Origin: a virus
Lineage: Duplodnaviria; Heunggongvirae; Uroviricota; Caudoviricetes; Demerecviridae
Direction: 5' to 3' (one strand)
Virus record (IMG/VR): IMGVR_UViG_3300042566_001359
DNA length: 27,551 bases
The notes beneath the pieces are model-generated. The model was given only the letters and a program-made list of their open reading frames with translations, ran no database searches and was not told the origin of the DNA. Every line of letters starts with the position of its first letter. Within the stretch, counting starts at the first letter, position 1. This document shows positions 1 to 27,551 of the stretch, piece by piece. The translations under genes were made by a program, and so were the position numbers.

Positions 1-37
1 AAAAATCATAAACTATCTCCTAGCTAAAATTTACACC

Positions 38-66
38 TTGTTTTTTCGAAAAAAGTGTGCTATAAT
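38..66 (+). promoter_or_regulatory. sigma70-type promoter upstream of the D2-like gene
   Basis: TTGTTT(38-43)-17 bp-TATAAT(61-66) with TGn extended -10 (TGC-TATAAT). Confidence 0.55.
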
Positions 67-364
67 ATTAGTAATTGAAGAAACAGAGTACTAGGGCAGG
101 AGTTAGTAACAGTAACACCGAGGAAGTTGGAAAGTCTATAGATCTTTCCAATCTTCCACGGTTATGTAAACTGTGTAAACTAACTCCGCTGCCCTACAAA
201 CTGCCAAAATGGCCACAAGTATTTTTAACTTTTATTAACCCATTATTGTGGTTGGAGTGGGTGCGATAACAAAAGCAATCGCCCCACCTCGACCGCTTTC
301 ATACTCTAGAACTAATCTTCTAGACCCACAACTGATCCACTTTAGGGTCAATTCACGTTAGATT

Positions 365-1378
365 ATGAACGATATTAAACTACTAGACTTTCCAGGCTTA
401 GCCAGAGACTTTCAACAAACCTACACTCAACTACGAGACGAACGATTACGGCTAGCCCAGGCTGTTGCAGAACGCCGCTATCGACAACAGTATAACCAAT
501 TGGTCCAGCAATTTTCAGGTTACGATTCGGAAGCAGGTAGTGACGGCATTGAAGAATCGGTTCGAGAATCACTGGGCGAGTTCGACCCACAAGCGGTTCA
601 ACTGCCAGAATCGGTATTACGTGAGTGTAAACACACGGCTAAGAGTAGTGTGGTTGAAGCTTGGAGTCTTAAAAACTCCCTTCCACAAAAGCTAACTTGG
701 CTGCCGCATCAGCTGTTAGCATACTTTGGCACTTGGCAGGCTGTTCGTGACGACACAGGCAAGTATAGTGCCACACTAACCTGGGATGCCAACACCAGGG
801 CTCGCGGCGACTACTACGCCTTAGGGTCGGCATTGCTGGCTACCTCCACTCGCACAAATTTTTTCAAGGATGCGCCTAAGGGTAATCAGCAGTACAAAAG
901 TGTAATCAACCCACTTGTACCAATTATCTTAGCAGGATTTAAAAAGTATCAAGGCATCAACTATTCAGATTGGAATCCAGTTGGTTTGGAAACTTTGCTA
1001 GACCCTGAATTGGCCAAGCTTGTAGGTGTTTCGGTGCCGGAACTTTCACACAGCGAATTAATTGCGCTACGCAACACTGCCCTTACAGACAAAGAAGGTG
1101 CACGAGCAGGTATCCCCAATAATCCAGCTACTTGCACCAAGCTCAATCACCTTGGTAATACGGCCATAGGTCACCTACCAAAACTTGCCAAATACATGGT
1201 ACTACAAACCTGGGCAGCACATCCCAGCAATCGTAATGAGTATATGATCTTAGACCCTAACAATTGGGATCACATTCCAGAGCCCCTGATCGGCAAAGAT
1301 ATTTTCTTGCCCAAACCACTTCAAGCCACACAACCCAGAATGGTTACCAGCTATTCGGAACTACCATGGGATGCTTGA
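365..1378 (+). CDS. T5 D2-like early protein, function unknown
   Basis: 337-aa ORF. The motifs VPIILAGFKKYQGINYSDW, LSHSELIALRN and LPKLAKYMVLQTWAAHPS resemble T5 D2 as recalled, and an A2/D3-family gene follows as in T5. Confidence 0.55.
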   Translation: MNDIKLLDFPGLARDFQQTYTQLRDERLRLAQAVAERRYRQQYNQLVQQFSGYDSEAGSDGIEESVRESLGEFDPQAVQLPESVLRECKHTAKSSVVEAWSLKNSLPQKLTWLPHQLLAYFGTWQAVRDDTGKYSATLTWDANTRARGDYYALGSALLATSTRTNFFKDAPKGNQQYKSVINPLVPIILAGFKKYQGINYSDWNPVGLETLLDPELAKLVGVSVPELSHSELIALRNTALTDKEGARAGIPNNPATCTKLNHLGNTAIGHLPKLAKYMVLQTWAAHPSNRNEYMILDPNNWDHIPEPLIGKDIFLPKPLQATQPRMVTSYSELPWDA

Positions 1379-1379
1379 A

Positions 1380-1691
1380 ATGAAATACACCAAAGAAATT
1401 TGTGACCACATGGTTCAAGCCTATAATTCAGGGGTTACGGTGCCACAGCTAGCACAGGAGCTGGACGTGCCCGAACGCAGCATAATTGCCAAGCTATCGA
1501 GCCTGGGAGTCTACCAGAAAAAGAGCTACTTAAACAAGCGTGGTGAAACGCCGGTGAAAAAGTCAGAGCACATCGAACGCATTGCCATACTCTTGAACAC
1601 CAACCTAGAATTGCTAGAATCATTAGAAAAAGTCAACAAAACTGTGCTGGTCATGATCGAACGCGCGCTCACCGACCCTAAACTGCCATAA
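1380..1691 (+). CDS. A2/D3-family DNA-binding protein (D3-like by position after D2)
   Basis: RSIIAKLSSLGVY and LESLEKVNKTVL align with the A2-like paralogues in this window. ATG 1380 sits 1 nt after the D2 stop; 1371 is an alternative start. Confidence 0.7.
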   Translation: MKYTKEICDHMVQAYNSGVTVPQLAQELDVPERSIIAKLSSLGVYQKKSYLNKRGETPVKKSEHIERIAILLNTNLELLESLEKVNKTVLVMIERALTDPKLP

Positions 1692-1727
1692 TTGCACACA
1701 ATCCGACTTAATTGACGCTACAAACGC

Positions 1728-1763
1728 AAAAGCCCCATTATCATGTGATATTGGGGCTTTTTT
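1728..1763 (+). terminator. intrinsic terminator after D2-D3
   Basis: AAAAGCCCCA-loop-TGGGGCTTTTTT. Confidence 0.8.
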
Positions 1764-1833
1764 GTTTGTGTAATTCTCATGTTCGAATTTGTCCCAAATT
1801 CGAACACGTTAGCTCTAAGTGTACGTTACTGCT

Positions 1834-1901
1834 GCACTTGTTGCAGCTTAGGGTCATACAACACCTAAAGAATCTTTAGCACTTGTTGCAGCTTAGGGTC
1901 A
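1834..1901. repeat. 23-bp exact direct repeat, two copies
   Basis: GCACTTGTTGCAGCTTAGGGTCA at 1834-1856 and 1879-1901, 22-bp spacer. Confidence 0.9.
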
Positions 1902-1921
1902 GTACTCACAAGAATCCACAC

Positions 1922-1958
1922 TTGACAACAAAGGTTCTGCACTGGTATAATTTGGCGC
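1922..1958 (+). promoter_or_regulatory. GGCGC-type + strand promoter, copy 1
   Basis: TTGACA(1922-27)-18-TATAAT(1946-51)-TTGGCGC, with TGn extension. Confidence 0.75.
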
Positions 1959-2007
1959 AGACCGCAACAGACTAGGTGTAAAAATGTCGAGCTGACCAAA
2001 ACACCCA

Positions 2008-2046
2008 AAACAAAAGCCCCAAGAGTAGCTAACTCTTGGGGCTTTT
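2008..2046. terminator. strong bidirectional intrinsic terminator
   Basis: 15-bp perfect arms AAAAGCCCCAAGAGT/ACTCTTGGGGCTTTT with a 5-nt loop. On the - strand it is followed by UUUUGUUUU. Confidence 0.85.
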
Positions 2047-2276
2047 GAACAATCACGAGTGCACTCGCTGTTAGTTTTTAGTCTCACACGACGACTTACT
2101 GGGGGTACCACCCACGCTAACTGCATCGACCCTAAACTGGAGCACGGTCGCAGGGCATTAGGTTATTGCCTGTGTAGCTCTAGCAGGGGAGAAAGTATTG
2201 GTTCGGCTCTTCAGCCCACCACACGGTTTACGACACTGGGCTTTGTCGACTGCTATAGATTAACGACTGTTGCAGT

Positions 2277-2406
2277 TCGGGGTCGGGTGCTACGGTTCCA
2301 GCGCATGCACCACTTTTAGCGACTCGGGGTCGGGTGCTCCAGTCGAAGCTTTTGCACCACTTTTAACGACTTAGGGTCGAGTGCTCAGTTTGCGATAAGC
2401 ACCACT
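2277..2406. repeat. 47-bp-period repeat: 32-bp hairpin-forming units with 13-15-bp variable spacers
   Basis: GCACCACTTTTARCGACTYRGGGTCGRGTGCT at 2307-2338 and 2354-2385; partial copies at 2277-2291 and 2399-2406. Confidence 0.85.
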
Positions 2407-2649
2407 CAGGGGCCATTTAACGACAATCCGTGTCGGGCCACATTAACGAGGGCCAAGCTCGGGTACGTAAGTGCACCAGGCTGCCAAGACCATTTTACGT
2501 CGGTACCAGATAAGACGGCAGTTTATATAGTAACTGCTCACTAGGCTTACTCATTTCCAGCTAATCACTTTCAGTGGTGGGTCCATCCGGTTTTCGCTTT
2601 CGCTACTAGGCTTCAAGAGTCAGTCACATCCCGGTTTCGCTGGGTTTTC

Positions 2650-2751
2650 ATCCTGACCCTAAGGTACGGCAAGCGGTGATGTGGGAAAATCACGCACACT
2701 TGCTGTGAGGCCTTAAGGTTTCGCACAACTTGCATGTGCTCATCAGAGGGT
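2650..2751 (-). ncRNA. candidate type I hammerhead ribozyme
   Basis: Minus strand: ACCCU-CUGAUGA-GCACA(UGCAAGU)UGUGC-GAA-ACCUUAAGG[46 nt]CCUUAGGGU-C/AGGAU. This gives an intact core, a G-C closed stem II, a 9-bp stem III, a GUC cleavage triplet and a short stem I. Confidence 0.65.
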
Positions 2752-2965
2752 TGGTATCGCATACGGGTAACGATCCCGTCTAGGTACCTTGAAAGGGTAC
2801 TGACCTCACCTGAAGTCGAATGCGATATGTTAAATTAGCCACGCAGGTATTTTACTACTTACCATACGGAACATCGTCCAGATATTACGGGCTAAAAAGG
2901 TTGGGCTGCGACTAGAGTTTGTTCGGTCGCAATCAAGTTGTTATCCCAGCATCGAGTGCTGAGCC

Positions 2966-3323
2966 TCATAACACCCATAAGTTAATCGGCCAACGTAATG
3001 GTCCACACTCAAATCGTAGATATAGGATGCGTAAGCTAAGTTTTCTGGCTTAAAGGTTGCTGCCTTTCCATACTTCGCCGCTTACTCCAACAGAGCCTAT
3101 CGCCGTAACAATTATAGTTGCGCTACTAGATTACTGCCACCAGCAAGTAGCTGGCCGATTAACTTATGGATTCATAACACCCATAATAAAGTACCCAGCA
3201 AATTCTTGCAGAGTTGCAGCATTCTACCACTTTCGCCGTCTCGGCCGAGACCTACCGGTGGGGTTAATCTGCATACATCTAACAAGCAAACCAGGCTAGC
3301 ACTGTCTGGGTACTTTATTATGG
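2966..3323. repeat. two adjacent 18-bp perfect inverted-repeat pairs plus a 15-bp direct repeat
   Basis: 2975-2992/3152-3169 (CCATAAGTTAATCGGCCA) and 3181-3198/3306-3323 (CCATAATAAAGTACCCAG). TCATAACACCCATAA at 2966-2980 and 3172-3186. Confidence 0.9.
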
Positions 3324-3411
3324 ACACTAAGGGCTGTGGCTCGGTTCCCGAAGGTATTCCCCACAATTAAGACGCTGCTTGACGCGACCGCTGTCACCCA
3401 ATCTATACTAT

Positions 3412-3441
3412 ATTATAACATACAACAGTTAACATAATCAA
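3412..3441 (-). promoter_or_regulatory. sigma70 promoter at the head of the ncRNA candidate
   Basis: Minus strand TTGATT-18-TATAAT with TGn extension; +1 about 3405. Confidence 0.7.
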
Positions 3442-3483
3442 GATAATATTTAGTAGCCTTGTTAACTGCTGTTGTCTTATCGC

Positions 3484-3525
3484 TTTCTAAGTATATATTA
3501 TATCAAACTCAATTAACAAAATCAA
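3484..3525 (-). promoter_or_regulatory. sigma70 promoter, no ATG ORF downstream
   Basis: TTGATT-17-TATAAT. The -10/leader GATATAATATATACTTAGAAA is identical to that of the 3679-3720 promoter. Confidence 0.7.
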
Positions 3526-3678
3526 CAAAAGAATTCCAATCGTTTCCTCAAGACTAGCTTCGCAGGTGTGTCGACGTACAGTGACTGGTTAGTGATTGCG
3601 GCTGCTGAGGCAGAACTGGCACCGGTTGATTAATCACACGGTATTCATTAAGCCATTCCCGACTGGGTTCTTTGTTAA

Positions 3679-3720
3679 TTTCTAAGTATATATTATATCG
3701 CGAAATGGGTCACAGATCAA
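3679..3720 (-). promoter_or_regulatory. sigma70 promoter, no ATG ORF downstream
   Basis: TTGATC-17-TATAAT, with the same 21-nt -10/leader as 3484-3504. Confidence 0.7.
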
Positions 3721-3743
3721 GTGTAGATTTTGTGACCCTAAAC

Positions 3744-4055
3744 TTAAGCAAGTTCTGCAACCAGACGCTCAAGCACTTCGTGGTTGGCCTTTTCCAGGCT
3801 TTCAAACACTTCTGGAGCAACGCCGCAGGCAAGTGCCAGCTTGTCCACCAGTTCGGCTTTACGCACACGGTGTTGGCCGGTGGCCTTGGTTTTGGCCACG
3901 TACACGCCTTCGCGGCTGAGTTTGGCCACTACACTGCGTACGGTTTTGCCCAGGGTCTCGGCCAGTTGTTCCACGGTCTTGCCCGACTGGTAGCCTGTGA
4001 CGAGTTCCACGGTTTGCTCGGGAGTGTAGTTTTGAGGGGTTGCTTTAGTCATCAT
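3744..4055 (-). CDS. A2-like pre-early DNA-binding protein, paralogue 1
   Basis: NYTPEQT...GKTVRSVVAKLSREGVYVAKT...ESLEKAN. RBS AAAGGA before ATGATG (4055/4052). The longer ORF from 4331 is upstream read-through. Confidence 0.8.
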   Translation of the reverse strand: MMTKATPQNYTPEQTVELVTGYQSGKTVEQLAETLGKTVRSVVAKLSREGVYVAKTKATGQHRVRKAELVDKLALACGVAPEVFESLEKANHEVLERLVAELA

Positions 4056-4092
4056 ATGTCCTTTGGTTGGTTTCTGCGCTGTTGAAGATTCT

Positions 4093-4121
4093 ATTATACG
4101 TGAATCAGAAGGGAACATCAA
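4093..4121 (-). promoter_or_regulatory. pre-early-type promoter
   Basis: TTGATG-17-TATAAT-AGAATCTTCAAC. The leader is shared with the promoter at 5594-5621. Confidence 0.75.
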
Positions 4122-4236
4122 GATCAAAATTTTCGTCTTGAGTGGTAGTATCACAAAACATTTCCGATAGTTCCGCATCCACAAATTCATCGAATGCCGC
4201 ATACTGATACGCTGTGAAAAATTCGTTTGTTGCCAT
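4105..4236 (-). CDS. 43-aa acidic microprotein ending in DLDVPF
   Basis: Hand-translated MATNEFFTAYQYAAFDEFVDAELSEMFCDTTTQDENFDLDVPF. RBS AGGAG and its own promoter TTGCAG-17-TATAAT (4264-4292). Confidence 0.7.
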   Translation of the reverse strand: MATNEFFTAYQYAAFDEFVDAELSEMFCDTTTQDENFDLDVPF

Positions 4237-4308
4237 CTGCCGTTATCTCCTGTTGATGTAATAATTATACAAAACTTGGACACTTGCTGCAATATCAAAA
4301 ATTTCGTC

Positions 4309-4345
4309 TTGACACTGTAAAGCTTTTGCACTTATAATTTGGCGC
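4309..4345 (+). promoter_or_regulatory. GGCGC-type + strand promoter, copy 2
   Basis: TTGACA(4309-14)-18-TATAAT(4333-38)-TTGGCGC, followed by degenerate TTTTGCACTT...TGGCGCA repeats to about 4430. Confidence 0.7.
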
Positions 4346-4450
4346 AGCAAACCCTCAAGTTTTTGCACTTGACCGCGCACTGGCGCAAGGCCCAAGGTTT
4401 TGCACTTGACAAGGTTTCGCACTGGCGCAGCACGGTTACCGTGCTGGTTA

Positions 4451-4550
4451 AATTGTGACCCAGCAGTCACAAACTAGACCGATCAGTCGCAATCTATACC
4501 GATCAGTCGGTGACCAGACTGTTCAGTCGGCATCTATACTGTGCAGTCAC
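4451..4550. repeat. five degenerate 20-bp tandem repeats (iteron-like)
   Basis: Units start at 4451, 4471, 4491, 4511 and 4531, with CAGTC at the same offset in each (e.g. AAACTAGACCGATCAGTCGC, AATCTATACCGATCAGTCGG). Confidence 0.8.
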
Positions 4551-4652
4551 AAAATGCCTGGTACAGTATAATTATGACCGGGCGGTTTCGGCGCAAGAAT
4601 CGTGCCAGGTGGCACAAAAACAACACCCAATTGTAACAGTTTGTAACAGTCG

Positions 4653-4740
4653 TTGACACGGGCCGCAAAATTGTGGTATAATTTTGGCGCAGTTTTGCAA
4701 ACAAAAGTATTCATTTTTGTTTGCAAACAAAAGTACTCAT
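4653..4740 (+). promoter_or_regulatory. GGCGC-type promoter plus GCAAAC hairpin, copy 3
   Basis: TTGACA(4653)-18-TATAAT(4677)-TTTGGCGC. Hairpin TTTGCAAACAAAA-GTATTCAT-TTTTGTTTGCAAA at 4694-4727. Confidence 0.8.
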
Positions 4741-4753
4741 TTGTGGACAAAAT

Positions 4754-4778
4754 AAAACCCGCATAATAGCGGGTTATT
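4754..4778. terminator. intrinsic terminator, mainly - strand
   Basis: AACCCGC-ATAATA-GCGGGTT immediately after the stop at 4780. Confidence 0.7.
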
Positions 4779-4779
4779 A

Positions 4780-5025
4780 TTAAATAAATGCGGATCTGGG
4801 GATTTTAACCAATTGATTGAGATAATCAATCTCCCATTCATAATGGGCGAATGTCTCATAATCATAATCACCAGTCATTGCCAGCAAATAATCGGCGGCA
4901 ATATTAATATAGTTTGGCCGAATTTTGGAGAATGGCAAACCATTATAATCGCTTGGATTAATATCTAATTGGCAAAATGTGAGAATCACGGGTTTATCGG
5001 CAAAACTTGGCAAATTGAAAAGCAT
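4780..5025 (-). CDS. hypothetical 81-aa protein (MLFNLPSF...)
   Basis: RBS GAGGA 8 nt before ATG 5025, directly after the stop of the 5027-5164 ORF. Confidence 0.65.
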   Translation of the reverse strand: MLFNLPSFADKPVILTFCQLDINPSDYNGLPFSKIRPNYINIAADYLLAMTGDYDYETFAHYEWEIDYLNQLVKIPRSAFI

Positions 5026-5026
5026 T

Positions 5027-5164
5027 TTATTGTTCCTCAGAAAAGTAAACCACACGGTTAACGGCCGGCACATTATCATAATCCTGATTTTCTAAACCAG
5101 CTTCTTCTAATGTGAGAAAATCGGTTAAATCTTCCCATTGCATTTGGTCAACCAAATCAAACAT
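5027..5164 (-). CDS. 45-aa acidic microprotein
   Basis: MFDLVDQMQWEDLTDFLTLEEAGLENQDYDNVPAVNRVVYFSEEQ; RBS AAGGA. Confidence 0.65.
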   Translation of the reverse strand: MFDLVDQMQWEDLTDFLTLEEAGLENQDYDNVPAVNRVVYFSEEQ

Positions 5165-5184
5165 TATATTCCTTTTGAAAAAAT

Positions 5185-5229
5185 CCTATTATATGGGATA
5201 ATCCCATATAATAGGGCTTTCGCCCTATT
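5185..5229. repeat. 31-bp palindrome overlapping a GAAA-loop terminator-like hairpin
   Basis: CCTATTATATGGGAT-A-ATCCCATATAATAGG (5185-5215) and AATAGGGC-TTTC-GCCCTATT (5210-5229), just after the stop at 5232. Confidence 0.85.
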
Positions 5230-5231
5230 AA

Positions 5232-5564
5232 TCAAATTGGCTTAGAATTAGCCAATGCTGAAAAAATCTTTTCCAACGCCGTTTTATTGGCTTTTGTAAG
5301 AGATTCGATCTCATTTTCAGTCAATTTGAGAATCGCGCCGATTGCATCAGCGTGAGCATCTTTTTTGACTACTGGAGCACCAGTTTTGGAAACGTAGGTT
5401 TTAGCCACGTAAACTTTTTCGCGTGACAGTTTAGCCACAACTGAACGAACGGTTTTGCCCATGCTTTCAGCAATTGATTCCACTGTGACACCAGCCGCAT
5501 AATCGGCCACCATTTTAGCGGTTTGCTCTGCGGTATAGTTGACCGCCTTAGTTGCTTTTTCCAT
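5232..5564 (-). CDS. A2-like pre-early DNA-binding protein, paralogue 2
   Basis: GKTVRSVVAKLSREKVYVAKTYVSKTG and ESLTKANKTAL. RBS AAAGGA; promoter TTGCAA-16-TATAAT at 5594-5621. Confidence 0.85.
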   Translation of the reverse strand: MEKATKAVNYTAEQTAKMVADYAAGVTVESIAESMGKTVRSVVAKLSREKVYVAKTYVSKTGAPVVKKDAHADAIGAILKLTENEIESLTKANKTALEKIFSALANSKPI

Positions 5565-5753
5565 TTTGATTTCCTTTCAGTGTTGAAGATTCTATTATAT
5601 CAGGTTTTTGGCTTTTTGCAAGAAAAAAGAAAATTTATTTTTCTTTTCTTGATCTGCTACCAAATCCGATCATTTGGTGGCATGAGTCTATTATACTGGG
5701 TTTTTGCCTAAAAAGTCAGGTGTGCGAAAATACAACATAGGTGGAAACCCCTA

Positions 5754-5861
5754 TTGACAACCTGAAAAATCCGTGGTATAATTTGGCGCCAACTATATAA
5801 GCATTTGCTTATATAAGCAAACACGCATGAATTTTTGGCGCCCACACCCAATTATACCACG
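5754..5861. promoter_or_regulatory. GGCGC-type promoter copy 4, TATATAAGCA palindrome and a facing - strand extended -10
   Basis: TTGACA(5754)-17-TATAAT(5777)-TTGGCGCC; palindrome at 5794-5815; CGTGGTATAATT (5772-83) inverted at 5850-61. Confidence 0.75.
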
Positions 5862-5912
5862 AAAATCCGTTGTTTTTTAATCCCCTACAAAAAATAAGTT
5901 ATACGAAAAAAC

Positions 5913-6004
5913 TTGACACGGGCCAAAATCATATGCTATAATTTTGGCGCAGTTTTGAAAACAAAAGTATTCATTTTTCAAAATGCAAACTTTTGTTTTC
6001 AAAA
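5913..6004 (+). promoter_or_regulatory. GGCGC-type promoter plus hairpin variant, copy 5
   Basis: TTGACA(5913)-18-TATAAT(5937)-TTTGGCGC. 16-bp inverted repeat TTTTGAAAACAAAAGT at 5953-68/5989-6004. Confidence 0.8.
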
Positions 6005-6008
6005 TGGC

Positions 6009-6030
6009 AAAAGCCCCACCTGGGGGCTTT
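6009..6030. terminator. bidirectional intrinsic terminator
   Basis: AAAAGCCCC-ACCTG-GGGGCTTTT, adjacent to the stop at 6033. Confidence 0.8.
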
Positions 6031-6032
6031 TA

Positions 6033-6284
6033 TTATCTTTTTGGTTTAATCTTATAATATAAGATAATCCCAATAAATACGATGTTGGCGGTATAGTTGA
6101 ATATCAGGGGCCAATGCCATTTAGGGATAATATAAATAATAGTGAATATCTCACCAACGCCCCACATAATCAAAAAACTCCAAGTTAATCCGTCCGAGTT
6201 TTTGGTTTTATAAGATTCTATTGCTTGTGGTAATCCACAAAATGCCAATAATATAGAACCAATCCAGCCAATATATTCCATCAT
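6033..6284 (-). CDS. PQ-loop/SemiSWEET-family small membrane protein
   Basis: 83 aa, three hydrophobic segments, LPQAIESYKTKNSDGLTW PQ-loop signature; RBS GGAG. Confidence 0.8.
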   Translation of the reverse strand: MMEYIGWIGSILLAFCGLPQAIESYKTKNSDGLTWSFLIMWGVGEIFTIIYIIPKWHWPLIFNYTANIVFIGIILYYKIKPKR

Positions 6285-6397
6285 TTGATTATCTCCGTGA
6301 TAGTTTGAATTTGAAAAGGGTTAGTATCATATCTAGAATCTAACCGTTTATCTTCTGAAAAGTGCAAAACCAGTGCAATAATCCAAAGTATTTTCAT
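6281..6397 (-). CDS. 38-aa microprotein with hydrophobic N-terminus
   Basis: MKILWIIALVLHFSEDKRLDSRYDTNPFQIQTITEIIK; its stop overlaps the next start (ATGA). Confidence 0.5.
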   Translation of the reverse strand: MKILWIIALVLHFSEDKRLDSRYDTNPFQIQTITEIIK

Positions 6398-6434
6398 TTG
6401 GTTAATAATCGGGGTTATTAGCCCCGATTATTAT

Positions 6435-7133
6435 TTATTTTGCAACAAACCAGTTTTTAGTTTGAAAATCGCGCCAATTATAAGGCTTGATATTATCTTT
6501 CCAATTGCGTTTTTTGAGTATGGCTTTCAAAATCGGCAATTCAAAATCACGGGCATCTTCTAATGCGGTATGCGGTTCTTTTACAAACTCGCCATTAATA
6601 AAACCGCATACAATCTCCGCATTAGTTTGGAAAGTCATATTACCCTGAACAGTGGGTTTATTAAATGCGTGATTATCAAGGGCAAATTGGCGATAATCTT
6701 TTTTATTGCAAATATTACCAACTGAAGCAGACCACAAACAAAACTCTTGAGTAAAACCCGATAAATCAATTCCAGTATTAAGGCATTTTGATTTATCAAA
6801 AGCCAGATTATAGGCAGTCAATTGGGGATTATATTTGCCAATGGCTTGGTTAATCCATTTATTAATGGCATTAACTGAAGCCACCATTCTAGTGCCATTA
6901 TCTAACATAATAGCATAATTGGATTTACGTTTTTCCAAACCAGAATAACCCCAAATATCATTGGCCGCTTTATCATGAAACAATTCATGAGTGCCATAAT
7001 GACCGGCAACTAATACCGCACATTGATTATAAATTTTGCCTTCGCGGTCAACGATAATAATCGCAAAATCTGCGACTGTATCGGCCATTGTGGTTTCTGT
7101 ATCGAGAATCGCAAAATACTGTTTTTTAGCCAT
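6435..7133 (-). CDS. DEDDh (DnaQ-like) 3'-5' exonuclease
   Basis: ExoI LDTETT, ExoII YNLAFD, ExoIII HTALED. Probable start MAKKQYF at 7133. Confidence 0.85.
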   Translation of the reverse strand: MAKKQYFAILDTETTMADTVADFAIIIVDREGKIYNQCAVLVAGHYGTHELFHDKAANDIWGYSGLEKRKSNYAIMLDNGTRMVASVNAINKWINQAIGKYNPQLTAYNLAFDKSKCLNTGIDLSGFTQEFCLWSASVGNICNKKDYRQFALDNHAFNKPTVQGNMTFQTNAEIVCGFINGEFVKEPHTALEDARDFELPILKAILKKRNWKDNIKPYNWRDFQTKNWFVAK

Positions 7134-7243
7134 TTGGTTTCCAATTACCGGATACTGCCGGAATTCGCAGATTGTAGCGTTTTGCTGCAATAGAGTTATT
7201 ATACCCGATATTTTAGGAAATCGGGCAAAACCTGCAAATTATT

Positions 7244-7459
7244 TTAAAAAAAGTTGTTGTAAATTCCCAACAAGTTTGCCAAGAAAAATGTACCATTTAG
7301 TACACCAAGCGAACGATCACGGCGAACAAAAGCCACAATCAACCACGACAAAGAACCAAAAGTAAACAAAACGTACCCCAATTTAAACATTGCGCTTGCA
7401 ACTGCAAACGAACCCAAAATTGAAACCAAAGTACCAAACCAACTGAGAATATTAAGCAT
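7244..7459 (-). CDS. 71-aa three-TM membrane protein (possibly PnuC/SemiSWEET-like)
   Basis: MLNILSWFGTLVSILG...GSLSW...LNGTFFLANLLGIY. The start overlaps the SprT-like gene stop. Confidence 0.7.
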   Translation of the reverse strand: MLNILSWFGTLVSILGSFAVASAMFKLGYVLFTFGSLSWLIVAFVRRDRSLGVLNGTFFLANLLGIYNNFF

Positions 7460-7835
7460 TTTTTGTAATCGCCATTTTGTGAAAAGGATTTGCAGGTAAA
7501 CCATATTCTAACATGATTTTTTGCCAATTTTCGCCATGCCCGCAAATTTTTTCGGATTCGCCAAAAAGATTATAATCGGCTTGATGGATAATTTCATGCG
7601 GAAGTATTACATCAATCATTGTATTGAAGTATTCTGGTTTAGCTTTGAAAAATTTGTAACCCAAATGTATGCGGTTTTCAGTTTGAAAACATTTGCCAGC
7701 GCAACGCCAAATGTAAGGGTTAAGTTCTATCTTAGGCTCATTGTAGTGAACCAGTGGAGTATAAATTTCGCAAAGTGTATCCCAAATCATTACAGTCTCA
7801 CGCTGTATGAGGGTTAAGAGTGATTTTTTGTCCAT
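7452..7835 (-). CDS. SprT-like zinc metalloprotease
   Basis: PHEIIHQ (HExxH) plus GHGENWQKIM (HG..W) motif. Start MDKKS at 7835, apparently leaderless. Confidence 0.8.
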   Translation of the reverse strand: MDKKSLLTLIQRETVMIWDTLCEIYTPLVHYNEPKIELNPYIWRCAGKCFQTENRIHLGYKFFKAKPEYFNTMIDVILPHEIIHQADYNLFGESEKICGHGENWQKIMLEYGLPANPFHKMAITKNA

Positions 7836-7890
7836 GCTGAAATTATACCCCAATAAAACCCGATTTTTTCGCAGATCACATAAAAAGAAG

Positions 7891-7916
7891 TGTAACAGTT
7901 GGCCCACGCTGTTACA
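7891..7916. promoter_or_regulatory. operator-like inverted repeat TGTAACA-N12-TGTTACA
   Basis: TGTAACAG-10-CTGTTACA. The same 26-bp geometry occurs at 8939-8964. Confidence 0.6.
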
Positions 7917-7946
7917 ATTATTTATGTTGTTTTTTTGCAAAACCCC

Positions 7947-8028
7947 TTGACAGGGGCTAAAATTATGTGGTATAATTTTGGCGCAAACTGCAAACCAAAG
8001 TATTCATTTTGGTTTGCAAACAAAAGTG
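7947..8028 (+). promoter_or_regulatory. GGCGC-type promoter plus GCAAAC hairpin, copy 6
   Basis: TTGACA(7947)-18-TATAAT(7971)-TTTGGCGC. Hairpin TGCAAACCAAA-GTATTCAT-TTTGGTTTGCA at 7989-8018; the element abuts the stop at 8029. Confidence 0.8.
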
Positions 8029-8181
8029 TTACCTGTCAAAAATGAAATTTTTATATTCTCGCAGATTATCACGATAATTAAAAGTCATAATCATAAGAAC
8101 CGGCAACATTAATGTAATCAATATTTTATCCGGGCGATTATAAACAAAGTGTTTGATTAATCTTGCAAATGCTTTAATCAT
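8029..8181 (-). CDS. 50-aa hypothetical protein with a hydrophobic segment
   Basis: RBS AAGGA 7 nt before ATG 8181 (MIKAFARL...). Confidence 0.6.
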   Translation of the reverse strand: MIKAFARLIKHFVYNRPDKILITLMLPVLMIMTFNYRDNLREYKNFIFDR

Positions 8182-8182
8182 T

Positions 8183-8338
8183 TTATTTTCCTTGTTTATA
8201 TTTTCTACGATGTTGTTCAATATCTATGGTAACCCATTCAAATGCTTGTTTAATACCTATATAAATATATCCAAGTAACAGAACCGGAATTAAAAGATAT
8301 TCAAGATAATATGAAGCAATAAACCAGAATTTTTTCAT
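8183..8338 (-). CDS. 51-aa single-TM microprotein with basic tail
   Basis: MKKFWFIASYYLEYLLIPVLLLGYIYIGIKQAFEWVTIDIEQHRRKYKQGK; RBS GGAG. Confidence 0.65.
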   Translation of the reverse strand: MKKFWFIASYYLEYLLIPVLLLGYIYIGIKQAFEWVTIDIEQHRRKYKQGK

Positions 8339-8350
8339 TATATTCTCCAA

Positions 8351-8370
8351 ATAATCCCCTAGGGGATTAT
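8351..8370. repeat. 20-bp perfect palindrome after the dmp-like gene
   Basis: ATAATCCCCTAGGGGATTAT. Confidence 0.85.
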
Positions 8371-8373
8371 ATT

Positions 8374-8850
8374 TTAGTGACCTTGTTTGCTTGGAACATA
8401 AACCCCGCGAATATTAAAGCGATCACAAACCGCTTTTAAATAAGTGGTATTATCCTCATAAAATGTAAATTCAGCATCACGGAAATTCTTTAAATTAAAG
8501 AATTTAGCCAAACCCGCAATTTTGAGTTTACCGCCTGAAGTAGTATCACCATCACAACGACTGATAATATAATCAGGCTCACCCAAAACAGTTTTAATAA
8601 ACTCATTATCAGCATCACGCAAAACTCGCGCAGTGGCAATAATCACAAAAGTATTATCGTCTTGCAAATCTTTACGATATTGGGATGCTAATGGCAATAA
8701 TGAATCATCCATTGCACGATATTCATTCTGTCTCCAATAATCCAAATCAATACGTTCGCCATTATCGTCAACGATTGTACGATATCTGTGCAAACTGCAA
8801 ACAATAGTACCATCCATATCGTAAATCGAAACCTTTGTGATCTTAGCCAT
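8374..8850 (-). CDS. dmp: HAD-family deoxynucleoside-5'-monophosphatase (T5 Dmp-like)
   Basis: HAD motifs YDMDGT, ATAR, K, YEDN. The N-terminus ITKVSIYDMDGTIVCSLHR...DSLLPL...NTFVIIATAR parallels T5 Dmp as recalled. RBS AAGGA. Confidence 0.8.
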   Translation of the reverse strand: MAKITKVSIYDMDGTIVCSLHRYRTIVDDNGERIDLDYWRQNEYRAMDDSLLPLASQYRKDLQDDNTFVIIATARVLRDADNEFIKTVLGEPDYIISRCDGDTTSGGKLKIAGLAKFFNLKNFRDAEFTFYEDNTTYLKAVCDRFNIRGVYVPSKQGH

Positions 8851-8938
8851 TTTGCATCCTTGTGCGTTGTTGATGTAGTAATTATATCACGGGTTTAGGG
8901 ATTGTCTAGGCTTTTTTTGTTGTTGAGACAAAATAAAG

Positions 8939-9081
8939 TGTAACAATTGGCGGCGACTGTTACAATTGTTTTTTGCACAAACGGGCTTTTGTATGGTATA
9001 ATTATGTGGTGGTAATGTGTGCCAAAAATTTGGCGCCAACTTGCAAACAAAAGTATTCATTTTTGTTTGCAAACCAAAGCG
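8939..9081 (+). promoter_or_regulatory. TGTAACA operator, promoter and GGCGC/GCAAAC hairpin, copy 7 (with insertion)
   Basis: Inverted repeat at 8939-8964; TTGCAC(8973)-18-TATAAT(8997); TTGGCGCC at about 9030; hairpin at 9041-9072; abuts the stop at 9082. Confidence 0.7.
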
Positions 9082-9252
9082 TTACAATTTACCTTCCATT
9101 ATCAATTGACGTTCCGCATACAAAAGTATTCGTTTTTTATCCGCCTCACCTTCGCAATTTGGATATTCTAATTCTTTTTCAAGTTTATTAAAATATTCCA
9201 CCAATTCACACATTTTGCGAGTTAACTCATATTGTGGTTTGATAGTAATCAT
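9082..9252 (-). CDS. 56-aa hypothetical protein
   Basis: MITIKPQYELTRKMCELVEYFNKLEKELEYPNCEGEADKKRILLYAERQLIMEGKL; RBS AGGA. Confidence 0.65.
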   Translation of the reverse strand: MITIKPQYELTRKMCELVEYFNKLEKELEYPNCEGEADKKRILLYAERQLIMEGKL

Positions 9253-9254
9253 TT

Positions 9255-9386
9255 TCAGCATCCTGTCATCATTGCAAAATAATCTTCAAATTCTTGATCT
9301 GTCCAAACCCAACTAGGGCAGGTATTCATAAGCATATCATAATATATGCCGGACAAATTGTGGACAATGTAGGTGTTTGTGTTCAT
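9255..9386 (-). CDS. 43-aa hypothetical protein, apparently leaderless
   Basis: MNTNTYIVHNLSGIYYDMLMNTCPSWVWTDQEFEDYFAMMTGC; TGC-TATAAT-6 nt-ATG. Confidence 0.6.
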   Translation of the reverse strand: MNTNTYIVHNLSGIYYDMLMNTCPSWVWTDQEFEDYFAMMTGC

Positions 9387-9467
9387 AGGTGTATTATAGC
9401 AAAGAATCAAGCCTTTGACGATTGTATTTATTAATCAGCCCGATTTAAAAAATCAATCATGTAAGCG

Positions 9468-9600
9468 TTGACACGGGCACAAATTGTGTGGTATAATTTG
9501 GCGCCCATATATAAGCATATGCTTATATATGGATACGCTGATATATGGGCTGGGCGCAGTTGCAAACCAAAGTATTATATTTGGTTTGCAAACAAAAGTG
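9468..9600 (+). promoter_or_regulatory. GGCGC-type promoter, 28-bp palindrome and GCAAAC hairpin, copy 8
   Basis: TTGACA(9468)-18-TATAAT(9492)-TTGGCGC; CCATATATAAGCATATGCTTATATATGG (9505-32); hairpin at 9560-9591; abuts the stop at 9601. Confidence 0.8.
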
Positions 9601-9921
9601 TTAATTAAACATCATATCGCGCACAGCTTCTGCAACTTCTTCATTGCAGCGACATTGTACAGGCACAGCCCAAAATGCTCCACAATTCAAACGCTCAAGT
9701 GCAATATACTCGCCCATTTTGCGCTTGAATTCATCATCTTTAAAATCACATTGTGCGATTGCAACGTGGACAAACTCACTGCACAAATTGCCAGGCATTG
9801 CAGGCACAACCACCACGGTCAAGCCTTCTGCGGCAAAGCTAAAGATTTCACCGCCAGCACCCTCAACATTTTCTTTGAGTGCTTTACGGTATGCCTTTTG
9901 TTCACGGTTCAATTTAGTCAT
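9601..9921 (-). CDS. phage hypothetical protein
   Basis: 106 aa; RBS GGAG; own -10 at about 9946-51. Contains an A.C...D.F.RK.G..IAL.R motif common in small phage proteins. Confidence 0.75.
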   Translation of the reverse strand: MTKLNREQKAYRKALKENVEGAGGEIFSFAAEGLTVVVVPAMPGNLCSEFVHVAIAQCDFKDDEFKRKMGEYIALERLNCGAFWAVPVQCRCNEEVAEAVRDMMFN

Positions 9922-9965
9922 GTTACATTCTCCAGTTAAAAAACAATTATATCACAATGGTGGAT

Positions 9966-9986
9966 TGTAGGGGCAAAGCCCCTACA
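9966..9986. terminator. terminator-like hairpin after A2 paralogue 3
   Basis: TGTAGGGGC-AAA-GCCCCTACA. Confidence 0.65.
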
Positions 9987-9991
9987 GTTTA

Positions 9992-10315
9992 TCAGGTCTT
10001 TTCAGCCTTGATGAAATCCGCAATGGCTTTCAATGCTGTTTTGTTGGCTTTTGTCAGCGATTCAACATCAGCTTCATTCAAGCCCAATGCATCACCAATG
10101 TAATCGGCAACAGCATCCTTTTTGATTACAGCCTCACCAGTTTTGGATACATAAGTCTTAGCCACATAAACTTTCTCACGCGAAAGCTTGGCAACCACAG
10201 AACGCACAGTTTTGCCCAATGCTTCAGCAATGGTTTCCACAGTTTTACCGGCTTGATAGTCGGCAACCATTTGCAGGGTTTGCTCAGGGGTATAGTTCAC
10301 AGTTTTAGCAGTCAT
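9992..10315 (-). CDS. A2-like pre-early DNA-binding protein, paralogue 3
   Basis: Shares a 27-aa identical core GKTVRSVVAKLSREKVYVAKTYVSKTG with 5232-5564; RBS AAAGGA. Confidence 0.85.
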   Translation of the reverse strand: MTAKTVNYTPEQTLQMVADYQAGKTVETIAEALGKTVRSVVAKLSREKVYVAKTYVSKTGEAVIKKDAVADYIGDALGLNEADVESLTKANKTALKAIADFIKAEKT

Positions 10316-10328
10316 TTCAATTTTCCTT

Positions 10329-10415
10329 TCAGGGTTTCATTACAAAAGCAAAGTATATCACAAAAGGCAGGGCAATGCAAGCCATTGCCAACACCATGTC
10401 AAAAAATTCACGCAT
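10329..10415 (-). CDS. 28-aa single-TM microprotein
   Basis: MREFFDMVLAMACIALPFVIYFAFVMKP. The start overlaps the upstream stop (ATGCGTGA). Confidence 0.55.
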   Translation of the reverse strand: MREFFDMVLAMACIALPFVIYFAFVMKP

Positions 10416-10602
10416 TTTTAGCCTCACATTCGGCCGCATAAGCCAACATATTTTGTGCATCACACAGTGCATTATATGCTTTGCGAACCAAAGTATCCTT
10501 ATCGATACCTTCGCTATTTTGAGCACGATAGTATGCAACCAATTTTTCAGCATATGCAAGAGCAAGTGTTTGTGTTTGTGTCATAGTGTCTTTCGTTGTC
10601 AT
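10408..10602 (-). CDS. 64-aa helical hypothetical protein, first gene of the - strand cluster
   Basis: ORF track; TATAAT (10609-14)-6 nt-ATG. Confidence 0.65.
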   Translation of the reverse strand: MTTKDTMTQTQTLALAYAEKLVAYYRAQNSEGIDKDTLVRKAYNALCDAQNMLAYAAECEAKNA

Positions 10603-10864
10603 GGGTTTATTATATCATGCTTTTGCAGTTGGTCAACAGTTTAATTGAACTGTTACAAACTGTTACATGTTAGCTAGTTGGTTCACAAATCTGTTAGGAA
10701 ACAAAAGTACTCATATTATAGTAGGTTTACAAACAAACTGACTAGGGGCGGTTAGTAGACTAAAGTTTACACATACGCCGTGGCACCCACCCACACGCGG
10801 CCTATGGGGTAAAAATCCCAAAACCATCTGGGTGCCGTACCATGCCTCAGCCGACCCTAAACCG

Positions 10865-10912
10865 CCCCCATCGTCCCCATCGTCCCAAATCATCCCAACT
10901 GACCCAAACCCC
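10865..10912 (-). other. G-quadruplex-consensus tract
   Basis: Six C3-C5 runs on + (G runs on -) separated by 5, 5, 7, 6 and 3 nt. Confidence 0.6.
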
Positions 10913-10927
10913 ACTAAAAAAATCCAC

Positions 10928-10957
10928 TTGTGAGATCACCCGCCCCCATGGTATAAT
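10928..10957 (+). promoter_or_regulatory. promoter of the terminase genes
   Basis: TTGTGA-18-TATAAT with TGn; RBS AAGGA before ATG 10976. Confidence 0.7.
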
Positions 10958-10975
10958 TGCCCCAAAGGATACCCT

Positions 10976-11452
10976 ATGCAACAAAACCTACCTGCTGAAA
11001 CACTGCAAATTGCCCCAGAAATGTTGGAAGTGGCCAACTGCTACCTGCAACTATGTGACGCCCGACGTGTGGCTGATGAGCTGGACTTGGCTCCAACACT
11101 GGTCACCGAGATCTTAGCCCGACGCGAGGTCAAAGCGTATATCGACCATGTGTTCATGGACACTGGCTACAACAACAAGTTTCAAATGCGTGCTGCCATG
11201 GACGCACTGCTCAAACAAAAGTTTCAAGAGCTGCATGAATCCCAAACTGGCAGCACCAAGGATATTGCTGAGCTGCTACAAATATCGCATAAAATGAGCA
11301 TGGATTTACTAGACCGTGAAATTCAGTTGGAAAAACTGCGTCAGGGTCCAGGCGGCCCCAGCAAACAAGTAAACGTTCAAATCAATGAAGGACTAGACGG
11401 ATCAAAGTATTCGCAGCTGGTGTCACGTCTTATTAGTGGTGAAGGAGTCTAA
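10976..11452 (+). CDS. terS: terminase small subunit, T5-type
   Basis: 158 aa with N-terminal HTH and EVKAYIDHVFMDTGYNN...KDIAELLQISHKM, matching the T5 TerS pattern. Its stop overlaps the terL start. Confidence 0.85.
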   Translation: MQQNLPAETLQIAPEMLEVANCYLQLCDARRVADELDLAPTLVTEILARREVKAYIDHVFMDTGYNNKFQMRAAMDALLKQKFQELHESQTGSTKDIAELLQISHKMSMDLLDREIQLEKLRQGPGGPSKQVNVQINEGLDGSKYSQLVSRLISGEGV

Positions 11453-12738
11453 TGCTAACCATTAGCCGACCAGATGTTGAGTGCGAACACATTGTGGAAT
11501 TCGCAGCACAAACTCGTTTTATTAAGTTACCCATCGTCAACTACTTGAAGTTATTAGGCATTTATGAAACCATCAACAGACCCCAAACCGCACTAATCAA
11601 TGCCATCAACGACCCCAAGTACCGTTTTGTGTGCGCTGCGCTAGCGCGCCGACTTGGCAAAACCTACATAGCCAACGTGGTAGGCCAATTGGTGAGTTTA
11701 GTGCCTGGCTCAAATGTGTTAATCATGTCGCCCAACTATAATCTTAGTGGGATCTCTTTTGAACTACAGCGCCGACTAATCAAGCACTTTGACCTAGAAG
11801 TTGCACGTGATAACCTAAAAGACAAAATAATTGAGTTGGACAATGGTTCGACTATTCGTATGGGTTCGTTGAGCACTGTGGATTCATGCGTTGGCCGCAG
11901 TTACGATCTTATCATATTTGACGAAGCAGCGCTTGGATCGGATGGTGAAGCCGCATTCAACGTTGCACTCCGACCCACACTAGACAAGCCTGGCAGCAAA
12001 GCCATTTTTATATCAACACCACGTGGTCGCAACAACTGGTTTAGCCAGTTTTGGAATCGTGGCTTTAGTTCGGAGTTTCCAGAGTGGGTGAGCCTGCAAG
12101 CGGATTATTCGGAGAACACGCGCATGCAGGAATCTGATGTGGCCGAAGCTCGCCGGTCAATGTCGCGTGCGGAATTTGAACAAGAATACTTGGCATCGTT
12201 TACTGTGTTTGAGGGTCAGATTTATAGCCTAGCGGCCACCGATGTTTGCGAACCGCCGGTTGACCTGCGTGGTGAAGCTATAGCTGGCTGCGACCCTGGC
12301 TATCGTGATTATACTGCGTTTGTGGTTATTGTGTACGATATGGTTACCGACGTGTTTTGGATTGTTGACGAGTACTTGAAAAACGAAGCTACCACAGCTG
12401 ATCATGCCAGTGCGTTTGCGGAGCTGTGTGGGCGTTGGGGTGTGGAAACCATTTTTATTGACTCGGCTGCTGCACAGTTTGCATCGGACCTGGCATACAT
12501 CTACGACCTGGCTTCAACCAAGGCTAAAAAGGACGTGTTACCTGGAATTGCATATGTACAAACACTGGTAGCTCAGGGTCGTTTAAAGGTAGCACCACAC
12601 TGCACACATTGTTTAGCGGTGTTTGACCAGTATCGTTGGGATACCAAAGAAGGCTTACAACGTGAGCGTCCCAAGCATGATGACTATTCTCACATGGCTG
12701 ATGCGATTCGTTATGCTCTTTATACATATACATTGTAA
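11452..12738 (+). CDS. terL: terminase large subunit
   Basis: Walker A ARRLGKT, Walker B IIFDEAA, coupling ISTPRG, nuclease acidic motifs GCDPG, IDSAA and HMADA. Confidence 0.95.
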   Translation: MLTISRPDVECEHIVEFAAQTRFIKLPIVNYLKLLGIYETINRPQTALINAINDPKYRFVCAALARRLGKTYIANVVGQLVSLVPGSNVLIMSPNYNLSGISFELQRRLIKHFDLEVARDNLKDKIIELDNGSTIRMGSLSTVDSCVGRSYDLIIFDEAALGSDGEAAFNVALRPTLDKPGSKAIFISTPRGRNNWFSQFWNRGFSSEFPEWVSLQADYSENTRMQESDVAEARRSMSRAEFEQEYLASFTVFEGQIYSLAATDVCEPPVDLRGEAIAGCDPGYRDYTAFVVIVYDMVTDVFWIVDEYLKNEATTADHASAFAELCGRWGVETIFIDSAAAQFASDLAYIYDLASTKAKKDVLPGIAYVQTLVAQGRLKVAPHCTHCLAVFDQYRWDTKEGLQRERPKHDDYSHMADAIRYALYTYTL

Positions 12739-12760
12739 ACGGTATTGTACTTAATATTCT

Positions 12761-12789
12761 ATTATACACGGTTTGGATTGGTTGTTCAA
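12761..12789 (-). promoter_or_regulatory. promoter antisense to the terL 3' end
   Basis: Minus strand TTGAAC-17-TATAAT-AGAAT. Confidence 0.55.
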
Positions 12790-12824
12790 GTCAAAATACT
12801 CTACCTGCAACATAAATTCTGGTA

Positions 12825-12853
12825 TTGACTTTTTGATGCATACCATGTATAAT
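12825..12853 (+). promoter_or_regulatory. late promoter for HNH-portal-capsid genes
   Basis: TTGACT-17-TATAAT. Confidence 0.8.
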
Positions 12854-12884
12854 ACTAGTAATCTCAAGAAGGTCCAAGTAAAAA

Positions 12885-13316
12885 ATGGCCAAGAACACAA
12901 ACAATCGTATCCCAGTAAAGTGGGTTCGCGACAAAGCCAAGGCGGCATACGATAAAAAACCTCAGTGCTTTGTTTGCGACACAAACAAAGACCTGGAACT
13001 TCATCACCTACACTCAATCACAATCTTGTTAGAAACGTGGTCTGCGCACAAAGGTTACGATATATCAACAGACGAAGGCATTTTAGCTGTTCGTGATGAA
13101 TTTATTGCTGAGCACCATACAGAGTTATATGATAAAGTTTACACCCTTTGTAATCCGCATCATGTAGCGCTGCACTCAATATATGGCAAAGCTCCGCCAG
13201 TAGGTTCCGAACCTAAACAGCAGCGTTGGATCGAACTCCAGCGATCAAAGCACGTTCATGGTGATAAAGCCGTACCCACAAGCACGCACAACTCGTTTTT
13301 CTCACGATTTATTTAA
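12885..13316 (+). CDS. HNH-type nicking/packaging endonuclease (T5-like)
   Basis: CFVC...LELHHLH...YTLCNPHHVALH. It lies between terL and portal as in T5. Confidence 0.85.
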   Translation: MAKNTNNRIPVKWVRDKAKAAYDKKPQCFVCDTNKDLELHHLHSITILLETWSAHKGYDISTDEGILAVRDEFIAEHHTELYDKVYTLCNPHHVALHSIYGKAPPVGSEPKQQRWIELQRSKHVHGDKAVPTSTHNSFFSRFI

Positions 13317-13325
13317 GGAAAAACA

Positions 13326-14510
13326 ATGAGTTGGATAGCAAAATCACAAGACTGGATTCGCCAAAAGTTGAATCCTGCACAAGAACGCATTGCACAAGAT
13401 GCTGGCACGCAAGTTGGTACAGATGCAAAACTCACCTACTTTCAAAGCTTTCAGAAGCTAGAAGCAGTTAATCGAAGTGTTAGTTTACTAGTAAACGCAG
13501 CAGCCAGCCTAGACTACGACGTCAAAGACAAAGTGCACGATGGTGTTGTTGCTGGCATTCGCCAAAAAACACTAAATACACTGCTTAACTTTCGTCCTAA
13601 CCCTTATCAAAGTGCACAAGACTTTCGCAGTGCACTGTTCACAGATTTCGTACTAGAAGGCAATGCTTTCGTACACTTTGACGGTACTTTTATGTACCAC
13701 CTGCCTGCAGACAAAGTAGAAATCATGACTGACACCAAAACATTTATTCGTGGCTTTCGCTACAATGGATTGGTAGACTTCAAAGAGTCTGAAGTTTTTT
13801 ACTTCAGAGACCTGAGTTCGGATAGTATCTATCGCGGATCAAGCAGACTGGAAAGTGCAGATCGCAGCGTTAAATTGCTGTACTCAATGCAAACCTTTCA
13901 AGAAAACTTCTTTGATAACGGTGCTGTGTTTGGACTAGTACTTACCACAGACAACACACTAAGTCAAGTTGCCAAAGAAAAAACAATTGCCTACTGGTTG
14001 CAAAAGTACAACGTTAAAAACGGTGGCAAGCGACCAGTGATCTTGGATTCGGGCTTAAAGCCACATCAGCTAGCCGAAACCAATTTCCGTGACATGGATT
14101 TTGATGTCAGCATCAAAACTCATGGCGAAAAAATCATGCAAGCTGTTGGCGTGCCGCCAATCTTGCTGCAAGGCGGCAACAATGCCAACATTTCGCCAAA
14201 CCTAAGACTATTCTATTTAGAAACAGTACTGCCAATGAACCGCAAGTTTATTAGTGCTGTAGAACGCTACTTTGGTTACGACGTAGAAGCTATTACCAGC
14301 TCCGTTAGTGCCTTGCAGCCAGAATTAAAAGACATTGCCGCATATCACTCAACATTGGTAAACGCTGGTATTATTTCAGCCAACGAAGCTCGACAAGAGT
14401 TGCGCTATGAAGCCAAAGCCGGCAATGATGATTTACGAATTCCTGCAAACATTGCAGGTTCAGCCGCAAATCCTAGCACTGGAGGACGTCCCGCCTCCGC
14501 CAAGGAATAA
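13326..14510 (+). CDS. portal protein (HK97 family, T5 pb7-like)
   Basis: 394 aa; RPNPYQ, LEGNAF, VGVPPILL and ISANEARQ portal motifs. Confidence 0.95.
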   Translation: MSWIAKSQDWIRQKLNPAQERIAQDAGTQVGTDAKLTYFQSFQKLEAVNRSVSLLVNAAASLDYDVKDKVHDGVVAGIRQKTLNTLLNFRPNPYQSAQDFRSALFTDFVLEGNAFVHFDGTFMYHLPADKVEIMTDTKTFIRGFRYNGLVDFKESEVFYFRDLSSDSIYRGSSRLESADRSVKLLYSMQTFQENFFDNGAVFGLVLTTDNTLSQVAKEKTIAYWLQKYNVKNGGKRPVILDSGLKPHQLAETNFRDMDFDVSIKTHGEKIMQAVGVPPILLQGGNNANISPNLRLFYLETVLPMNRKFISAVERYFGYDVEAITSSVSALQPELKDIAAYHSTLVNAGIISANEARQELRYEAKAGNDDLRIPANIAGSAANPSTGGRPASAKE

Positions 14511-14524
14511 CACAAAGGGGTATT

Positions 14525-16450
14525 ATGGTAGATAAAAGTAAAGTACTGTTTATAAACAGTTCTTTTACAAAGAGCAGTCTACCTGCCGCAGACGAAGCTG
14601 ATGAAAGCGTAACCATTGAAGGTTATGCATCCACAGTTGACGTTGATAGACATGGTGATATTGTTCCTGCCAGCGTGTGGGAAAAAGGTGTCGAGAACTA
14701 CTTGAAAAATCCAGTAATTCTTGCATACCACAATCACAGTGAACCTATCGGCAGGATGATCGAGCATCGCGTTGACGCAAAAGGTTTGTGGATTAAAGCC
14801 CGAATCTCTAAAGCGGCTGGAGATGTTTTTAGTCTTGTAAAAGACGGCGTGCTAACCGCCTTTAGCATTGGTTTCCGTATCGCTGATGCGGAATATAATT
14901 CAGCCTTAGAGCTGTTTGTTGTAAAAGAACTGGAACTGCACGAAATATCAGTTGTGAGTGTTCCAGCTAATCAAAATACACTATTTAGTCTTTCTAAGGC
15001 GTTTGACACGGCCGAAGAATTTAAGAGTTTCAAACTGCAATTTGCTAACCCAAGCAACTCAGCTAAAGGGCTAGAAGCCTCCGGCGAAGCAAAAAGCGAA
15101 ATTAACGAGGAATGGAAAATGGATCCAAAAGAACTACAAAAAATGTTGGCTGACGCTGCTACTGCTGCTGCCGAACAAGCCACTAAGTCTCTGCTAGCTG
15201 CTCAAGAAAAAGCTGCTACTGAAAAAGCTGCTGCCGATGCGCAACAAGCTGACCTAGACGCAAAAATCAAAGCTGCTGTTGCACTAGCAACACCAAGCAC
15301 AACTGGTGCTGAAGCACTACTAGCCGAAGTTGAGAAGCGTTTTGCTGCTCAAGCCGACGAAACTAAGTCTGTTGTTGCAGGCCTAGAAGCTAGCCTAAAA
15401 GAGAAGGCAGCTGAATTAGAAGCCATTCAAAAATCACGTATGCAATTCACAGACGGCAAAGCCGGTGAAATGTCTTATGCTGACAAAGAAAAGGCTGTTA
15501 TCCTAGCTAAAATGGCTGGTAAGGGTTTAGCTGACACTAAGTTTGGCCGTGAAATGGTACAAAAGTATGGTGCTCACCTGCCAAGCGATGTATGGGAACT
15601 AGAAGTTTCATTAAACATGGAAAACGAAGTTCGCCGTCGTTTAGTTGTTGCTCCTAACCTACGTGGTATTGCAATGCAAACCAACGTGATGACTATTCCT
15701 GTGAACCCAGAAGCTGGTGTTGCAACATGGATGGCTAACACAGCATTCGGTACAACAGCCTCAGCTGGTAGCAACGCAACACACGCGCTAAAAGAAATCA
15801 CTCTAAACGCGTACAAAGTTGCCACAAACGAATACGTTGCCTACGAAGAAGAAGAAGACAGTTTACTGGCAATTATGCCTGTTATCCGTGACGCCATGGT
15901 TCGCCGTGTTGCTCGCGCTGTTGACCGTGCTATGCTACGTGGTGCAGGTACAGGTTCAGACCCAGTTAAAGGTCTAGCAACCTATGATATCGCCAGTGCA
16001 GTTACACTAGATATCAGCGATGCTGCTAAAATGACAGTTGCAAAACTACAAGCTATGCGTCGTGACCTAGGTGCTTGGGGTCTAGATCCTTCAGAACTAG
16101 TTTACATCGTAAGCACAGAAGGTTACTACGACCTGCTAGAAGACACAAACTTCCTAACAGTCGACAAAGTTGGTCAACAAGCCACTCTGTTAACTGGTCA
16201 AATCGGTGCAGTTGGTAACACTCCAGTTATCGTAAGCGCTGAATTTGCAGACAAAGCTGCTGACGCTGTTGGCGCTATCTGTTTTGCACCAGGTAACTTC
16301 TTGGTTGGTAATCAACGCGGTCTACGTGTTGACACACAAGACCTAGTAGAAACACAACGTCGTGTTATGGTAGCTAGCCTACGTACTGGCATGACTCAAG
16401 TTACAACTAACCTAGGCCCAGCAGTTTCGGCCCTACGTTTCGTAGCTTAA
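14525..16450 (+). CDS. prohead protease fused in frame to HK97-fold major capsid protein
   Basis: N-terminal about 198 aa: IEGYAST, YHNHSEPIG, FSIGF, EISVVSVPAN. Then an alanine-rich delta/scaffold region and the capsid. Internal GAGGA-7 nt-ATG at 15119. Confidence 0.92.
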   Translation: MVDKSKVLFINSSFTKSSLPAADEADESVTIEGYASTVDVDRHGDIVPASVWEKGVENYLKNPVILAYHNHSEPIGRMIEHRVDAKGLWIKARISKAAGDVFSLVKDGVLTAFSIGFRIADAEYNSALELFVVKELELHEISVVSVPANQNTLFSLSKAFDTAEEFKSFKLQFANPSNSAKGLEASGEAKSEINEEWKMDPKELQKMLADAATAAAEQATKSLLAAQEKAATEKAAADAQQADLDAKIKAAVALATPSTTGAEALLAEVEKRFAAQADETKSVVAGLEASLKEKAAELEAIQKSRMQFTDGKAGEMSYADKEKAVILAKMAGKGLADTKFGREMVQKYGAHLPSDVWELEVSLNMENEVRRRLVVAPNLRGIAMQTNVMTIPVNPEAGVATWMANTAFGTTASAGSNATHALKEITLNAYKVATNEYVAYEEEEDSLLAIMPVIRDAMVRRVARAVDRAMLRGAGTGSDPVKGLATYDIASAVTLDISDAAKMTVAKLQAMRRDLGAWGLDPSELVYIVSTEGYYDLLEDTNFLTVDKVGQQATLLTGQIGAVGNTPVIVSAEFADKAADAVGAICFAPGNFLVGNQRGLRVDTQDLVETQRRVMVASLRTGMTQVTTNLGPAVSALRFVA

Positions 16451-16457
16451 TACCCAG

Positions 16458-16481
16458 CAAGACCCTTCGGGGTCTTGTTTT
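16458..16481 (+). terminator. intrinsic terminator after the capsid gene
   Basis: CAAGACCC-TTCG-GGGTCTTG-TTTT. A second 12-bp hairpin follows at 16477-16510. Confidence 0.85.
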
Positions 16482-16526
16482 ATAAATGTACTCTGGTGCA
16501 TTTATAAAACAAGAAAGGTATGCTAA

Positions 16527-17093
16527 ATGGGACTAAATTTAATCACAAAAGCGGAATATAAAACATACGCTAGCATCACCAGTACTAATCAAGATGCAGA
16601 AATTGACCTACTGATTCCAAAAGTAAGCGAACTAGTAAAAACATATTGCCGCCGCACATTCGTAGACTACTACGACGAAGCAAAAACTGAAGTATTTGAC
16701 GGCGGCTACGGCTCGCTGATCTTAAAAGAAACACCCGTTACACAAGTTATTAGTGTTCAACAAAGCACAGACTATGGTCAAACTTACACTAAGCTAACAA
16801 AGTTCGCAGACTGGGTACCAACAGGAGACTTTGTAGTAGCAATTGATCCCAGCGGATTTAAGCCAATGATCAATGGTTACAAGGTAAGTTATTTTGCTGG
16901 ATACGAAACAGTACCAGAAGACTTGCGTTTGGCAGTATTAGATTTGGTTACATACTATCGCAAAAATGATGGTGCTATTCATTCAAGTAAAGCACCTGGC
17001 ACAAATGCTGTGCAAATTGAATACATTTCAACTACTAGCTTGCCTGCACATATTAAACGCGTCTTAGACTTTTATGTGGCGGATTATACATAA
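16527..17093 (+). CDS. head completion/head-tail adaptor (T5 p144-like)
   Basis: LITKAEYKTY...SELVKTYC...Y.AGY...PEDLRLAVL gp15/gp6-like pattern; position after the capsid gene. Confidence 0.8.
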   Translation: MGLNLITKAEYKTYASITSTNQDAEIDLLIPKVSELVKTYCRRTFVDYYDEAKTEVFDGGYGSLILKETPVTQVISVQQSTDYGQTYTKLTKFADWVPTGDFVVAIDPSGFKPMINGYKVSYFAGYETVPEDLRLAVLDLVTYYRKNDGAIHSSKAPGTNAVQIEYISTTSLPAHIKRVLDFYVADYT

Positions 17094-18589
17094 TGGCATT
17101 TTACACAGCTGATTGGTTTAAAAAGTTAGTTAAAGAAGACCATGCATATATTCAACAGTATATTACTAAAAAAGACAATGATCTTCGTGGCTACATAGAT
17201 AGTACACTACCATTTACTCTATTCTTGGATATAGGTACTATACGTAAAAGTATTTTAATACCAGAGTCAAAAGCTATTCAAGATATGACTCAGATTTTAA
17301 ACCTAGACAGTCCAAATCTTATTATTGATAATTTAGATTTAGCCTATCAGAAAACAATTACTGAGTATATTAATACTTTCCCAAATATTGATAGTTCTGA
17401 ATTAGCAAATACTCTAGCTACGCTAAATGCTAGTATTGCTAATGAAAGTGGGACAATTAAGAGCACTATTCAAACGTTATTCAAGCGAACAGTAGTTGTA
17501 AAAGAACTATCCAAGAAAAATAAAAGCGTTCTTATTATATCCCCTAAATTTACTACTATTCAAAGTGACTTTGGTAAGCGCGTTAAAGGAAACTTTAATT
17601 ACGATGCTTTTTCAGACTTAATTGATGATAATTTAGGTAACAGCCCTAGAAACTTAATTAAAGCATATTTAGCTAAAAACTTTGGAGTGTTACAAAATAT
17701 TGGTCACGTAGAAGTAGATGTTATTAGTTCTAAGCAAGGTTCATCAGAAGTAAAGCGGGGGCTAGTAAGTCCAAGATTACTACAGGCTTTGTTAGAGTGG
17801 CCAAAAGACGCAAGACCTGATAAATTAGTGCGTAGTTTTAGTAAAGAAACAGGGCAAGCAGAAACACGCATTATTGTTAGAAAAAAGTTTAATAATAGTA
17901 AGTTAGTGTTAGAAATGTTAATTGAGTCAGGCCTTATGATAGGATCCCTGGAATCTCAAGCAGTTAACCTCCAAAAAGCTACAAAAGAACGAGCATTTGG
18001 AATAGGCAAAGCCCTTTCTACTAGAATAAAACAAAATGCCAGTTTACTTTTAGACTTAGTAACTTCAAAGAGTTTACGTCAATATATATCTGAAAATATT
18101 AAATCACATCTGTTAGACGGCAAATCTTCCGGAAACTATACTAGCAATACACCAATTGTACAGAAAACCAAAGTAACTAGAACAAAGAACAAAGTCGAGT
18201 TACCAAAAGTAAAACCAGTTTCCGCATCGGTACCAAGTCTTGGGTCCACAGTAACTTCAGTTAGTAATCTTACTGATCTAGAAAACTTACTGAGAGCTGC
18301 TATTAATAAAACTGTCAAAGACAACATGGGTGATGGAAACAGACGAGATATTCTAAACTTACGTACAGGTAGATTAGCAGATAGCGTAACAATTGAAAGA
18401 GTATCTAGAAGCAGGGCAGGAATGCTTTCTGTATTTTATAGCTATATGAAATACCCTTACGCCACATTTAGTTTAGGTGGAAGGCAAGGTACCCCTAAAA
18501 GCAGAGACCCTAAATTGTTGATTTCTAGCTCAATTCGTGAAATTGCACAAAGCAGTGTGTCCAATAGATTGAGGTCGGTATTAGTATGA
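17093..18589 (+). CDS. tail completion protein (T5 p143-like C-terminus) with long N-terminal extension
   Basis: C-terminal LRTGRLADSV...YMKYPY...RDPKLLI...SIREIA; 498 aa in total. Confidence 0.7.
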   Translation: MAFYTADWFKKLVKEDHAYIQQYITKKDNDLRGYIDSTLPFTLFLDIGTIRKSILIPESKAIQDMTQILNLDSPNLIIDNLDLAYQKTITEYINTFPNIDSSELANTLATLNASIANESGTIKSTIQTLFKRTVVVKELSKKNKSVLIISPKFTTIQSDFGKRVKGNFNYDAFSDLIDDNLGNSPRNLIKAYLAKNFGVLQNIGHVEVDVISSKQGSSEVKRGLVSPRLLQALLEWPKDARPDKLVRSFSKETGQAETRIIVRKKFNNSKLVLEMLIESGLMIGSLESQAVNLQKATKERAFGIGKALSTRIKQNASLLLDLVTSKSLRQYISENIKSHLLDGKSSGNYTSNTPIVQKTKVTRTKNKVELPKVKPVSASVPSLGSTVTSVSNLTDLENLLRAAINKTVKDNMGDGNRRDILNLRTGRLADSVTIERVSRSRAGMLSVFYSYMKYPYATFSLGGRQGTPKSRDPKLLISSSIREIAQSSVSNRLRSVLV

Positions 18590-19026
18590 GCAAACGTACA
18601 AAAATATTAAAGGCTATGGCCGAAAAGTTCAAAGAATTAGATGGTAGACCAGAATACCATACAAACTTAACCAATAATAGTTTTCCAAAGCTAAAGTTTT
18701 GGGACGAAGTAGAAGACTTTCCTTGTGTTTACCTAAGCCCAGGTAACGAAACTCGTGAGTACCATCCCAGTGGATTTAGTTGGGCTTACTTAATGGTTAG
18801 TGTGAAATGTTATGTTAAAAGCGAAGACACCGCGCAAGACCAGATTGAACTATTACTAGAAGATTTAGAAAAGTGCATAGATGCAAATCGTGTACTAGTC
18901 TATGACCAAGAAAATAACTTGGAGACGACTGAAATACTAGTTCAGTCTATTACTACAGATGAGGGGTTACTAACGCCTTATGGTGTAGGAGAAATAAACC
19001 TACAGGTGCGATATGCACGCGACTAA
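18586..19026 (+). CDS. tail tube terminator (T5 p142-like)
   Basis: LKFWDEVEDFP...ETREY...ITTDEGLLTPYGVGEI; position before the tail tube gene. Confidence 0.85.
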   Translation: MSKRTKILKAMAEKFKELDGRPEYHTNLTNNSFPKLKFWDEVEDFPCVYLSPGNETREYHPSGFSWAYLMVSVKCYVKSEDTAQDQIELLLEDLEKCIDANRVLVYDQENNLETTEILVQSITTDEGLLTPYGVGEINLQVRYARD

Positions 19027-19097
19027 CTAATAAAGCACAAAGCACAGATAAATGTCTAGTCTGAGTGCTTTTAGTTACAAATAAAAAAGGAATAACT

Positions 19098-20267
19098 ATG
19101 GCAGTTAATTTAATCCGTAATAGTAGAGTGTTCTTTACTACTAACGTAGACAGTCAAGGCCGCATTCGTGCAGGCGCATACAAAAACGAAGCAGATCCGT
19201 TTTCAACCACTAATACCTGGGAAATCCAAGTATTAGAAGGCATGAGTTTTAGCCAAAATACAACAGTAGATACTGTTACCTTAAACGAAGCTGGAGAAAC
19301 TCCTGCACGTGGACAGCGTAGCTTTAACACTGCACTAGAACCTCTGGACTTTTCATTCTCTACATACCTACGCCCATACTTAGACTCAACCACAATTACT
19401 TGTGAAGAAAGTCTATTATGGAACGCGTTTGGTGGTGCTGCAAAAATTGGTACAGCAGGTGCAGCTTGGACAGACGGCACAAGCCCTTCTCCAGGCGTAC
19501 TAGGCCTAACAAACTCTAACAAACACCAATTGCAAGCTTTTGGTATTATTGTTGTGTTCGACGACCTAGCTTATGCACTTGATAACTGTGCTCTAGATAC
19601 AGCAACTATTGACTTTGGTATTGATGCAATTGCGTCGATTCAGTGGGCAGGAAAAGGAAGCTTGATTCGTCAAATTGCTCTGTCTGCTAACCAAGCAAGT
19701 CCAGTTGTATTTACAGGTGCCGATGTTGGTGCTGTTGGTCCTGAACAAGCAAATGCCAAAAACACTGCTGCAAAATACATCACAAACAAACTAAGTACTC
19801 TGCAAGTCAACAACGATATCAACGATTTTGTTGGAACTGATTTTTCCGTGCCAATTACTGGCGGATCAATCACAATGAGTAATAACCTAACTTACTTAAC
19901 TCCAGCTAACTTAGGTGTTGTTAACTTACCTATTACGTATTTTACAGGTACTCGTAGTATCACAGGTACCTTAACAGCCTACTTACGTAGCGGTGCAAAT
20001 AACACAGGTGGATTGTTAAGTGGCTTACTGGCCAGCGCAGCCACAGAAATTAACCCTAGCTATGCAATCAATATCCAAATGGGTGGTGGTGCAAATGCTA
20101 CACGCGTAGATTTAAAACTACCGGCAGCTATGTTGCAAATCCCAACAGTTAACACTGAACAGGTTATTAGTACAACATTAACGTTTACTGGTCAAGGTTT
20201 TGCAGGTTCTGCCTTTGATATTGACCAAGCTAACGAAGTTACCGTTAACTACTACGCAACAGCTTAA
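19098..20267 (+). CDS. major tail tube protein (T5 pb6-like, no C-terminal Ig domain evident)
   Basis: MAVNLIRNSRVF...TLNEAGETPARGQRSFNTALEPLDFSFSTY; RBS AAAGGA before 19098. Confidence 0.9.
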   Translation: MAVNLIRNSRVFFTTNVDSQGRIRAGAYKNEADPFSTTNTWEIQVLEGMSFSQNTTVDTVTLNEAGETPARGQRSFNTALEPLDFSFSTYLRPYLDSTTITCEESLLWNAFGGAAKIGTAGAAWTDGTSPSPGVLGLTNSNKHQLQAFGIIVVFDDLAYALDNCALDTATIDFGIDAIASIQWAGKGSLIRQIALSANQASPVVFTGADVGAVGPEQANAKNTAAKYITNKLSTLQVNNDINDFVGTDFSVPITGGSITMSNNLTYLTPANLGVVNLPITYFTGTRSITGTLTAYLRSGANNTGGLLSGLLASAATEINPSYAINIQMGGGANATRVDLKLPAAMLQIPTVNTEQVISTTLTFTGQGFAGSAFDIDQANEVTVNYYATA

Positions 20268-20284
20268 GCTGTAATGTTAGCAGC

Positions 20285-20317
20285 AGGTGCTGGGCTGATC
20301 TCCAGCACCTATTTTTT
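20285..20317 (+). terminator. intrinsic terminator
   Basis: AGGTGCTGG-loop-CCAGCACCT-ATTTTTT. Confidence 0.8.
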
Positions 20318-20346
20318 AATCCAATACAAAATACAATAGGAATAAC

Positions 20347-20760
20347 ATGGCACAAGAAATTAGCCTTAAGTCGTTATTAGTACCCTCAAAAACAGTAGAA
20401 GTAGAATATCCAGGTATGTCTGATTTTACTATTAAACTTGGTTTTATGAGTCGTGAGACCTTAATTAACCTACGCAAGAAAGCTACTAAAAATACTTTTA
20501 AAAATCGTCAGGTTCAAGATGAGTTTAACGAAGACTTATTTTTGGAACTATATGTTGATGCAGCAATCAAAGGTTGGAATGGTTTGAAGTTTAGTTACGT
20601 AAACTTACTAGTACCAGTTGATGTGTCTGCCTTTGACCCTGAAGATTCTTTAGCATACAGCAAAGAAAATGCTTTGATGCTTATGAAAAATAGTTCACAG
20701 TTTGACAACTTTATCAGTGAACAGGTAAACGATTTAGCAAATTTTACGACGAACAGTTAA
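20347..20760 (+). CDS. tail assembly chaperone (lambda gpG analogue)
   Basis: 137 aa between the tail tube and tape measure genes; RBS AGGA. Confidence 0.85.
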   Translation: MAQEISLKSLLVPSKTVEVEYPGMSDFTIKLGFMSRETLINLRKKATKNTFKNRQVQDEFNEDLFLELYVDAAIKGWNGLKFSYVNLLVPVDVSAFDPEDSLAYSKENALMLMKNSSQFDNFISEQVNDLANFTTNS

Positions 20761-21122
20761 TTACTGTAAAACAACAGTTAATTAACTACCAGCAAAACAG
20801 TGCGATTGGTATGGCCAAGGAACAGTATTTTGATTTGTGCGAACAAATGGGAAATGCTCCTGTACCAGAAGAAATACCAATAGAACTACACGAATTCCCA
20901 CTAGAAGTACAAGAAGCGCTTTGTATATATAAAACTTTGCGTGACGACTGGGAGTTTGTAGCTGGAACTTATTTAGGTAAAAAACTAGATACAGTATTCG
21001 ATCTTTTTAGTGCTTATGGAATTCCTTCTGAAGACCATAGGACTTATTATGAGTTAATAGCCATGGTCGATTCAGTACGGATTGACGAAATGCGCAAGCA
21101 AACCAAAAAACCCGCCAATTAA
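20739..21122 (+). CDS. tail assembly chaperone -1 frameshift extension (gpGT analogue; fused product 20347-21122)
   Basis: Slippery A-AAT-TTT at 20739-45. The -1 frame (YDEQLITVK...) is open into the 20811-21122 ORF, which lacks its own RBS. Confidence 0.75.
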   Translation, partial: KFYDEQLITVKQQLINYQQNSAIGMAKEQYFDLCEQMGNAPVPEEIPIELHEFPLEVQEALCIYKTLRDDWEFVAGTYLGKKLDTVFDLFSAYGIPSEDHRTYYELIAMVDSVRIDEMRKQTKKPAN

Positions 21123-21139
21123 TTTTAGCGGGTTTTTTT
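21106..21139 (+). terminator. intrinsic terminator
   Basis: AAAAAACCCGC-loop-GCGGGTTTTTTT. Confidence 0.8.
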
Positions 21140-21159
21140 ATTACTAAAAAATTTTTGGG

Positions 21160-21188
21160 TTGACAGGTTAAACCTATAGTGATATAAT
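21160..21188 (+). promoter_or_regulatory. late promoter for tape measure and tail tip
   Basis: TTGACA-17-TATAAT, perfect consensus. Confidence 0.85.
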
Positions 21189-21233
21189 GGTAGCCAAGAG
21201 TTATTGAAATTAAGTTTATTGCCGGGAGAGTAT

Positions 21234-24200
21234 ATGGCAGGTAATACAGTAGAATATGAACTATTGTTTAGTGATAAAAGCAATTCAATGCAAAAGCGCA
21301 TTGATGATGCAAAAACATTGAACAAAGAAATGAGCCAAGCGGCTAAGAGTTCCTTTAGGGCCGAGGGCGATAAGGGGATAAGTGGCCAGGATTACGGCAG
21401 AGCCAGAGGTGCCGCTGGTACAGGTGCAAGCGCACGTGACTTTGCAAAAGAATCGCAAGGCTTGGGTGGATTGGTGCGACTATACGCTACCGTTGCGGCT
21501 AACTTATTTGCTGTTGGTGCAGCATTTAATAGTTTGCGCGAGGCCATGAATACTACCAACATGGTGCAAGGTCTTAACCAACTAGGGGCAACAAGCGGAC
21601 AAAGCCTTGGCACACTAGCAAAAAATTTAGCCACGGCCAGCGGTGGAGCTTTGAGCTTACGTGATGCAATGGAAGCTACTGCAAAAGCTACCAGTGCCGG
21701 TATGAGTTCAAGACAATTAATGCAACTTGGTAGTGTTGCCAAAAATGCTTCCCAAGCACTAGGCTTAAGTATGACAGATGCTGTTAGCAGATTAACGCGT
21801 GGTATTGTTAAGCTAGAGCCAGAATTATTAGACGAACTTGGTTTATTTACTAAAATCGGTCCTGCAACTGAAGAATACGCTCGTAGCGTAGGTAAAAGTG
21901 TATCTGCACTAACTGACTTTGAACGTCGTCAAGCCTTTGCAAATGCGGTACTAAAGGAAGGCACCGACAAGTTCAATGCAATTAATATACCTACCAACCC
22001 TTATGATAAGTTACTAGCAAGTTTAAAAGACCTAGCGCAAAATGGTTTAGAAGTAGTTAATAAGTATCTGGGACCTGTGTTAGATAGTTTAAGTCAGAGT
22101 CCTGGCGCTCTAACAGCAGGTATTGCGTATCTATCTGCAATGTTGGTAAAACAAGCACTTCCAGCACTAACCGAGTACAGAGAAGGCCTACTAGCAAGTG
22201 CTAAGGCCTCTAAAGAAGCAGCAGACTACCGTGCAGCAGAAGCAAAAAAAGCTCAAGAATCTCAAGCCACCAAAGTTAGACAAATGGCTGAAAGCGCTGC
22301 CGAAAAAGAAGTTGCCGCAGCAGATGCTGCCGTAAAAAGAATTGAAGATTTACGTAGTACAAGTTTTGGCAAGCAGTCAAAAGGCTACGCAATATTACAA
22401 AAAGCCGCACAAGATGTTAGTAAAGAAGAACTAGACTACTTAAACAAAGTGGGTGCTCGTTACGAAAAGCAAGGTAAATTAGATATTGCTAATCGCTACT
22501 ATGAGGCAGCAAAAGCAATTAATGCAAGTAAAAAAGCAGAAGAAGACTATGGCCGTGTAGTTGACGAAACAACTCGTAAATTAAATCAACAGCAAAGTTT
22601 ATGGACTGCTCGTGGTCGTGCTGAAATAATGGCAAAACGCACAGCAGATGTTGCAGCCAGCAAGCAAATACTTAGTTCAGCTAGTACAGATACAAGTACG
22701 ATTGGCGTATTTGGTGCATTTACAGAAATGAAGAAATCTCTAAAAGAGTCTGACATGGGTCCGATTCGCAAGGGATTTACCGCAATTAGCGGAGTAGCCA
22801 CTATTGCAACTACAGCAATTACTGGATTCGTTGGAGCCTTACAAGGTGTAATCGGTCTAGCTACTGCTATTGCAGGTATAGCTATGCTTATTGATAGCTG
22901 GTTTACAAAAAATTCAGAAAAGGCCAAGGAGTTTACTACTGCCCTGGAAACTTCTGATGAAATGTTAAAAACATACGAACGCACTTTAGCTTTCTTAAGT
23001 AAGCAAAATCCTGAAGTATTATTTCAATCTAAAGCTTTAACTGCTCAAGCTAATGCCTTACAAGGACTAGTAGATGGTTTAACTACTGTTCGTGAAAAAT
23101 TCGAAGACTTGGATAAAGCCACCTCAGGTTGGGATCGTTTTACCGATAGATTAGCTGGTTTAGTAGGAAAAGATCAGCTTAGTAAGTTTGCTGAAGGGAC
23201 AGTAAAAAATATTGTACAAACAATTGCAGCTATTGATAGCGAAGTTGCTCGTGAAACCGCATTAAAAACAGTTACCGCTGAACTAGGCGCCCTAGGAGAC
23301 GGACAACTACAGTGGTTAGACGCTATAAAAAGGGGTGGGCCGGAAGCAGCAAAAGCGGTTCAAAAAGTCGAACAAGCATTGAAGAAAGTAGCAAACGAGC
23401 AAAGTAATGTTGCTAGTCGCAGTACTGAGTTTGATGAAAGTATTGTTAAATTAAGCGGCACCTACAAAGACTTTACTAAGTCTGCTATAGACCAATCTCC
23501 GCTAACAAAATTAGGTGACGACCTAGCTGCATCAGCCGTAAAAATGGTAGCCGCTTTAGATGATCCAATAGCTGGTATTGGTAGTATGAAAAAGCTACTA
23601 GAAGATACTTCTGTGTTAGGAATATTTAATCCAGCACTTGTACAGCAAGTAAATAGACTTAAACCAGAAATTGATAGTTTAAATCAAAAGCACGGCCAGA
23701 CTGTTATTCAGCTAAGAAATGCTCGGCAAGAAGTAATGGCATTGGAGTTAGAGTATCAAAAGTTAGATAAGATGTACGGCGGAGTAGATCGTGACTTAGT
23801 TGTCGCGCAAGGCGGCGATACTATTGGTATAGATAAGCTAGAAGAAGCCACTGCTAGAATGAATAAAAAACAAGCAGATCTTGCAGCTTTAGTTAGAAAG
23901 GATACTGAAGAGCGAGCTAAAATTGCAGAGTTAATGAACAGCCCAAAGTTCAAGGAAATTGCAGTAGAAGCTTTTGTTACTGGCAGTAAATTAGTATCTA
24001 TGGCACTAGATCAAGCTTTTGAAAAAGCTCGTATTGATCTAGGTAAAGGTATTATTGGAATGATGGGAAGTACTCCTGGAATTGCAAAAATTGAGTCGCA
24101 AATGAATCAAGCTGAATTTGCGCTGCAAAAAAGAGCCGTTTCTTTACAAGAAGAGATGCTTAGAGCTCAGTACTCTCAAATAGCTGCTACAATGGCTAAT

Positions 24201-26000
24201 ACTGCTGCACTCAATTTAAAGTCAACCCAAGACGCGTACGGCAATATGGGTGCTATGAGAAGTCAACCAGGCATAGCGGCAGCTGAAGCAGCTATGGCCG
24301 AATCAGAACTAACTACTAAGTTTCAGGCATTTATAACTGGCGGTAAAAGTGCTCCTTCTTCAAAAAACTTCCTCCAAGATTTAAATAATGCCATGAGAAC
24401 TTTTGGTAAAGATTCACCAGAAGTATCTGCCAGAATTAACCAAATGCGTATGGCGGTTAAAAGTTTCATGGATACTGCTGCTGAACGTGCAAAAATCACA
24501 ACCAACGAACAGTTAGACAATATCAAAACCGAAGCAAAAGTCCGAGATGAAATCAATGTTTTAGCTAACGATGCTTTAAAACTACAAGCTACAGATGTTG
24601 CAGGACAAATACGTTCTATTGATATACTGGCTCAACAAAACGGTAGATTAACTGATAAGCAATTATTAGATCGCCAAGCCTTGGAAAATCAACAAAGCCA
24701 ATTAGAGTATGATCAACAAATTAACTCAGTTATTGCTGACCGTGAAAAGTTTGAAATCTATATTGATGGATTAAAGAAGGCAGGTATCACAAAAGGCGTA
24801 GAAGAATTAAAGATTAACTTTACTAAGTTAGAGAACACTAAGAATTTATCTGCAGCTCAAACAAAAACCGACAAAGACAGGGTAACTGCTTTAAAGACTC
24901 AACAAGACCTAAACAAGAATATTTTTGAAGAAGAAAATATTGCTTTAAATAATAAGCTGTCTGTACAAGAAACCTATAATATACAGCAAAGTACCGCACT
25001 AGAATTGACAGAACTACAGCTAGAGCTAGACGAAAAACGTCTTGCATTAACCCCCCAAGATTTAGCTAACAAACAATCAGCTATTGCATTTAGAAAAATA
25101 GAACAAGAAGAAACCACAAAATTAGCTTCTCTAGAAATTAACTATTTAAAAGCTGTAACAGGTCTATTAAAACAATACCGCGATGCAGCCGAAGGTGATG
25201 CCGGTGAGGGTGTGCGTACACGAGTAACTCAAGACTTGGAAAATCTGTCTAACAGATATAAAACAGAAGTAAACGGCACAAGAACAGTTGCACAAGCTAA
25301 AAGAGACTTAACAGCAGAAGACGCTAAATATTCAGAACGCCAAAAAGCTTATGGAGAAGTATTTGAGAAAAGTTTTCAAAGCATGGGCGACGCGATGGTA
25401 ACTTTCGCCAAAACAGGTAAATTCAGTTTTGACGACATGATTTCTTCTATGATAGAAGGCTTAATCAGATATGAAATGCAATTGCAAGCTACAGCAACAT
25501 ATGCGGCGTTTAGACCTGGGTTAATGAATGGTGTAGCTAGTATTTTTGACCGTAATTTTGAGGGTAGCGGATATACTGCTGCGCAACTAGCAACACTACC
25601 AAATGCAAAAGGTAATGCCTTTGATTATGGACTTCAAGCATTTGCCAAAGGTGGCGCATTTACCAACCAAATTGTTGACTCACCCACACTGTTTAAATTT
25701 GCTCGCGGCACAGGCTTAATGGGCGAAGCAGGTCCAGAAGCTATTATGCCCCTAAAGCGTGACAGCAACGGCAACCTTGGAGTTAGTAACCCCGGTGGCG
25801 GTGGCAACGTTGAAGTGGTTGTCAACAACTATTCAACTGCACAAGCCGAAACACGTGAAACAACCGACTCGCGCGGTAATCGCCGTATTGAAGTTATTGT
25901 TGGTGACATGGTTGCACAAGAAGTGGCTAAAACTGGTTCCGCAACACAAAATGCATTCTCTAGTACTTATGGTACTAGACCTGCCCTAGCAAGGAGATAA
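21234..26000 (+). CDS. tape measure protein
   Basis: About 1590 aa, Ala-rich helical. N-terminus resembles T5 pb2 (ARDFAK...LEPELLDELG); C-terminus is lambda gpH-type (FAKGG...GEAGPEAIMPL). RBS GGAG before 21234. Confidence 0.92.
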   Translation: MAGNTVEYELLFSDKSNSMQKRIDDAKTLNKEMSQAAKSSFRAEGDKGISGQDYGRARGAAGTGASARDFAKESQGLGGLVRLYATVAANLFAVGAAFNSLREAMNTTNMVQGLNQLGATSGQSLGTLAKNLATASGGALSLRDAMEATAKATSAGMSSRQLMQLGSVAKNASQALGLSMTDAVSRLTRGIVKLEPELLDELGLFTKIGPATEEYARSVGKSVSALTDFERRQAFANAVLKEGTDKFNAINIPTNPYDKLLASLKDLAQNGLEVVNKYLGPVLDSLSQSPGALTAGIAYLSAMLVKQALPALTEYREGLLASAKASKEAADYRAAEAKKAQESQATKVRQMAESAAEKEVAAADAAVKRIEDLRSTSFGKQSKGYAILQKAAQDVSKEELDYLNKVGARYEKQGKLDIANRYYEAAKAINASKKAEEDYGRVVDETTRKLNQQQSLWTARGRAEIMAKRTADVAASKQILSSASTDTSTIGVFGAFTEMKKSLKESDMGPIRKGFTAISGVATIATTAITGFVGALQGVIGLATAIAGIAMLIDSWFTKNSEKAKEFTTALETSDEMLKTYERTLAFLSKQNPEVLFQSKALTAQANALQGLVDGLTTVREKFEDLDKATSGWDRFTDRLAGLVGKDQLSKFAEGTVKNIVQTIAAIDSEVARETALKTVTAELGALGDGQLQWLDAIKRGGPEAAKAVQKVEQALKKVANEQSNVASRSTEFDESIVKLSGTYKDFTKSAIDQSPLTKLGDDLAASAVKMVAALDDPIAGIGSMKKLLEDTSVLGIFNPALVQQVNRLKPEIDSLNQKHGQTVIQLRNARQEVMALELEYQKLDKMYGGVDRDLVVAQGGDTIGIDKLEEATARMNKKQADLAALVRKDTEERAKIAELMNSPKFKEIAVEAFVTGSKLVSMALDQAFEKARIDLGKGIIGMMGSTPGIAKIESQMNQAEFALQKRAVSLQEEMLRAQYSQIAATMANTAALNLKSTQDAYGNMGAMRSQPGIAAAEAAMAESELTTKFQAFITGGKSAPSSKNFLQDLNNAMRTFGKDSPEVSARINQMRMAVKSFMDTAAERAKITTNEQLDNIKTEAKVRDEINVLANDALKLQATDVAGQIRSIDILAQQNGRLTDKQLLDRQALENQQSQLEYDQQINSVIADREKFEIYIDGLKKAGITKGVEELKINFTKLENTKNLSAAQTKTDKDRVTALKTQQDLNKNIFEEENIALNNKLSVQETYNIQQSTALELTELQLELDEKRLALTPQDLANKQSAIAFRKIEQEETTKLASLEINYLKAVTGLLKQYRDAAEGDAGEGVRTRVTQDLENLSNRYKTEVNGTRTVAQAKRDLTAEDAKYSERQKAYGEVFEKSFQSMGDAMVTFAKTGKFSFDDMISSMIEGLIRYEMQLQATATYAAFRPGLMNGVASIFDRNFEGSGYTAAQLATLPNAKGNAFDYGLQAFAKGGAFTNQIVDSPTLFKFARGTGLMGEAGPEAIMPLKRDSNGNLGVSNPGGGGNVEVVVNNYSTAQAETRETTDSRGNRRIEVIVGDMVAQEVAKTGSATQNAFSSTYGTRPALARR

Positions 26001-26003
26001 AAT

Positions 26004-26372
26004 ATGGCAATTCCAACATGGCCAACAGCAGGCAACTTTCCGCAAAGCCCCCAAAAGGGGTTTTCGGAAAGCATTGGTGTTAACGTAATACGAACTCAAA
26101 CCGATATGGGTCCGGCAAAGCAACGCCGCCGAAGCAAGCGTCCATCAACCATGGACGTTAGCTTTATACTAACCACAGCTCAAACTCAAACACTAGAAAC
26201 TTTTATCAACAATGACTTGCAGGGAGTAAACCGATTTAAGTTTACTCACCCACGTCTTTATACTACTATCGATGTTCGCATTATACCACAAAGCGATGGC
26301 GAATTTTTTAAACTGCAGTACCTTGCACCAGGGTACTGGCAGACTTCACTTAAACTAGAAGTGTTACCATGA
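26004..26372 (+). CDS. distal tail protein (lambda gpM/Dit-like)
   Basis: 122 aa after the tape measure gene; IRTQTDMGPAKQRRR...FKFTHP motif. Confidence 0.75.
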   Translation: MAIPTWPTAGNFPQSPQKGFSESIGVNVIRTQTDMGPAKQRRRSKRPSTMDVSFILTTAQTQTLETFINNDLQGVNRFKFTHPRLYTTIDVRIIPQSDGEFFKLQYLAPGYWQTSLKLEVLP

Positions 26373-26899
26373 GCAGAATAAGCACACTAAGCGCAGCAGC
26401 CGTTCGTGCAATGTTTTCGTCAGAAACGTCAGAAACACTAATAATGCTGCTTACTATTTACGATCCTGATACCAGTACTACCCCAGTATTTCGTTTTGCG
26501 GATAGTTATACTGGCCGAATAACAAGCCTAACCACAGACGCAGAAATTGTATATGGTGTACCAAGCCGTGGTCAAAATTATGTGTTCTTGCCAATGAACC
26601 TAAACTTACCTGCTGAACAAGATACAGGGGTTGGTACTTGCTCACTTACCTTACAGTACGTAACACGCGAAGCAATTGAACTTATTCGCACAGAATTAAC
26701 AAAACCTGTGCGAGTAGGTATTGAACTTGTATTGAGCGGTACGCCCAATACTGTGGAAGCAAGTTTTCCTGGCTTTTATATTACATCAGCTACGTATAAT
26801 GCGGATGCGATTACTTTTGAGTTAACAATGATTAACTTATCACGTGAACCATTTCCGTGCTATAATTTTATTCCCAGCTACTTTCCAGGACTATTCTAA
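26369..26899 (+). CDS. tail tip protein, DUF1833/gpL-like
   Basis: LLTI...FR...Y.F.P..L.LP...REPFP...F.P..FPGLF pattern; lies between the Dit-like and NlpC/P60 genes. Confidence 0.7.
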   Translation: MSRISTLSAAAVRAMFSSETSETLIMLLTIYDPDTSTTPVFRFADSYTGRITSLTTDAEIVYGVPSRGQNYVFLPMNLNLPAEQDTGVGTCSLTLQYVTREAIELIRTELTKPVRVGIELVLSGTPNTVEASFPGFYITSATYNADAITFELTMINLSREPFPCYNFIPSYFPGLF

Positions 26900-27551
26900 T
26901 GGATTACAACAAGTACATAGGGTTACCCTACAAAGACAATGGCAGAGACACAAGTGGCGTAGACTGCTGGGGCTTAGCCAGACTATTTTATCAGCAAGAA
27001 CTTGGTATTGAATTACCAAGCTATACGGAGCTGTATGCTGGAGCACACGACCCGCAAGTTTCACAAGCCCTTGACGCCTACAAAGATTCGTGGCAAGTTG
27101 CTGAGTATGGTGTGGCAGGTGACCTGTGCTTGTTTAATATTTATGGTGAACCAGCACACGTGGGTGTGTACATTGGTGAGCGTAAGTTCCTGCACGCTCG
27201 CGAGGGCCGCGATAGTGTAGTAGAGTCATTGGACAGTGCGCAGTGGTCAAAGCGTTTTGCAGGATTTTACAAGTATACTGCAAAACCATCTGCTATTCAA
27301 CTAACCGGAGTACCACATCCGCTGCAAACACAGGTCTTATACGACTGGACTGTGGCAGGTACCACCGTACAAGACTTAGCCAATTTTGTAAAACAAAAGT
27401 ATAGTGTAAGTGAGCGACTGGCCAGCAAATTGGTTATTTTAATAGACGGAGTACCTATTGCACAGGACCAGTGGGATAGTACTGTGTTACTGGAAGGCCA
27501 GACAGTTGCCTACAAGTGCGTAGCCGCAGGTGGCAATACCACAAGATTGCT
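26899..27551 (+). CDS. NlpC/P60 (gpK-like) domain fused to a gpI-like region; 3' partial
   Basis: Hand-translated open frame to the window end: YIGLPY..GRD..GVDCWGL, AHVGVYIG, FLHA (Cys-His-His), then IDGVPI...LLEGQTV. Confidence 0.85.
   Translation, partial: MDYNKYIGLPYKDNGRDTSGVDCWGLARLFYQQELGIELPSYTELYAGAHDPQVSQALDAYKDSWQVAEYGVAGDLCLFNIYGEPAHVGVYIGERKFLHAREGRDSVVESLDSAQWSKRFAGFYKYTAKPSAIQLTGVPHPLQTQVLYDWTVAGTTVQDLANFVKQKYSVSERLASKLVILIDGVPIAQDQWDSTVLLEGQTVAYKCVAAGGNTTRL

Follow-up and report, generated by a model that had tools for sequence, protein, structure and literature searches.

Near-perfect promoters aimed against the pre-early-type genes of an uncultured relative of phage T5: anatomy, distribution, and candidate roles

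Introduction

What is a near-perfect promoter for if it faces the genes around it and drives none of them? The question is raised by a 27,551-nt stretch of viral DNA (IMGVR_UViG_3300042566_001359; this whole stretch is referred to as the window), in which a sequence-only reading had noticed near-consensus promoters running against the pre-early genes, an observation that holds. The phage is uncultured, comes from a lake, and is related to T5.

Promoter modules in the window

A search of the window for TTGACA-N16-19-TATAAT-N0-2-TTGGCGC returns exact + strand copies at 1922, 4309, 4653, 5754, 5913, 7947, and 9468 and no copy on the - strand; 100 dinucleotide-preserving shuffles give none. These seven are also the only 12/12 promoter matches between 1700 and 11000. 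Their spacers of 17-18 bp agree with the spacing of bacterial sigma-70 -35 and -10 elements (17 +/- 1 bp), and the extended -10 element (TGn) is present in six of the seven as well as in a variant at 8974. Eight + strand promoters had been claimed; the eighth (8973) is genuine but degenerate, its TTGGCGC box lying 27 nt downstream. The ORF listing places a + strand ORF, 2059-2319, downstream of the copy at 1922. The modules and the features around them are collected in Table 1.

Table 1. Positions of the promoter modules, promoter-less boxes, and array genes in the window.
Feature	Position	Strand	Remarks
Module 1	1922-1958	+	TTGACA-18-TGgTATAAT-TTGGCGC; 'GCACTGG' class, non-palindromic
Module 1 terminator hairpin	2011-2047		16 bp, A-tract and T-tract flanks; z -7.4 for 1955-2052; the predicted ~90-nt + strand RNA from module 1 ends here; a - strand non-coding unit, 2008-3405, is faced by the hairpin as well
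Module 2	4309-4345	+	TTGACA-18-TATAAT-TTGGCGC; without TGn; 'GCACT' class
Promoter-less GCACTGGCGC boxes (two)	4377-4386, 4419-4428 (unit 4377-4447)	+	Second box followed by hairpin AGCACGG-TTA-CCGTGCT
Module 3 promoter	4653-4690	+	Two TGTAACAG repeats upstream, at 4632 and 4642
Module 3 downstream part	4695-4781	+	GCAAAC hairpin 4695-4726, second GCAAACAAAAGTACTCAT repeat, terminator 4751-4781 adjoining the stop of ORF 4780-5079; z -5.6
Module 4	5754-5841	+	Promoter 5754-5789; inverted repeat GCGCCAA...TTGGCGC 5786-5841 around hairpin 5794-5815
Module 5	5913-6031	+	Promoter 5913-5950, long hairpin 5949-6008, terminator 6009-6031 adjoining the stop of ORF 6033-6284; z -6.9
Module 6	7947-8028	+	TGTAACAG palindrome upstream, 7891-7916; promoter 7947-7984, GCAAAC hairpin 7989-8018, repeat to 8028; stop of - strand ORF 8029-8220 immediately after
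Module 7, degenerate	8974-9081	+	TGCACA-17-TGgTATAAT 8974-9002, TTGGCGC 9030-9036, GCAAAC hairpin 9041-9072, then stop of - strand ORF 9082-9261
Module 8	9468-9600	+	Promoter 9468-9504, outer hairpin 9501-9557 (GCGCCC...GGGCGC), GCAAAC hairpin 9560-9591; z -5.0; stop of - strand ORF 9601-9921 next
Array of ~17 small genes	3744-10602	-	Own 10-11/12 promoter each
A2-family HTH paralogues	3744-4052, 5232-5564, 9992-10315	-	phrog_1725 matches
PQ-loop protein	6033-6284	-	Array member
SprT-like protein	7452-7835	-	Array member
dmp-like HAD phosphatase	8374-8850	-	T5 dmp match, BLASTP E 3e-15; both proteins in phrog_415

The gene array

The genes between 3744 and 10602 had all been assigned to the - strand. 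This holds: the long ORFs are all on that strand, and several have family support there. T5 A2 belongs to phrog_1725, which is matched by four small HTH proteins of the window (E 4e-7 to 2e-4), and the array contains three or four A2-family DNA-binding paralogues. On one side the array adjoins the terminase genes (TerL at 11452); at its far end lies a repeat-rich, ORF-free stretch (2059-3740), as in the first-step-transfer region of T5. No A1 homologue was seen in the window. Judged from dmp, the A2 family, and the terminase-side location, the array is homologous to the T5 pre-early region, and the label 'pre-early' given to it earlier appears well chosen in the light of the dmp and A2-family homologies. 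The array genes are probably the first to be expressed.

Distribution and conservation across the phage group

The motif is a property of the entire phage group. It is found on more than 118 IMG/VR contigs, in 242 copies altogether, and over a hundred related phage contigs share the layout of backward promoter, GGCGC box, and hairpin. Complete genomes of ~100 kb carry 5-7 copies on a single strand within about 6 kb, a stretch that contains the majority of each genome's perfect promoters. In all syntenic relatives the promoters are aimed at TerL, with the array genes running away from it. According to gene calls in the related loci, which are crude longest-ORF calls, the ORF downstream of a copy lies on the opposite strand in 179 cases and on the same strand in 53 (232 copies); opposite-strand ORFs flank the copy on both sides in 154.

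With TATAAT-N-TGGCGC as the sole anchor, 210 of the 242 copies show a perfect -35 hexamer and 26 a hexamer with one mismatch, in a sample of loci that is biased to intact copies because the full motif was the search pattern. In an alignment of 15 modules, homology begins exactly at TTGACA; the -35, the -10, and the GGCGC box are invariant, and the upstream flanks are unrelated. The sequence-only reading had considered that conservation might reside in the hairpins and not in the -35 and -10 boxes. The opposite is observed: these boxes are the most conserved part and the hairpins vary.

Gene order is shuffled between relatives. The conserved core is flanked by 104 left types and 85 right types in 141 combinations, and the same upstream and hairpin types are found beside different genes. 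Mosaic flanks and reordered genes agree with the suggestion that the elements could be homology blocks for cassette exchange. It had also been asked whether breakpoints of gene gain and loss fall in the elements. Comparison across relatives associates the elements with shuffling and mosaic flanks, but the ends of homology blocks are not specific to the modules, because they mostly coincide with gene ends in general.

Palindromes and hairpins

Of 210 copies, 156 have a spacer that mirrors the -10 and the discriminator (GCCAAAATTATA-N3-TATAATTTTGGC), with strict co-variation. The resulting palindrome spans 27-31 bp across the -10 and is centred near -15. Its half-sites differ between copies of one genome yet always fit their partner; one quarter of the copies are without it. 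This palindrome, the one that follows the GGCGC box, the many flank combinations, the promoter-less GGCGC-hairpin units, the likeness to T5 nick sites, and the group-wide distribution are additions to what the first reading had noticed.

Another near-perfect palindrome lies 3' of the GGCGC box and often touches the stop codon of the converging gene. The stem starts 0-5 nt past GGCGC in 118 of 210 copies, and the first 60 nt past the box have a folding energy of -19 kcal/mol vs -9 for shuffled sequence; the predicted RNAs of the window have z-scores between -3.7 and -7.4. The stems are nearly devoid of wobble pairs and a strand bias is absent after clustering (9 vs 6), which is consistent with a hairpin that works from either direction.

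The copies at 1922, 4653, and 5913 were said to run into a terminator after about 80-90 nt, and T-tract hairpins are indeed predicted to end 81-91 nt past their GGCGC boxes (stems 2011-2047, 4751-4781, and 6009-6031). The copies at 7947, 8974/9030, and 9468 converge, as had been read, on the 3' ends of - strand ORFs, their hairpins ending ~10 nt from the stops at 8029, 9082, and 9601. Across the group, a canonical terminator lies at most 125 nt away in 61 of 209 copies (29%), and because this amounts to ~30% of copies, the term 'short RNA' applies to a subset only.

Proposed role and alternatives

The explanation that we favor, with a probability that we would put somewhat short of even, is that the modules are real sigma-70 promoters that close cassettes by head-on transcription and double as recombination patches, forming an inverted version of the PeSL cassettes of T4-type phages. 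Each cassette consists of a variable upstream element, the 38-bp core, the GGCGC box, the near-perfect palindrome, and sometimes a terminator, and sits at the 3' end of a pre-early-type transcription unit, aimed back into it. From these very strong promoters, host RNA polymerase would start at or just past GGCGC and transcribe the hairpin. At about a third of copies a two-way terminator would stop the polymerase, giving a hairpin RNA of 35-95 nt, and at the remaining copies antisense transcription would run into the converging gene. At the end of the cassette, polymerase that is bound or initiating would block sense read-through to the next cassette and damp the sense gene; with read-through blocked there, each small cassette would be a unit closed to its neighbors. 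The near-identity of the 38-bp core between copies may also make it a homology patch for exchange and reordering among related phages. The sequences themselves establish the anatomy, conservation, and orientation of the modules, the mosaic flanks, and the homology to the T5 pre-early region; transcription, termination, interference, and the recombination mechanism are what we infer from them. The earlier suggestion of an RNA polymerase sink or a collision-based shut-off of the pre-early genes is plausible.

Head-on interference leaves several features unexplained, namely the strict palindrome in spacer and discriminator, the retention of GGCGC, and the promoter-less GGCGC-hairpin units. A gene that is opposed by a perfect promoter from the very start of infection would be expressed at a lower level, and this looks costly. 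In the window, 6 of ~11 sense units are closed by such a promoter, and the element is dispensable for ending a unit because the others end in plain hairpins.

A rather unlikely alternative, which places the function at the DNA level, is that TTG^GCGC plus hairpin is a site akin to the T5 nick and injection-stop unit, either the target of a single-strand cut or a binding site for a phage protein. In that case the promoter would open or mark the site, or a non-template nick would prevent the promoter from closing on relaxed linear DNA. In T5 (GenBank AY543070), the major nick sites are all on the TerL-encoding strand, and so are all boxes here. The promoter-less SCACTKGCGC boxes are strand-specific as well, with 69 on the promoter strand vs 9 on the other (36 loci). 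Moreover, the 7.9% nick of T5, which lies within the injection stop signal repeats, reads TTTGCACAAAA^GCGCAGG followed by a hairpin, and the window unit 4377-4447 resembles it (TTTGCACT...GCACTG-GCGCAG, then a hairpin). The co-variation of palindromes within a genome also points to nucleic-acid pairing rather than to a fixed protein site. However, the T5 major-nick consensus is 5'-R^GCGCRGG-3' (PMC3517423), and none of the seven window boxes conforms to it (0/7): the kept G^GCGC is followed by AGA, AGC, AGT, CAA, AGT, AAA, and CCA. Promoters are absent at T5 nick sites, T5 nicks occur genome-wide vs boxes in about 7 kb here, and GCGC is a short motif. In a narrower form, which we regard as improbable, the GGCGC box at the start of the backward promoter would be the counterpart of the T5 nick: opening by polymerase, or extrusion of the -10 palindrome, would expose the non-template strand to a phage nicking activity, or the nick would maintain an open promoter on relaxed linear DNA. 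If true, this would link the unexplained T5-like nicks to transcription of the first-entered DNA.

It is also unlikely, on balance, that the modules encode a family of small trans-acting or decoy RNAs, with one stable 5'-hairpin RNA per module acting on host or phage targets. Modules 1, 3, and 5 do look sRNA-like, combining a predicted 5' hairpin with an A/U-rich single-stranded part and a U-tailed terminator (z -5.6 to -7.4). The + strand has 7 occurrences of the box AAAGTAYTCAT (1.7 expected), all of them inside the array. Bacterial RNAs are reportedly stabilized by a hairpin lying 0-5 nt from their start (Emory, Bouvet and Belasco 1992). The multicopy sRNA family of the sequence-only reading nevertheless fits only the subset of copies with a close terminator (61/209). 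A common seed is lacking because the hairpin sequences fall into many unrelated types; no complementary target for the module RNAs is found in the window outside the modules; the whole window gives no Rfam match at gathering score; and G-U pairs are nearly absent, which is odd for a hairpin under selection on one RNA strand only.

The palindrome across the -10 could instead make the backward promoters a regulated switch, either as an operator for a phage dimer, for example of the A2 family, or as a cruciform formed only under supercoiling. The promoters would then be stage-specific and might, for example, shut off the pre-early genes. The frequency and position of the palindrome, the A2-family paralogues within the array, and the TGTAACAG repeats upstream of some modules point this way, and a palindrome over a -10 box can reportedly switch a promoter via cruciform extrusion (Horwitz and Loeb 1988). 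We consider such a switch quite unlikely, as half-sites that vary within a genome while matching their partners are unexpected for a sequence-specific protein, and the palindrome is missing from a quarter of the copies.

Read-through to the late genes by antitermination of the Q type (lambda pR'/6S RNA) is unlikely: the last promoter is separated from the terminase genes by antisense coding sequence and by a terminator-like hairpin on the + strand (9958-9994), and the close terminator of such a promoter is present in 29% of copies only.

Very improbable, finally, is a selfish or neutral intergenic repeat, or an injection ratchet or brake in which RNA polymerase on many strong sites of the first-entered DNA holds it in place, with no role in gene control: the modules do behave like mobile repeats, and by analogy with T5 their cluster would be limited to the region that enters first, but a perfect -35, spacing, TGn, and -10 are retained in more than 200 copies although the genes of the genomes concerned share only 30-90% identity, which is not what a neutral repeat would do, and the promoters aim at the probable leading end, opposite to the direction needed to draw DNA in. 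The earlier idea that transcription pulls the DNA in is, by the same T5 analogy, unlikely.

Comparison with known systems

The site-specific single-chain interruptions of T5 and BF23, with the DRD-repeat/nick unit of the injection stop signal, share with the boxes described here a GCGC core after a purine and the restriction to a single, TerL-sense strand. At the 7.9% site of T5 a hairpin follows directly, as here, and TTTGCAC repeats adjoin in a matching genome neighborhood. In contrast, T5 nick sites are scattered over the genome without promoters, whereas the present boxes are promoter-linked and clustered; the RGG tail of the nick consensus is not kept here.

Further parallels are lambda OOP RNA with its promoter pO, and convergent transcription ended at two-way terminators. 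As with pO, the promoters described here lie downstream of a gene and are aimed at its 3' end, and some copies give a predicted short terminated RNA whose terminator is common with the sense unit. Unlike the single lambda copy, they number 5-8 per genome, match the consensus perfectly, and carry a GGCGC box that is fixed. Modules 3 and 5 differ further in that they overlap the sense message by the terminator only.

The promoter-early stem-loop (PeSL) cassettes of T4-type phages (Arbiol et al. 2010, PMC2839356; Comeau et al. 2014, PMC4122927) are units in which an early promoter close to consensus is linked with a stem-loop or terminator, and they recur between small variable genes (PMC4122927). 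The modules resemble them in the fusion of a near-perfect promoter (TTGACA-N17-TATAAT in PeSL) to a stem-loop or terminator, in the repetition of the unit in the gaps of a small, variable early-gene array, and in an apparent tie to gene gain, loss, and reordering between relatives. PeSL promoters drive the adjacent gene, whereas the present ones oppose the neighbors on both sides and drive none; the downstream ORF is on the opposite strand in 179 of 232 copies here, including all window copies. The phage that carries the modules is T5-like and not T4-like, and a GGCGC box and a -10 palindrome are added to the cassette.

Promoters facing the pre-early-type genes

An exact search of the window for TTGACA-N16-19-TATAAT-N0-2-TTGGCGC finds seven sites, all seven on the + strand (see table), against no occurrence in 100 shuffles. 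No other 12/12 promoter match lies in 1700–11000, and an extended -10 is present in six of the seven. The long ORFs from 3744 to 10602 all lie on the - strand, and every one has its own 10-11/12 promoter upstream. The sequence-only reading had described eight + strand promoters with terminators and converging genes, and it was correct in each detail checked. The GGCGC box is followed by a terminator hairpin after 81–91 nt in copies 1922, 4653 and 5913, and at 7947, 9030 and 9468 a perfect hairpin, then ~10 nt, precedes the stop codon of the converging gene. No credible small + strand ORF was found behind the promoters in the window, in agreement with the same reading. For the predicted + strand RNAs, folding is much more stable than in shuffled controls (z = -3.7 to -7.4). 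Based on consensus match and conservation, it is likely that the sites are real sigma-70 promoters.

Features of the window discussed in the text
Feature	Position	Strand	Remarks
A2-family HTH paralogue	1371-1691	+	phrog_1725, also phrog_323 (D5-like)
A2-family HTH paralogues	3744-4052, 5232-5564, 9992-10315	-	phrog_1725, also phrog_323 (D5-like)
Exact promoter-GGCGC modules (start)	1922, 4309, 4653, 5754, 5913, 7947, 9468	+	
Degenerate eighth copy	8974-9002	+	TGCACA-17-TATAAT; TTGGCGC box shifted to 9030
GGCGC-plus-hairpin units without promoter	4377-4447, 9030, 9552		
Repeat-rich stretch	2008-3740		~1.7 kb without credible ORF
tRNA-Glu (UUC)	2752-2826	-	called by ARAGORN, inside the repeat-rich stretch
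dmp-like ORF	8374-8850		phrog_415
Protease-capsid ORF	14525-16450		641 aa; Peptidase_S78 and Phage_capsid
Perfect palindrome	5185-5215		14-bp arms, CCTATTATATGGGATTATCCCATATAATAGG; TATAAT on both strands
TGTAACAG repeats	4632-4649, 7891-7916, 8957-8964, 10650-10667		8 occurrences vs 1.3 expected
TATAAT 6-7 nt before ATG	7835-7860, 9393-9421, 10602-10636	-	for example TATAATttcagcATG at 7835
Lone GnAAACAAAAGTACTCAT box	10690-10744		head of the array

Several other elements lie among the - strand genes. The TGTAACAG repeat, probably a protein-binding site, is found in pairs, direct or inverted, 5' of certain modules and of the first - strand promoter. A 10/12 - strand promoter (TAGTCA-18-TATAAT) shares its -10 and start region with the lone GnAAACAAAAGTACTCAT box, and the - strand there reads TATAAT-ATGAGTACTTTTGTTTCC. 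For several - strand genes the short distance from TATAAT to ATG predicts messages with little or no leader. The perfect palindrome looks like a terminator for the ORF at 5232-5564 that doubles as the -10 for the - strand gene that follows. No trans target of the AAAGTAYTCAT box was found in the window.

Genome setting

The phage is a distant T5-like siphophage, known from lake and freshwater metagenomes only. Pfam matches in the window comprise a large terminase, a portal, a protease-capsid fusion (a prohead protease and a major capsid domain in one ORF), a head completion protein and a T5 p143-like domain. Its TerL is ~50% identical to that of Vibrio Demerecviridae of 113–117 kb. Sequence comparison shows homology between the - strand array and the T5 pre-early region: one ORF matches T5 dmp (E 3e-15; both proteins in phrog_415), and four small HTH proteins match phrog_1725, whose type is T5 A2, the second-step-transfer protein. 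Related phages hold 3–4 copies of the A2-family HTH gene, and the four proteins of the window are candidates for binding the repeated palindromes. The array adjoins the terminase side, as it does in T5, and runs out into an ORF-free stretch rich in repeats. In the window this stretch has dense repeats and strong pairing, gives no Rfam match, and occupies the position of the T5 injection stop signal.

Distribution among relatives

A pattern scan of IMG/VR found the motif in at least 118 stretches, many with 2–7 copies, which together with the window gave a set of 242 copies. Three complete or nearly complete relatives of ~100 kb carry 5–7 copies each, on one strand and within ~6 kb; most of the 10–12 perfect TTGACA-N16-18-TATAAT sites per relative genome fall inside this cluster. 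By crude ORF calls, the ORF downstream of a copy lies on the opposite strand in 179 cases and on the same strand in 53, and 154 copies have opposite-strand ORFs on both flanks. Wherever synteny with a relative could be established, its promoters face TerL and its array genes face away from it. When copies are anchored on TATAAT-N-TGGCGC only, the -35 hexamer is perfect in 210/242 and has one mismatch in 26. Homology among 15 aligned modules starts exactly at TTGACA, the upstream flanks being of unrelated types, and the -35, -10 and GGCGC are invariant. The hairpins behind the box are of many types. This is the opposite of conserved hairpins with drifting promoter boxes, the pattern that by the sequence-only reading would have spoken against it.

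Among the cultured phages searched, the element was not encountered. The region and the 38-mer consensus have no nucleotide match in 50,697 phage records, and no such promoter cluster is present in the first 13 kb of T5 or upstream of the terminase in a cultured Vibrio T5-like phage (TerL 49% identical). Of 100 stretches listed in a scan of bacterial genomes, the majority are isolated matches in MAGs unrelated to one another, roughly as many as estimated for chance, and the scan gave no clue to the host. Some MAG-binned contigs have 2–4 copies (JAYUWM010000074.1, 103 kb, and several short ones) and are probably wrongly binned phage contigs of this group. No RNA run is listed as containing this phage; two wastewater runs labelled RNA-seq contain pieces of relatives, and these runs may be DNA.

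Palindromes of the cassette

The promoter spacer mirrors the -10 and discriminator (GCCAAAATTATA-N3-TATAATTTTGGC) in 156/210 copies. The discriminator classes TTGG, TTTGG, ATTGG and TTTTGG pair only with the spacers CAAATTAT, CAAAATTAT, CCAATATTAT and CAAAAATTAT, respectively, even among copies of one genome. Formal counting of pairs revealed double changes from A-U to U-A, with 96% of cells paired versus at most 48% when the partner columns are slid; for wobble pairs here, the TRTG preference of the extended -10 is a confounder. A gene-strand promoter within the palindrome was considered and rejected, the mirrored TATAAT having neither a -35 nor TGn. There is a distant echo in T5 (AY543070, ~60–114, - strand): a TTGAAA-17-TAAAAT close to the left terminus is directed outward, off the genome, with an inverted repeat around its -10 made up of the spacer and the first transcribed bases (TGTTTCACCCTGCAA / TTGCAGGGTGAAACA).

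A second, near-perfect palindrome (median stem 12 bp) lies 3' of GGCGC, its stem starting 0–5 nt past the box in 118/210 copies. Over the initial 60 nt the folding energy is -19 kcal/mol versus -9 for shuffled sequence, and wobble pairs are nearly absent from the stems. A first count of would-be G-U mismatches (25 on the gene strand vs 7 on the + strand) appeared to favour the gene strand, but the bias was gone (6 vs 9) when sequence clusters were counted in the first hairpin only. The few wobble pairs and the lack of strand bias fit a hairpin read in either direction or a palindrome acting at the DNA level.

Proposed cassette exchange

Relatives share a common gene set in differing order, with insertions and deletions. 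The conserved 38-bp core is flanked by 104 left and 85 right types, of which 141 different pairings occur. Ten right partners were counted for the commonest left type, and likewise 10 left partners for the commonest right type; the two sides are associated more than at random, but far from completely. Recombination within the shared core would be expected to give such mixing, which together with the reordered genes agrees with the earlier proposal of homology blocks for cassette exchange. Homology blocks end mostly at gene ends generally, not specifically at modules. Contigs from four runs, aligned to the window, have joints or loose ends at 4690/4691, 5912/5913, 5950/5951 and 7947, all at the core, which may be assembly jumps at a repeat exceeding the assembly word length and are given no weight here.

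Functional readings and comparison with known systems

The best functional reading, which we hold tentatively, is that the backward promoter would close each cassette by head-on transcription and that the core would double as a recombination patch. It leaves both the -10 palindrome and the GGCGC box unexplained, and therefore three further readings remain, which are not mutually exclusive.

A DNA-level role related to the T5 nicks is doubtful. The box suggestively resembles a T5 nick site, the likeness being short. The major nick consensus is R^GCGCRGG (PMC3517423), and matches occur at the expected positions of all five major T5 nicks on the TerL-encoding strand; the T5 record annotates a nick at 9748. 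The 7.9% nick reads TTTGCACAAAA^GCGCAGG, followed by a hairpin, within the injection stop signal repeats, and its counterpart in the window, TTTGCACT...GCACTG-GCGCAG and then a hairpin, has the equivalent place and strand. In the phage group as a whole, 69 occurrences of SCACTKGCGC lie on the promoter strand versus 9 on the other. T5 nick sites carry no promoter, and the promoter-linked boxes have no RGG tail.

A small-RNA family is equally doubtful. Short terminated RNAs, as proposed earlier, would fit the 61/209 copies with a canonical + strand terminator within 125 nt (6 in shuffled sequence). Most copies have none in that range, so that most such transcripts would read antisense into the neighbouring gene. 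A regulated switch, which the two elements left over by the head-on reading keep in consideration, is slightly less probable again. The suggestion that transcription pulls the DNA in is unlikely because, by analogy with T5, the promoters point to the first-entering end.

The strongest promoters of these genomes serve no gene and are kept in one orientation and one region across a large group of uncultured freshwater phages. This points to a control layer on the first-expressed phage genes that would act via head-on transcription, a DNA-level site, or both. We found nothing like it described for T5-like phages, and no published description of the element in the literature searched; its practical value is limited at present because no cultured phage in the searched collection has it. 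Should the GGCGC box prove to be a nick site, it would give a handle on what the T5 nicks do, which is so far unexplained. The promoter-early stem-loop (PeSL) cassettes of T4-type phages are proposed to shuffle genes, and the flank mixing seen here matches. The element is best classed as an inverted PeSL variant, an example of regulatory repeats able to drive cassette shuffling outside the T4 group.

What the first reader, a model, noticed from the sequence alone, without database searches (positions are those of the whole stretch)
2008..3405. Candidate about 1.4-kb structured non-coding RNA next to the pre-early region of a T5-like phage
Seen: about 1.7 kb with no credible ORF in an otherwise gene-dense genome. 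On the - strand it starts at a consensus promoter (TTGATT-18-TGnTATAAT, +1 about 3405, with two more promoters stacked upstream) and ends at a 15-bp terminator with a U-tract (2008-2046). Pairing is dense throughout. Examples: UGUGG-GG-AAUA-CC(UUCG)GG-AA-CC-GAG-CCACA, two 18-bp stems, GUAAGC/GCUUAC, UAUCGCA/UGCGAUA, ACGGG/CCCGU, GCAGUU/AACUGC, a hammerhead core and an array of CGAC/GUCG hairpins. Known: large phage ncRNAs such as GOLLD and ROOL exist, but I cannot match this to any family from memory. Inference: a modular, processed RNA (scaffold, decoy or anti-defence sponge) made very early in infection.
Basis: partly seen in the sequence, partly recalled or inferred. Interest (0 to 1): 0.9.

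Follow-up and report, generated by a model that had tools for sequence, protein, structure and literature searches.

The report
Ribozyme-cut modular phage RNA operon
The gene-free stretch is a real non-coding RNA unit of an uncultured freshwater T5-like phage: a string of separately folded RNA modules, including a tRNA-Glu gene and a conserved self-cutting hammerhead ribozyme, rather than one giant RNA, and what it does is untested.

Summary
Window 2008-3740 has no conserved ORF. On the - strand it has three stacked sigma-70-type promoters and a 16-bp terminator.

It is not one 1.4-kb fold. It is a mosaic of modules that relatives gain and lose:
- a near-invariant 5' domain;
- a domain closed by a covarying 18-bp stem;
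- a second 18-bp-stem domain, a 206-nt segment (insert plus one repeat copy) missing in the closest relatives and in every fetched relative;
- a three-way junction;
- a type I hammerhead ribozyme;
- a 3' half with six CGAC-loop-GUCG-UWAAA hairpins.

The hammerhead core pattern occurs once, on the same strand, in 60 of 82 related loci. Its stems II and III covary. Rfam matches none of it. Indels ignore the reading frame. Contigs from four freshwater metatranscriptome libraries lie on the conserved parts.

Best reading: an RNA operon made by host polymerase and split by the ribozyme into two structured RNAs. The decoy or scaffold role is unproven.

This scan has met the same family on other DNA (e1-1852353), and similar ribozyme-containing RNA arrays in other phages.

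The parts
3692..3741 (-). Promoter P1 (-35 TTGATC, -10 TATAAT at 3720-3692). Its -35 is enclosed by the inverted repeat GGGTCACA...TGTGACCC, which starts with a copy of the TTAGGGTC motif.
   Evidence: promoter scan. (motif). (the inverted repeat around the -35 is kept in many relatives).
3610..3665 (-). Conserved leader element CAGUCGGGAAKGGCUUAAUGAAU-hairpin-GCCMG, transcribed from P1.
   Evidence: aligned in 22 distinct loci. The closing helix shows the compensatory change GGGC/GCCC to UGGC/GCCA, and the inner hairpin varies while staying paired.
3497..3525 (-). Promoter P2 (TTGATT-17-TATAAT with TG).
3412..3441 (-).
3331..3399 (-). Module A, the 5' domain: GGGUGACAGCGG-variable hairpin-CGUCUUAAUUGUGG-variable loop-CCGAGCCACAGCCC.
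   Evidence: near-invariant single-stranded segments in 33 distinct loci, with one compensatory UGUAG/CUACA; the pattern is in 62 IMG/VR stretches; it is in only one GTDB contig.
3181..3323 (-). Module B: a branched domain of about 143 nt closed by an 18-bp stem (3323-3306 with 3198-3181).
   Evidence: inverted repeat I2; 49 predicted pairs, 16 with changes on both sides in only 6 sequences. G-U pairs in the stem fit RNA of this strand.
2966..3186 (-). Module C: a 191-nt insertion closed by a perfect 18-bp stem (3169-3152 with 2992-2975). It is flanked by the 15-nt direct repeat UUAUGGGUGUUAUGA (3186-3172 and 2980-2966).
   Evidence: D5, I5; the closest relatives L004/L005 run straight from 3172 to 2980, and no fetched locus holds the insert; its junction is not found in IMG/VR.
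2902..2977 (-). Module D: a three-way junction, UGGGU-[GUUAU hairpin AUAAC]-ACUUGAU-[hairpin with loop CGAA..CUCUA]-GCCCA.
   Evidence: 22 pairs, 9 with changes on both sides in 11 sequences.
2752..2826 (-). tRNA-Glu(UUC) gene with encoded CCA. It has a full cloverleaf but an unusual T-loop, AUCGUUA.
   Evidence: ARAGORN; 78% identity to a phage tRNA-Glu; the same tRNA is at this place in 13 of 40 relatives scanned and absent in the closest ones; the Rfam tRNA model does not report it.
2650..2751 (-). Type I hammerhead ribozyme:
- stem I: 2751-2747 with 2654-2650
- core CUGAUGA: 2746-2740
- stem II: 2739-2735 with 2727-2723
- GAAA: 2722-2719
- stem III: 2719-2711 with 2664-2656, carrying a 46-nt branched insert
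The predicted cut is after C2655.
   Evidence: pattern counts. (38-sequence alignment): stem II is 96% paired with 4 of 5 pairs changed on both sides; stem III is 88% paired; H17 is C or A; the MFE fold forms stems II and III.
2488..2544 (-). Module G: hairpin UAGKG/YMCUA, then hairpin CGYS-UUAUCUGGUACC-SRCG followed by UAAAAUGG.
   Evidence: helices are 88% and 98% paired with compensatory changes; slid controls give 27-61%. RNA-library contigs from all four runs lie here.
2228..2435 (-). Array of CGAC-loop-GUCG-UWAAA hairpins: 2435-2416, 2379-2362, 2332-2315, 2285-2259 and 2248-2228. It includes a 47-nt tandem pair at 2370-2277. Together with the Gb hairpin in module G this makes six copies.
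   Evidence: repeat family D1. (coordinates); the same hairpin type recurs in relatives. CGAC/GUCG changes to CAAC/GUUG, which is compensatory.
2194..2221 (-). Module H second hairpin, UGG-GGCU-GAAG-AGCC-(G)AACCA, followed by the conserved AAUACU.
   Evidence: 4 pairs with changes on both sides in 8 sequences.
2128..2139 (-). Distal copy of the motif CAGUUUAGGGUC, the same word as at the hammerhead cut site. It is kept about 90-130 nt before the terminator in relatives.
2004..2047 (-). Intrinsic terminator: a 16-bp stem, a 5-nt loop and a U-tract.
   Evidence: It is conserved in relatives (hits to 2055-2001).

Best explanation
Window about 3690-2004 (- strand) is a non-coding RNA operon of an uncultured freshwater T5-like phage.

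Host sigma-70 RNA polymerase starts at three stacked near-consensus promoters and stops at an intrinsic terminator (promoter and terminator matches are shown; their use is inferred). The transcript is a row of independently folding modules joined by short conserved linkers. Shown by covariation: the leader, domain B, junction D, the hammerhead, and modules G and H. Domain A is shown by sequence conservation and a single compensatory change.

Modules behave as cassettes. The tRNA-Glu, domain B and the window-specific domain C are present in some relatives and absent in others, whereas the hammerhead is nearly universal (shown).

The type I hammerhead would cut after C2655 (inferred from an intact, conserved core; cleavage itself is untested). 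The cut would give two RNAs:
- a 5' RNA carrying domains A-D, the tRNA-Glu and the ribozyme, ending in a 2',3'-cyclic phosphate;
- a 3' RNA of about 650 nt that begins with a 5'-OH, carries six CGAC-loop-GUCG-UWAAA hairpins and ends in the terminator hairpin.

I infer that the cut uncouples the fates of the two halves, and that the 3' half is a stable RNA whose repeated hairpins bind many copies of one protein (a scaffold or decoy). The tRNA-Glu, where present, would be released by the host's tRNA-processing enzymes.
For: - Non-coding: no conserved ORF, and indels are not in threes.
- Promoters and terminator. Promoter-like sites number 49 against 16.8 expected in windows 1-8000.
- Homologous region downstream of the same DNA-binding-protein gene in dozens of IMG/VR contigs, conserved block by block.
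- Hammerhead: the core pattern occurs once per locus, on the same strand, in 60 of 82 loci, and in variant form in at least 5 more. It occurs once per near-complete relative genome. Paired cells are 78% against 66% in shuffles (0 of 500 shuffles reach this) and against 31-43% when slid. Stem II covaries through AU/UA/CG and CG/GC/UA/AU. H17 is C or A, never G.
- Covariation in B, D, G, H and the leader. G-U pairs in B's stem favour RNA of the - strand.
- tRNA-Glu by ARAGORN here and in 13 of 40 relatives. Rfam tRNA scores 49-51 bits in two relatives.
- In distant relatives the unit is promoter, about 300 nt, hammerhead, terminator.
- Contigs from four freshwater metatranscriptome libraries (four studies) lie on 2064-2676 and 3316-3488.
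- Folding z-scores are -3.44 and -1.94.
Against: - Self-cleavage is not shown.
- Stem I is short (3-5 bp, with a C-A mismatch in the window), and no Rfam hammerhead model reports the element even in a 211-nt search.
- The RNA-library evidence is contigs only. It cannot show strand, ends or level, DNA carry-over cannot be excluded, and one contig reaches across the predicted cut site (2568-2676).
- The 3' half folds only marginally better than shuffles (z = -1.94).
- The window's tRNA-Glu is missed by the Rfam tRNA model and has a non-canonical T-loop, so it may not decode.
- The word (G)TTTAGGGTC at the cut site also occurs on both strands and across the genome. This points to a DNA-level role for at least some copies.
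- Nothing tested here identifies a binding partner for the hairpin array.
Confidence: 0.7

Rival explanations
1. It is one large RNA with a single global fold, like GOLLD or ROOL. The modules are domains of one machine, and the hammerhead only trims it.
For: The unit is long, ORF-free, promoter-to-terminator and rich in conserved helices. The sense and antisense copies of GACCCUAA/UUAGGGUC within the RNA could form long-range helices.
Against: Modules are gained and lost independently. The closest relatives lack the tRNA and domain C, and distant ones have about 450 nt in all. No long-range helix gained support: flank complementarity between antisense and distal motif copies is no better than permuted pairs (4.54 against 4.40 of 6; 223 of 2000 permutations reach the observed value). 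There are no Rfam GOLLD or ROOL matches.
Confidence: 0.08
2. The region acts mainly as DNA. It would be a regulatory or injection-stop-like repeat region, as in the 1.2-kb untranslated Repeat Region 3 of T5, bound by the neighbouring D5/A2-like DNA-binding paralogues. Its transcripts would be secondary.
For: - T5 has a 1.2-kb untranslated, repeat-rich region at the end of its first-step-transfer DNA (10.1101/866236).
- Four paralogous DNA-binding proteins (phrog_323, phrog_1725) flank the region.
- TTAGGGTC occurs 12 times in the window against 0.56 expected, on both strands, with 10 copies in 342-3741.
- It is spread over whole relative genomes.
- An inverted pair of it encloses the -35 of P1, like an operator.
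Against: - There are no DnaA boxes in 1500-4200, which are the defining feature of the T5 iss region.
- The region holds a tRNA gene and a ribozyme whose helices covary, with G-U pairs that are mismatches in DNA.
- It is bracketed by strong promoters and a terminator on one strand.
- T5 and a T5-like vibriophage have no such hammerhead.
- A DNA role for the short motif does not explain the other conserved helices.
Confidence: 0.1
3. It is a decaying tRNA gene cluster. The modules would be remnants of tRNAs and their spacers, and the hammerhead a processing aid for the tRNA precursor.
For: T5-like phages carry tRNA clusters (my knowledge). A tRNA-Glu sits directly 5' of the ribozyme, with its CCA abutting stem I. 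In several relatives the sequence before the ribozyme ends in CACCA.
Against: ARAGORN finds only the single tRNA-Glu in the window and at most one in each of 40 relatives. The other modules have conserved non-tRNA architectures under purifying selection. The ribozyme cuts 97 nt 3' of the CCA, so it does not make the tRNA's end. The ribozyme is kept in the many relatives without a tRNA.
Confidence: 0.05
4. The 3' half is a specific anti-defence mimic. Its hairpin-plus-UWAAA units would imitate a host RNA that a defence protein binds or cuts, for example type III antitoxin repeats (as pseudo-ToxI does in phage phiTE) or CRISPR repeats.
For: There are six units of similar form, two of them in a 47-nt tandem. 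The A-rich tract after each hairpin resembles the kind of site cut by ToxN-type enzymes (my knowledge). The unit has strong early-type promoters.
Against: The hairpin type is conserved over phages whose flanking protein has diverged to about 55% identity. That is unlike a mimic tuned to one host system. The units are not identical tandem repeats. A 32-nt unit with 13-15-nt spacers does not fit a CRISPR array, and no host counterpart was identified.
Confidence: 0.07

Closest known systems
Type I hammerhead ribozymes of phages and prophages (Perreault et al. 2011, PMC3088659; Rfam Hammerhead_1 RF00163)
   Same: It has the same catalytic core (CUGAYGA, GAAA, the A15.1-U16.1 pair, GUH cut site), three helices with the open end at stem I, and a position in a long phage transcript where it would split the RNA.
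   Different: Stem III carries a conserved 32-46-nt branched insert and stem I is only 3-5 bp. No Rfam hammerhead model reports it. It lies inside a non-coding RNA array rather than between genes.
Large ornate phage-associated RNAs GOLLD and ROOL (Rfam RF01998, RF03087)
   Same: It is a long, ORF-free, highly structured RNA in phage DNA. GOLLD loci can also hold tRNAs (my knowledge).
   Different: There is no sequence or structure match. This unit is a variable chain of cassettes and contains a ribozyme; no single global fold is supported.
Untranslated Repeat Region 3 / injection stop signal of phage T5 (Davison 2020, 10.1101/866236)
   Same: It is a non-coding stretch of more than 1 kb beside early-type genes for DNA-binding proteins in a T5-like genome, with dispersed direct and inverted repeats.
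   Different: There are no DnaA boxes. This region has promoters, a terminator, a tRNA and a ribozyme on one strand. T5 has no such hammerhead.
Stable small RNAs co-transcribed with tRNAs in T-even and T5 tRNA clusters (my knowledge, not checked here)
   Same: These are non-coding structured RNAs of unknown role, made from the same precursor as phage tRNAs.
   Different: Those are released by host RNases. Here a self-cleaving ribozyme is built in, and only one tRNA, itself optional, is present.
Earlier notes of this scan: e1-1852353 (same family, other genome); e1-1855737, e1-1959119 and e1-1969298 (other phages)
   Same: These are gene-poor phage stretches resolved into rows of RNA modules with a hammerhead. 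e1-1852353 also reports the GACCCTAARYTG motif beside the RNA.
   Different: Those are AI notes on other windows. Only the parts retested here count.

Membership tests
Hammerhead ribozyme | Conserved core: C3 U4 G5 A6 N7 G8 A9, G12 A13 A14, the A15.1-U16.1 pair, and H17 (not G) at the cut site. | tested here: met
   The core lies at 2746-2740, 2722-2719 and 2656-2655. It is invariant in 38 aligned relatives except N7 (U or C) and H17 (C or A).
Hammerhead ribozyme | Three helices around the core, supported by covariation. | tested here: met
   Stem II is 96% paired with 4 of 5 pairs changed on both sides. Stem III is 88% paired. Stem I is 75% paired, and its pair nearest the core switches UA to AU in 4 sequences. 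Stem I is short.
Hammerhead ribozyme | Match to a curated Rfam hammerhead covariance model. | tested here: not met
   There is no hammerhead hit at E up to 10 in 2.1-kb and 211-nt searches, nor in six relatives at E up to 1. This is probably because of the long stem III insert.
Hammerhead ribozyme | Site-specific self-cleavage giving 2',3'-cyclic phosphate and 5'-OH ends. | not testable with these tools
   Only contigs of RNA libraries were available.
tRNA (tRNA-Glu) | Cloverleaf with 7-bp acceptor stem, anticodon loop and discriminator plus CCA. | tested here: met
   ARAGORN calls 2826-2752 with anticodon UUC. By eye, all four arms pair and the CCA is encoded.
tRNA (tRNA-Glu) | Score above the Rfam tRNA gathering threshold; canonical T-loop U54 U55 C56 R57 A58. 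| tested here: not met
   It is not reported by cmscan at any threshold used. The T-loop reads AUCGUUA. Relatives' copies score 49-51 bits.
GOLLD / ROOL large RNAs | Match to the Rfam covariance model. | tested here: not met
   There are no matches at gathering score over the whole window, or at E up to 10 over 1700-3800.
T5 injection-stop (iss) repeat region | Paired DnaA boxes TTWTNCACA within inverted repeats. | tested here: not met
   There is no DnaA box on either strand in 1500-4200.
T5 injection-stop (iss) repeat region | Position at the inner end of the long terminal repeat. | tested here: inconclusive
   No genome is held for the window. Contigs of relatives end inside this locus unusually often (24 of 79 within 2 kb downstream against 3 upstream), but at no fixed point.
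CRISPR array or RNA anti-CRISPR repeat | Identical repeats of 28-37 nt separated by spacers of similar length. | tested here: not met
   There are two 47-nt units 81% alike, with roughly 32-nt cores and 13-15-nt spacers. The other hairpins are irregularly spaced.

The most novel reading that the evidence does not exclude
The hammerhead releases a 5'-OH-capped RNA of about 650 nt whose six CGAC-loop-GUCG-UWAAA hairpins, several of which contain the word GACCCUAA, act as a multivalent decoy. One possibility is that they mimic the phage's own DNA operator word and so titrate the D5/A2-like DNA-binding paralogues, giving an RNA timer for the early-to-middle switch. The other is that they soak up a host RNA-binding defence or decay factor. 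Copies of the cut-site word elsewhere in the RNA could compete with ribozyme folding and so set the rate of release.
Probability: 0.15. Interest if true: 0.85.

Novelty: new variant of a known kind. Interest (0 to 1): 0.62.

Why it matters
Natural roles of bacterial and phage hammerheads are still mostly unknown. Here a ribozyme is fixed at the centre of a conserved RNA operon with strong promoters, in a widespread group of freshwater phages of about 100 kb. This gives a concrete, testable job for it: separating two structured RNAs with different ends.

The locus also shows RNA modules, including a tRNA, being swapped like cassettes between fixed linkers. That is a form of non-coding genome plasticity that gene-centred annotation misses.

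None of the modules other than the tRNA is in Rfam, so several new RNA motifs with good covariation could be described from existing metagenomes alone.

Tried and rejected
- Rfam at gathering score and at E up to 10 gave only chance-level hits, mostly terminator look-alikes.
- blastn against cultured phages matched only the tRNA-Glu segment. The flanking 103-aa protein has no tblastn match in cultured phages and only a weak likeness to T5 A2 (E = 0.022 for a single comparison).
- A long-range helix between the antisense (GACCCUAA...) and distal sense (...UUAGGGUC) motif copies was tested. Flank complementarity was not above permuted controls, so it is not claimed.
- Trans or second-site cleavage at the distal UUUAGGGUC copy was considered. 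The window's copy is followed by GAUGC, which cannot form stem I, and no second catalytic core exists. The idea was dropped for this phage.
- Circular RNA via a phage ligase was considered. There is no RtcB in two near-complete relatives and only a sub-threshold RNA_ligase match. A PHROG 'polynucleotide kinase' hit for ORF 8374-8850 has no Pfam support. No claim is made.
- The hammerhead pattern hit in Vibrio phage 234P1 lies inside a tail gene and is taken as chance.
- RNA libraries: parts of the stretch without contig cover (2816-3285) prove nothing, since relatives lack or vary those modules. Contig depths cannot rank regions, so the very high depths on 2064-2533 in one run are not used as evidence of abundance.
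- Module C's junction was sought in IMG/VR and not found.
Full report
**What is there**

Between the + strand gene 1371-1691 and the - strand gene 3744-4055 there is about 2 kb without a credible gene. The stop-to-stop frames in it are not kept at full length across relatives. Indels against four relatives are mostly not multiples of three (11-33%), whereas the neighbouring gene aligns with no gaps or mostly 3-nt gaps.

On the - strand the consensus scan finds three promoters: 3720-3692, 3525-3497 and 3441-3412, the last two with a TG extension. It also finds a 16-bp terminator at 2047-2011.

**Origin**

No genome is held for the window. The large terminase is 50% identical to those of T5-like (Demerecviridae) vibriophages of about 113-118 kb. 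The tail completion protein matches the T5 p143 family.

The four small paralogues around the locus match PHROG families annotated as D5-like regulator and DNA-binding protein. The DNA is held in lake-water metagenomes. 'Distant T5-like freshwater phage' is a fair description.

**Known families**

Rfam reports nothing at gathering score over the whole window. At E up to 10 over 1700-3800, and over 2630-2840 alone, it gives only chance-level hits.

ARAGORN finds a tRNA-Glu(UUC) at 2826-2752. All four arms pair and the CCA is encoded, but the T-loop is AUCGUUA and the Rfam tRNA model does not report it. Copies of this tRNA in two relatives score 49-51 bits.

**Relatives and mosaic structure**

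The 103-aa protein upstream (3744-4055) retrieves 251 IMG/VR stretches, of which 79 loci were fetched. blastn of 1900-3800 against them shows conservation in blocks, not end to end.

- The closest relatives (L004/L005, protein 97% identical) lack 3171-2981 and the tRNA.
- Others have the tRNA but lack domain B.
- Distant relatives (L053 group) have only promoter, about 300 nt, hammerhead and terminator.
- ARAGORN finds the tRNA-Glu at the equivalent place in 13 of 40 relatives scanned, and never any other tRNA.

**The hammerhead**

The pattern CTGAYGAG-N8-36-CGAAA has one match in the window (0.01 expected). It has exactly one match, on the same strand, in 60 of 82 loci. At least five further loci carry variants with a different stem II closing pair, and several of the rest end before the site. 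Two near-complete relative genomes have exactly one copy each. T5 has none, and the single hit in a T5-like vibriophage is inside a tail gene.

In a 38-sequence alignment the core is invariant apart from N7 and H17 (C or A). Against the hammerhead structure:

| Measure | Result |
|---|---|
| Cells paired | 78% |
| Paired after shuffling | 66% (0 of 500 shuffles reach the observed value) |
| Paired with partners slid | 31-43% |
| Stem II | 96% paired, 4 of 5 pairs changed on both sides |
| Stem III | 88% paired |

The minimum-energy fold of the window's sequence forms stems II and III. The weak points are a short stem I (ACCCU/AGGAU with a C-A mismatch here; UUCCU/AGGAA in others), no Rfam hit, and no cleavage data. 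Phage and prophage hammerheads that cut long transcripts are known (PMC3088659).

**The other modules**

1. The P1 leader, CAGUCGGGAAKGGCUUAAUGAAU-hairpin-GCCMG, is kept in 22 distinct loci with a compensatory GGGC/GCCC to UGGC/GCCA change.
2. Domain A (3399-3331) has three almost invariant segments around variable hairpins in 33 distinct loci. Its pattern occurs in 62 IMG/VR stretches and in only one GTDB contig, a 2.9-kb piece of a metagenome bin.
3. Domain B (3323-3181) is closed by the first 18-bp stem. Of 49 predicted pairs, 16 changed on both sides in six sequences, with G-U pairs that would be mismatches in DNA or on the other strand.
4. Domain C (3169-2975) is closed by the second, perfect 18-bp stem. 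It is flanked by a 15-nt direct repeat (3186-3172 and 2980-2966). It is absent from every fetched relative, and its junction is not found in IMG/VR. It interrupts the 5' strand of junction D, so it looks like a recent cassette insertion.
5. Junction D (2977-2902) has 22 pairs, 9 changed on both sides in 11 sequences.
6. Module G (2544-2488) has two hairpins, 88% and 98% paired, with compensatory changes.
7. Six hairpins of the form CGAC-loop-GUCG-UWAAA lie between 2518 and 2228, two of them in a 47-nt tandem. The type recurs in relatives, with rare compensatory changes.
8. Hairpin H (2221-2194) covaries.

Folding energies are moderately better than shuffles: z = -3.44 for the 5' half and -1.94 for the 3' half.

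**Expression**

Four freshwater metatranscriptome libraries from four studies hold contigs that lie on the conserved parts: 2064-2676 in several runs and 3316-3488 in two. These are contigs, so they show presence in RNA libraries only, not strand, ends or level. One contig extends over the predicted cut site.

**The recurring word**

TTAGGGTC occurs 12 times in the window (0.56 expected). Ten copies lie within 342-3741, on both strands. One copy is the hammerhead's stem III 3' strand plus its cut site. Another lies about 90 nt before the terminator. Its complement sits in the CGACCCUAAGUCG hairpins, and an inverted pair encloses the -35 of P1.

The longer form GTTTAGGGTC is spread over whole relative genomes at 7-10 copies per 100 kb, against 0-1 for the control. 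I tested whether antisense and distal sense copies form a locus-specific long-range helix. They do not exceed permuted controls. The word is therefore most simply a protein-binding DNA site (operator-like at P1), re-used or coincident in the RNA.

**Interpretation**

The best-supported reading is a non-coding RNA operon transcribed by host polymerase. It is built of exchangeable structured cassettes and split by a built-in hammerhead into two parts:
- a 5' RNA with domains A-D, the optional tRNA-Glu and the ribozyme;
- a 3' RNA carrying the hairpin array, with a 5'-OH start and a terminator hairpin at the end.

The cut does not make the tRNA's 3' end, because it lies 97 nt downstream of the CCA. 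The ribozyme is also kept where there is no tRNA. Its role is therefore more likely to uncouple the two halves than to mature the tRNA. That the 3' half is a multivalent protein-binding RNA is inference from its repeated, sequence-conserved hairpins.

**Rivals**

- A single giant fold is disfavoured by the independent gain and loss of modules.
- A purely DNA-level, T5 iss-like element is disfavoured by the absence of DnaA boxes and by strand-specific RNA covariation.
- A decayed tRNA cluster is disfavoured because only one tRNA is ever found and the other modules are conserved as non-tRNA folds.
- A specific antitoxin or CRISPR mimic remains possible but lacks any identified counterpart.

**Novelty**

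The ribozyme class, phage tRNAs and large phage RNAs are all known. The combination is not in Rfam, and I did not find it in the searchable literature. That combination is a near-universal hammerhead with a long stem III insert at the centre of a cassette-built RNA operon in T5-like freshwater phages.

This scan has already met the family once on other DNA (e1-1852353), and analogous ribozyme-containing RNA arrays in unrelated phages (e1-1855737, e1-1959119, e1-1969298). The theme is recurrent rather than unique.

Noticed in passing
window 342-3741, 10853 and 18506; relatives G002 and G003 genome-wide: The word TTAGGGTC (longer form YRCRGTTTAGGGTC) occurs 12 times in the window against 0.56 expected, on both strands. 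It occurs 7-10 times per 100 kb in two relative genomes. One inverted pair encloses the -35 of promoter P1, like an operator.
   Followed up: partly
window 1922-1951 (+) facing the terminator 2011-2047: A perfect TTGACA-18-TGnTATAAT promoter on the + strand fires into the RNA unit's terminator hairpin from the other side. This block (1960-1919) is conserved in most relatives. It belongs to the backward promoter-hairpin cassettes noted elsewhere in this scan.
   Followed up: no
loci L004-L082 (relatives), downstream of the 103-aa gene: Metagenomic contigs end inside this RNA locus unusually often: 24 of 79 end within 2 kb downstream of the gene, against 3 of 79 within 2 kb upstream, and at no fixed point. 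Either strain-level cassette variation breaks assemblies, or a terminal-repeat boundary lies nearby. One 100-kb contig carries module A at both ends.
   Followed up: partly
window 8374-8850 (-): A 158-aa ORF in the early-type cluster matches PHROG 415, 'polynucleotide kinase' (E = 2.7e-10), but no Pfam family. Such an enzyme could act on the 5'-OH end left by the ribozyme.
   Followed up: partly
window 7452-7940 (-): A 162-aa ORF has an SprT-like metalloprotease domain (Pfam E = 5.8e-9).
   Followed up: no
window 1371-1691 (+), 3744-4055 (-), 5232-5564 (-), 9992-10315 (-): Four paralogous proteins of about 105 aa match PHROG families annotated as D5-like transcriptional regulator and DNA-binding protein. 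The likeness to T5 A2 is only marginal (E = 0.022).
   Followed up: partly
window 1834-1856 and 1879-1901 (+): There are two identical 23-nt copies of GCACTTGTTGCAGCTTAGGGTCA, 45 nt apart, just past the RNA unit's terminator. They are inverted relative to the copy at 3759-3728.
   Followed up: no
L028 about 6843, L071 about 6767, L024 about 7076: Variant hammerheads in some relatives have stem II replaced by a long arm (UGGUC...GACC) that itself contains the antisense motif UGACCCUAAACUGCAG.
   Followed up: no

Follow-up and report, generated by a model that had tools for sequence, protein, structure and literature searches.

Hammerhead ribozymes have been known in phage genomes since 2011 (PMC3088659), and phage hammerheads have already been proposed to process long transcripts (PMC3088659). 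HDV-like theta ribozymes adjoin phage tRNAs and have been proposed to free them (Kienbeck et al. 2024, PMC10879173). A further comparison is offered by GOLLD and ROOL which, like the RNA described here, are large, conserved, structured non-coding phage RNAs. GOLLD and ROOL often adjoin tRNA genes. The RNA described here differs from both in being bipartite, with an internal hammerhead for which self-cleavage is predicted. To our knowledge, almost no phage hammerhead has an assigned job.

The locus lies in a 27,551-nt stretch of DNA (the window) from a virus assigned to the Demerecviridae (IMG/VR record IMGVR_UViG_3300042566_001359). The window comes from a distant T5-like phage, whose large terminase is ~50% identical to those of Vibrio T5-like phages (~113–118 kb) and whose pre-early-type genes lie on the minus (-) strand. 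We consider it likely that the locus carries a genuine type I hammerhead belonging to a conserved non-coding RNA gene of an uncultured T5-like clade (~100-kb genomes), and that the ribozyme splits the transcript of this gene into separate RNAs. It has the same core, three-helix junction, open stem I and NUH triplet as the type I hammerheads (Perreault et al. 2011, PMC3088659; Hammerhead_1 and the rest of its clan), and like those of Perreault et al. it resides in a phage genome. It differs from known type I hammerheads in the traits that mark the family as a whole, namely a short stem I of 3–5 bp, with no recognisable loop-loop or pseudoknot contact, and a covarying, conserved two-tier extension of stem III, of ~46 nt. 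In contrast to known phage hammerheads, it does not flank protein genes, but sits at the fixed junction of a two-domain non-coding RNA. The interesting part is this setting: the ribozyme marks a fixed point between the two parts of a conserved phage RNA, at which a tRNA-Glu may or may not be present. To judge from its sequence, the ribozyme appears to be an invariant junction of a conserved and strongly promoted two-domain RNA, beside the genes that are expressed first after DNA entry.

The hammerhead motif and its relation to described models

The ribozyme occupies positions 2751–2650 of the minus strand, in an ORF-free stretch. The first-pass annotation had placed the elements of a hammerhead here, and every one of them is present at the positions given there; the whole core and all stems can be read directly in the sequence. 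The 5′ strand of stem I, ACCCU (2747–2751), begins one base past a tRNA CCA and is followed by the core box C3-U4-G5-A6-U7-G8-A9 (CUGAUGA, 2740–2746). Stem II (2723–2739) pairs GCACA with UGUGC over 5 bp (2739–2735 with 2727–2723) and is closed by the 7-nt loop UGCAAGU. The GAAA at 2719–2722 supplies G12-A13-A14 plus A15.1, the last of which pairs with U2656. Stem III (2656–2719, including its extension) has 9 bp, ACCUUAAGG/CCUUAGGGU, with one G-U pair (2719–2711 with 2664–2656). The 46-nt insert that extends it (2710–2665) had been described as a hairpin, and in the local fold it does take this form, as two stacked hairpins that make up the two tiers. The hammerhead consensus puts the predicted cleavage site, after a GUC triplet, between C17 (2655) and A1.1 (2654). 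The 3′ strand of stem I, AGGAU (2650–2654), would provide the first bases of the predicted 3′ product; the conserved GAAAACCC comes next. In the window, stem I consists of three Watson-Crick pairs, then a C.A mismatch, then one A-U pair; the single mismatch noted earlier in ACCCU/AGGAU is this C-A.

A bare hammerhead sequence pattern is expected 0.10 times per window of this composition. When a descriptor was used that requires all three stems, there was one match in the window and none in 300 dinucleotide-preserving shuffles, and the motif in the window is not due to chance. Compared to shuffles, the local fold of the ribozyme region shows a modest gain (z = -1.8). As far as sequence can speak to it, support for a hammerhead comes from the comparative data presented below, and not from a database match or from folding energy.

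The first-pass annotation had also proposed a cmsearch with the Rfam hammerhead models. This gave no match in the window, either at gathering thresholds or at E <= 10, including when the 141-nt slice containing the core was searched, and at gathering thresholds there was no hammerhead match in 14 relatives. Across the window, the 141-nt core region, these 14 relatives and the RNA regions of two relatives, only tRNAs scored above threshold in Rfam. One relative, L150, gave a partial match to Hammerhead_3 (21 bits, compared to a threshold of 48.5) and a match to RAGATH-1-hammerhead (17 bits, threshold 56). This shortfall is a property of the models, and not a defining trait of the hammerhead class. 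As no Rfam model reaches its threshold, we read the ribozyme as an apparently orthodox type I hammerhead that is uncatalogued. A family missed by the current Rfam models is useful for the design of better hammerhead searches.

Conservation, covariation and distribution

The motif, its conservation and covariation, its fixed syntenic position and its copy number are all matters of direct observation. Relatives were gathered by exact and degenerate pattern scans of IMG/VR, and a 20-sequence alignment was structured by hand and used to build a covariance model. In this alignment, pairing is 81.6% compared to 68.9% in shuffles, and the covariation score is 0.359 compared to 0.160; none of 500 shuffles reached the observed value, and pairing in slid registers was 32–42%. 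Searched against the window, the model recovers the ribozyme copy at 123 bits and finds no other significant match. Each of 31 viral contigs from the pattern search contains a single match, and overall the model detects the ribozyme once per contig in ~45 contigs of uncultured T5-like viruses.

Pattern scans presuppose the core that they find. For this reason, 52 loci were fetched solely through the protein encoded upstream of the RNA, an A2/D3-like DNA-binding protein (gene at 3744–4331, minus strand). The covariance model matches 45 of these 52 loci, and in the matched loci the match mostly starts ~350–770 nt past the end of the match to the gene. In three of them (L161, L164 and L166) the ribozyme instead lies ~3.2–3.6 kb downstream of the flanking gene. 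Six of the seven loci without a match end too soon after the gene for a ribozyme to be anticipated, and the seventh, L165, has protein-coding sequence after the flanking gene instead.

Conservation of the core was counted on 32 distinct full-length rows from the loci fetched via the flanking protein. Eleven positions (C3, U4, G5, A6, G8, A9, G12, A13, A14, A15.1 and U16.1) are invariant in all 32 rows, which bears out the earlier statement that the core matches the hammerhead consensus. The A15.1-U16.1 pair is present in 37/37 rows. In the hammerhead consensus, N7 is free and H17 can be any base but G. The core positions that vary among our rows are exactly these two: N7 is U in 28 and C in 4 of the 32 rows, and A in L146, while H17 is C in 28 and A in 4, giving a triplet of GUC or GUA and never a G. 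Homologues that lose the core nucleotides but keep the flanks had been named as an observation that would speak against a hammerhead; we see the opposite, as the core is kept in loci that were fetched via the flanking protein.

A larger alignment, which was fitted to the covariance model and so leans towards the structure, has 82.6% of its cells paired compared to 63.4% in shuffles, with double changes in 29 of 33 pairs. None of 500 shuffles reached the observed values on any of five measures, and slid registers gave 34–39% pairing; the smaller, hand-structured alignment agrees. In stem I, CCU/AGG is nearly invariant, with the compensatory variants UCCA/UGGA, CCCU/AGGG and ACCUU/AAGGU (the last in L146). 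The pair adjoining the core (2.1/1.1) is U-A in 33 rows and A-U in 4, pair 2.4/1.4 is U-A in 16 rows and C-G in 3, with C.A also occurring, and the stem also shows compensatory changes from C-G to U-A. Three positions of stem II have changes on both sides, beneath a loop with the consensus U-G-N-A-A-K-U. In stem III, double changes are seen in 6 of 9 pairs, and among the relatives in 14 of 14 pairs of the extension. At the level of sequence variation, all three helices around the core are backed by covariation, stems II and III strongly.

Three relatives (L136, L137 and L146) give only weak matches to the covariance model, yet the 5′ core box is present in each (CUGACGA, CUGAUGA and CUGAAGA, respectively). 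They carry a large module inserted in loop II, with the core and stem II kept. The inserted module, GACCCUAAAC - hairpin - GUUUUAAAU, lies at 4980–5085 in L136, at 5127–5261 in L137 and at about 5115–5190 in L146, and it is of the same kind as modules repeated in the 3′ domain of the window (about 2445–2228). The module behaves like a mobile RNA building block. As a separate observation, L161, L164 and L166, which are the most divergent ribozyme-bearing phages and have the cleavage triplet GUA, carry arrays of 4–10 tRNA genes a few kb upstream of the ribozyme (1535–3218, 33–781 and 184–881, respectively).

Among five near-complete genomes (~100 kb), four have a single copy of the ribozyme; in the fifth, a copy lies at either end of the contig, probably as an end effect. 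This fifth genome, the 100-kb contig G002, carries non-identical copies of the whole unit at its two ends. We also see three independent contigs (L005, L007 and L008) that end 850–940 nt downstream of the ribozyme. The RNA gene may adjoin a genome terminus or a terminal-repeat boundary.

No copy of the locus outside this clade was found among the phage genomes and the listed bacterial matches examined. Against 50,697 GenBank phages, BLAST of the 2-kb region gave matches only to the tRNA and tblastn of the flanking protein gave no match, so no cultured phage with the locus was found in this set. The covariance model has no match in T5 or in Vibrio phage D419. A pattern scan of GTDB gave at least 119 matches; none of 80 loci among the matches listed scores with the covariance model, so these are taken to be chance matches. 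Sequence look-ups returned only T5-like relatives.

A two-domain RNA gene and its predicted cleavage

The ribozyme lies between a promoter (3441–3412) and a terminator (2047–2011) that bound a predicted transcript of ~1.4 kb on the minus strand. The promoter is of the sigma-70 type, TTGATT-18-TATAAT with TG, and is the last of three stacked promoters, with a predicted start near 3405. Together with the conserved transcript start GGGYGACAGCGG, it is also found in the distant relatives L136 and L146. The 5′ RNA domain (2827–3405) opens with the start motif GGGUGACAGCGG, contains an insert of ~190 nt, and closes with a 3′ hairpin ending GCCCAAC; its blocks are conserved across relatives. The stem of this closing hairpin changes completely between relatives and stays paired, and is then followed by GCCCA(A/C)C. 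The 3′ RNA domain (2048–2649), also conserved across relatives, has a conserved core GGAAAUGAGUAAGCCUAGUGAGC...CUAUAU and repeated hairpin modules of the CGACCCUAAGUCGUUAAAAG type, and several of its hairpins covary in the sister clade. It ends at an intrinsic terminator (2011–2047) with a 16-bp stem and then a U-tract, whose position is conserved in relatives. Relatives thus share blocks on both sides of the ribozyme, and the RNA-level covariation seen both upstream and downstream indicates that the ribozyme joins two structured RNA domains.

Neither domain, in the window or in relatives, matches an Rfam family at gathering or permissive thresholds, and the GOLLD and ROOL covariance models likewise have no match in the window or relatives at either setting. 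Duplex searches gave no consistently placed long-range partner for the conserved 5′ end GGGUGACAGCGG; a possible partner, GUCRCC-GCCC just upstream of the ribozyme, is suggestive. A minimum-energy fold of the full-length RNA was judged to be uninformative.

The closest relatives, L008 and L010, lack the ~190-nt insert of the 5′ domain (about 2980–3172, minus strand), and in them the blocks on either side of it abut. It consists of a long perfect hairpin domain bounded by repeated UUAUGGGUGUUAUGA, and is a lineage-specific insertion. Two further features lie close to the gene. Behind the first of the stacked promoters (3720–3692) there is a separate short unit (about 3530–3685, minus strand), starting ...CAGUCGGGAA, the beginning of which is conserved in L136 and L146; it may encode a small RNA that precedes the main transcript. 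On the plus strand, a promoter of perfect consensus (12/12 with TG, 1922–1951) points into the shared terminator at 2011–2047, antisense to the 3′ end of the RNA gene.

From this arrangement we infer how the gene would be transcribed and cleaved, which chemistry the new ends would have, and what the products may do. Transcription of the minus strand would run from strong host-type promoters, just downstream of the A2/D3-like pre-early gene, to the intrinsic terminator. The canonical core would be assembled by stems II and III together with the short stem I while the ribozyme emerges, and self-cleavage after C2655 would be co-transcriptional. The 5′ product would comprise the 5′ domain and the tRNA-Glu together with nearly all of the ribozyme, and would end in a 2′,3′-cyclic phosphate. 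The 3′ product, of ~645 nt, would begin with a 5′-hydroxyl at AGGAUGAAAACCC and run to the terminator. As it would be held by the 3–5 bp of stem I only, the 3′ product should dissociate at once, making the cut effectively irreversible. In this way the ribozyme would serve as a fixed punctuation mark between two independently folded RNA domains made from one promoter. The first-pass annotation had pictured a hammerhead midway in a long non-coding transcript, and this picture holds up well: the motif is real, conserved and covarying, and cleavage would be expected to give pieces of ~750 and ~650 nt.

In the RNA decay pathways of E. coli, a 5′-hydroxyl or a cyclic phosphate is poorly suited to 5′-monophosphate-dependent entry of RNase E, to 3′ exonucleases and to polyadenylation. 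The ends made by the ribozyme would accordingly be predicted to slow decay of both products. The locus offers a clean system for studying the effect of ribozyme-made ends (5′-hydroxyl and cyclic phosphate) on the stability and assembly of bacterial RNA, as well as a handle for isolating two long phage RNAs. More tentatively, it is possible that the hammerhead is an obligatory maturation step of an undescribed class of large bipartite phage RNA, resembling GOLLD and ROOL in size and conservation. The 3′ domain of ~650 nt with its 5′-hydroxyl, and the 5′ domain with its cyclic phosphate, might then act early in infection as separate stabilised RNAs or as a non-covalent complex. The tRNA-Glu might have been recruited for a linked purpose, for example to replace or decoy a host tRNA-Glu under attack.

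The main question for the proposed scheme is how readily the ribozyme would cleave. Fast natural hammerheads need a tertiary contact that aligns stems I and II, in the form of a loop-loop or loop-bulge interaction or a pseudoknot. Neither in the window nor in its relatives did we recognise a loop-loop or pseudoknot interaction capable of stabilising stems I and II, and with stem I being very short, fast cleavage at physiological Mg2+ is not assured. The conserved loop II, an invariant AA 5′ of stem I and a conserved GAAA 3′ of stem I may be candidate partners for a tertiary contact, with no convincing covariation linking them.

These features are what an alternative reading would build upon, in which the hammerhead fold is conserved while cleavage in vivo is slow, conditional or absent, so that the ribozyme would mainly hold one long RNA together as a structural junction, or would act as a switch, with cutting dependent on a partner (a protein, other parts of the RNA or high Mg2+) that stabilises the stem I/stem II arrangement. 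The 3–5 bp stem I without a detected tertiary contact fits such a role, and additional contacts, beyond those of a minimal ribozyme, are suggested by three conserved features: the extension of stem III, an invariant AA that is unpaired and precedes stem I, and GAAA(A)CCC on the 3′ side of stem I. There is also precedent, as some natural hammerhead candidates were inactive in vitro, and regulated cleavage has been discussed for phage hammerheads (Perreault et al., PMC3088659). However, a purely structural role would not fix eleven catalytic nucleotides and leave only N7 and H17 free to vary, nor would it preserve the core across the large insertions in loop II. We therefore regard slow, conditional or absent cleavage as unlikely, and favour a ribozyme that splits its transcript.

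The tRNA-Glu at the junction and a repeated 8-mer

Directly 5′ of the ribozyme, the window encodes a tRNA-Glu(UUC) with an encoded CCA (2752–2826, minus strand; ARAGORN), which the first-pass annotation had overlooked. Its CCA ends one base before stem I. The tRNA is atypical, with a T-loop of AUCGUUA and a U at position 14, and it falls below the Rfam tRNA threshold, which the copies in relatives exceed. Its minimum-energy fold is a cloverleaf (z = -3.1), and the acceptor stem covaries when compared to relatives; the tRNA may have specialised or be in decay. Seven lineages have a tRNA at this place, between the 5′ domain and the ribozyme, and in each of them it is tRNA-Glu(UUC). Most members of the family lack it, including the closest relatives L008 and L010, in which the flanks are 80–90% identical and the 5′ domain leads directly to the ribozyme. 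In the sister clade, the ribozyme is likewise kept and the tRNA-Glu is missing throughout.

The presence of the tRNA at 2826–2752 changes the predicted products, as RNase P would cut the 5′ piece again. Wherever the tRNA is present, this second cut would yield the 5′ domain and a unit of ~172 nt, comprising the tRNA plus the ribozyme, which would still need host 3′ trimming. The simplest reading is that the junction is a processing point at which the tRNA supplies a second, RNase P-dependent cut. The tRNA-Glu itself is an optional passenger at the junction.

It could instead be argued that the ribozyme is primarily a tRNA-processing device, which frees the tRNA-Glu. Theta ribozymes beside phage tRNAs offer a precedent, in that they, too, are small self-cleaving ribozymes that directly follow a phage tRNA gene, and are proposed to release the tRNA (Kienbeck et al. 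2024, PMC10879173). In keeping with such a device, only one base separates the CCA from the start of the ribozyme in the window, L120/L121, L122 and L147, the ribozyme of L162 begins a few bases after the tRNA, and the tRNA is always tRNA-Glu(UUC). However, theta ribozymes are a different class and cut at the tRNA 3′ end (PMC10879173), whereas the cut of the hammerhead would fall at its own 3′ terminus, 97 nt past the CCA, so that the tRNA would keep the entire ribozyme as a structured trailer, which would be expected to end in a cyclic phosphate. The tRNA association also differs from that of theta ribozymes in that the tRNA is missing from most family members, and neither the cut at the tRNA 3′ end nor the steady co-occurrence with a tRNA that characterise the theta type is seen here. 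In L119 and L135, moreover, the tRNA-Glu lies ~90 nt upstream of the ribozyme, with a 90-nt spacer between them. The hammerhead is therefore not a tRNA end-maker of the theta type, and with the ribozyme kept without a tRNA in most members, including L008/L010 and the entire sister clade, we find a primary role in freeing tRNA-Glu quite improbable. The preferred reading remains a ribozyme that separates two RNA domains, with the tRNA as an addition in some lineages.

Finding the tRNA also altered the interpretation of a competing fold that had been suggested to regulate the ribozyme, in which GUGAGG (2809–2804) pairs with CCUCAC (2710–2705). The GUGAGG lies within the D-arm of the tRNA-Glu, and the pairing is not conserved: L008 and L010 keep CCUCAC and have neither tRNA nor GUGAGG in the 110 nt upstream of the ribozyme, and most other relatives differ in sequence at the CCUCAC position. 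A second alternative pairing, between ACCCU of stem I and AGGGU of stem III, does not survive in L139-type variants and is thus not under selection.

The cleavage site coincides with a repeated sequence. The 8-mer GACCCTAA/TTAGGGTC occurs 12 times in the window, compared to 0.62 expected copies. Ten of the 12 copies fall within 342–3741, with the others at 10853 and 18506, and they are found on both strands, inside genes as well as in the RNA region. One copy comprises the 3′ strand of stem III plus the cleavage site. The first four pairs of stem III and the GGGUC are conserved beyond catalytic need and coincide with this 8-mer, so part of their conservation may have another cause, at the level of the DNA or of a module. 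The 8-mer could be a binding site for a regulator or a recurring RNA module. A reading in which the entire region is conserved as DNA, being repeat-rich, protein-binding or similar to an injection stop, with the hammerhead likeness a coincidence, could draw on the excess of this 8-mer across the cleavage site, on the non-coding injection-stop region annotated beside the pre-early genes of T5 and on the several contigs that end 850–940 nt beyond the ribozyme, but it is disfavoured and seems very improbable to us, given that compensatory changes keep strand-specific RNA helices (including G-U pairs), that the pattern of invariance fits the catalytic rules of the hammerhead position by position, that conserved promoters and a conserved terminator frame the region, and that T5 has no match to the covariance model.

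Finally, the near-complete genomes were surveyed for enzymes that act on RNA ends. In the five genomes, the search gave neither an RtcB nor an RNA ligase scoring above the family cut-off; circularisation or religation by phage enzymes is therefore without support. A 158-aa protein encoded at 8374–8850 (minus strand) matches PHROG 415 (‘polynucleotide kinase’) with E = 2.7e-10, and gave no Pfam or PDB match. This PHROG 415-like protein is present in all five near-complete related genomes, where it is 70–95% identical and encoded ~3.7–5.6 kb from the RNA gene.

What the first reader, a model, noticed from the sequence alone, without database searches (positions are those of the whole stretch)
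2966..3323. Twin RNA domains, each closed by a different 18-bp perfect stem with identical end signatures
Seen: domain A (3323-3181, 107-nt insert) and domain B (3169-2975, 159-nt insert). On the RNA, each stem opens with CCAUAA, closes with UUAUGG and is followed by GUGUUAUGA. The inner 12 bp differ between domains but are perfectly paired, which points to selection on pairing plus a conserved end motif. Both inserts are structured. Inference: processing or loading signals, such as RNase III-type stems like those flanking rRNA and T7 early RNAs, or a protein-binding frame that presents interchangeable cargo RNAs.
Basis: partly seen in the sequence, partly recalled or inferred. Interest (0 to 1): 0.72.

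Follow-up and report, generated by a model that had tools for sequence, protein, structure and literature searches.

The report
Swappable RNA cassettes in phage RNA
The two stem-closed RNA domains are two interchangeable "cargo" cassettes plugged side by side into one fixed slot of a conserved, undescribed non-coding RNA of uncultured freshwater T5-like phages; relatives carry no cargo, other cargo or a tRNA at the same slot.

Summary
Comparison with about 190 related loci changes its meaning. GUGUUAUGA is not a property of the stems. It is the start of a conserved 3' RNA element, and a conserved 5' element (3399-3331) lies upstream. Between the two is a slot whose content varies among near-identical phages: nothing, a bare hairpin, tRNA-Glu, an A-type domain (like 3323-3181), a B-type domain (like 3169-2975), a C-type or a larger domain. 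Only this window (A+B) and one other lineage (L251/L292, A+A) hold two cassettes.

Every cargo is closed by a helix of 17-19 bp. A covarying flank helix extends it to 22-26 bp (mode 23). In the A family 14 of 17 stem pairs show compensatory changes, and G-U pairs favour the transcribed strand.

A-type cargo has two loops that stay palindromic while their sequence changes, which suggests a symmetric RNA dimer. No Rfam family matches.

Best reading: a cassette slot in a phage stable-RNA operon, with stems of RNase III length as excision or display stalks. Cleavage is untested.

The scan had already noted this RNA, and a similar unit in another genome (e1-5414779).

The parts
3412..3441 (-). Sigma-70-type promoter (TTGATT, 18-nt spacer, TG-extended TATAAT) a few bases upstream of the 5' element. 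Two similar promoters lie upstream (-10 hexamers ending at 3497 and 3692).
   Evidence: The same promoter-to-GGGUG spacing is seen in relatives.
3331..3399 (-). Conserved 5' element: GGGUGACAGCGG, variable hairpin, CGUCUUAAUUGUGG, loop, CCGAGCCACAGCCC. It forms a three-way junction.
   Evidence: 98 distinct versions; alignment A3. Covariation GAC/GUC to GUC/GAC and GGAAAGCG/CGCUUCC. Model R1. RNA-library contigs cover 3316-3488.
3324..3330 (-). 5' flank of cassette A (UUAGUGU). It pairs with the first GGUGUUA and extends stem A to 24 contiguous bp.
   Evidence: (helix 1). The flank covaries with the 3' element type: UAGCA/UGUUA, UUUAC/GUAAA, GUUAA/UUAAC.
3181..3323 (-). Cassette A. 18-bp closing stem (3323-3306 with 3198-3181) around a 107-nt A-type cargo.
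   Evidence: The A family has at least 35 distinct sequences. 14 of 17 stem pairs show compensatory changes, 99.2% of cells are paired, and 0 of 500 shuffles reach this.
3292..3304 (-). Hairpin in cargo A (CAG/CUG stem). Its 7-nt loop carries the palindrome GCUAGC (3300-3295). Candidate symmetric kissing loop.
   Evidence: In relatives the hexamer is GCUAGC, GUGCAC, GACGUC, CCUAGG, UCCGGA or UCUAGA, always self-complementary. The stem covaries CAG/CUG to CUG/CAG to CUU/AAG.
3238..3251 (-). Fully palindromic hairpin GUCUC-GGCC-GAGAC in cargo A. It is flanked by an AGUAG / CGAAAG internal loop (3256-3251 and 3235-3230) that resembles a loop E/S-turn motif.
   Evidence: The tetraloop is GGCC in 18 and UGCA in at least 6 distinct A-type sequences. 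L132 and L263 have the same stem but differ GGCC versus UGCA. The S-turn reading is inference from the AGUA/GAA consensus.
3172..3180 (-). First GUGUUAUGA copy. It is the 3' flank of cassette A. In the predicted fold it is also the 5' strand of the outer part of helix B.
   Evidence: A second copy is seen only here and in L251/L292.
2975..3169 (-). Cassette B. 18-bp closing stem (3169-3152 with 2992-2975) around a 159-nt B-type cargo that starts with the conserved hairpin CCAGC-UACUU-GCUGG.
   Evidence: B family alignment A2 (L262, L277, L266, L122, L015): stems of 18-21 bp are kept although the arms differ at up to 6 or more positions. L262 carries this cargo alone.
2900..2977 (-). Conserved 3' element: GG-GUGUUAUGAG, hairpin H1 (2965-2945), AUAACAAC (2944-2937), UUGAU, hairpin H2 (2931-2907), GCCCAAC. 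The second GUGUUAUGA (2974-2966) is its first strand.
   Evidence: 33 distinct versions. UGUUAU/AUAACA pairing is supported by UAAAC/GUUUU versus UUAAC/GUUAU and by A-to-G changes that give U-G pairs. H1 and H2 stems covary.
2752..2826 (-). tRNA-Glu(UUC) in the same transcript. In L152 the same tRNA species sits inside the slot instead.
   Evidence: ARAGORN. It scores below Rfam's tRNA threshold in this window.
2650..2751 (-). Hammerhead-like core (CUGAUGAG 2746-2739, stem II, CGAAAC 2723-2718, long stem III, GUC ending at 2655). It follows the tRNA and lies in the same operon.
Evidence: The core is conserved with covarying stem II in relatives. Rfam Hammerhead_3 gives only E about 0.9 in two relatives.

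Best explanation
The twin domains are two cargo cassettes occupying, in tandem, the single cargo slot of a conserved, promoter-driven non-coding RNA operon of uncultured freshwater T5-like phages.

Order of the operon: 5' element, slot, 3' element, tRNA-Glu, hammerhead, then about 0.6 kb more RNA and a terminator.

Shown:
- The slot and its flanking elements are conserved.
- The cargo is exchanged, lost or doubled among close relatives.
- Each cargo is closed by a covarying RNA helix of nearly constant length: a 17-19 bp core plus a flank helix, 22-26 bp in all.
- The repeated GUGUUAUGA is the scaffold strand that each cassette's own 5' flank pairs with.

Inferred:
- The helix is two turns long, which is the length host RNase III recognises. 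It would serve as an excision site, as with the stems around 16S and 23S rRNA.
- Excision would release 110-160-nt stable RNAs with a short duplex handle. A tRNA at the same slot would be released by the tRNA-processing enzymes.
- A-type cargo then pairs with itself through two palindromic loops.
- What the cargos do is unknown. They are made from host-type promoters next to the pre-early genes, so an early role in take-over or counter-defence is my guess.
For: Slot.
- 187 instances and 78 distinct contents lie between the same elements: under 30 nt in 20, bare hairpin in 7, tRNA-Glu in 1, 130-180 nt in 34, 180-230 nt in 5, 230-300 nt in 9.
- Of the 187, 134 have a recognisable 3' element, 42 do not and 11 are cut off.

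Mosaicism.
- L251/L292 are 97.3% identical to window 3760-3310. Identity stops inside stem A and resumes at 2752. They carry A+A instead of A+B.
- L262 matches at 93.8% and jumps from 3327 to 3167, so it has B only.
- One RNA-library contig makes the same jump (table 5).

Helix.
- In A1, 14 of 17 closing pairs change on both sides, 99.2% of cells are paired, and the slid controls give 34-50%.
- Total helix length is 22-26 bp, mode 23, whatever the cargo size.
- The flank helix covaries with the type of 3' element.

RNA rather than DNA.
- The sense-strand helix is longer than the antisense helix in 27 cassettes, equal in 12 and shorter in 9.
- Three promoters and one terminator bound the unit.
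- A tRNA and a hammerhead lie on the same strand.
- RNA-library contigs cover the 5' element and the downstream part.

Dimer idea.
- Six different perfect palindromic hexamers occur at one loop, and the second loop switches between GGCC and UGCA.
- The same argument was used for OLE L9.3 and GOLLD L21a (PMC12286853).

Established knowledge: bacterial RNase III needs about two turns of dsRNA and excises 16S and 23S rRNA from such stems.
Against: - There is no cleavage evidence of any kind.
- The relatives' genomes encode no RNase III of their own, so a host enzyme must be assumed. The host is unknown.
- Scaffolds with no insert (20 distinct) and with a bare 14-bp hairpin (7) exist. The stem is therefore dispensable for whatever the scaffold does.
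- A constant helix length would also suit an uncut display stalk.
- UGUUAU can pair either with the cassette flank or with AUAACA downstream. I could not decide which fold forms.
- The palindromic-loop argument rests on about 8 hexamer variants and a two-state tetraloop.
Confidence: 0.55

Rival explanations
1. Uncut display stalks. The RNA stays in one piece, and the roughly 23-bp helices are rigid arms that hold optional peripheral domains at a fixed distance and angle from the scaffold. An example use would be joining two or more scaffold RNAs through the palindromic loops of cargo A, as in the multimeric phage RNAs GOLLD and ROOL.
For: - Helix length is constant whatever the cargo.
- Palindromic loops that covary suggest contacts between molecules.
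- GOLLD is also phage-borne, lies near tRNAs and sometimes holds a tRNA in a variable linker (PMC12286853).
- Scaffolds without an insert exist, as expected for optional peripheral elements.
Against: - A tRNA at the same slot (L152) is normally cut out.
- The operon also has a hammerhead and a second tRNA site, so it is built for processing.
- A near-perfect 23-bp duplex would be expected to be cut in any host with RNase III.
- The Rfam GOLLD and ROOL models do not match.
Confidence: 0.25
2. DNA-level element. The inverted repeats act in the DNA of the untranslated region behind the pre-early genes, the counterpart of T5 Repeat Region 3 and its injection stop signal. They would act as cruciforms or protein-binding sites.
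For: - The position matches. In T5 a 1.2-kb untranslated region full of repeats and palindromes follows the pre-early genes (bioRxiv 10.1101/866236; T5 annotation).
- Earlier notes call this genome T5-like.
- The nearest cultured terminases are from T5-like Vibrio phages.
Against: - G-U pairs make the helices longer on the transcribed strand (27 versus 9 cassettes; 13 G-U cells against 2 unpaired in A1 helix 2).
- Arm sequences vary freely, which does not suit a protein site.
- Promoters, a tRNA, a hammerhead and a terminator lie on the same strand.
- T5 has only 17-56-bp palindromes and short direct repeats there.
- Model R1 finds nothing in T5 or in two Vibrio T5-like phages.
Confidence: 0.05
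3. Miniature transposable elements. Domains A and B would be MITE-like insertions with 18-bp terminal inverted repeats, and the repeated 15-mer would be a target-site duplication.
For: - The domains are present or absent at one exact site in near-identical backgrounds.
- They have perfect terminal inverted repeats and a repeated flank.
Against: - The terminal repeats differ in sequence between copies while pairing is kept. That is the reverse of a transposase recognition site.
- The repeated 15-mer is scaffold sequence, present without any insert.
- A-type domains were found only at this slot. A pattern scan of 2.9 million viral contigs gave 16 true hits, all in the slot, and 7 chance hits in coding DNA. 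nhmmer found none elsewhere.
Confidence: 0.04
4. Y RNAs. The long stems formed by the 5' and 3' ends would dock on the phage's Ro60-like protein, as in bacterial YrlA.
For: - Earlier notes report a Ro60 gene with Y RNAs elsewhere in this genome (e1-1879831).
- TROVE domains are present in 2 of 5 complete relatives.
- Y RNAs are also closed by a terminal stem.
Against: - 3 of 5 relatives that carry the scaffold lack Ro60.
- There is no YrlA or other Rfam hit even at E <= 10.
- The stems are perfect and vary freely in sequence, with no conserved bulged Ro-binding helix.
- No A-type copy lies in the Ro60 loci L161/L162.
Confidence: 0.05

Closest known systems
RNase III processing stalks of bacterial rRNA operons (and RNase III hairpins of T7 early RNA)
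   Same: - The mature RNA is enclosed by a long helix formed from its 5' and 3' flanks.
- The helix is about two turns long.
- tRNAs are co-transcribed in the same operon and released by other enzymes.
- Transcription is by host RNA polymerase.
   Different: - The enclosed RNAs here are 107-215 nt of unknown function, not rRNA.
- The stalk sits in a defined slot of a conserved scaffold, and its cargo is exchanged between genomes.
- Cleavage has not been shown.
- T7 sites are bulged hairpins cut once and enclose no cargo.
GOLLD and ROOL large ornate phage RNAs (Rfam RF01998, RF03087; Kretsch et al. 2025, PMC12286853)
   Same: - Phage-borne and next to tRNAs, with lake metagenomes among the sources.
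- A conserved part sits beside a variable part.
- GOLLD sometimes holds a tRNA in a variable linker.
- Palindromic loop covariation points to symmetric contacts between molecules.
   Different: - There is no sequence or structure match to either Rfam model.
- Here the variable part is a discrete cassette closed by a roughly 23-bp helix.
- A hammerhead lies in the same RNA.
- Multimer formation is only inferred.
Small stable RNAs co-transcribed with phage tRNAs (T4 species 1 and 2 RNAs; T5 stable RNAs in the tRNA region)
   Same: Structured phage RNAs of about 100-150 nt and unknown function, made from tRNA-containing precursors. A related note on this genome describes long-stem spacers at tRNA ends (e1-1879835).
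   Different: - From my own knowledge, the T4 RNAs end in tRNA-like acceptor stems cut by RNase P, not in 23-bp helices.
- No homology was found. blastn against 50,697 phage records hit only the tRNA.
- The location here is beside the pre-early genes, not in the tRNA cluster.
T5 left-terminal-repeat untranslated Repeat Region 3 / injection stop signal (Davison, bioRxiv 10.1101/866236)
   Same: The same genomic position, directly after the pre-early genes. It is a long untranslated stretch rich in inverted repeats and conserved among relatives.
   Different: - The T5 features are short palindromes, direct repeats and DnaA boxes, read at the DNA level.
- Here the helices behave as RNA, with promoters, a tRNA and a ribozyme.
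- Model R1 finds no 5' element in T5.

Membership tests
RNase III substrate of the rRNA-stalk type | Near-continuous dsRNA of about two helical turns (20 bp or more) | tested here: met
   The closing helix plus flank helix is 22-26 bp in most of the distinct cargo cassettes, mode 23. Window A has 24 contiguous bp and B about 28 bp with two bulges.
RNase III substrate of the rRNA-stalk type | The helix is formed by the flanks of a discrete RNA and is kept by compensatory change | tested here: met
   14 of 17 pairs are compensatory in A1, and 0 of 500 shuffles reach this. B-family stems are kept despite many differences.
RNase III substrate of the rRNA-stalk type | Staggered double-strand cleavage by RNase III in vitro or in vivo | not testable with these tools
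   Only assembled contigs of RNA runs were available, and these cannot show ends.
Any Rfam 15 family (including Hammerhead, twister, pistol, hatchet, HDV-like, YrlA, GOLLD, ROOL, 6S, tmRNA) | Covariance-model match to domain A, domain B or the frame | tested here: not met
   No hit at gathering score in the window. No hit at E <= 10 in 2890-3410. Only a chance miRNA hit in 2200-3900. Ten relatives' loci gave only tRNAs and weak Hammerhead_3 hits outside the slot.
Homo-oligomeric ornate phage RNAs (GOLLD/ROOL/OLE kind) | Loops whose internal nucleotides covary while staying palindromic, which pairing within one chain cannot explain | tested here: met
   The hexamer loop reads GCUAGC, GUGCAC, GACGUC, CCUAGG, UCCGGA or UCUAGA. 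The tetraloop reads GGCC or UGCA. The criterion is taken from PMC12286853.
Homo-oligomeric ornate phage RNAs (GOLLD/ROOL/OLE kind) | Demonstrated multimer (cryo-EM, SEC or native gel) | not testable with these tools
   No tool here predicts RNA-RNA quaternary structure.
Y RNA / YrlA | Co-occurrence with Ro60 and a conserved Ro-binding helix in the terminal stem | tested here: not met
   TROVE is present in only 2 of 5 scaffold-bearing complete relatives. The stem sequence varies freely. There is no YrlA hit.
MITE / transposon | Terminal inverted repeats conserved in sequence between copies, target-site duplication, copies at many sites | tested here: not met
   The arms covary instead of being conserved. 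The repeated 15-mer is scaffold sequence. Copies occur only at the slot.

The most novel reading that the evidence does not exclude
The slot is a natural plug-in site for RNA effectors. Freshwater T5-like phages would shuffle small structured RNAs by recombination at a conserved RNA frame, much as integrons shuffle gene cassettes. The cargos include tRNA-Glu and a self-dimerising RNA with two symmetric kissing loops. The phage would express them from host-type promoters beside the pre-early genes, at the very start of infection, as decoys or counter-defence RNAs. The roughly 23-bp stalk would be both the recombination-tolerant adaptor and the RNase III release signal.
Probability: 0.2. Interest if true: 0.85.

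Novelty: new variant of a known kind. Interest (0 to 1): 0.64.

Why it matters
Phage non-coding RNAs are poorly known, and the few large ones described (GOLLD, ROOL) still have no function.

This locus offers a simple natural experiment. One conserved RNA frame in more than 180 metagenomic loci carries different cargos, no cargo, or two. It therefore shows which parts are scaffold and which are payload.

It gives three bench-testable predictions:
- RNase III excision at a helix of fixed length.
- Dimerisation of cargo A through palindromic loops.
- Equivalence of a tRNA and a stem-closed RNA at one slot.

It also suggests that the untranslated region behind the pre-early genes of T5-like phages can be an RNA factory and not only a DNA signal. 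A natural scaffold that accepts arbitrary structured inserts closed by a roughly 23-bp stem could be of practical use for RNA expression.

Tried and rejected
1. The exact 15-mer scan of viral contigs was mostly chance. Only 16 of 118 hits have the downstream element.
2. blastn of 1.5 kb against 50,697 phage records hit only the tRNA.
3. The window's own assembly is not held, and the nearest record G001 (7.9 kb) has no match. The Ro60/Y-RNA context reported for this genome could therefore not be checked directly.
4. Rfam gave nothing for the twin region or the frame.
5. Searches for cargo A or B outside the slot found none. These were nhmmer and blastn on all held loci and a pattern scan of viral contigs.
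6. Phage-encoded RtcB, RNase III or RNA ligase, which would bear on a ribozyme-plus-ligase circular-RNA idea, were absent from five complete relatives. I dropped the circular-RNA idea for lack of any ribozyme match next to the slot.
7. Metatranscriptome contigs did not cover the twin region itself, apart from one low-depth contig of a relative that lacks A. Contigs cannot show RNA ends, so they say nothing about processing. A contig end at 3316 coincides with the point where relatives diverge, so it is most likely an assembly break.
8. RNAfold predicts a long-range pairing of the 5' element with the 3' element. It is not kept in relatives, by my inspection, so I set it aside.
9. I considered that GGGUG at the 5' end and CGCCCACCA after the 3' element form a tRNA- or tmRNA-like acceptor. 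The 3' sequence is not conserved as NCCA and ARAGORN finds no tmRNA.
10. Model R1 found no 5' element in T5 or in the closest cultured relatives, Vibrio phages D254 and 234P1.
11. A formal pair count on the B alignment A2 was not run, because MAFFT placed the gaps of the two arms inconsistently. Per-sequence helix lengths were used instead.

Full report
OBSERVATION

All features are on the minus strand.
- 3323-3306 pairs perfectly with 3198-3181 (18 bp, 107 nt enclosed).
- 3169-3152 pairs perfectly with 2992-2975 (18 bp, 159 nt enclosed).
- Both stems open with CCAUAA and close with UUAUGG.
- The 15-mer UUAUGGGUGUUAUGA occurs exactly twice, at 3186-3172 and 2980-2966.
- By my own arithmetic, one 18-bp perfect inverted repeat within 250 nt is expected about 1e-4 times in 27.5 kb.
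- The stretch folds with z = -5.0 against shuffles.

SURROUNDINGS

The window is a siphovirus with terminase, portal, protease-capsid fusion, major tail protein and tape measure genes. Its nearest cultured relatives by terminase are T5-like Vibrio phages at about 50% identity. The DNA comes from lake water.

From about 3745 to 2010 on the minus strand there is no convincing ORF. The stretch contains:
- three sigma-70-type promoters, with -10 hexamers ending at 3692, 3497 and 3412;
- a strong terminator at 2047-2011;
- tRNA-Glu(UUC) at 2826-2752;
- directly behind the tRNA, a hammerhead-like core (CUGAUGAG, stem II, CGAAAC, long stem III, GUC).

The hammerhead's stem II covaries in relatives.

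No Rfam 15 family matches the twin region or its frame, even at E <= 10 on 521 nt.

RELATIVES

An exact scan for the 15-mer gave mostly chance hits, but six loci had a long stem in the same place. These showed a conserved element upstream of the stem.

Scans anchored on that element alone, and therefore unbiased with respect to the stems and the 3' signature, returned three sets of loci:
- 47 viral loci;
- 66 viral loci with a looser pattern, mostly the same ones again;

In all there are 187 instances.

ANATOMY OF THE UNIT

1. A promoter.
2. A 5' element (window 3399-3331): GGGUGACAGCGG, variable hairpin, CGUCUUAAUUGUGG, loop, CCGAGCCACAGCCC. I found 98 distinct versions. Clear covariation includes GAC/GUC to GUC/GAC and GGAAAGCG/CGCUUCC.
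3. A slot.
4. In most instances, a 3' element (window 2977-2900): GG-UGUUAUGAG, hairpin, AUAACAACUURAU, hairpin, GCC(C)A. UGUUAU pairs with AUAACA. In a variant group this covaries as UAAAC/GUUUU versus UUAAC/GUUAU.
5. Often tRNA-Glu, then the hammerhead.

Of the 187 instances, 93 have the GYGUUAUR signature, 41 have the variant GGGUWAACC, 42 go on differently and 11 are cut off. GUGUUAUGA itself accounts for 43 of 64 distinct main-type versions.

The signature is present whether or not anything is inserted. It therefore belongs to the scaffold and not to the stem domains.

THE SLOT

There are 78 distinct contents:

| Slot content | Distinct versions |
|---|---|
| Under 30 nt (no insert) | 20 |
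| Bare hairpin, 38-44 nt | 7 |
| tRNA-Glu(UUC) (L152, confirmed by ARAGORN) | 1 |
| 130-180 nt (A-type in two subgroups, and a C-type) | 34 |
| 180-230 nt (B-type) | 5 |
| 230-300 nt (related to B) | 9 |

Window domain A is an A-type cargo (alignment A1). Window domain B is a B-type cargo (alignment A2).

Only the window (A+B) and L251/L292 (A+A) have two cassettes and two signature copies. In L251/L292 the junction reads GGUGUUAUG-UAAGCAAC-CAUAA. That is one full cassette unit (5' flank, domain, 3' flank) placed after another.

MOSAICISM

- L251/L292 are 97.3% identical to the window from 3760 to 3310. Identity stops inside stem A and resumes at 2752 at 84%.
- L262 is 93.8% identical over the 5' element and then jumps from 3327 to 3167, so it has cargo B alone.
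- An RNA-library contig shows the same jump (table 5).
- L127 and L145 share a 5' element but have no insert and an A-type cargo respectively. The same holds for L131 versus L158.
- G004 carries two units, one empty and one with A.

Cargo is therefore gained, lost, swapped and doubled on a short evolutionary scale.

THE HELIX

- In A1 the closing stem has 17 pairs. 14 of them change on both sides, and 99.2% of cells are paired.
- No shuffle out of 500 reaches this. Sliding the partner by 1-3 columns drops pairing to 34-50%.
- Outside the core, after a 1x1 mismatch, the cassette's 5' flank pairs with the start of the 3' element. The pairing is UAGCA/UGUUA in the main group, UUUAC/GUAAA in C-type cassettes that sit before the GGUAAACC variant, and GUUAA/UUAAC in L133.
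- The total is 22-26 bp, most often 23, for cargos with 105 to 215 nt enclosed by the stem.
- Insert-less scaffolds lack the complementary 5' flank. The flank therefore travels with the cassette.
- In the window, helix A is 24 contiguous bp (3329-3306 with 3198-3175). Helix B reaches about 28 bp, because UUAUGA is self-complementary through G-U pairs.

RNA OR DNA

- Allowing G-U pairs, the helix is longer on the transcribed strand than on its complement in 27 cassettes, equal in 12 and shorter in 9.
- UUAUGG is kept in 36 of 47 cargo cassettes, while its partner CCAUAA drifts to YYAUAA through wobble pairs.
- Promoters, tRNA, hammerhead and terminator all lie on this strand.
- RNA-library contigs cover 3316-3488 (depth about 180 in X23) and, at far higher depth, parts of 2100-2570. 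DNA can contaminate such libraries.

Together these make the DNA-level reading unlikely. That reading would make the region the counterpart of T5's Repeat Region 3 and injection stop signal.

CARGO A

- Behind the stem lies a small hairpin (3304-3292) whose stem covaries (CAG/CUG, CUG/CAG, CUU/AAG).
- Its 7-nt loop holds a hexamer that reads GCUAGC, GUGCAC, GACGUC, CCUAGG, UCCGGA or UCUAGA in different phages. One variant is self-complementary only through wobble pairs (UCUAGG) and one has a single mismatch (GCUAGA).
- Positions 3 and 4 of the hexamer are neighbours and cannot pair within one chain. Sustained palindromy therefore points to pairing between two molecules.
- A second hairpin (3251-3238) has the tetraloop GGCC or UGCA. 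L132 and L263 differ only in this.
- Kretsch et al. used exactly this signature to support symmetric kissing loops in OLE and GOLLD (PMC12286853).
- The second hairpin is flanked by AGUAG/CGAAAG. I read this as a loop E/S-turn-like motif, which is inference.
- A-type domains were found nowhere except in the slot.

MECHANISM

Shown: a conserved frame with an exchangeable cassette position, and a covarying RNA stalk of fixed length.

Inferred: the stalk is cut by host RNase III. That enzyme needs about two turns of dsRNA and releases 16S and 23S rRNA from comparable stems in operons that also contain tRNAs (established knowledge). A tRNA occupying the same slot fits a release function, and so does a self-cleaving ribozyme in the same transcript.

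The main rival is an uncut display stalk in a multimeric RNA of the GOLLD/ROOL kind. I cannot separate the two with these tools.

The relatives encode no RNase III, RtcB or RNA ligase. Ro60 is present in only 2 of 5 relatives, which argues against a Y-RNA role. MITE and DNA-signal readings fail their defining tests.

NOVELTY

- There is no Rfam family for these RNAs and no hit in cultured phages.
- Model R1 finds nothing in T5 or the closest Vibrio phages.
- No paper in the library links Demerecviridae with hammerheads.

The RNA family is undescribed as far as I could check. The logic of stable RNAs released from an operon by flanking stems is known. A fixed slot with swappable, sometimes doubled, cargo is a new variant of it.

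Earlier notes of this scan had already flagged the 1.4-kb RNA (e1-5400201) and a look-alike unit in another genome (e1-5414779).

Noticed in passing
window 2752-2826 (-): The tRNA-Glu(UUC) is found by ARAGORN but stays below Rfam's tRNA score even at E <= 10. Its T-loop reads AUCGUUA instead of UUCRANY. Several relatives have AUCGNNA as well. Every tRNA I checked with ARAGORN in this RNA unit (window, L152, L251) is tRNA-Glu(UUC). The others look the same by eye.
   Followed up: partly
window 2650-2751 (-): A hammerhead-like core lies directly after the tRNA. Stem II covaries in relatives, stem III has a large insertion, and stem I is only about 3-5 bp. Rfam hammerhead models give at best E about 0.9 in relatives.
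   Followed up: partly
window 3500-3700 (-): Two further strong promoters lie upstream of the unit. The first drives an RNA that begins ...CAGUCGGGAAUGGCUUAAUGAAUACC. This is conserved in L085, L014 and L023, and 97% identical in L251. It may be a separate small RNA.
   Followed up: no
window 2270-2410 (-): Tandem modules of the form CGACCCYRAGUCGYUAAAAGUGGUGC-loop-GCACC are repeated two to three times in the downstream half of the RNA.
   Followed up: no
window 2099-2190 and 2430-2570: Freshwater metatranscriptome contigs 87-95% similar to these parts reach very high depth, above 10,000 in run X23. The downstream half of the RNA, or a relative of it, may be very abundant in lakes.
   Followed up: no
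G004 (IMGVR_UViG_3300043436_004120) 92-126 and 99666-99700: One relative carries two complete scaffold units about 840 nt apart across the contig ends. One slot is empty and the other holds an A-type cargo.
   Followed up: partly
L128, L144, L153, L159, L167, L173, L174 and others (42 instances): The same 5' element is followed by quite different RNA with no recognisable 3' element. The 5' element is therefore a separable leader module.
   Followed up: no
window 3365-3370 and 2931-2936 (-): Both scaffold elements carry an unpaired CUUAAU/CUURAU. UUAA and UUGA are self-complementary with wobble pairs, so the two junctions could touch each other or a second molecule.
   Followed up: no
window 1922-1951 (+): A perfect-consensus promoter (TTGACA, 18-nt spacer, TG-extended TATAAT) faces the terminator end of the RNA gene from the other strand. 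It was also noted earlier in the scan (e1-5400205).
   Followed up: no
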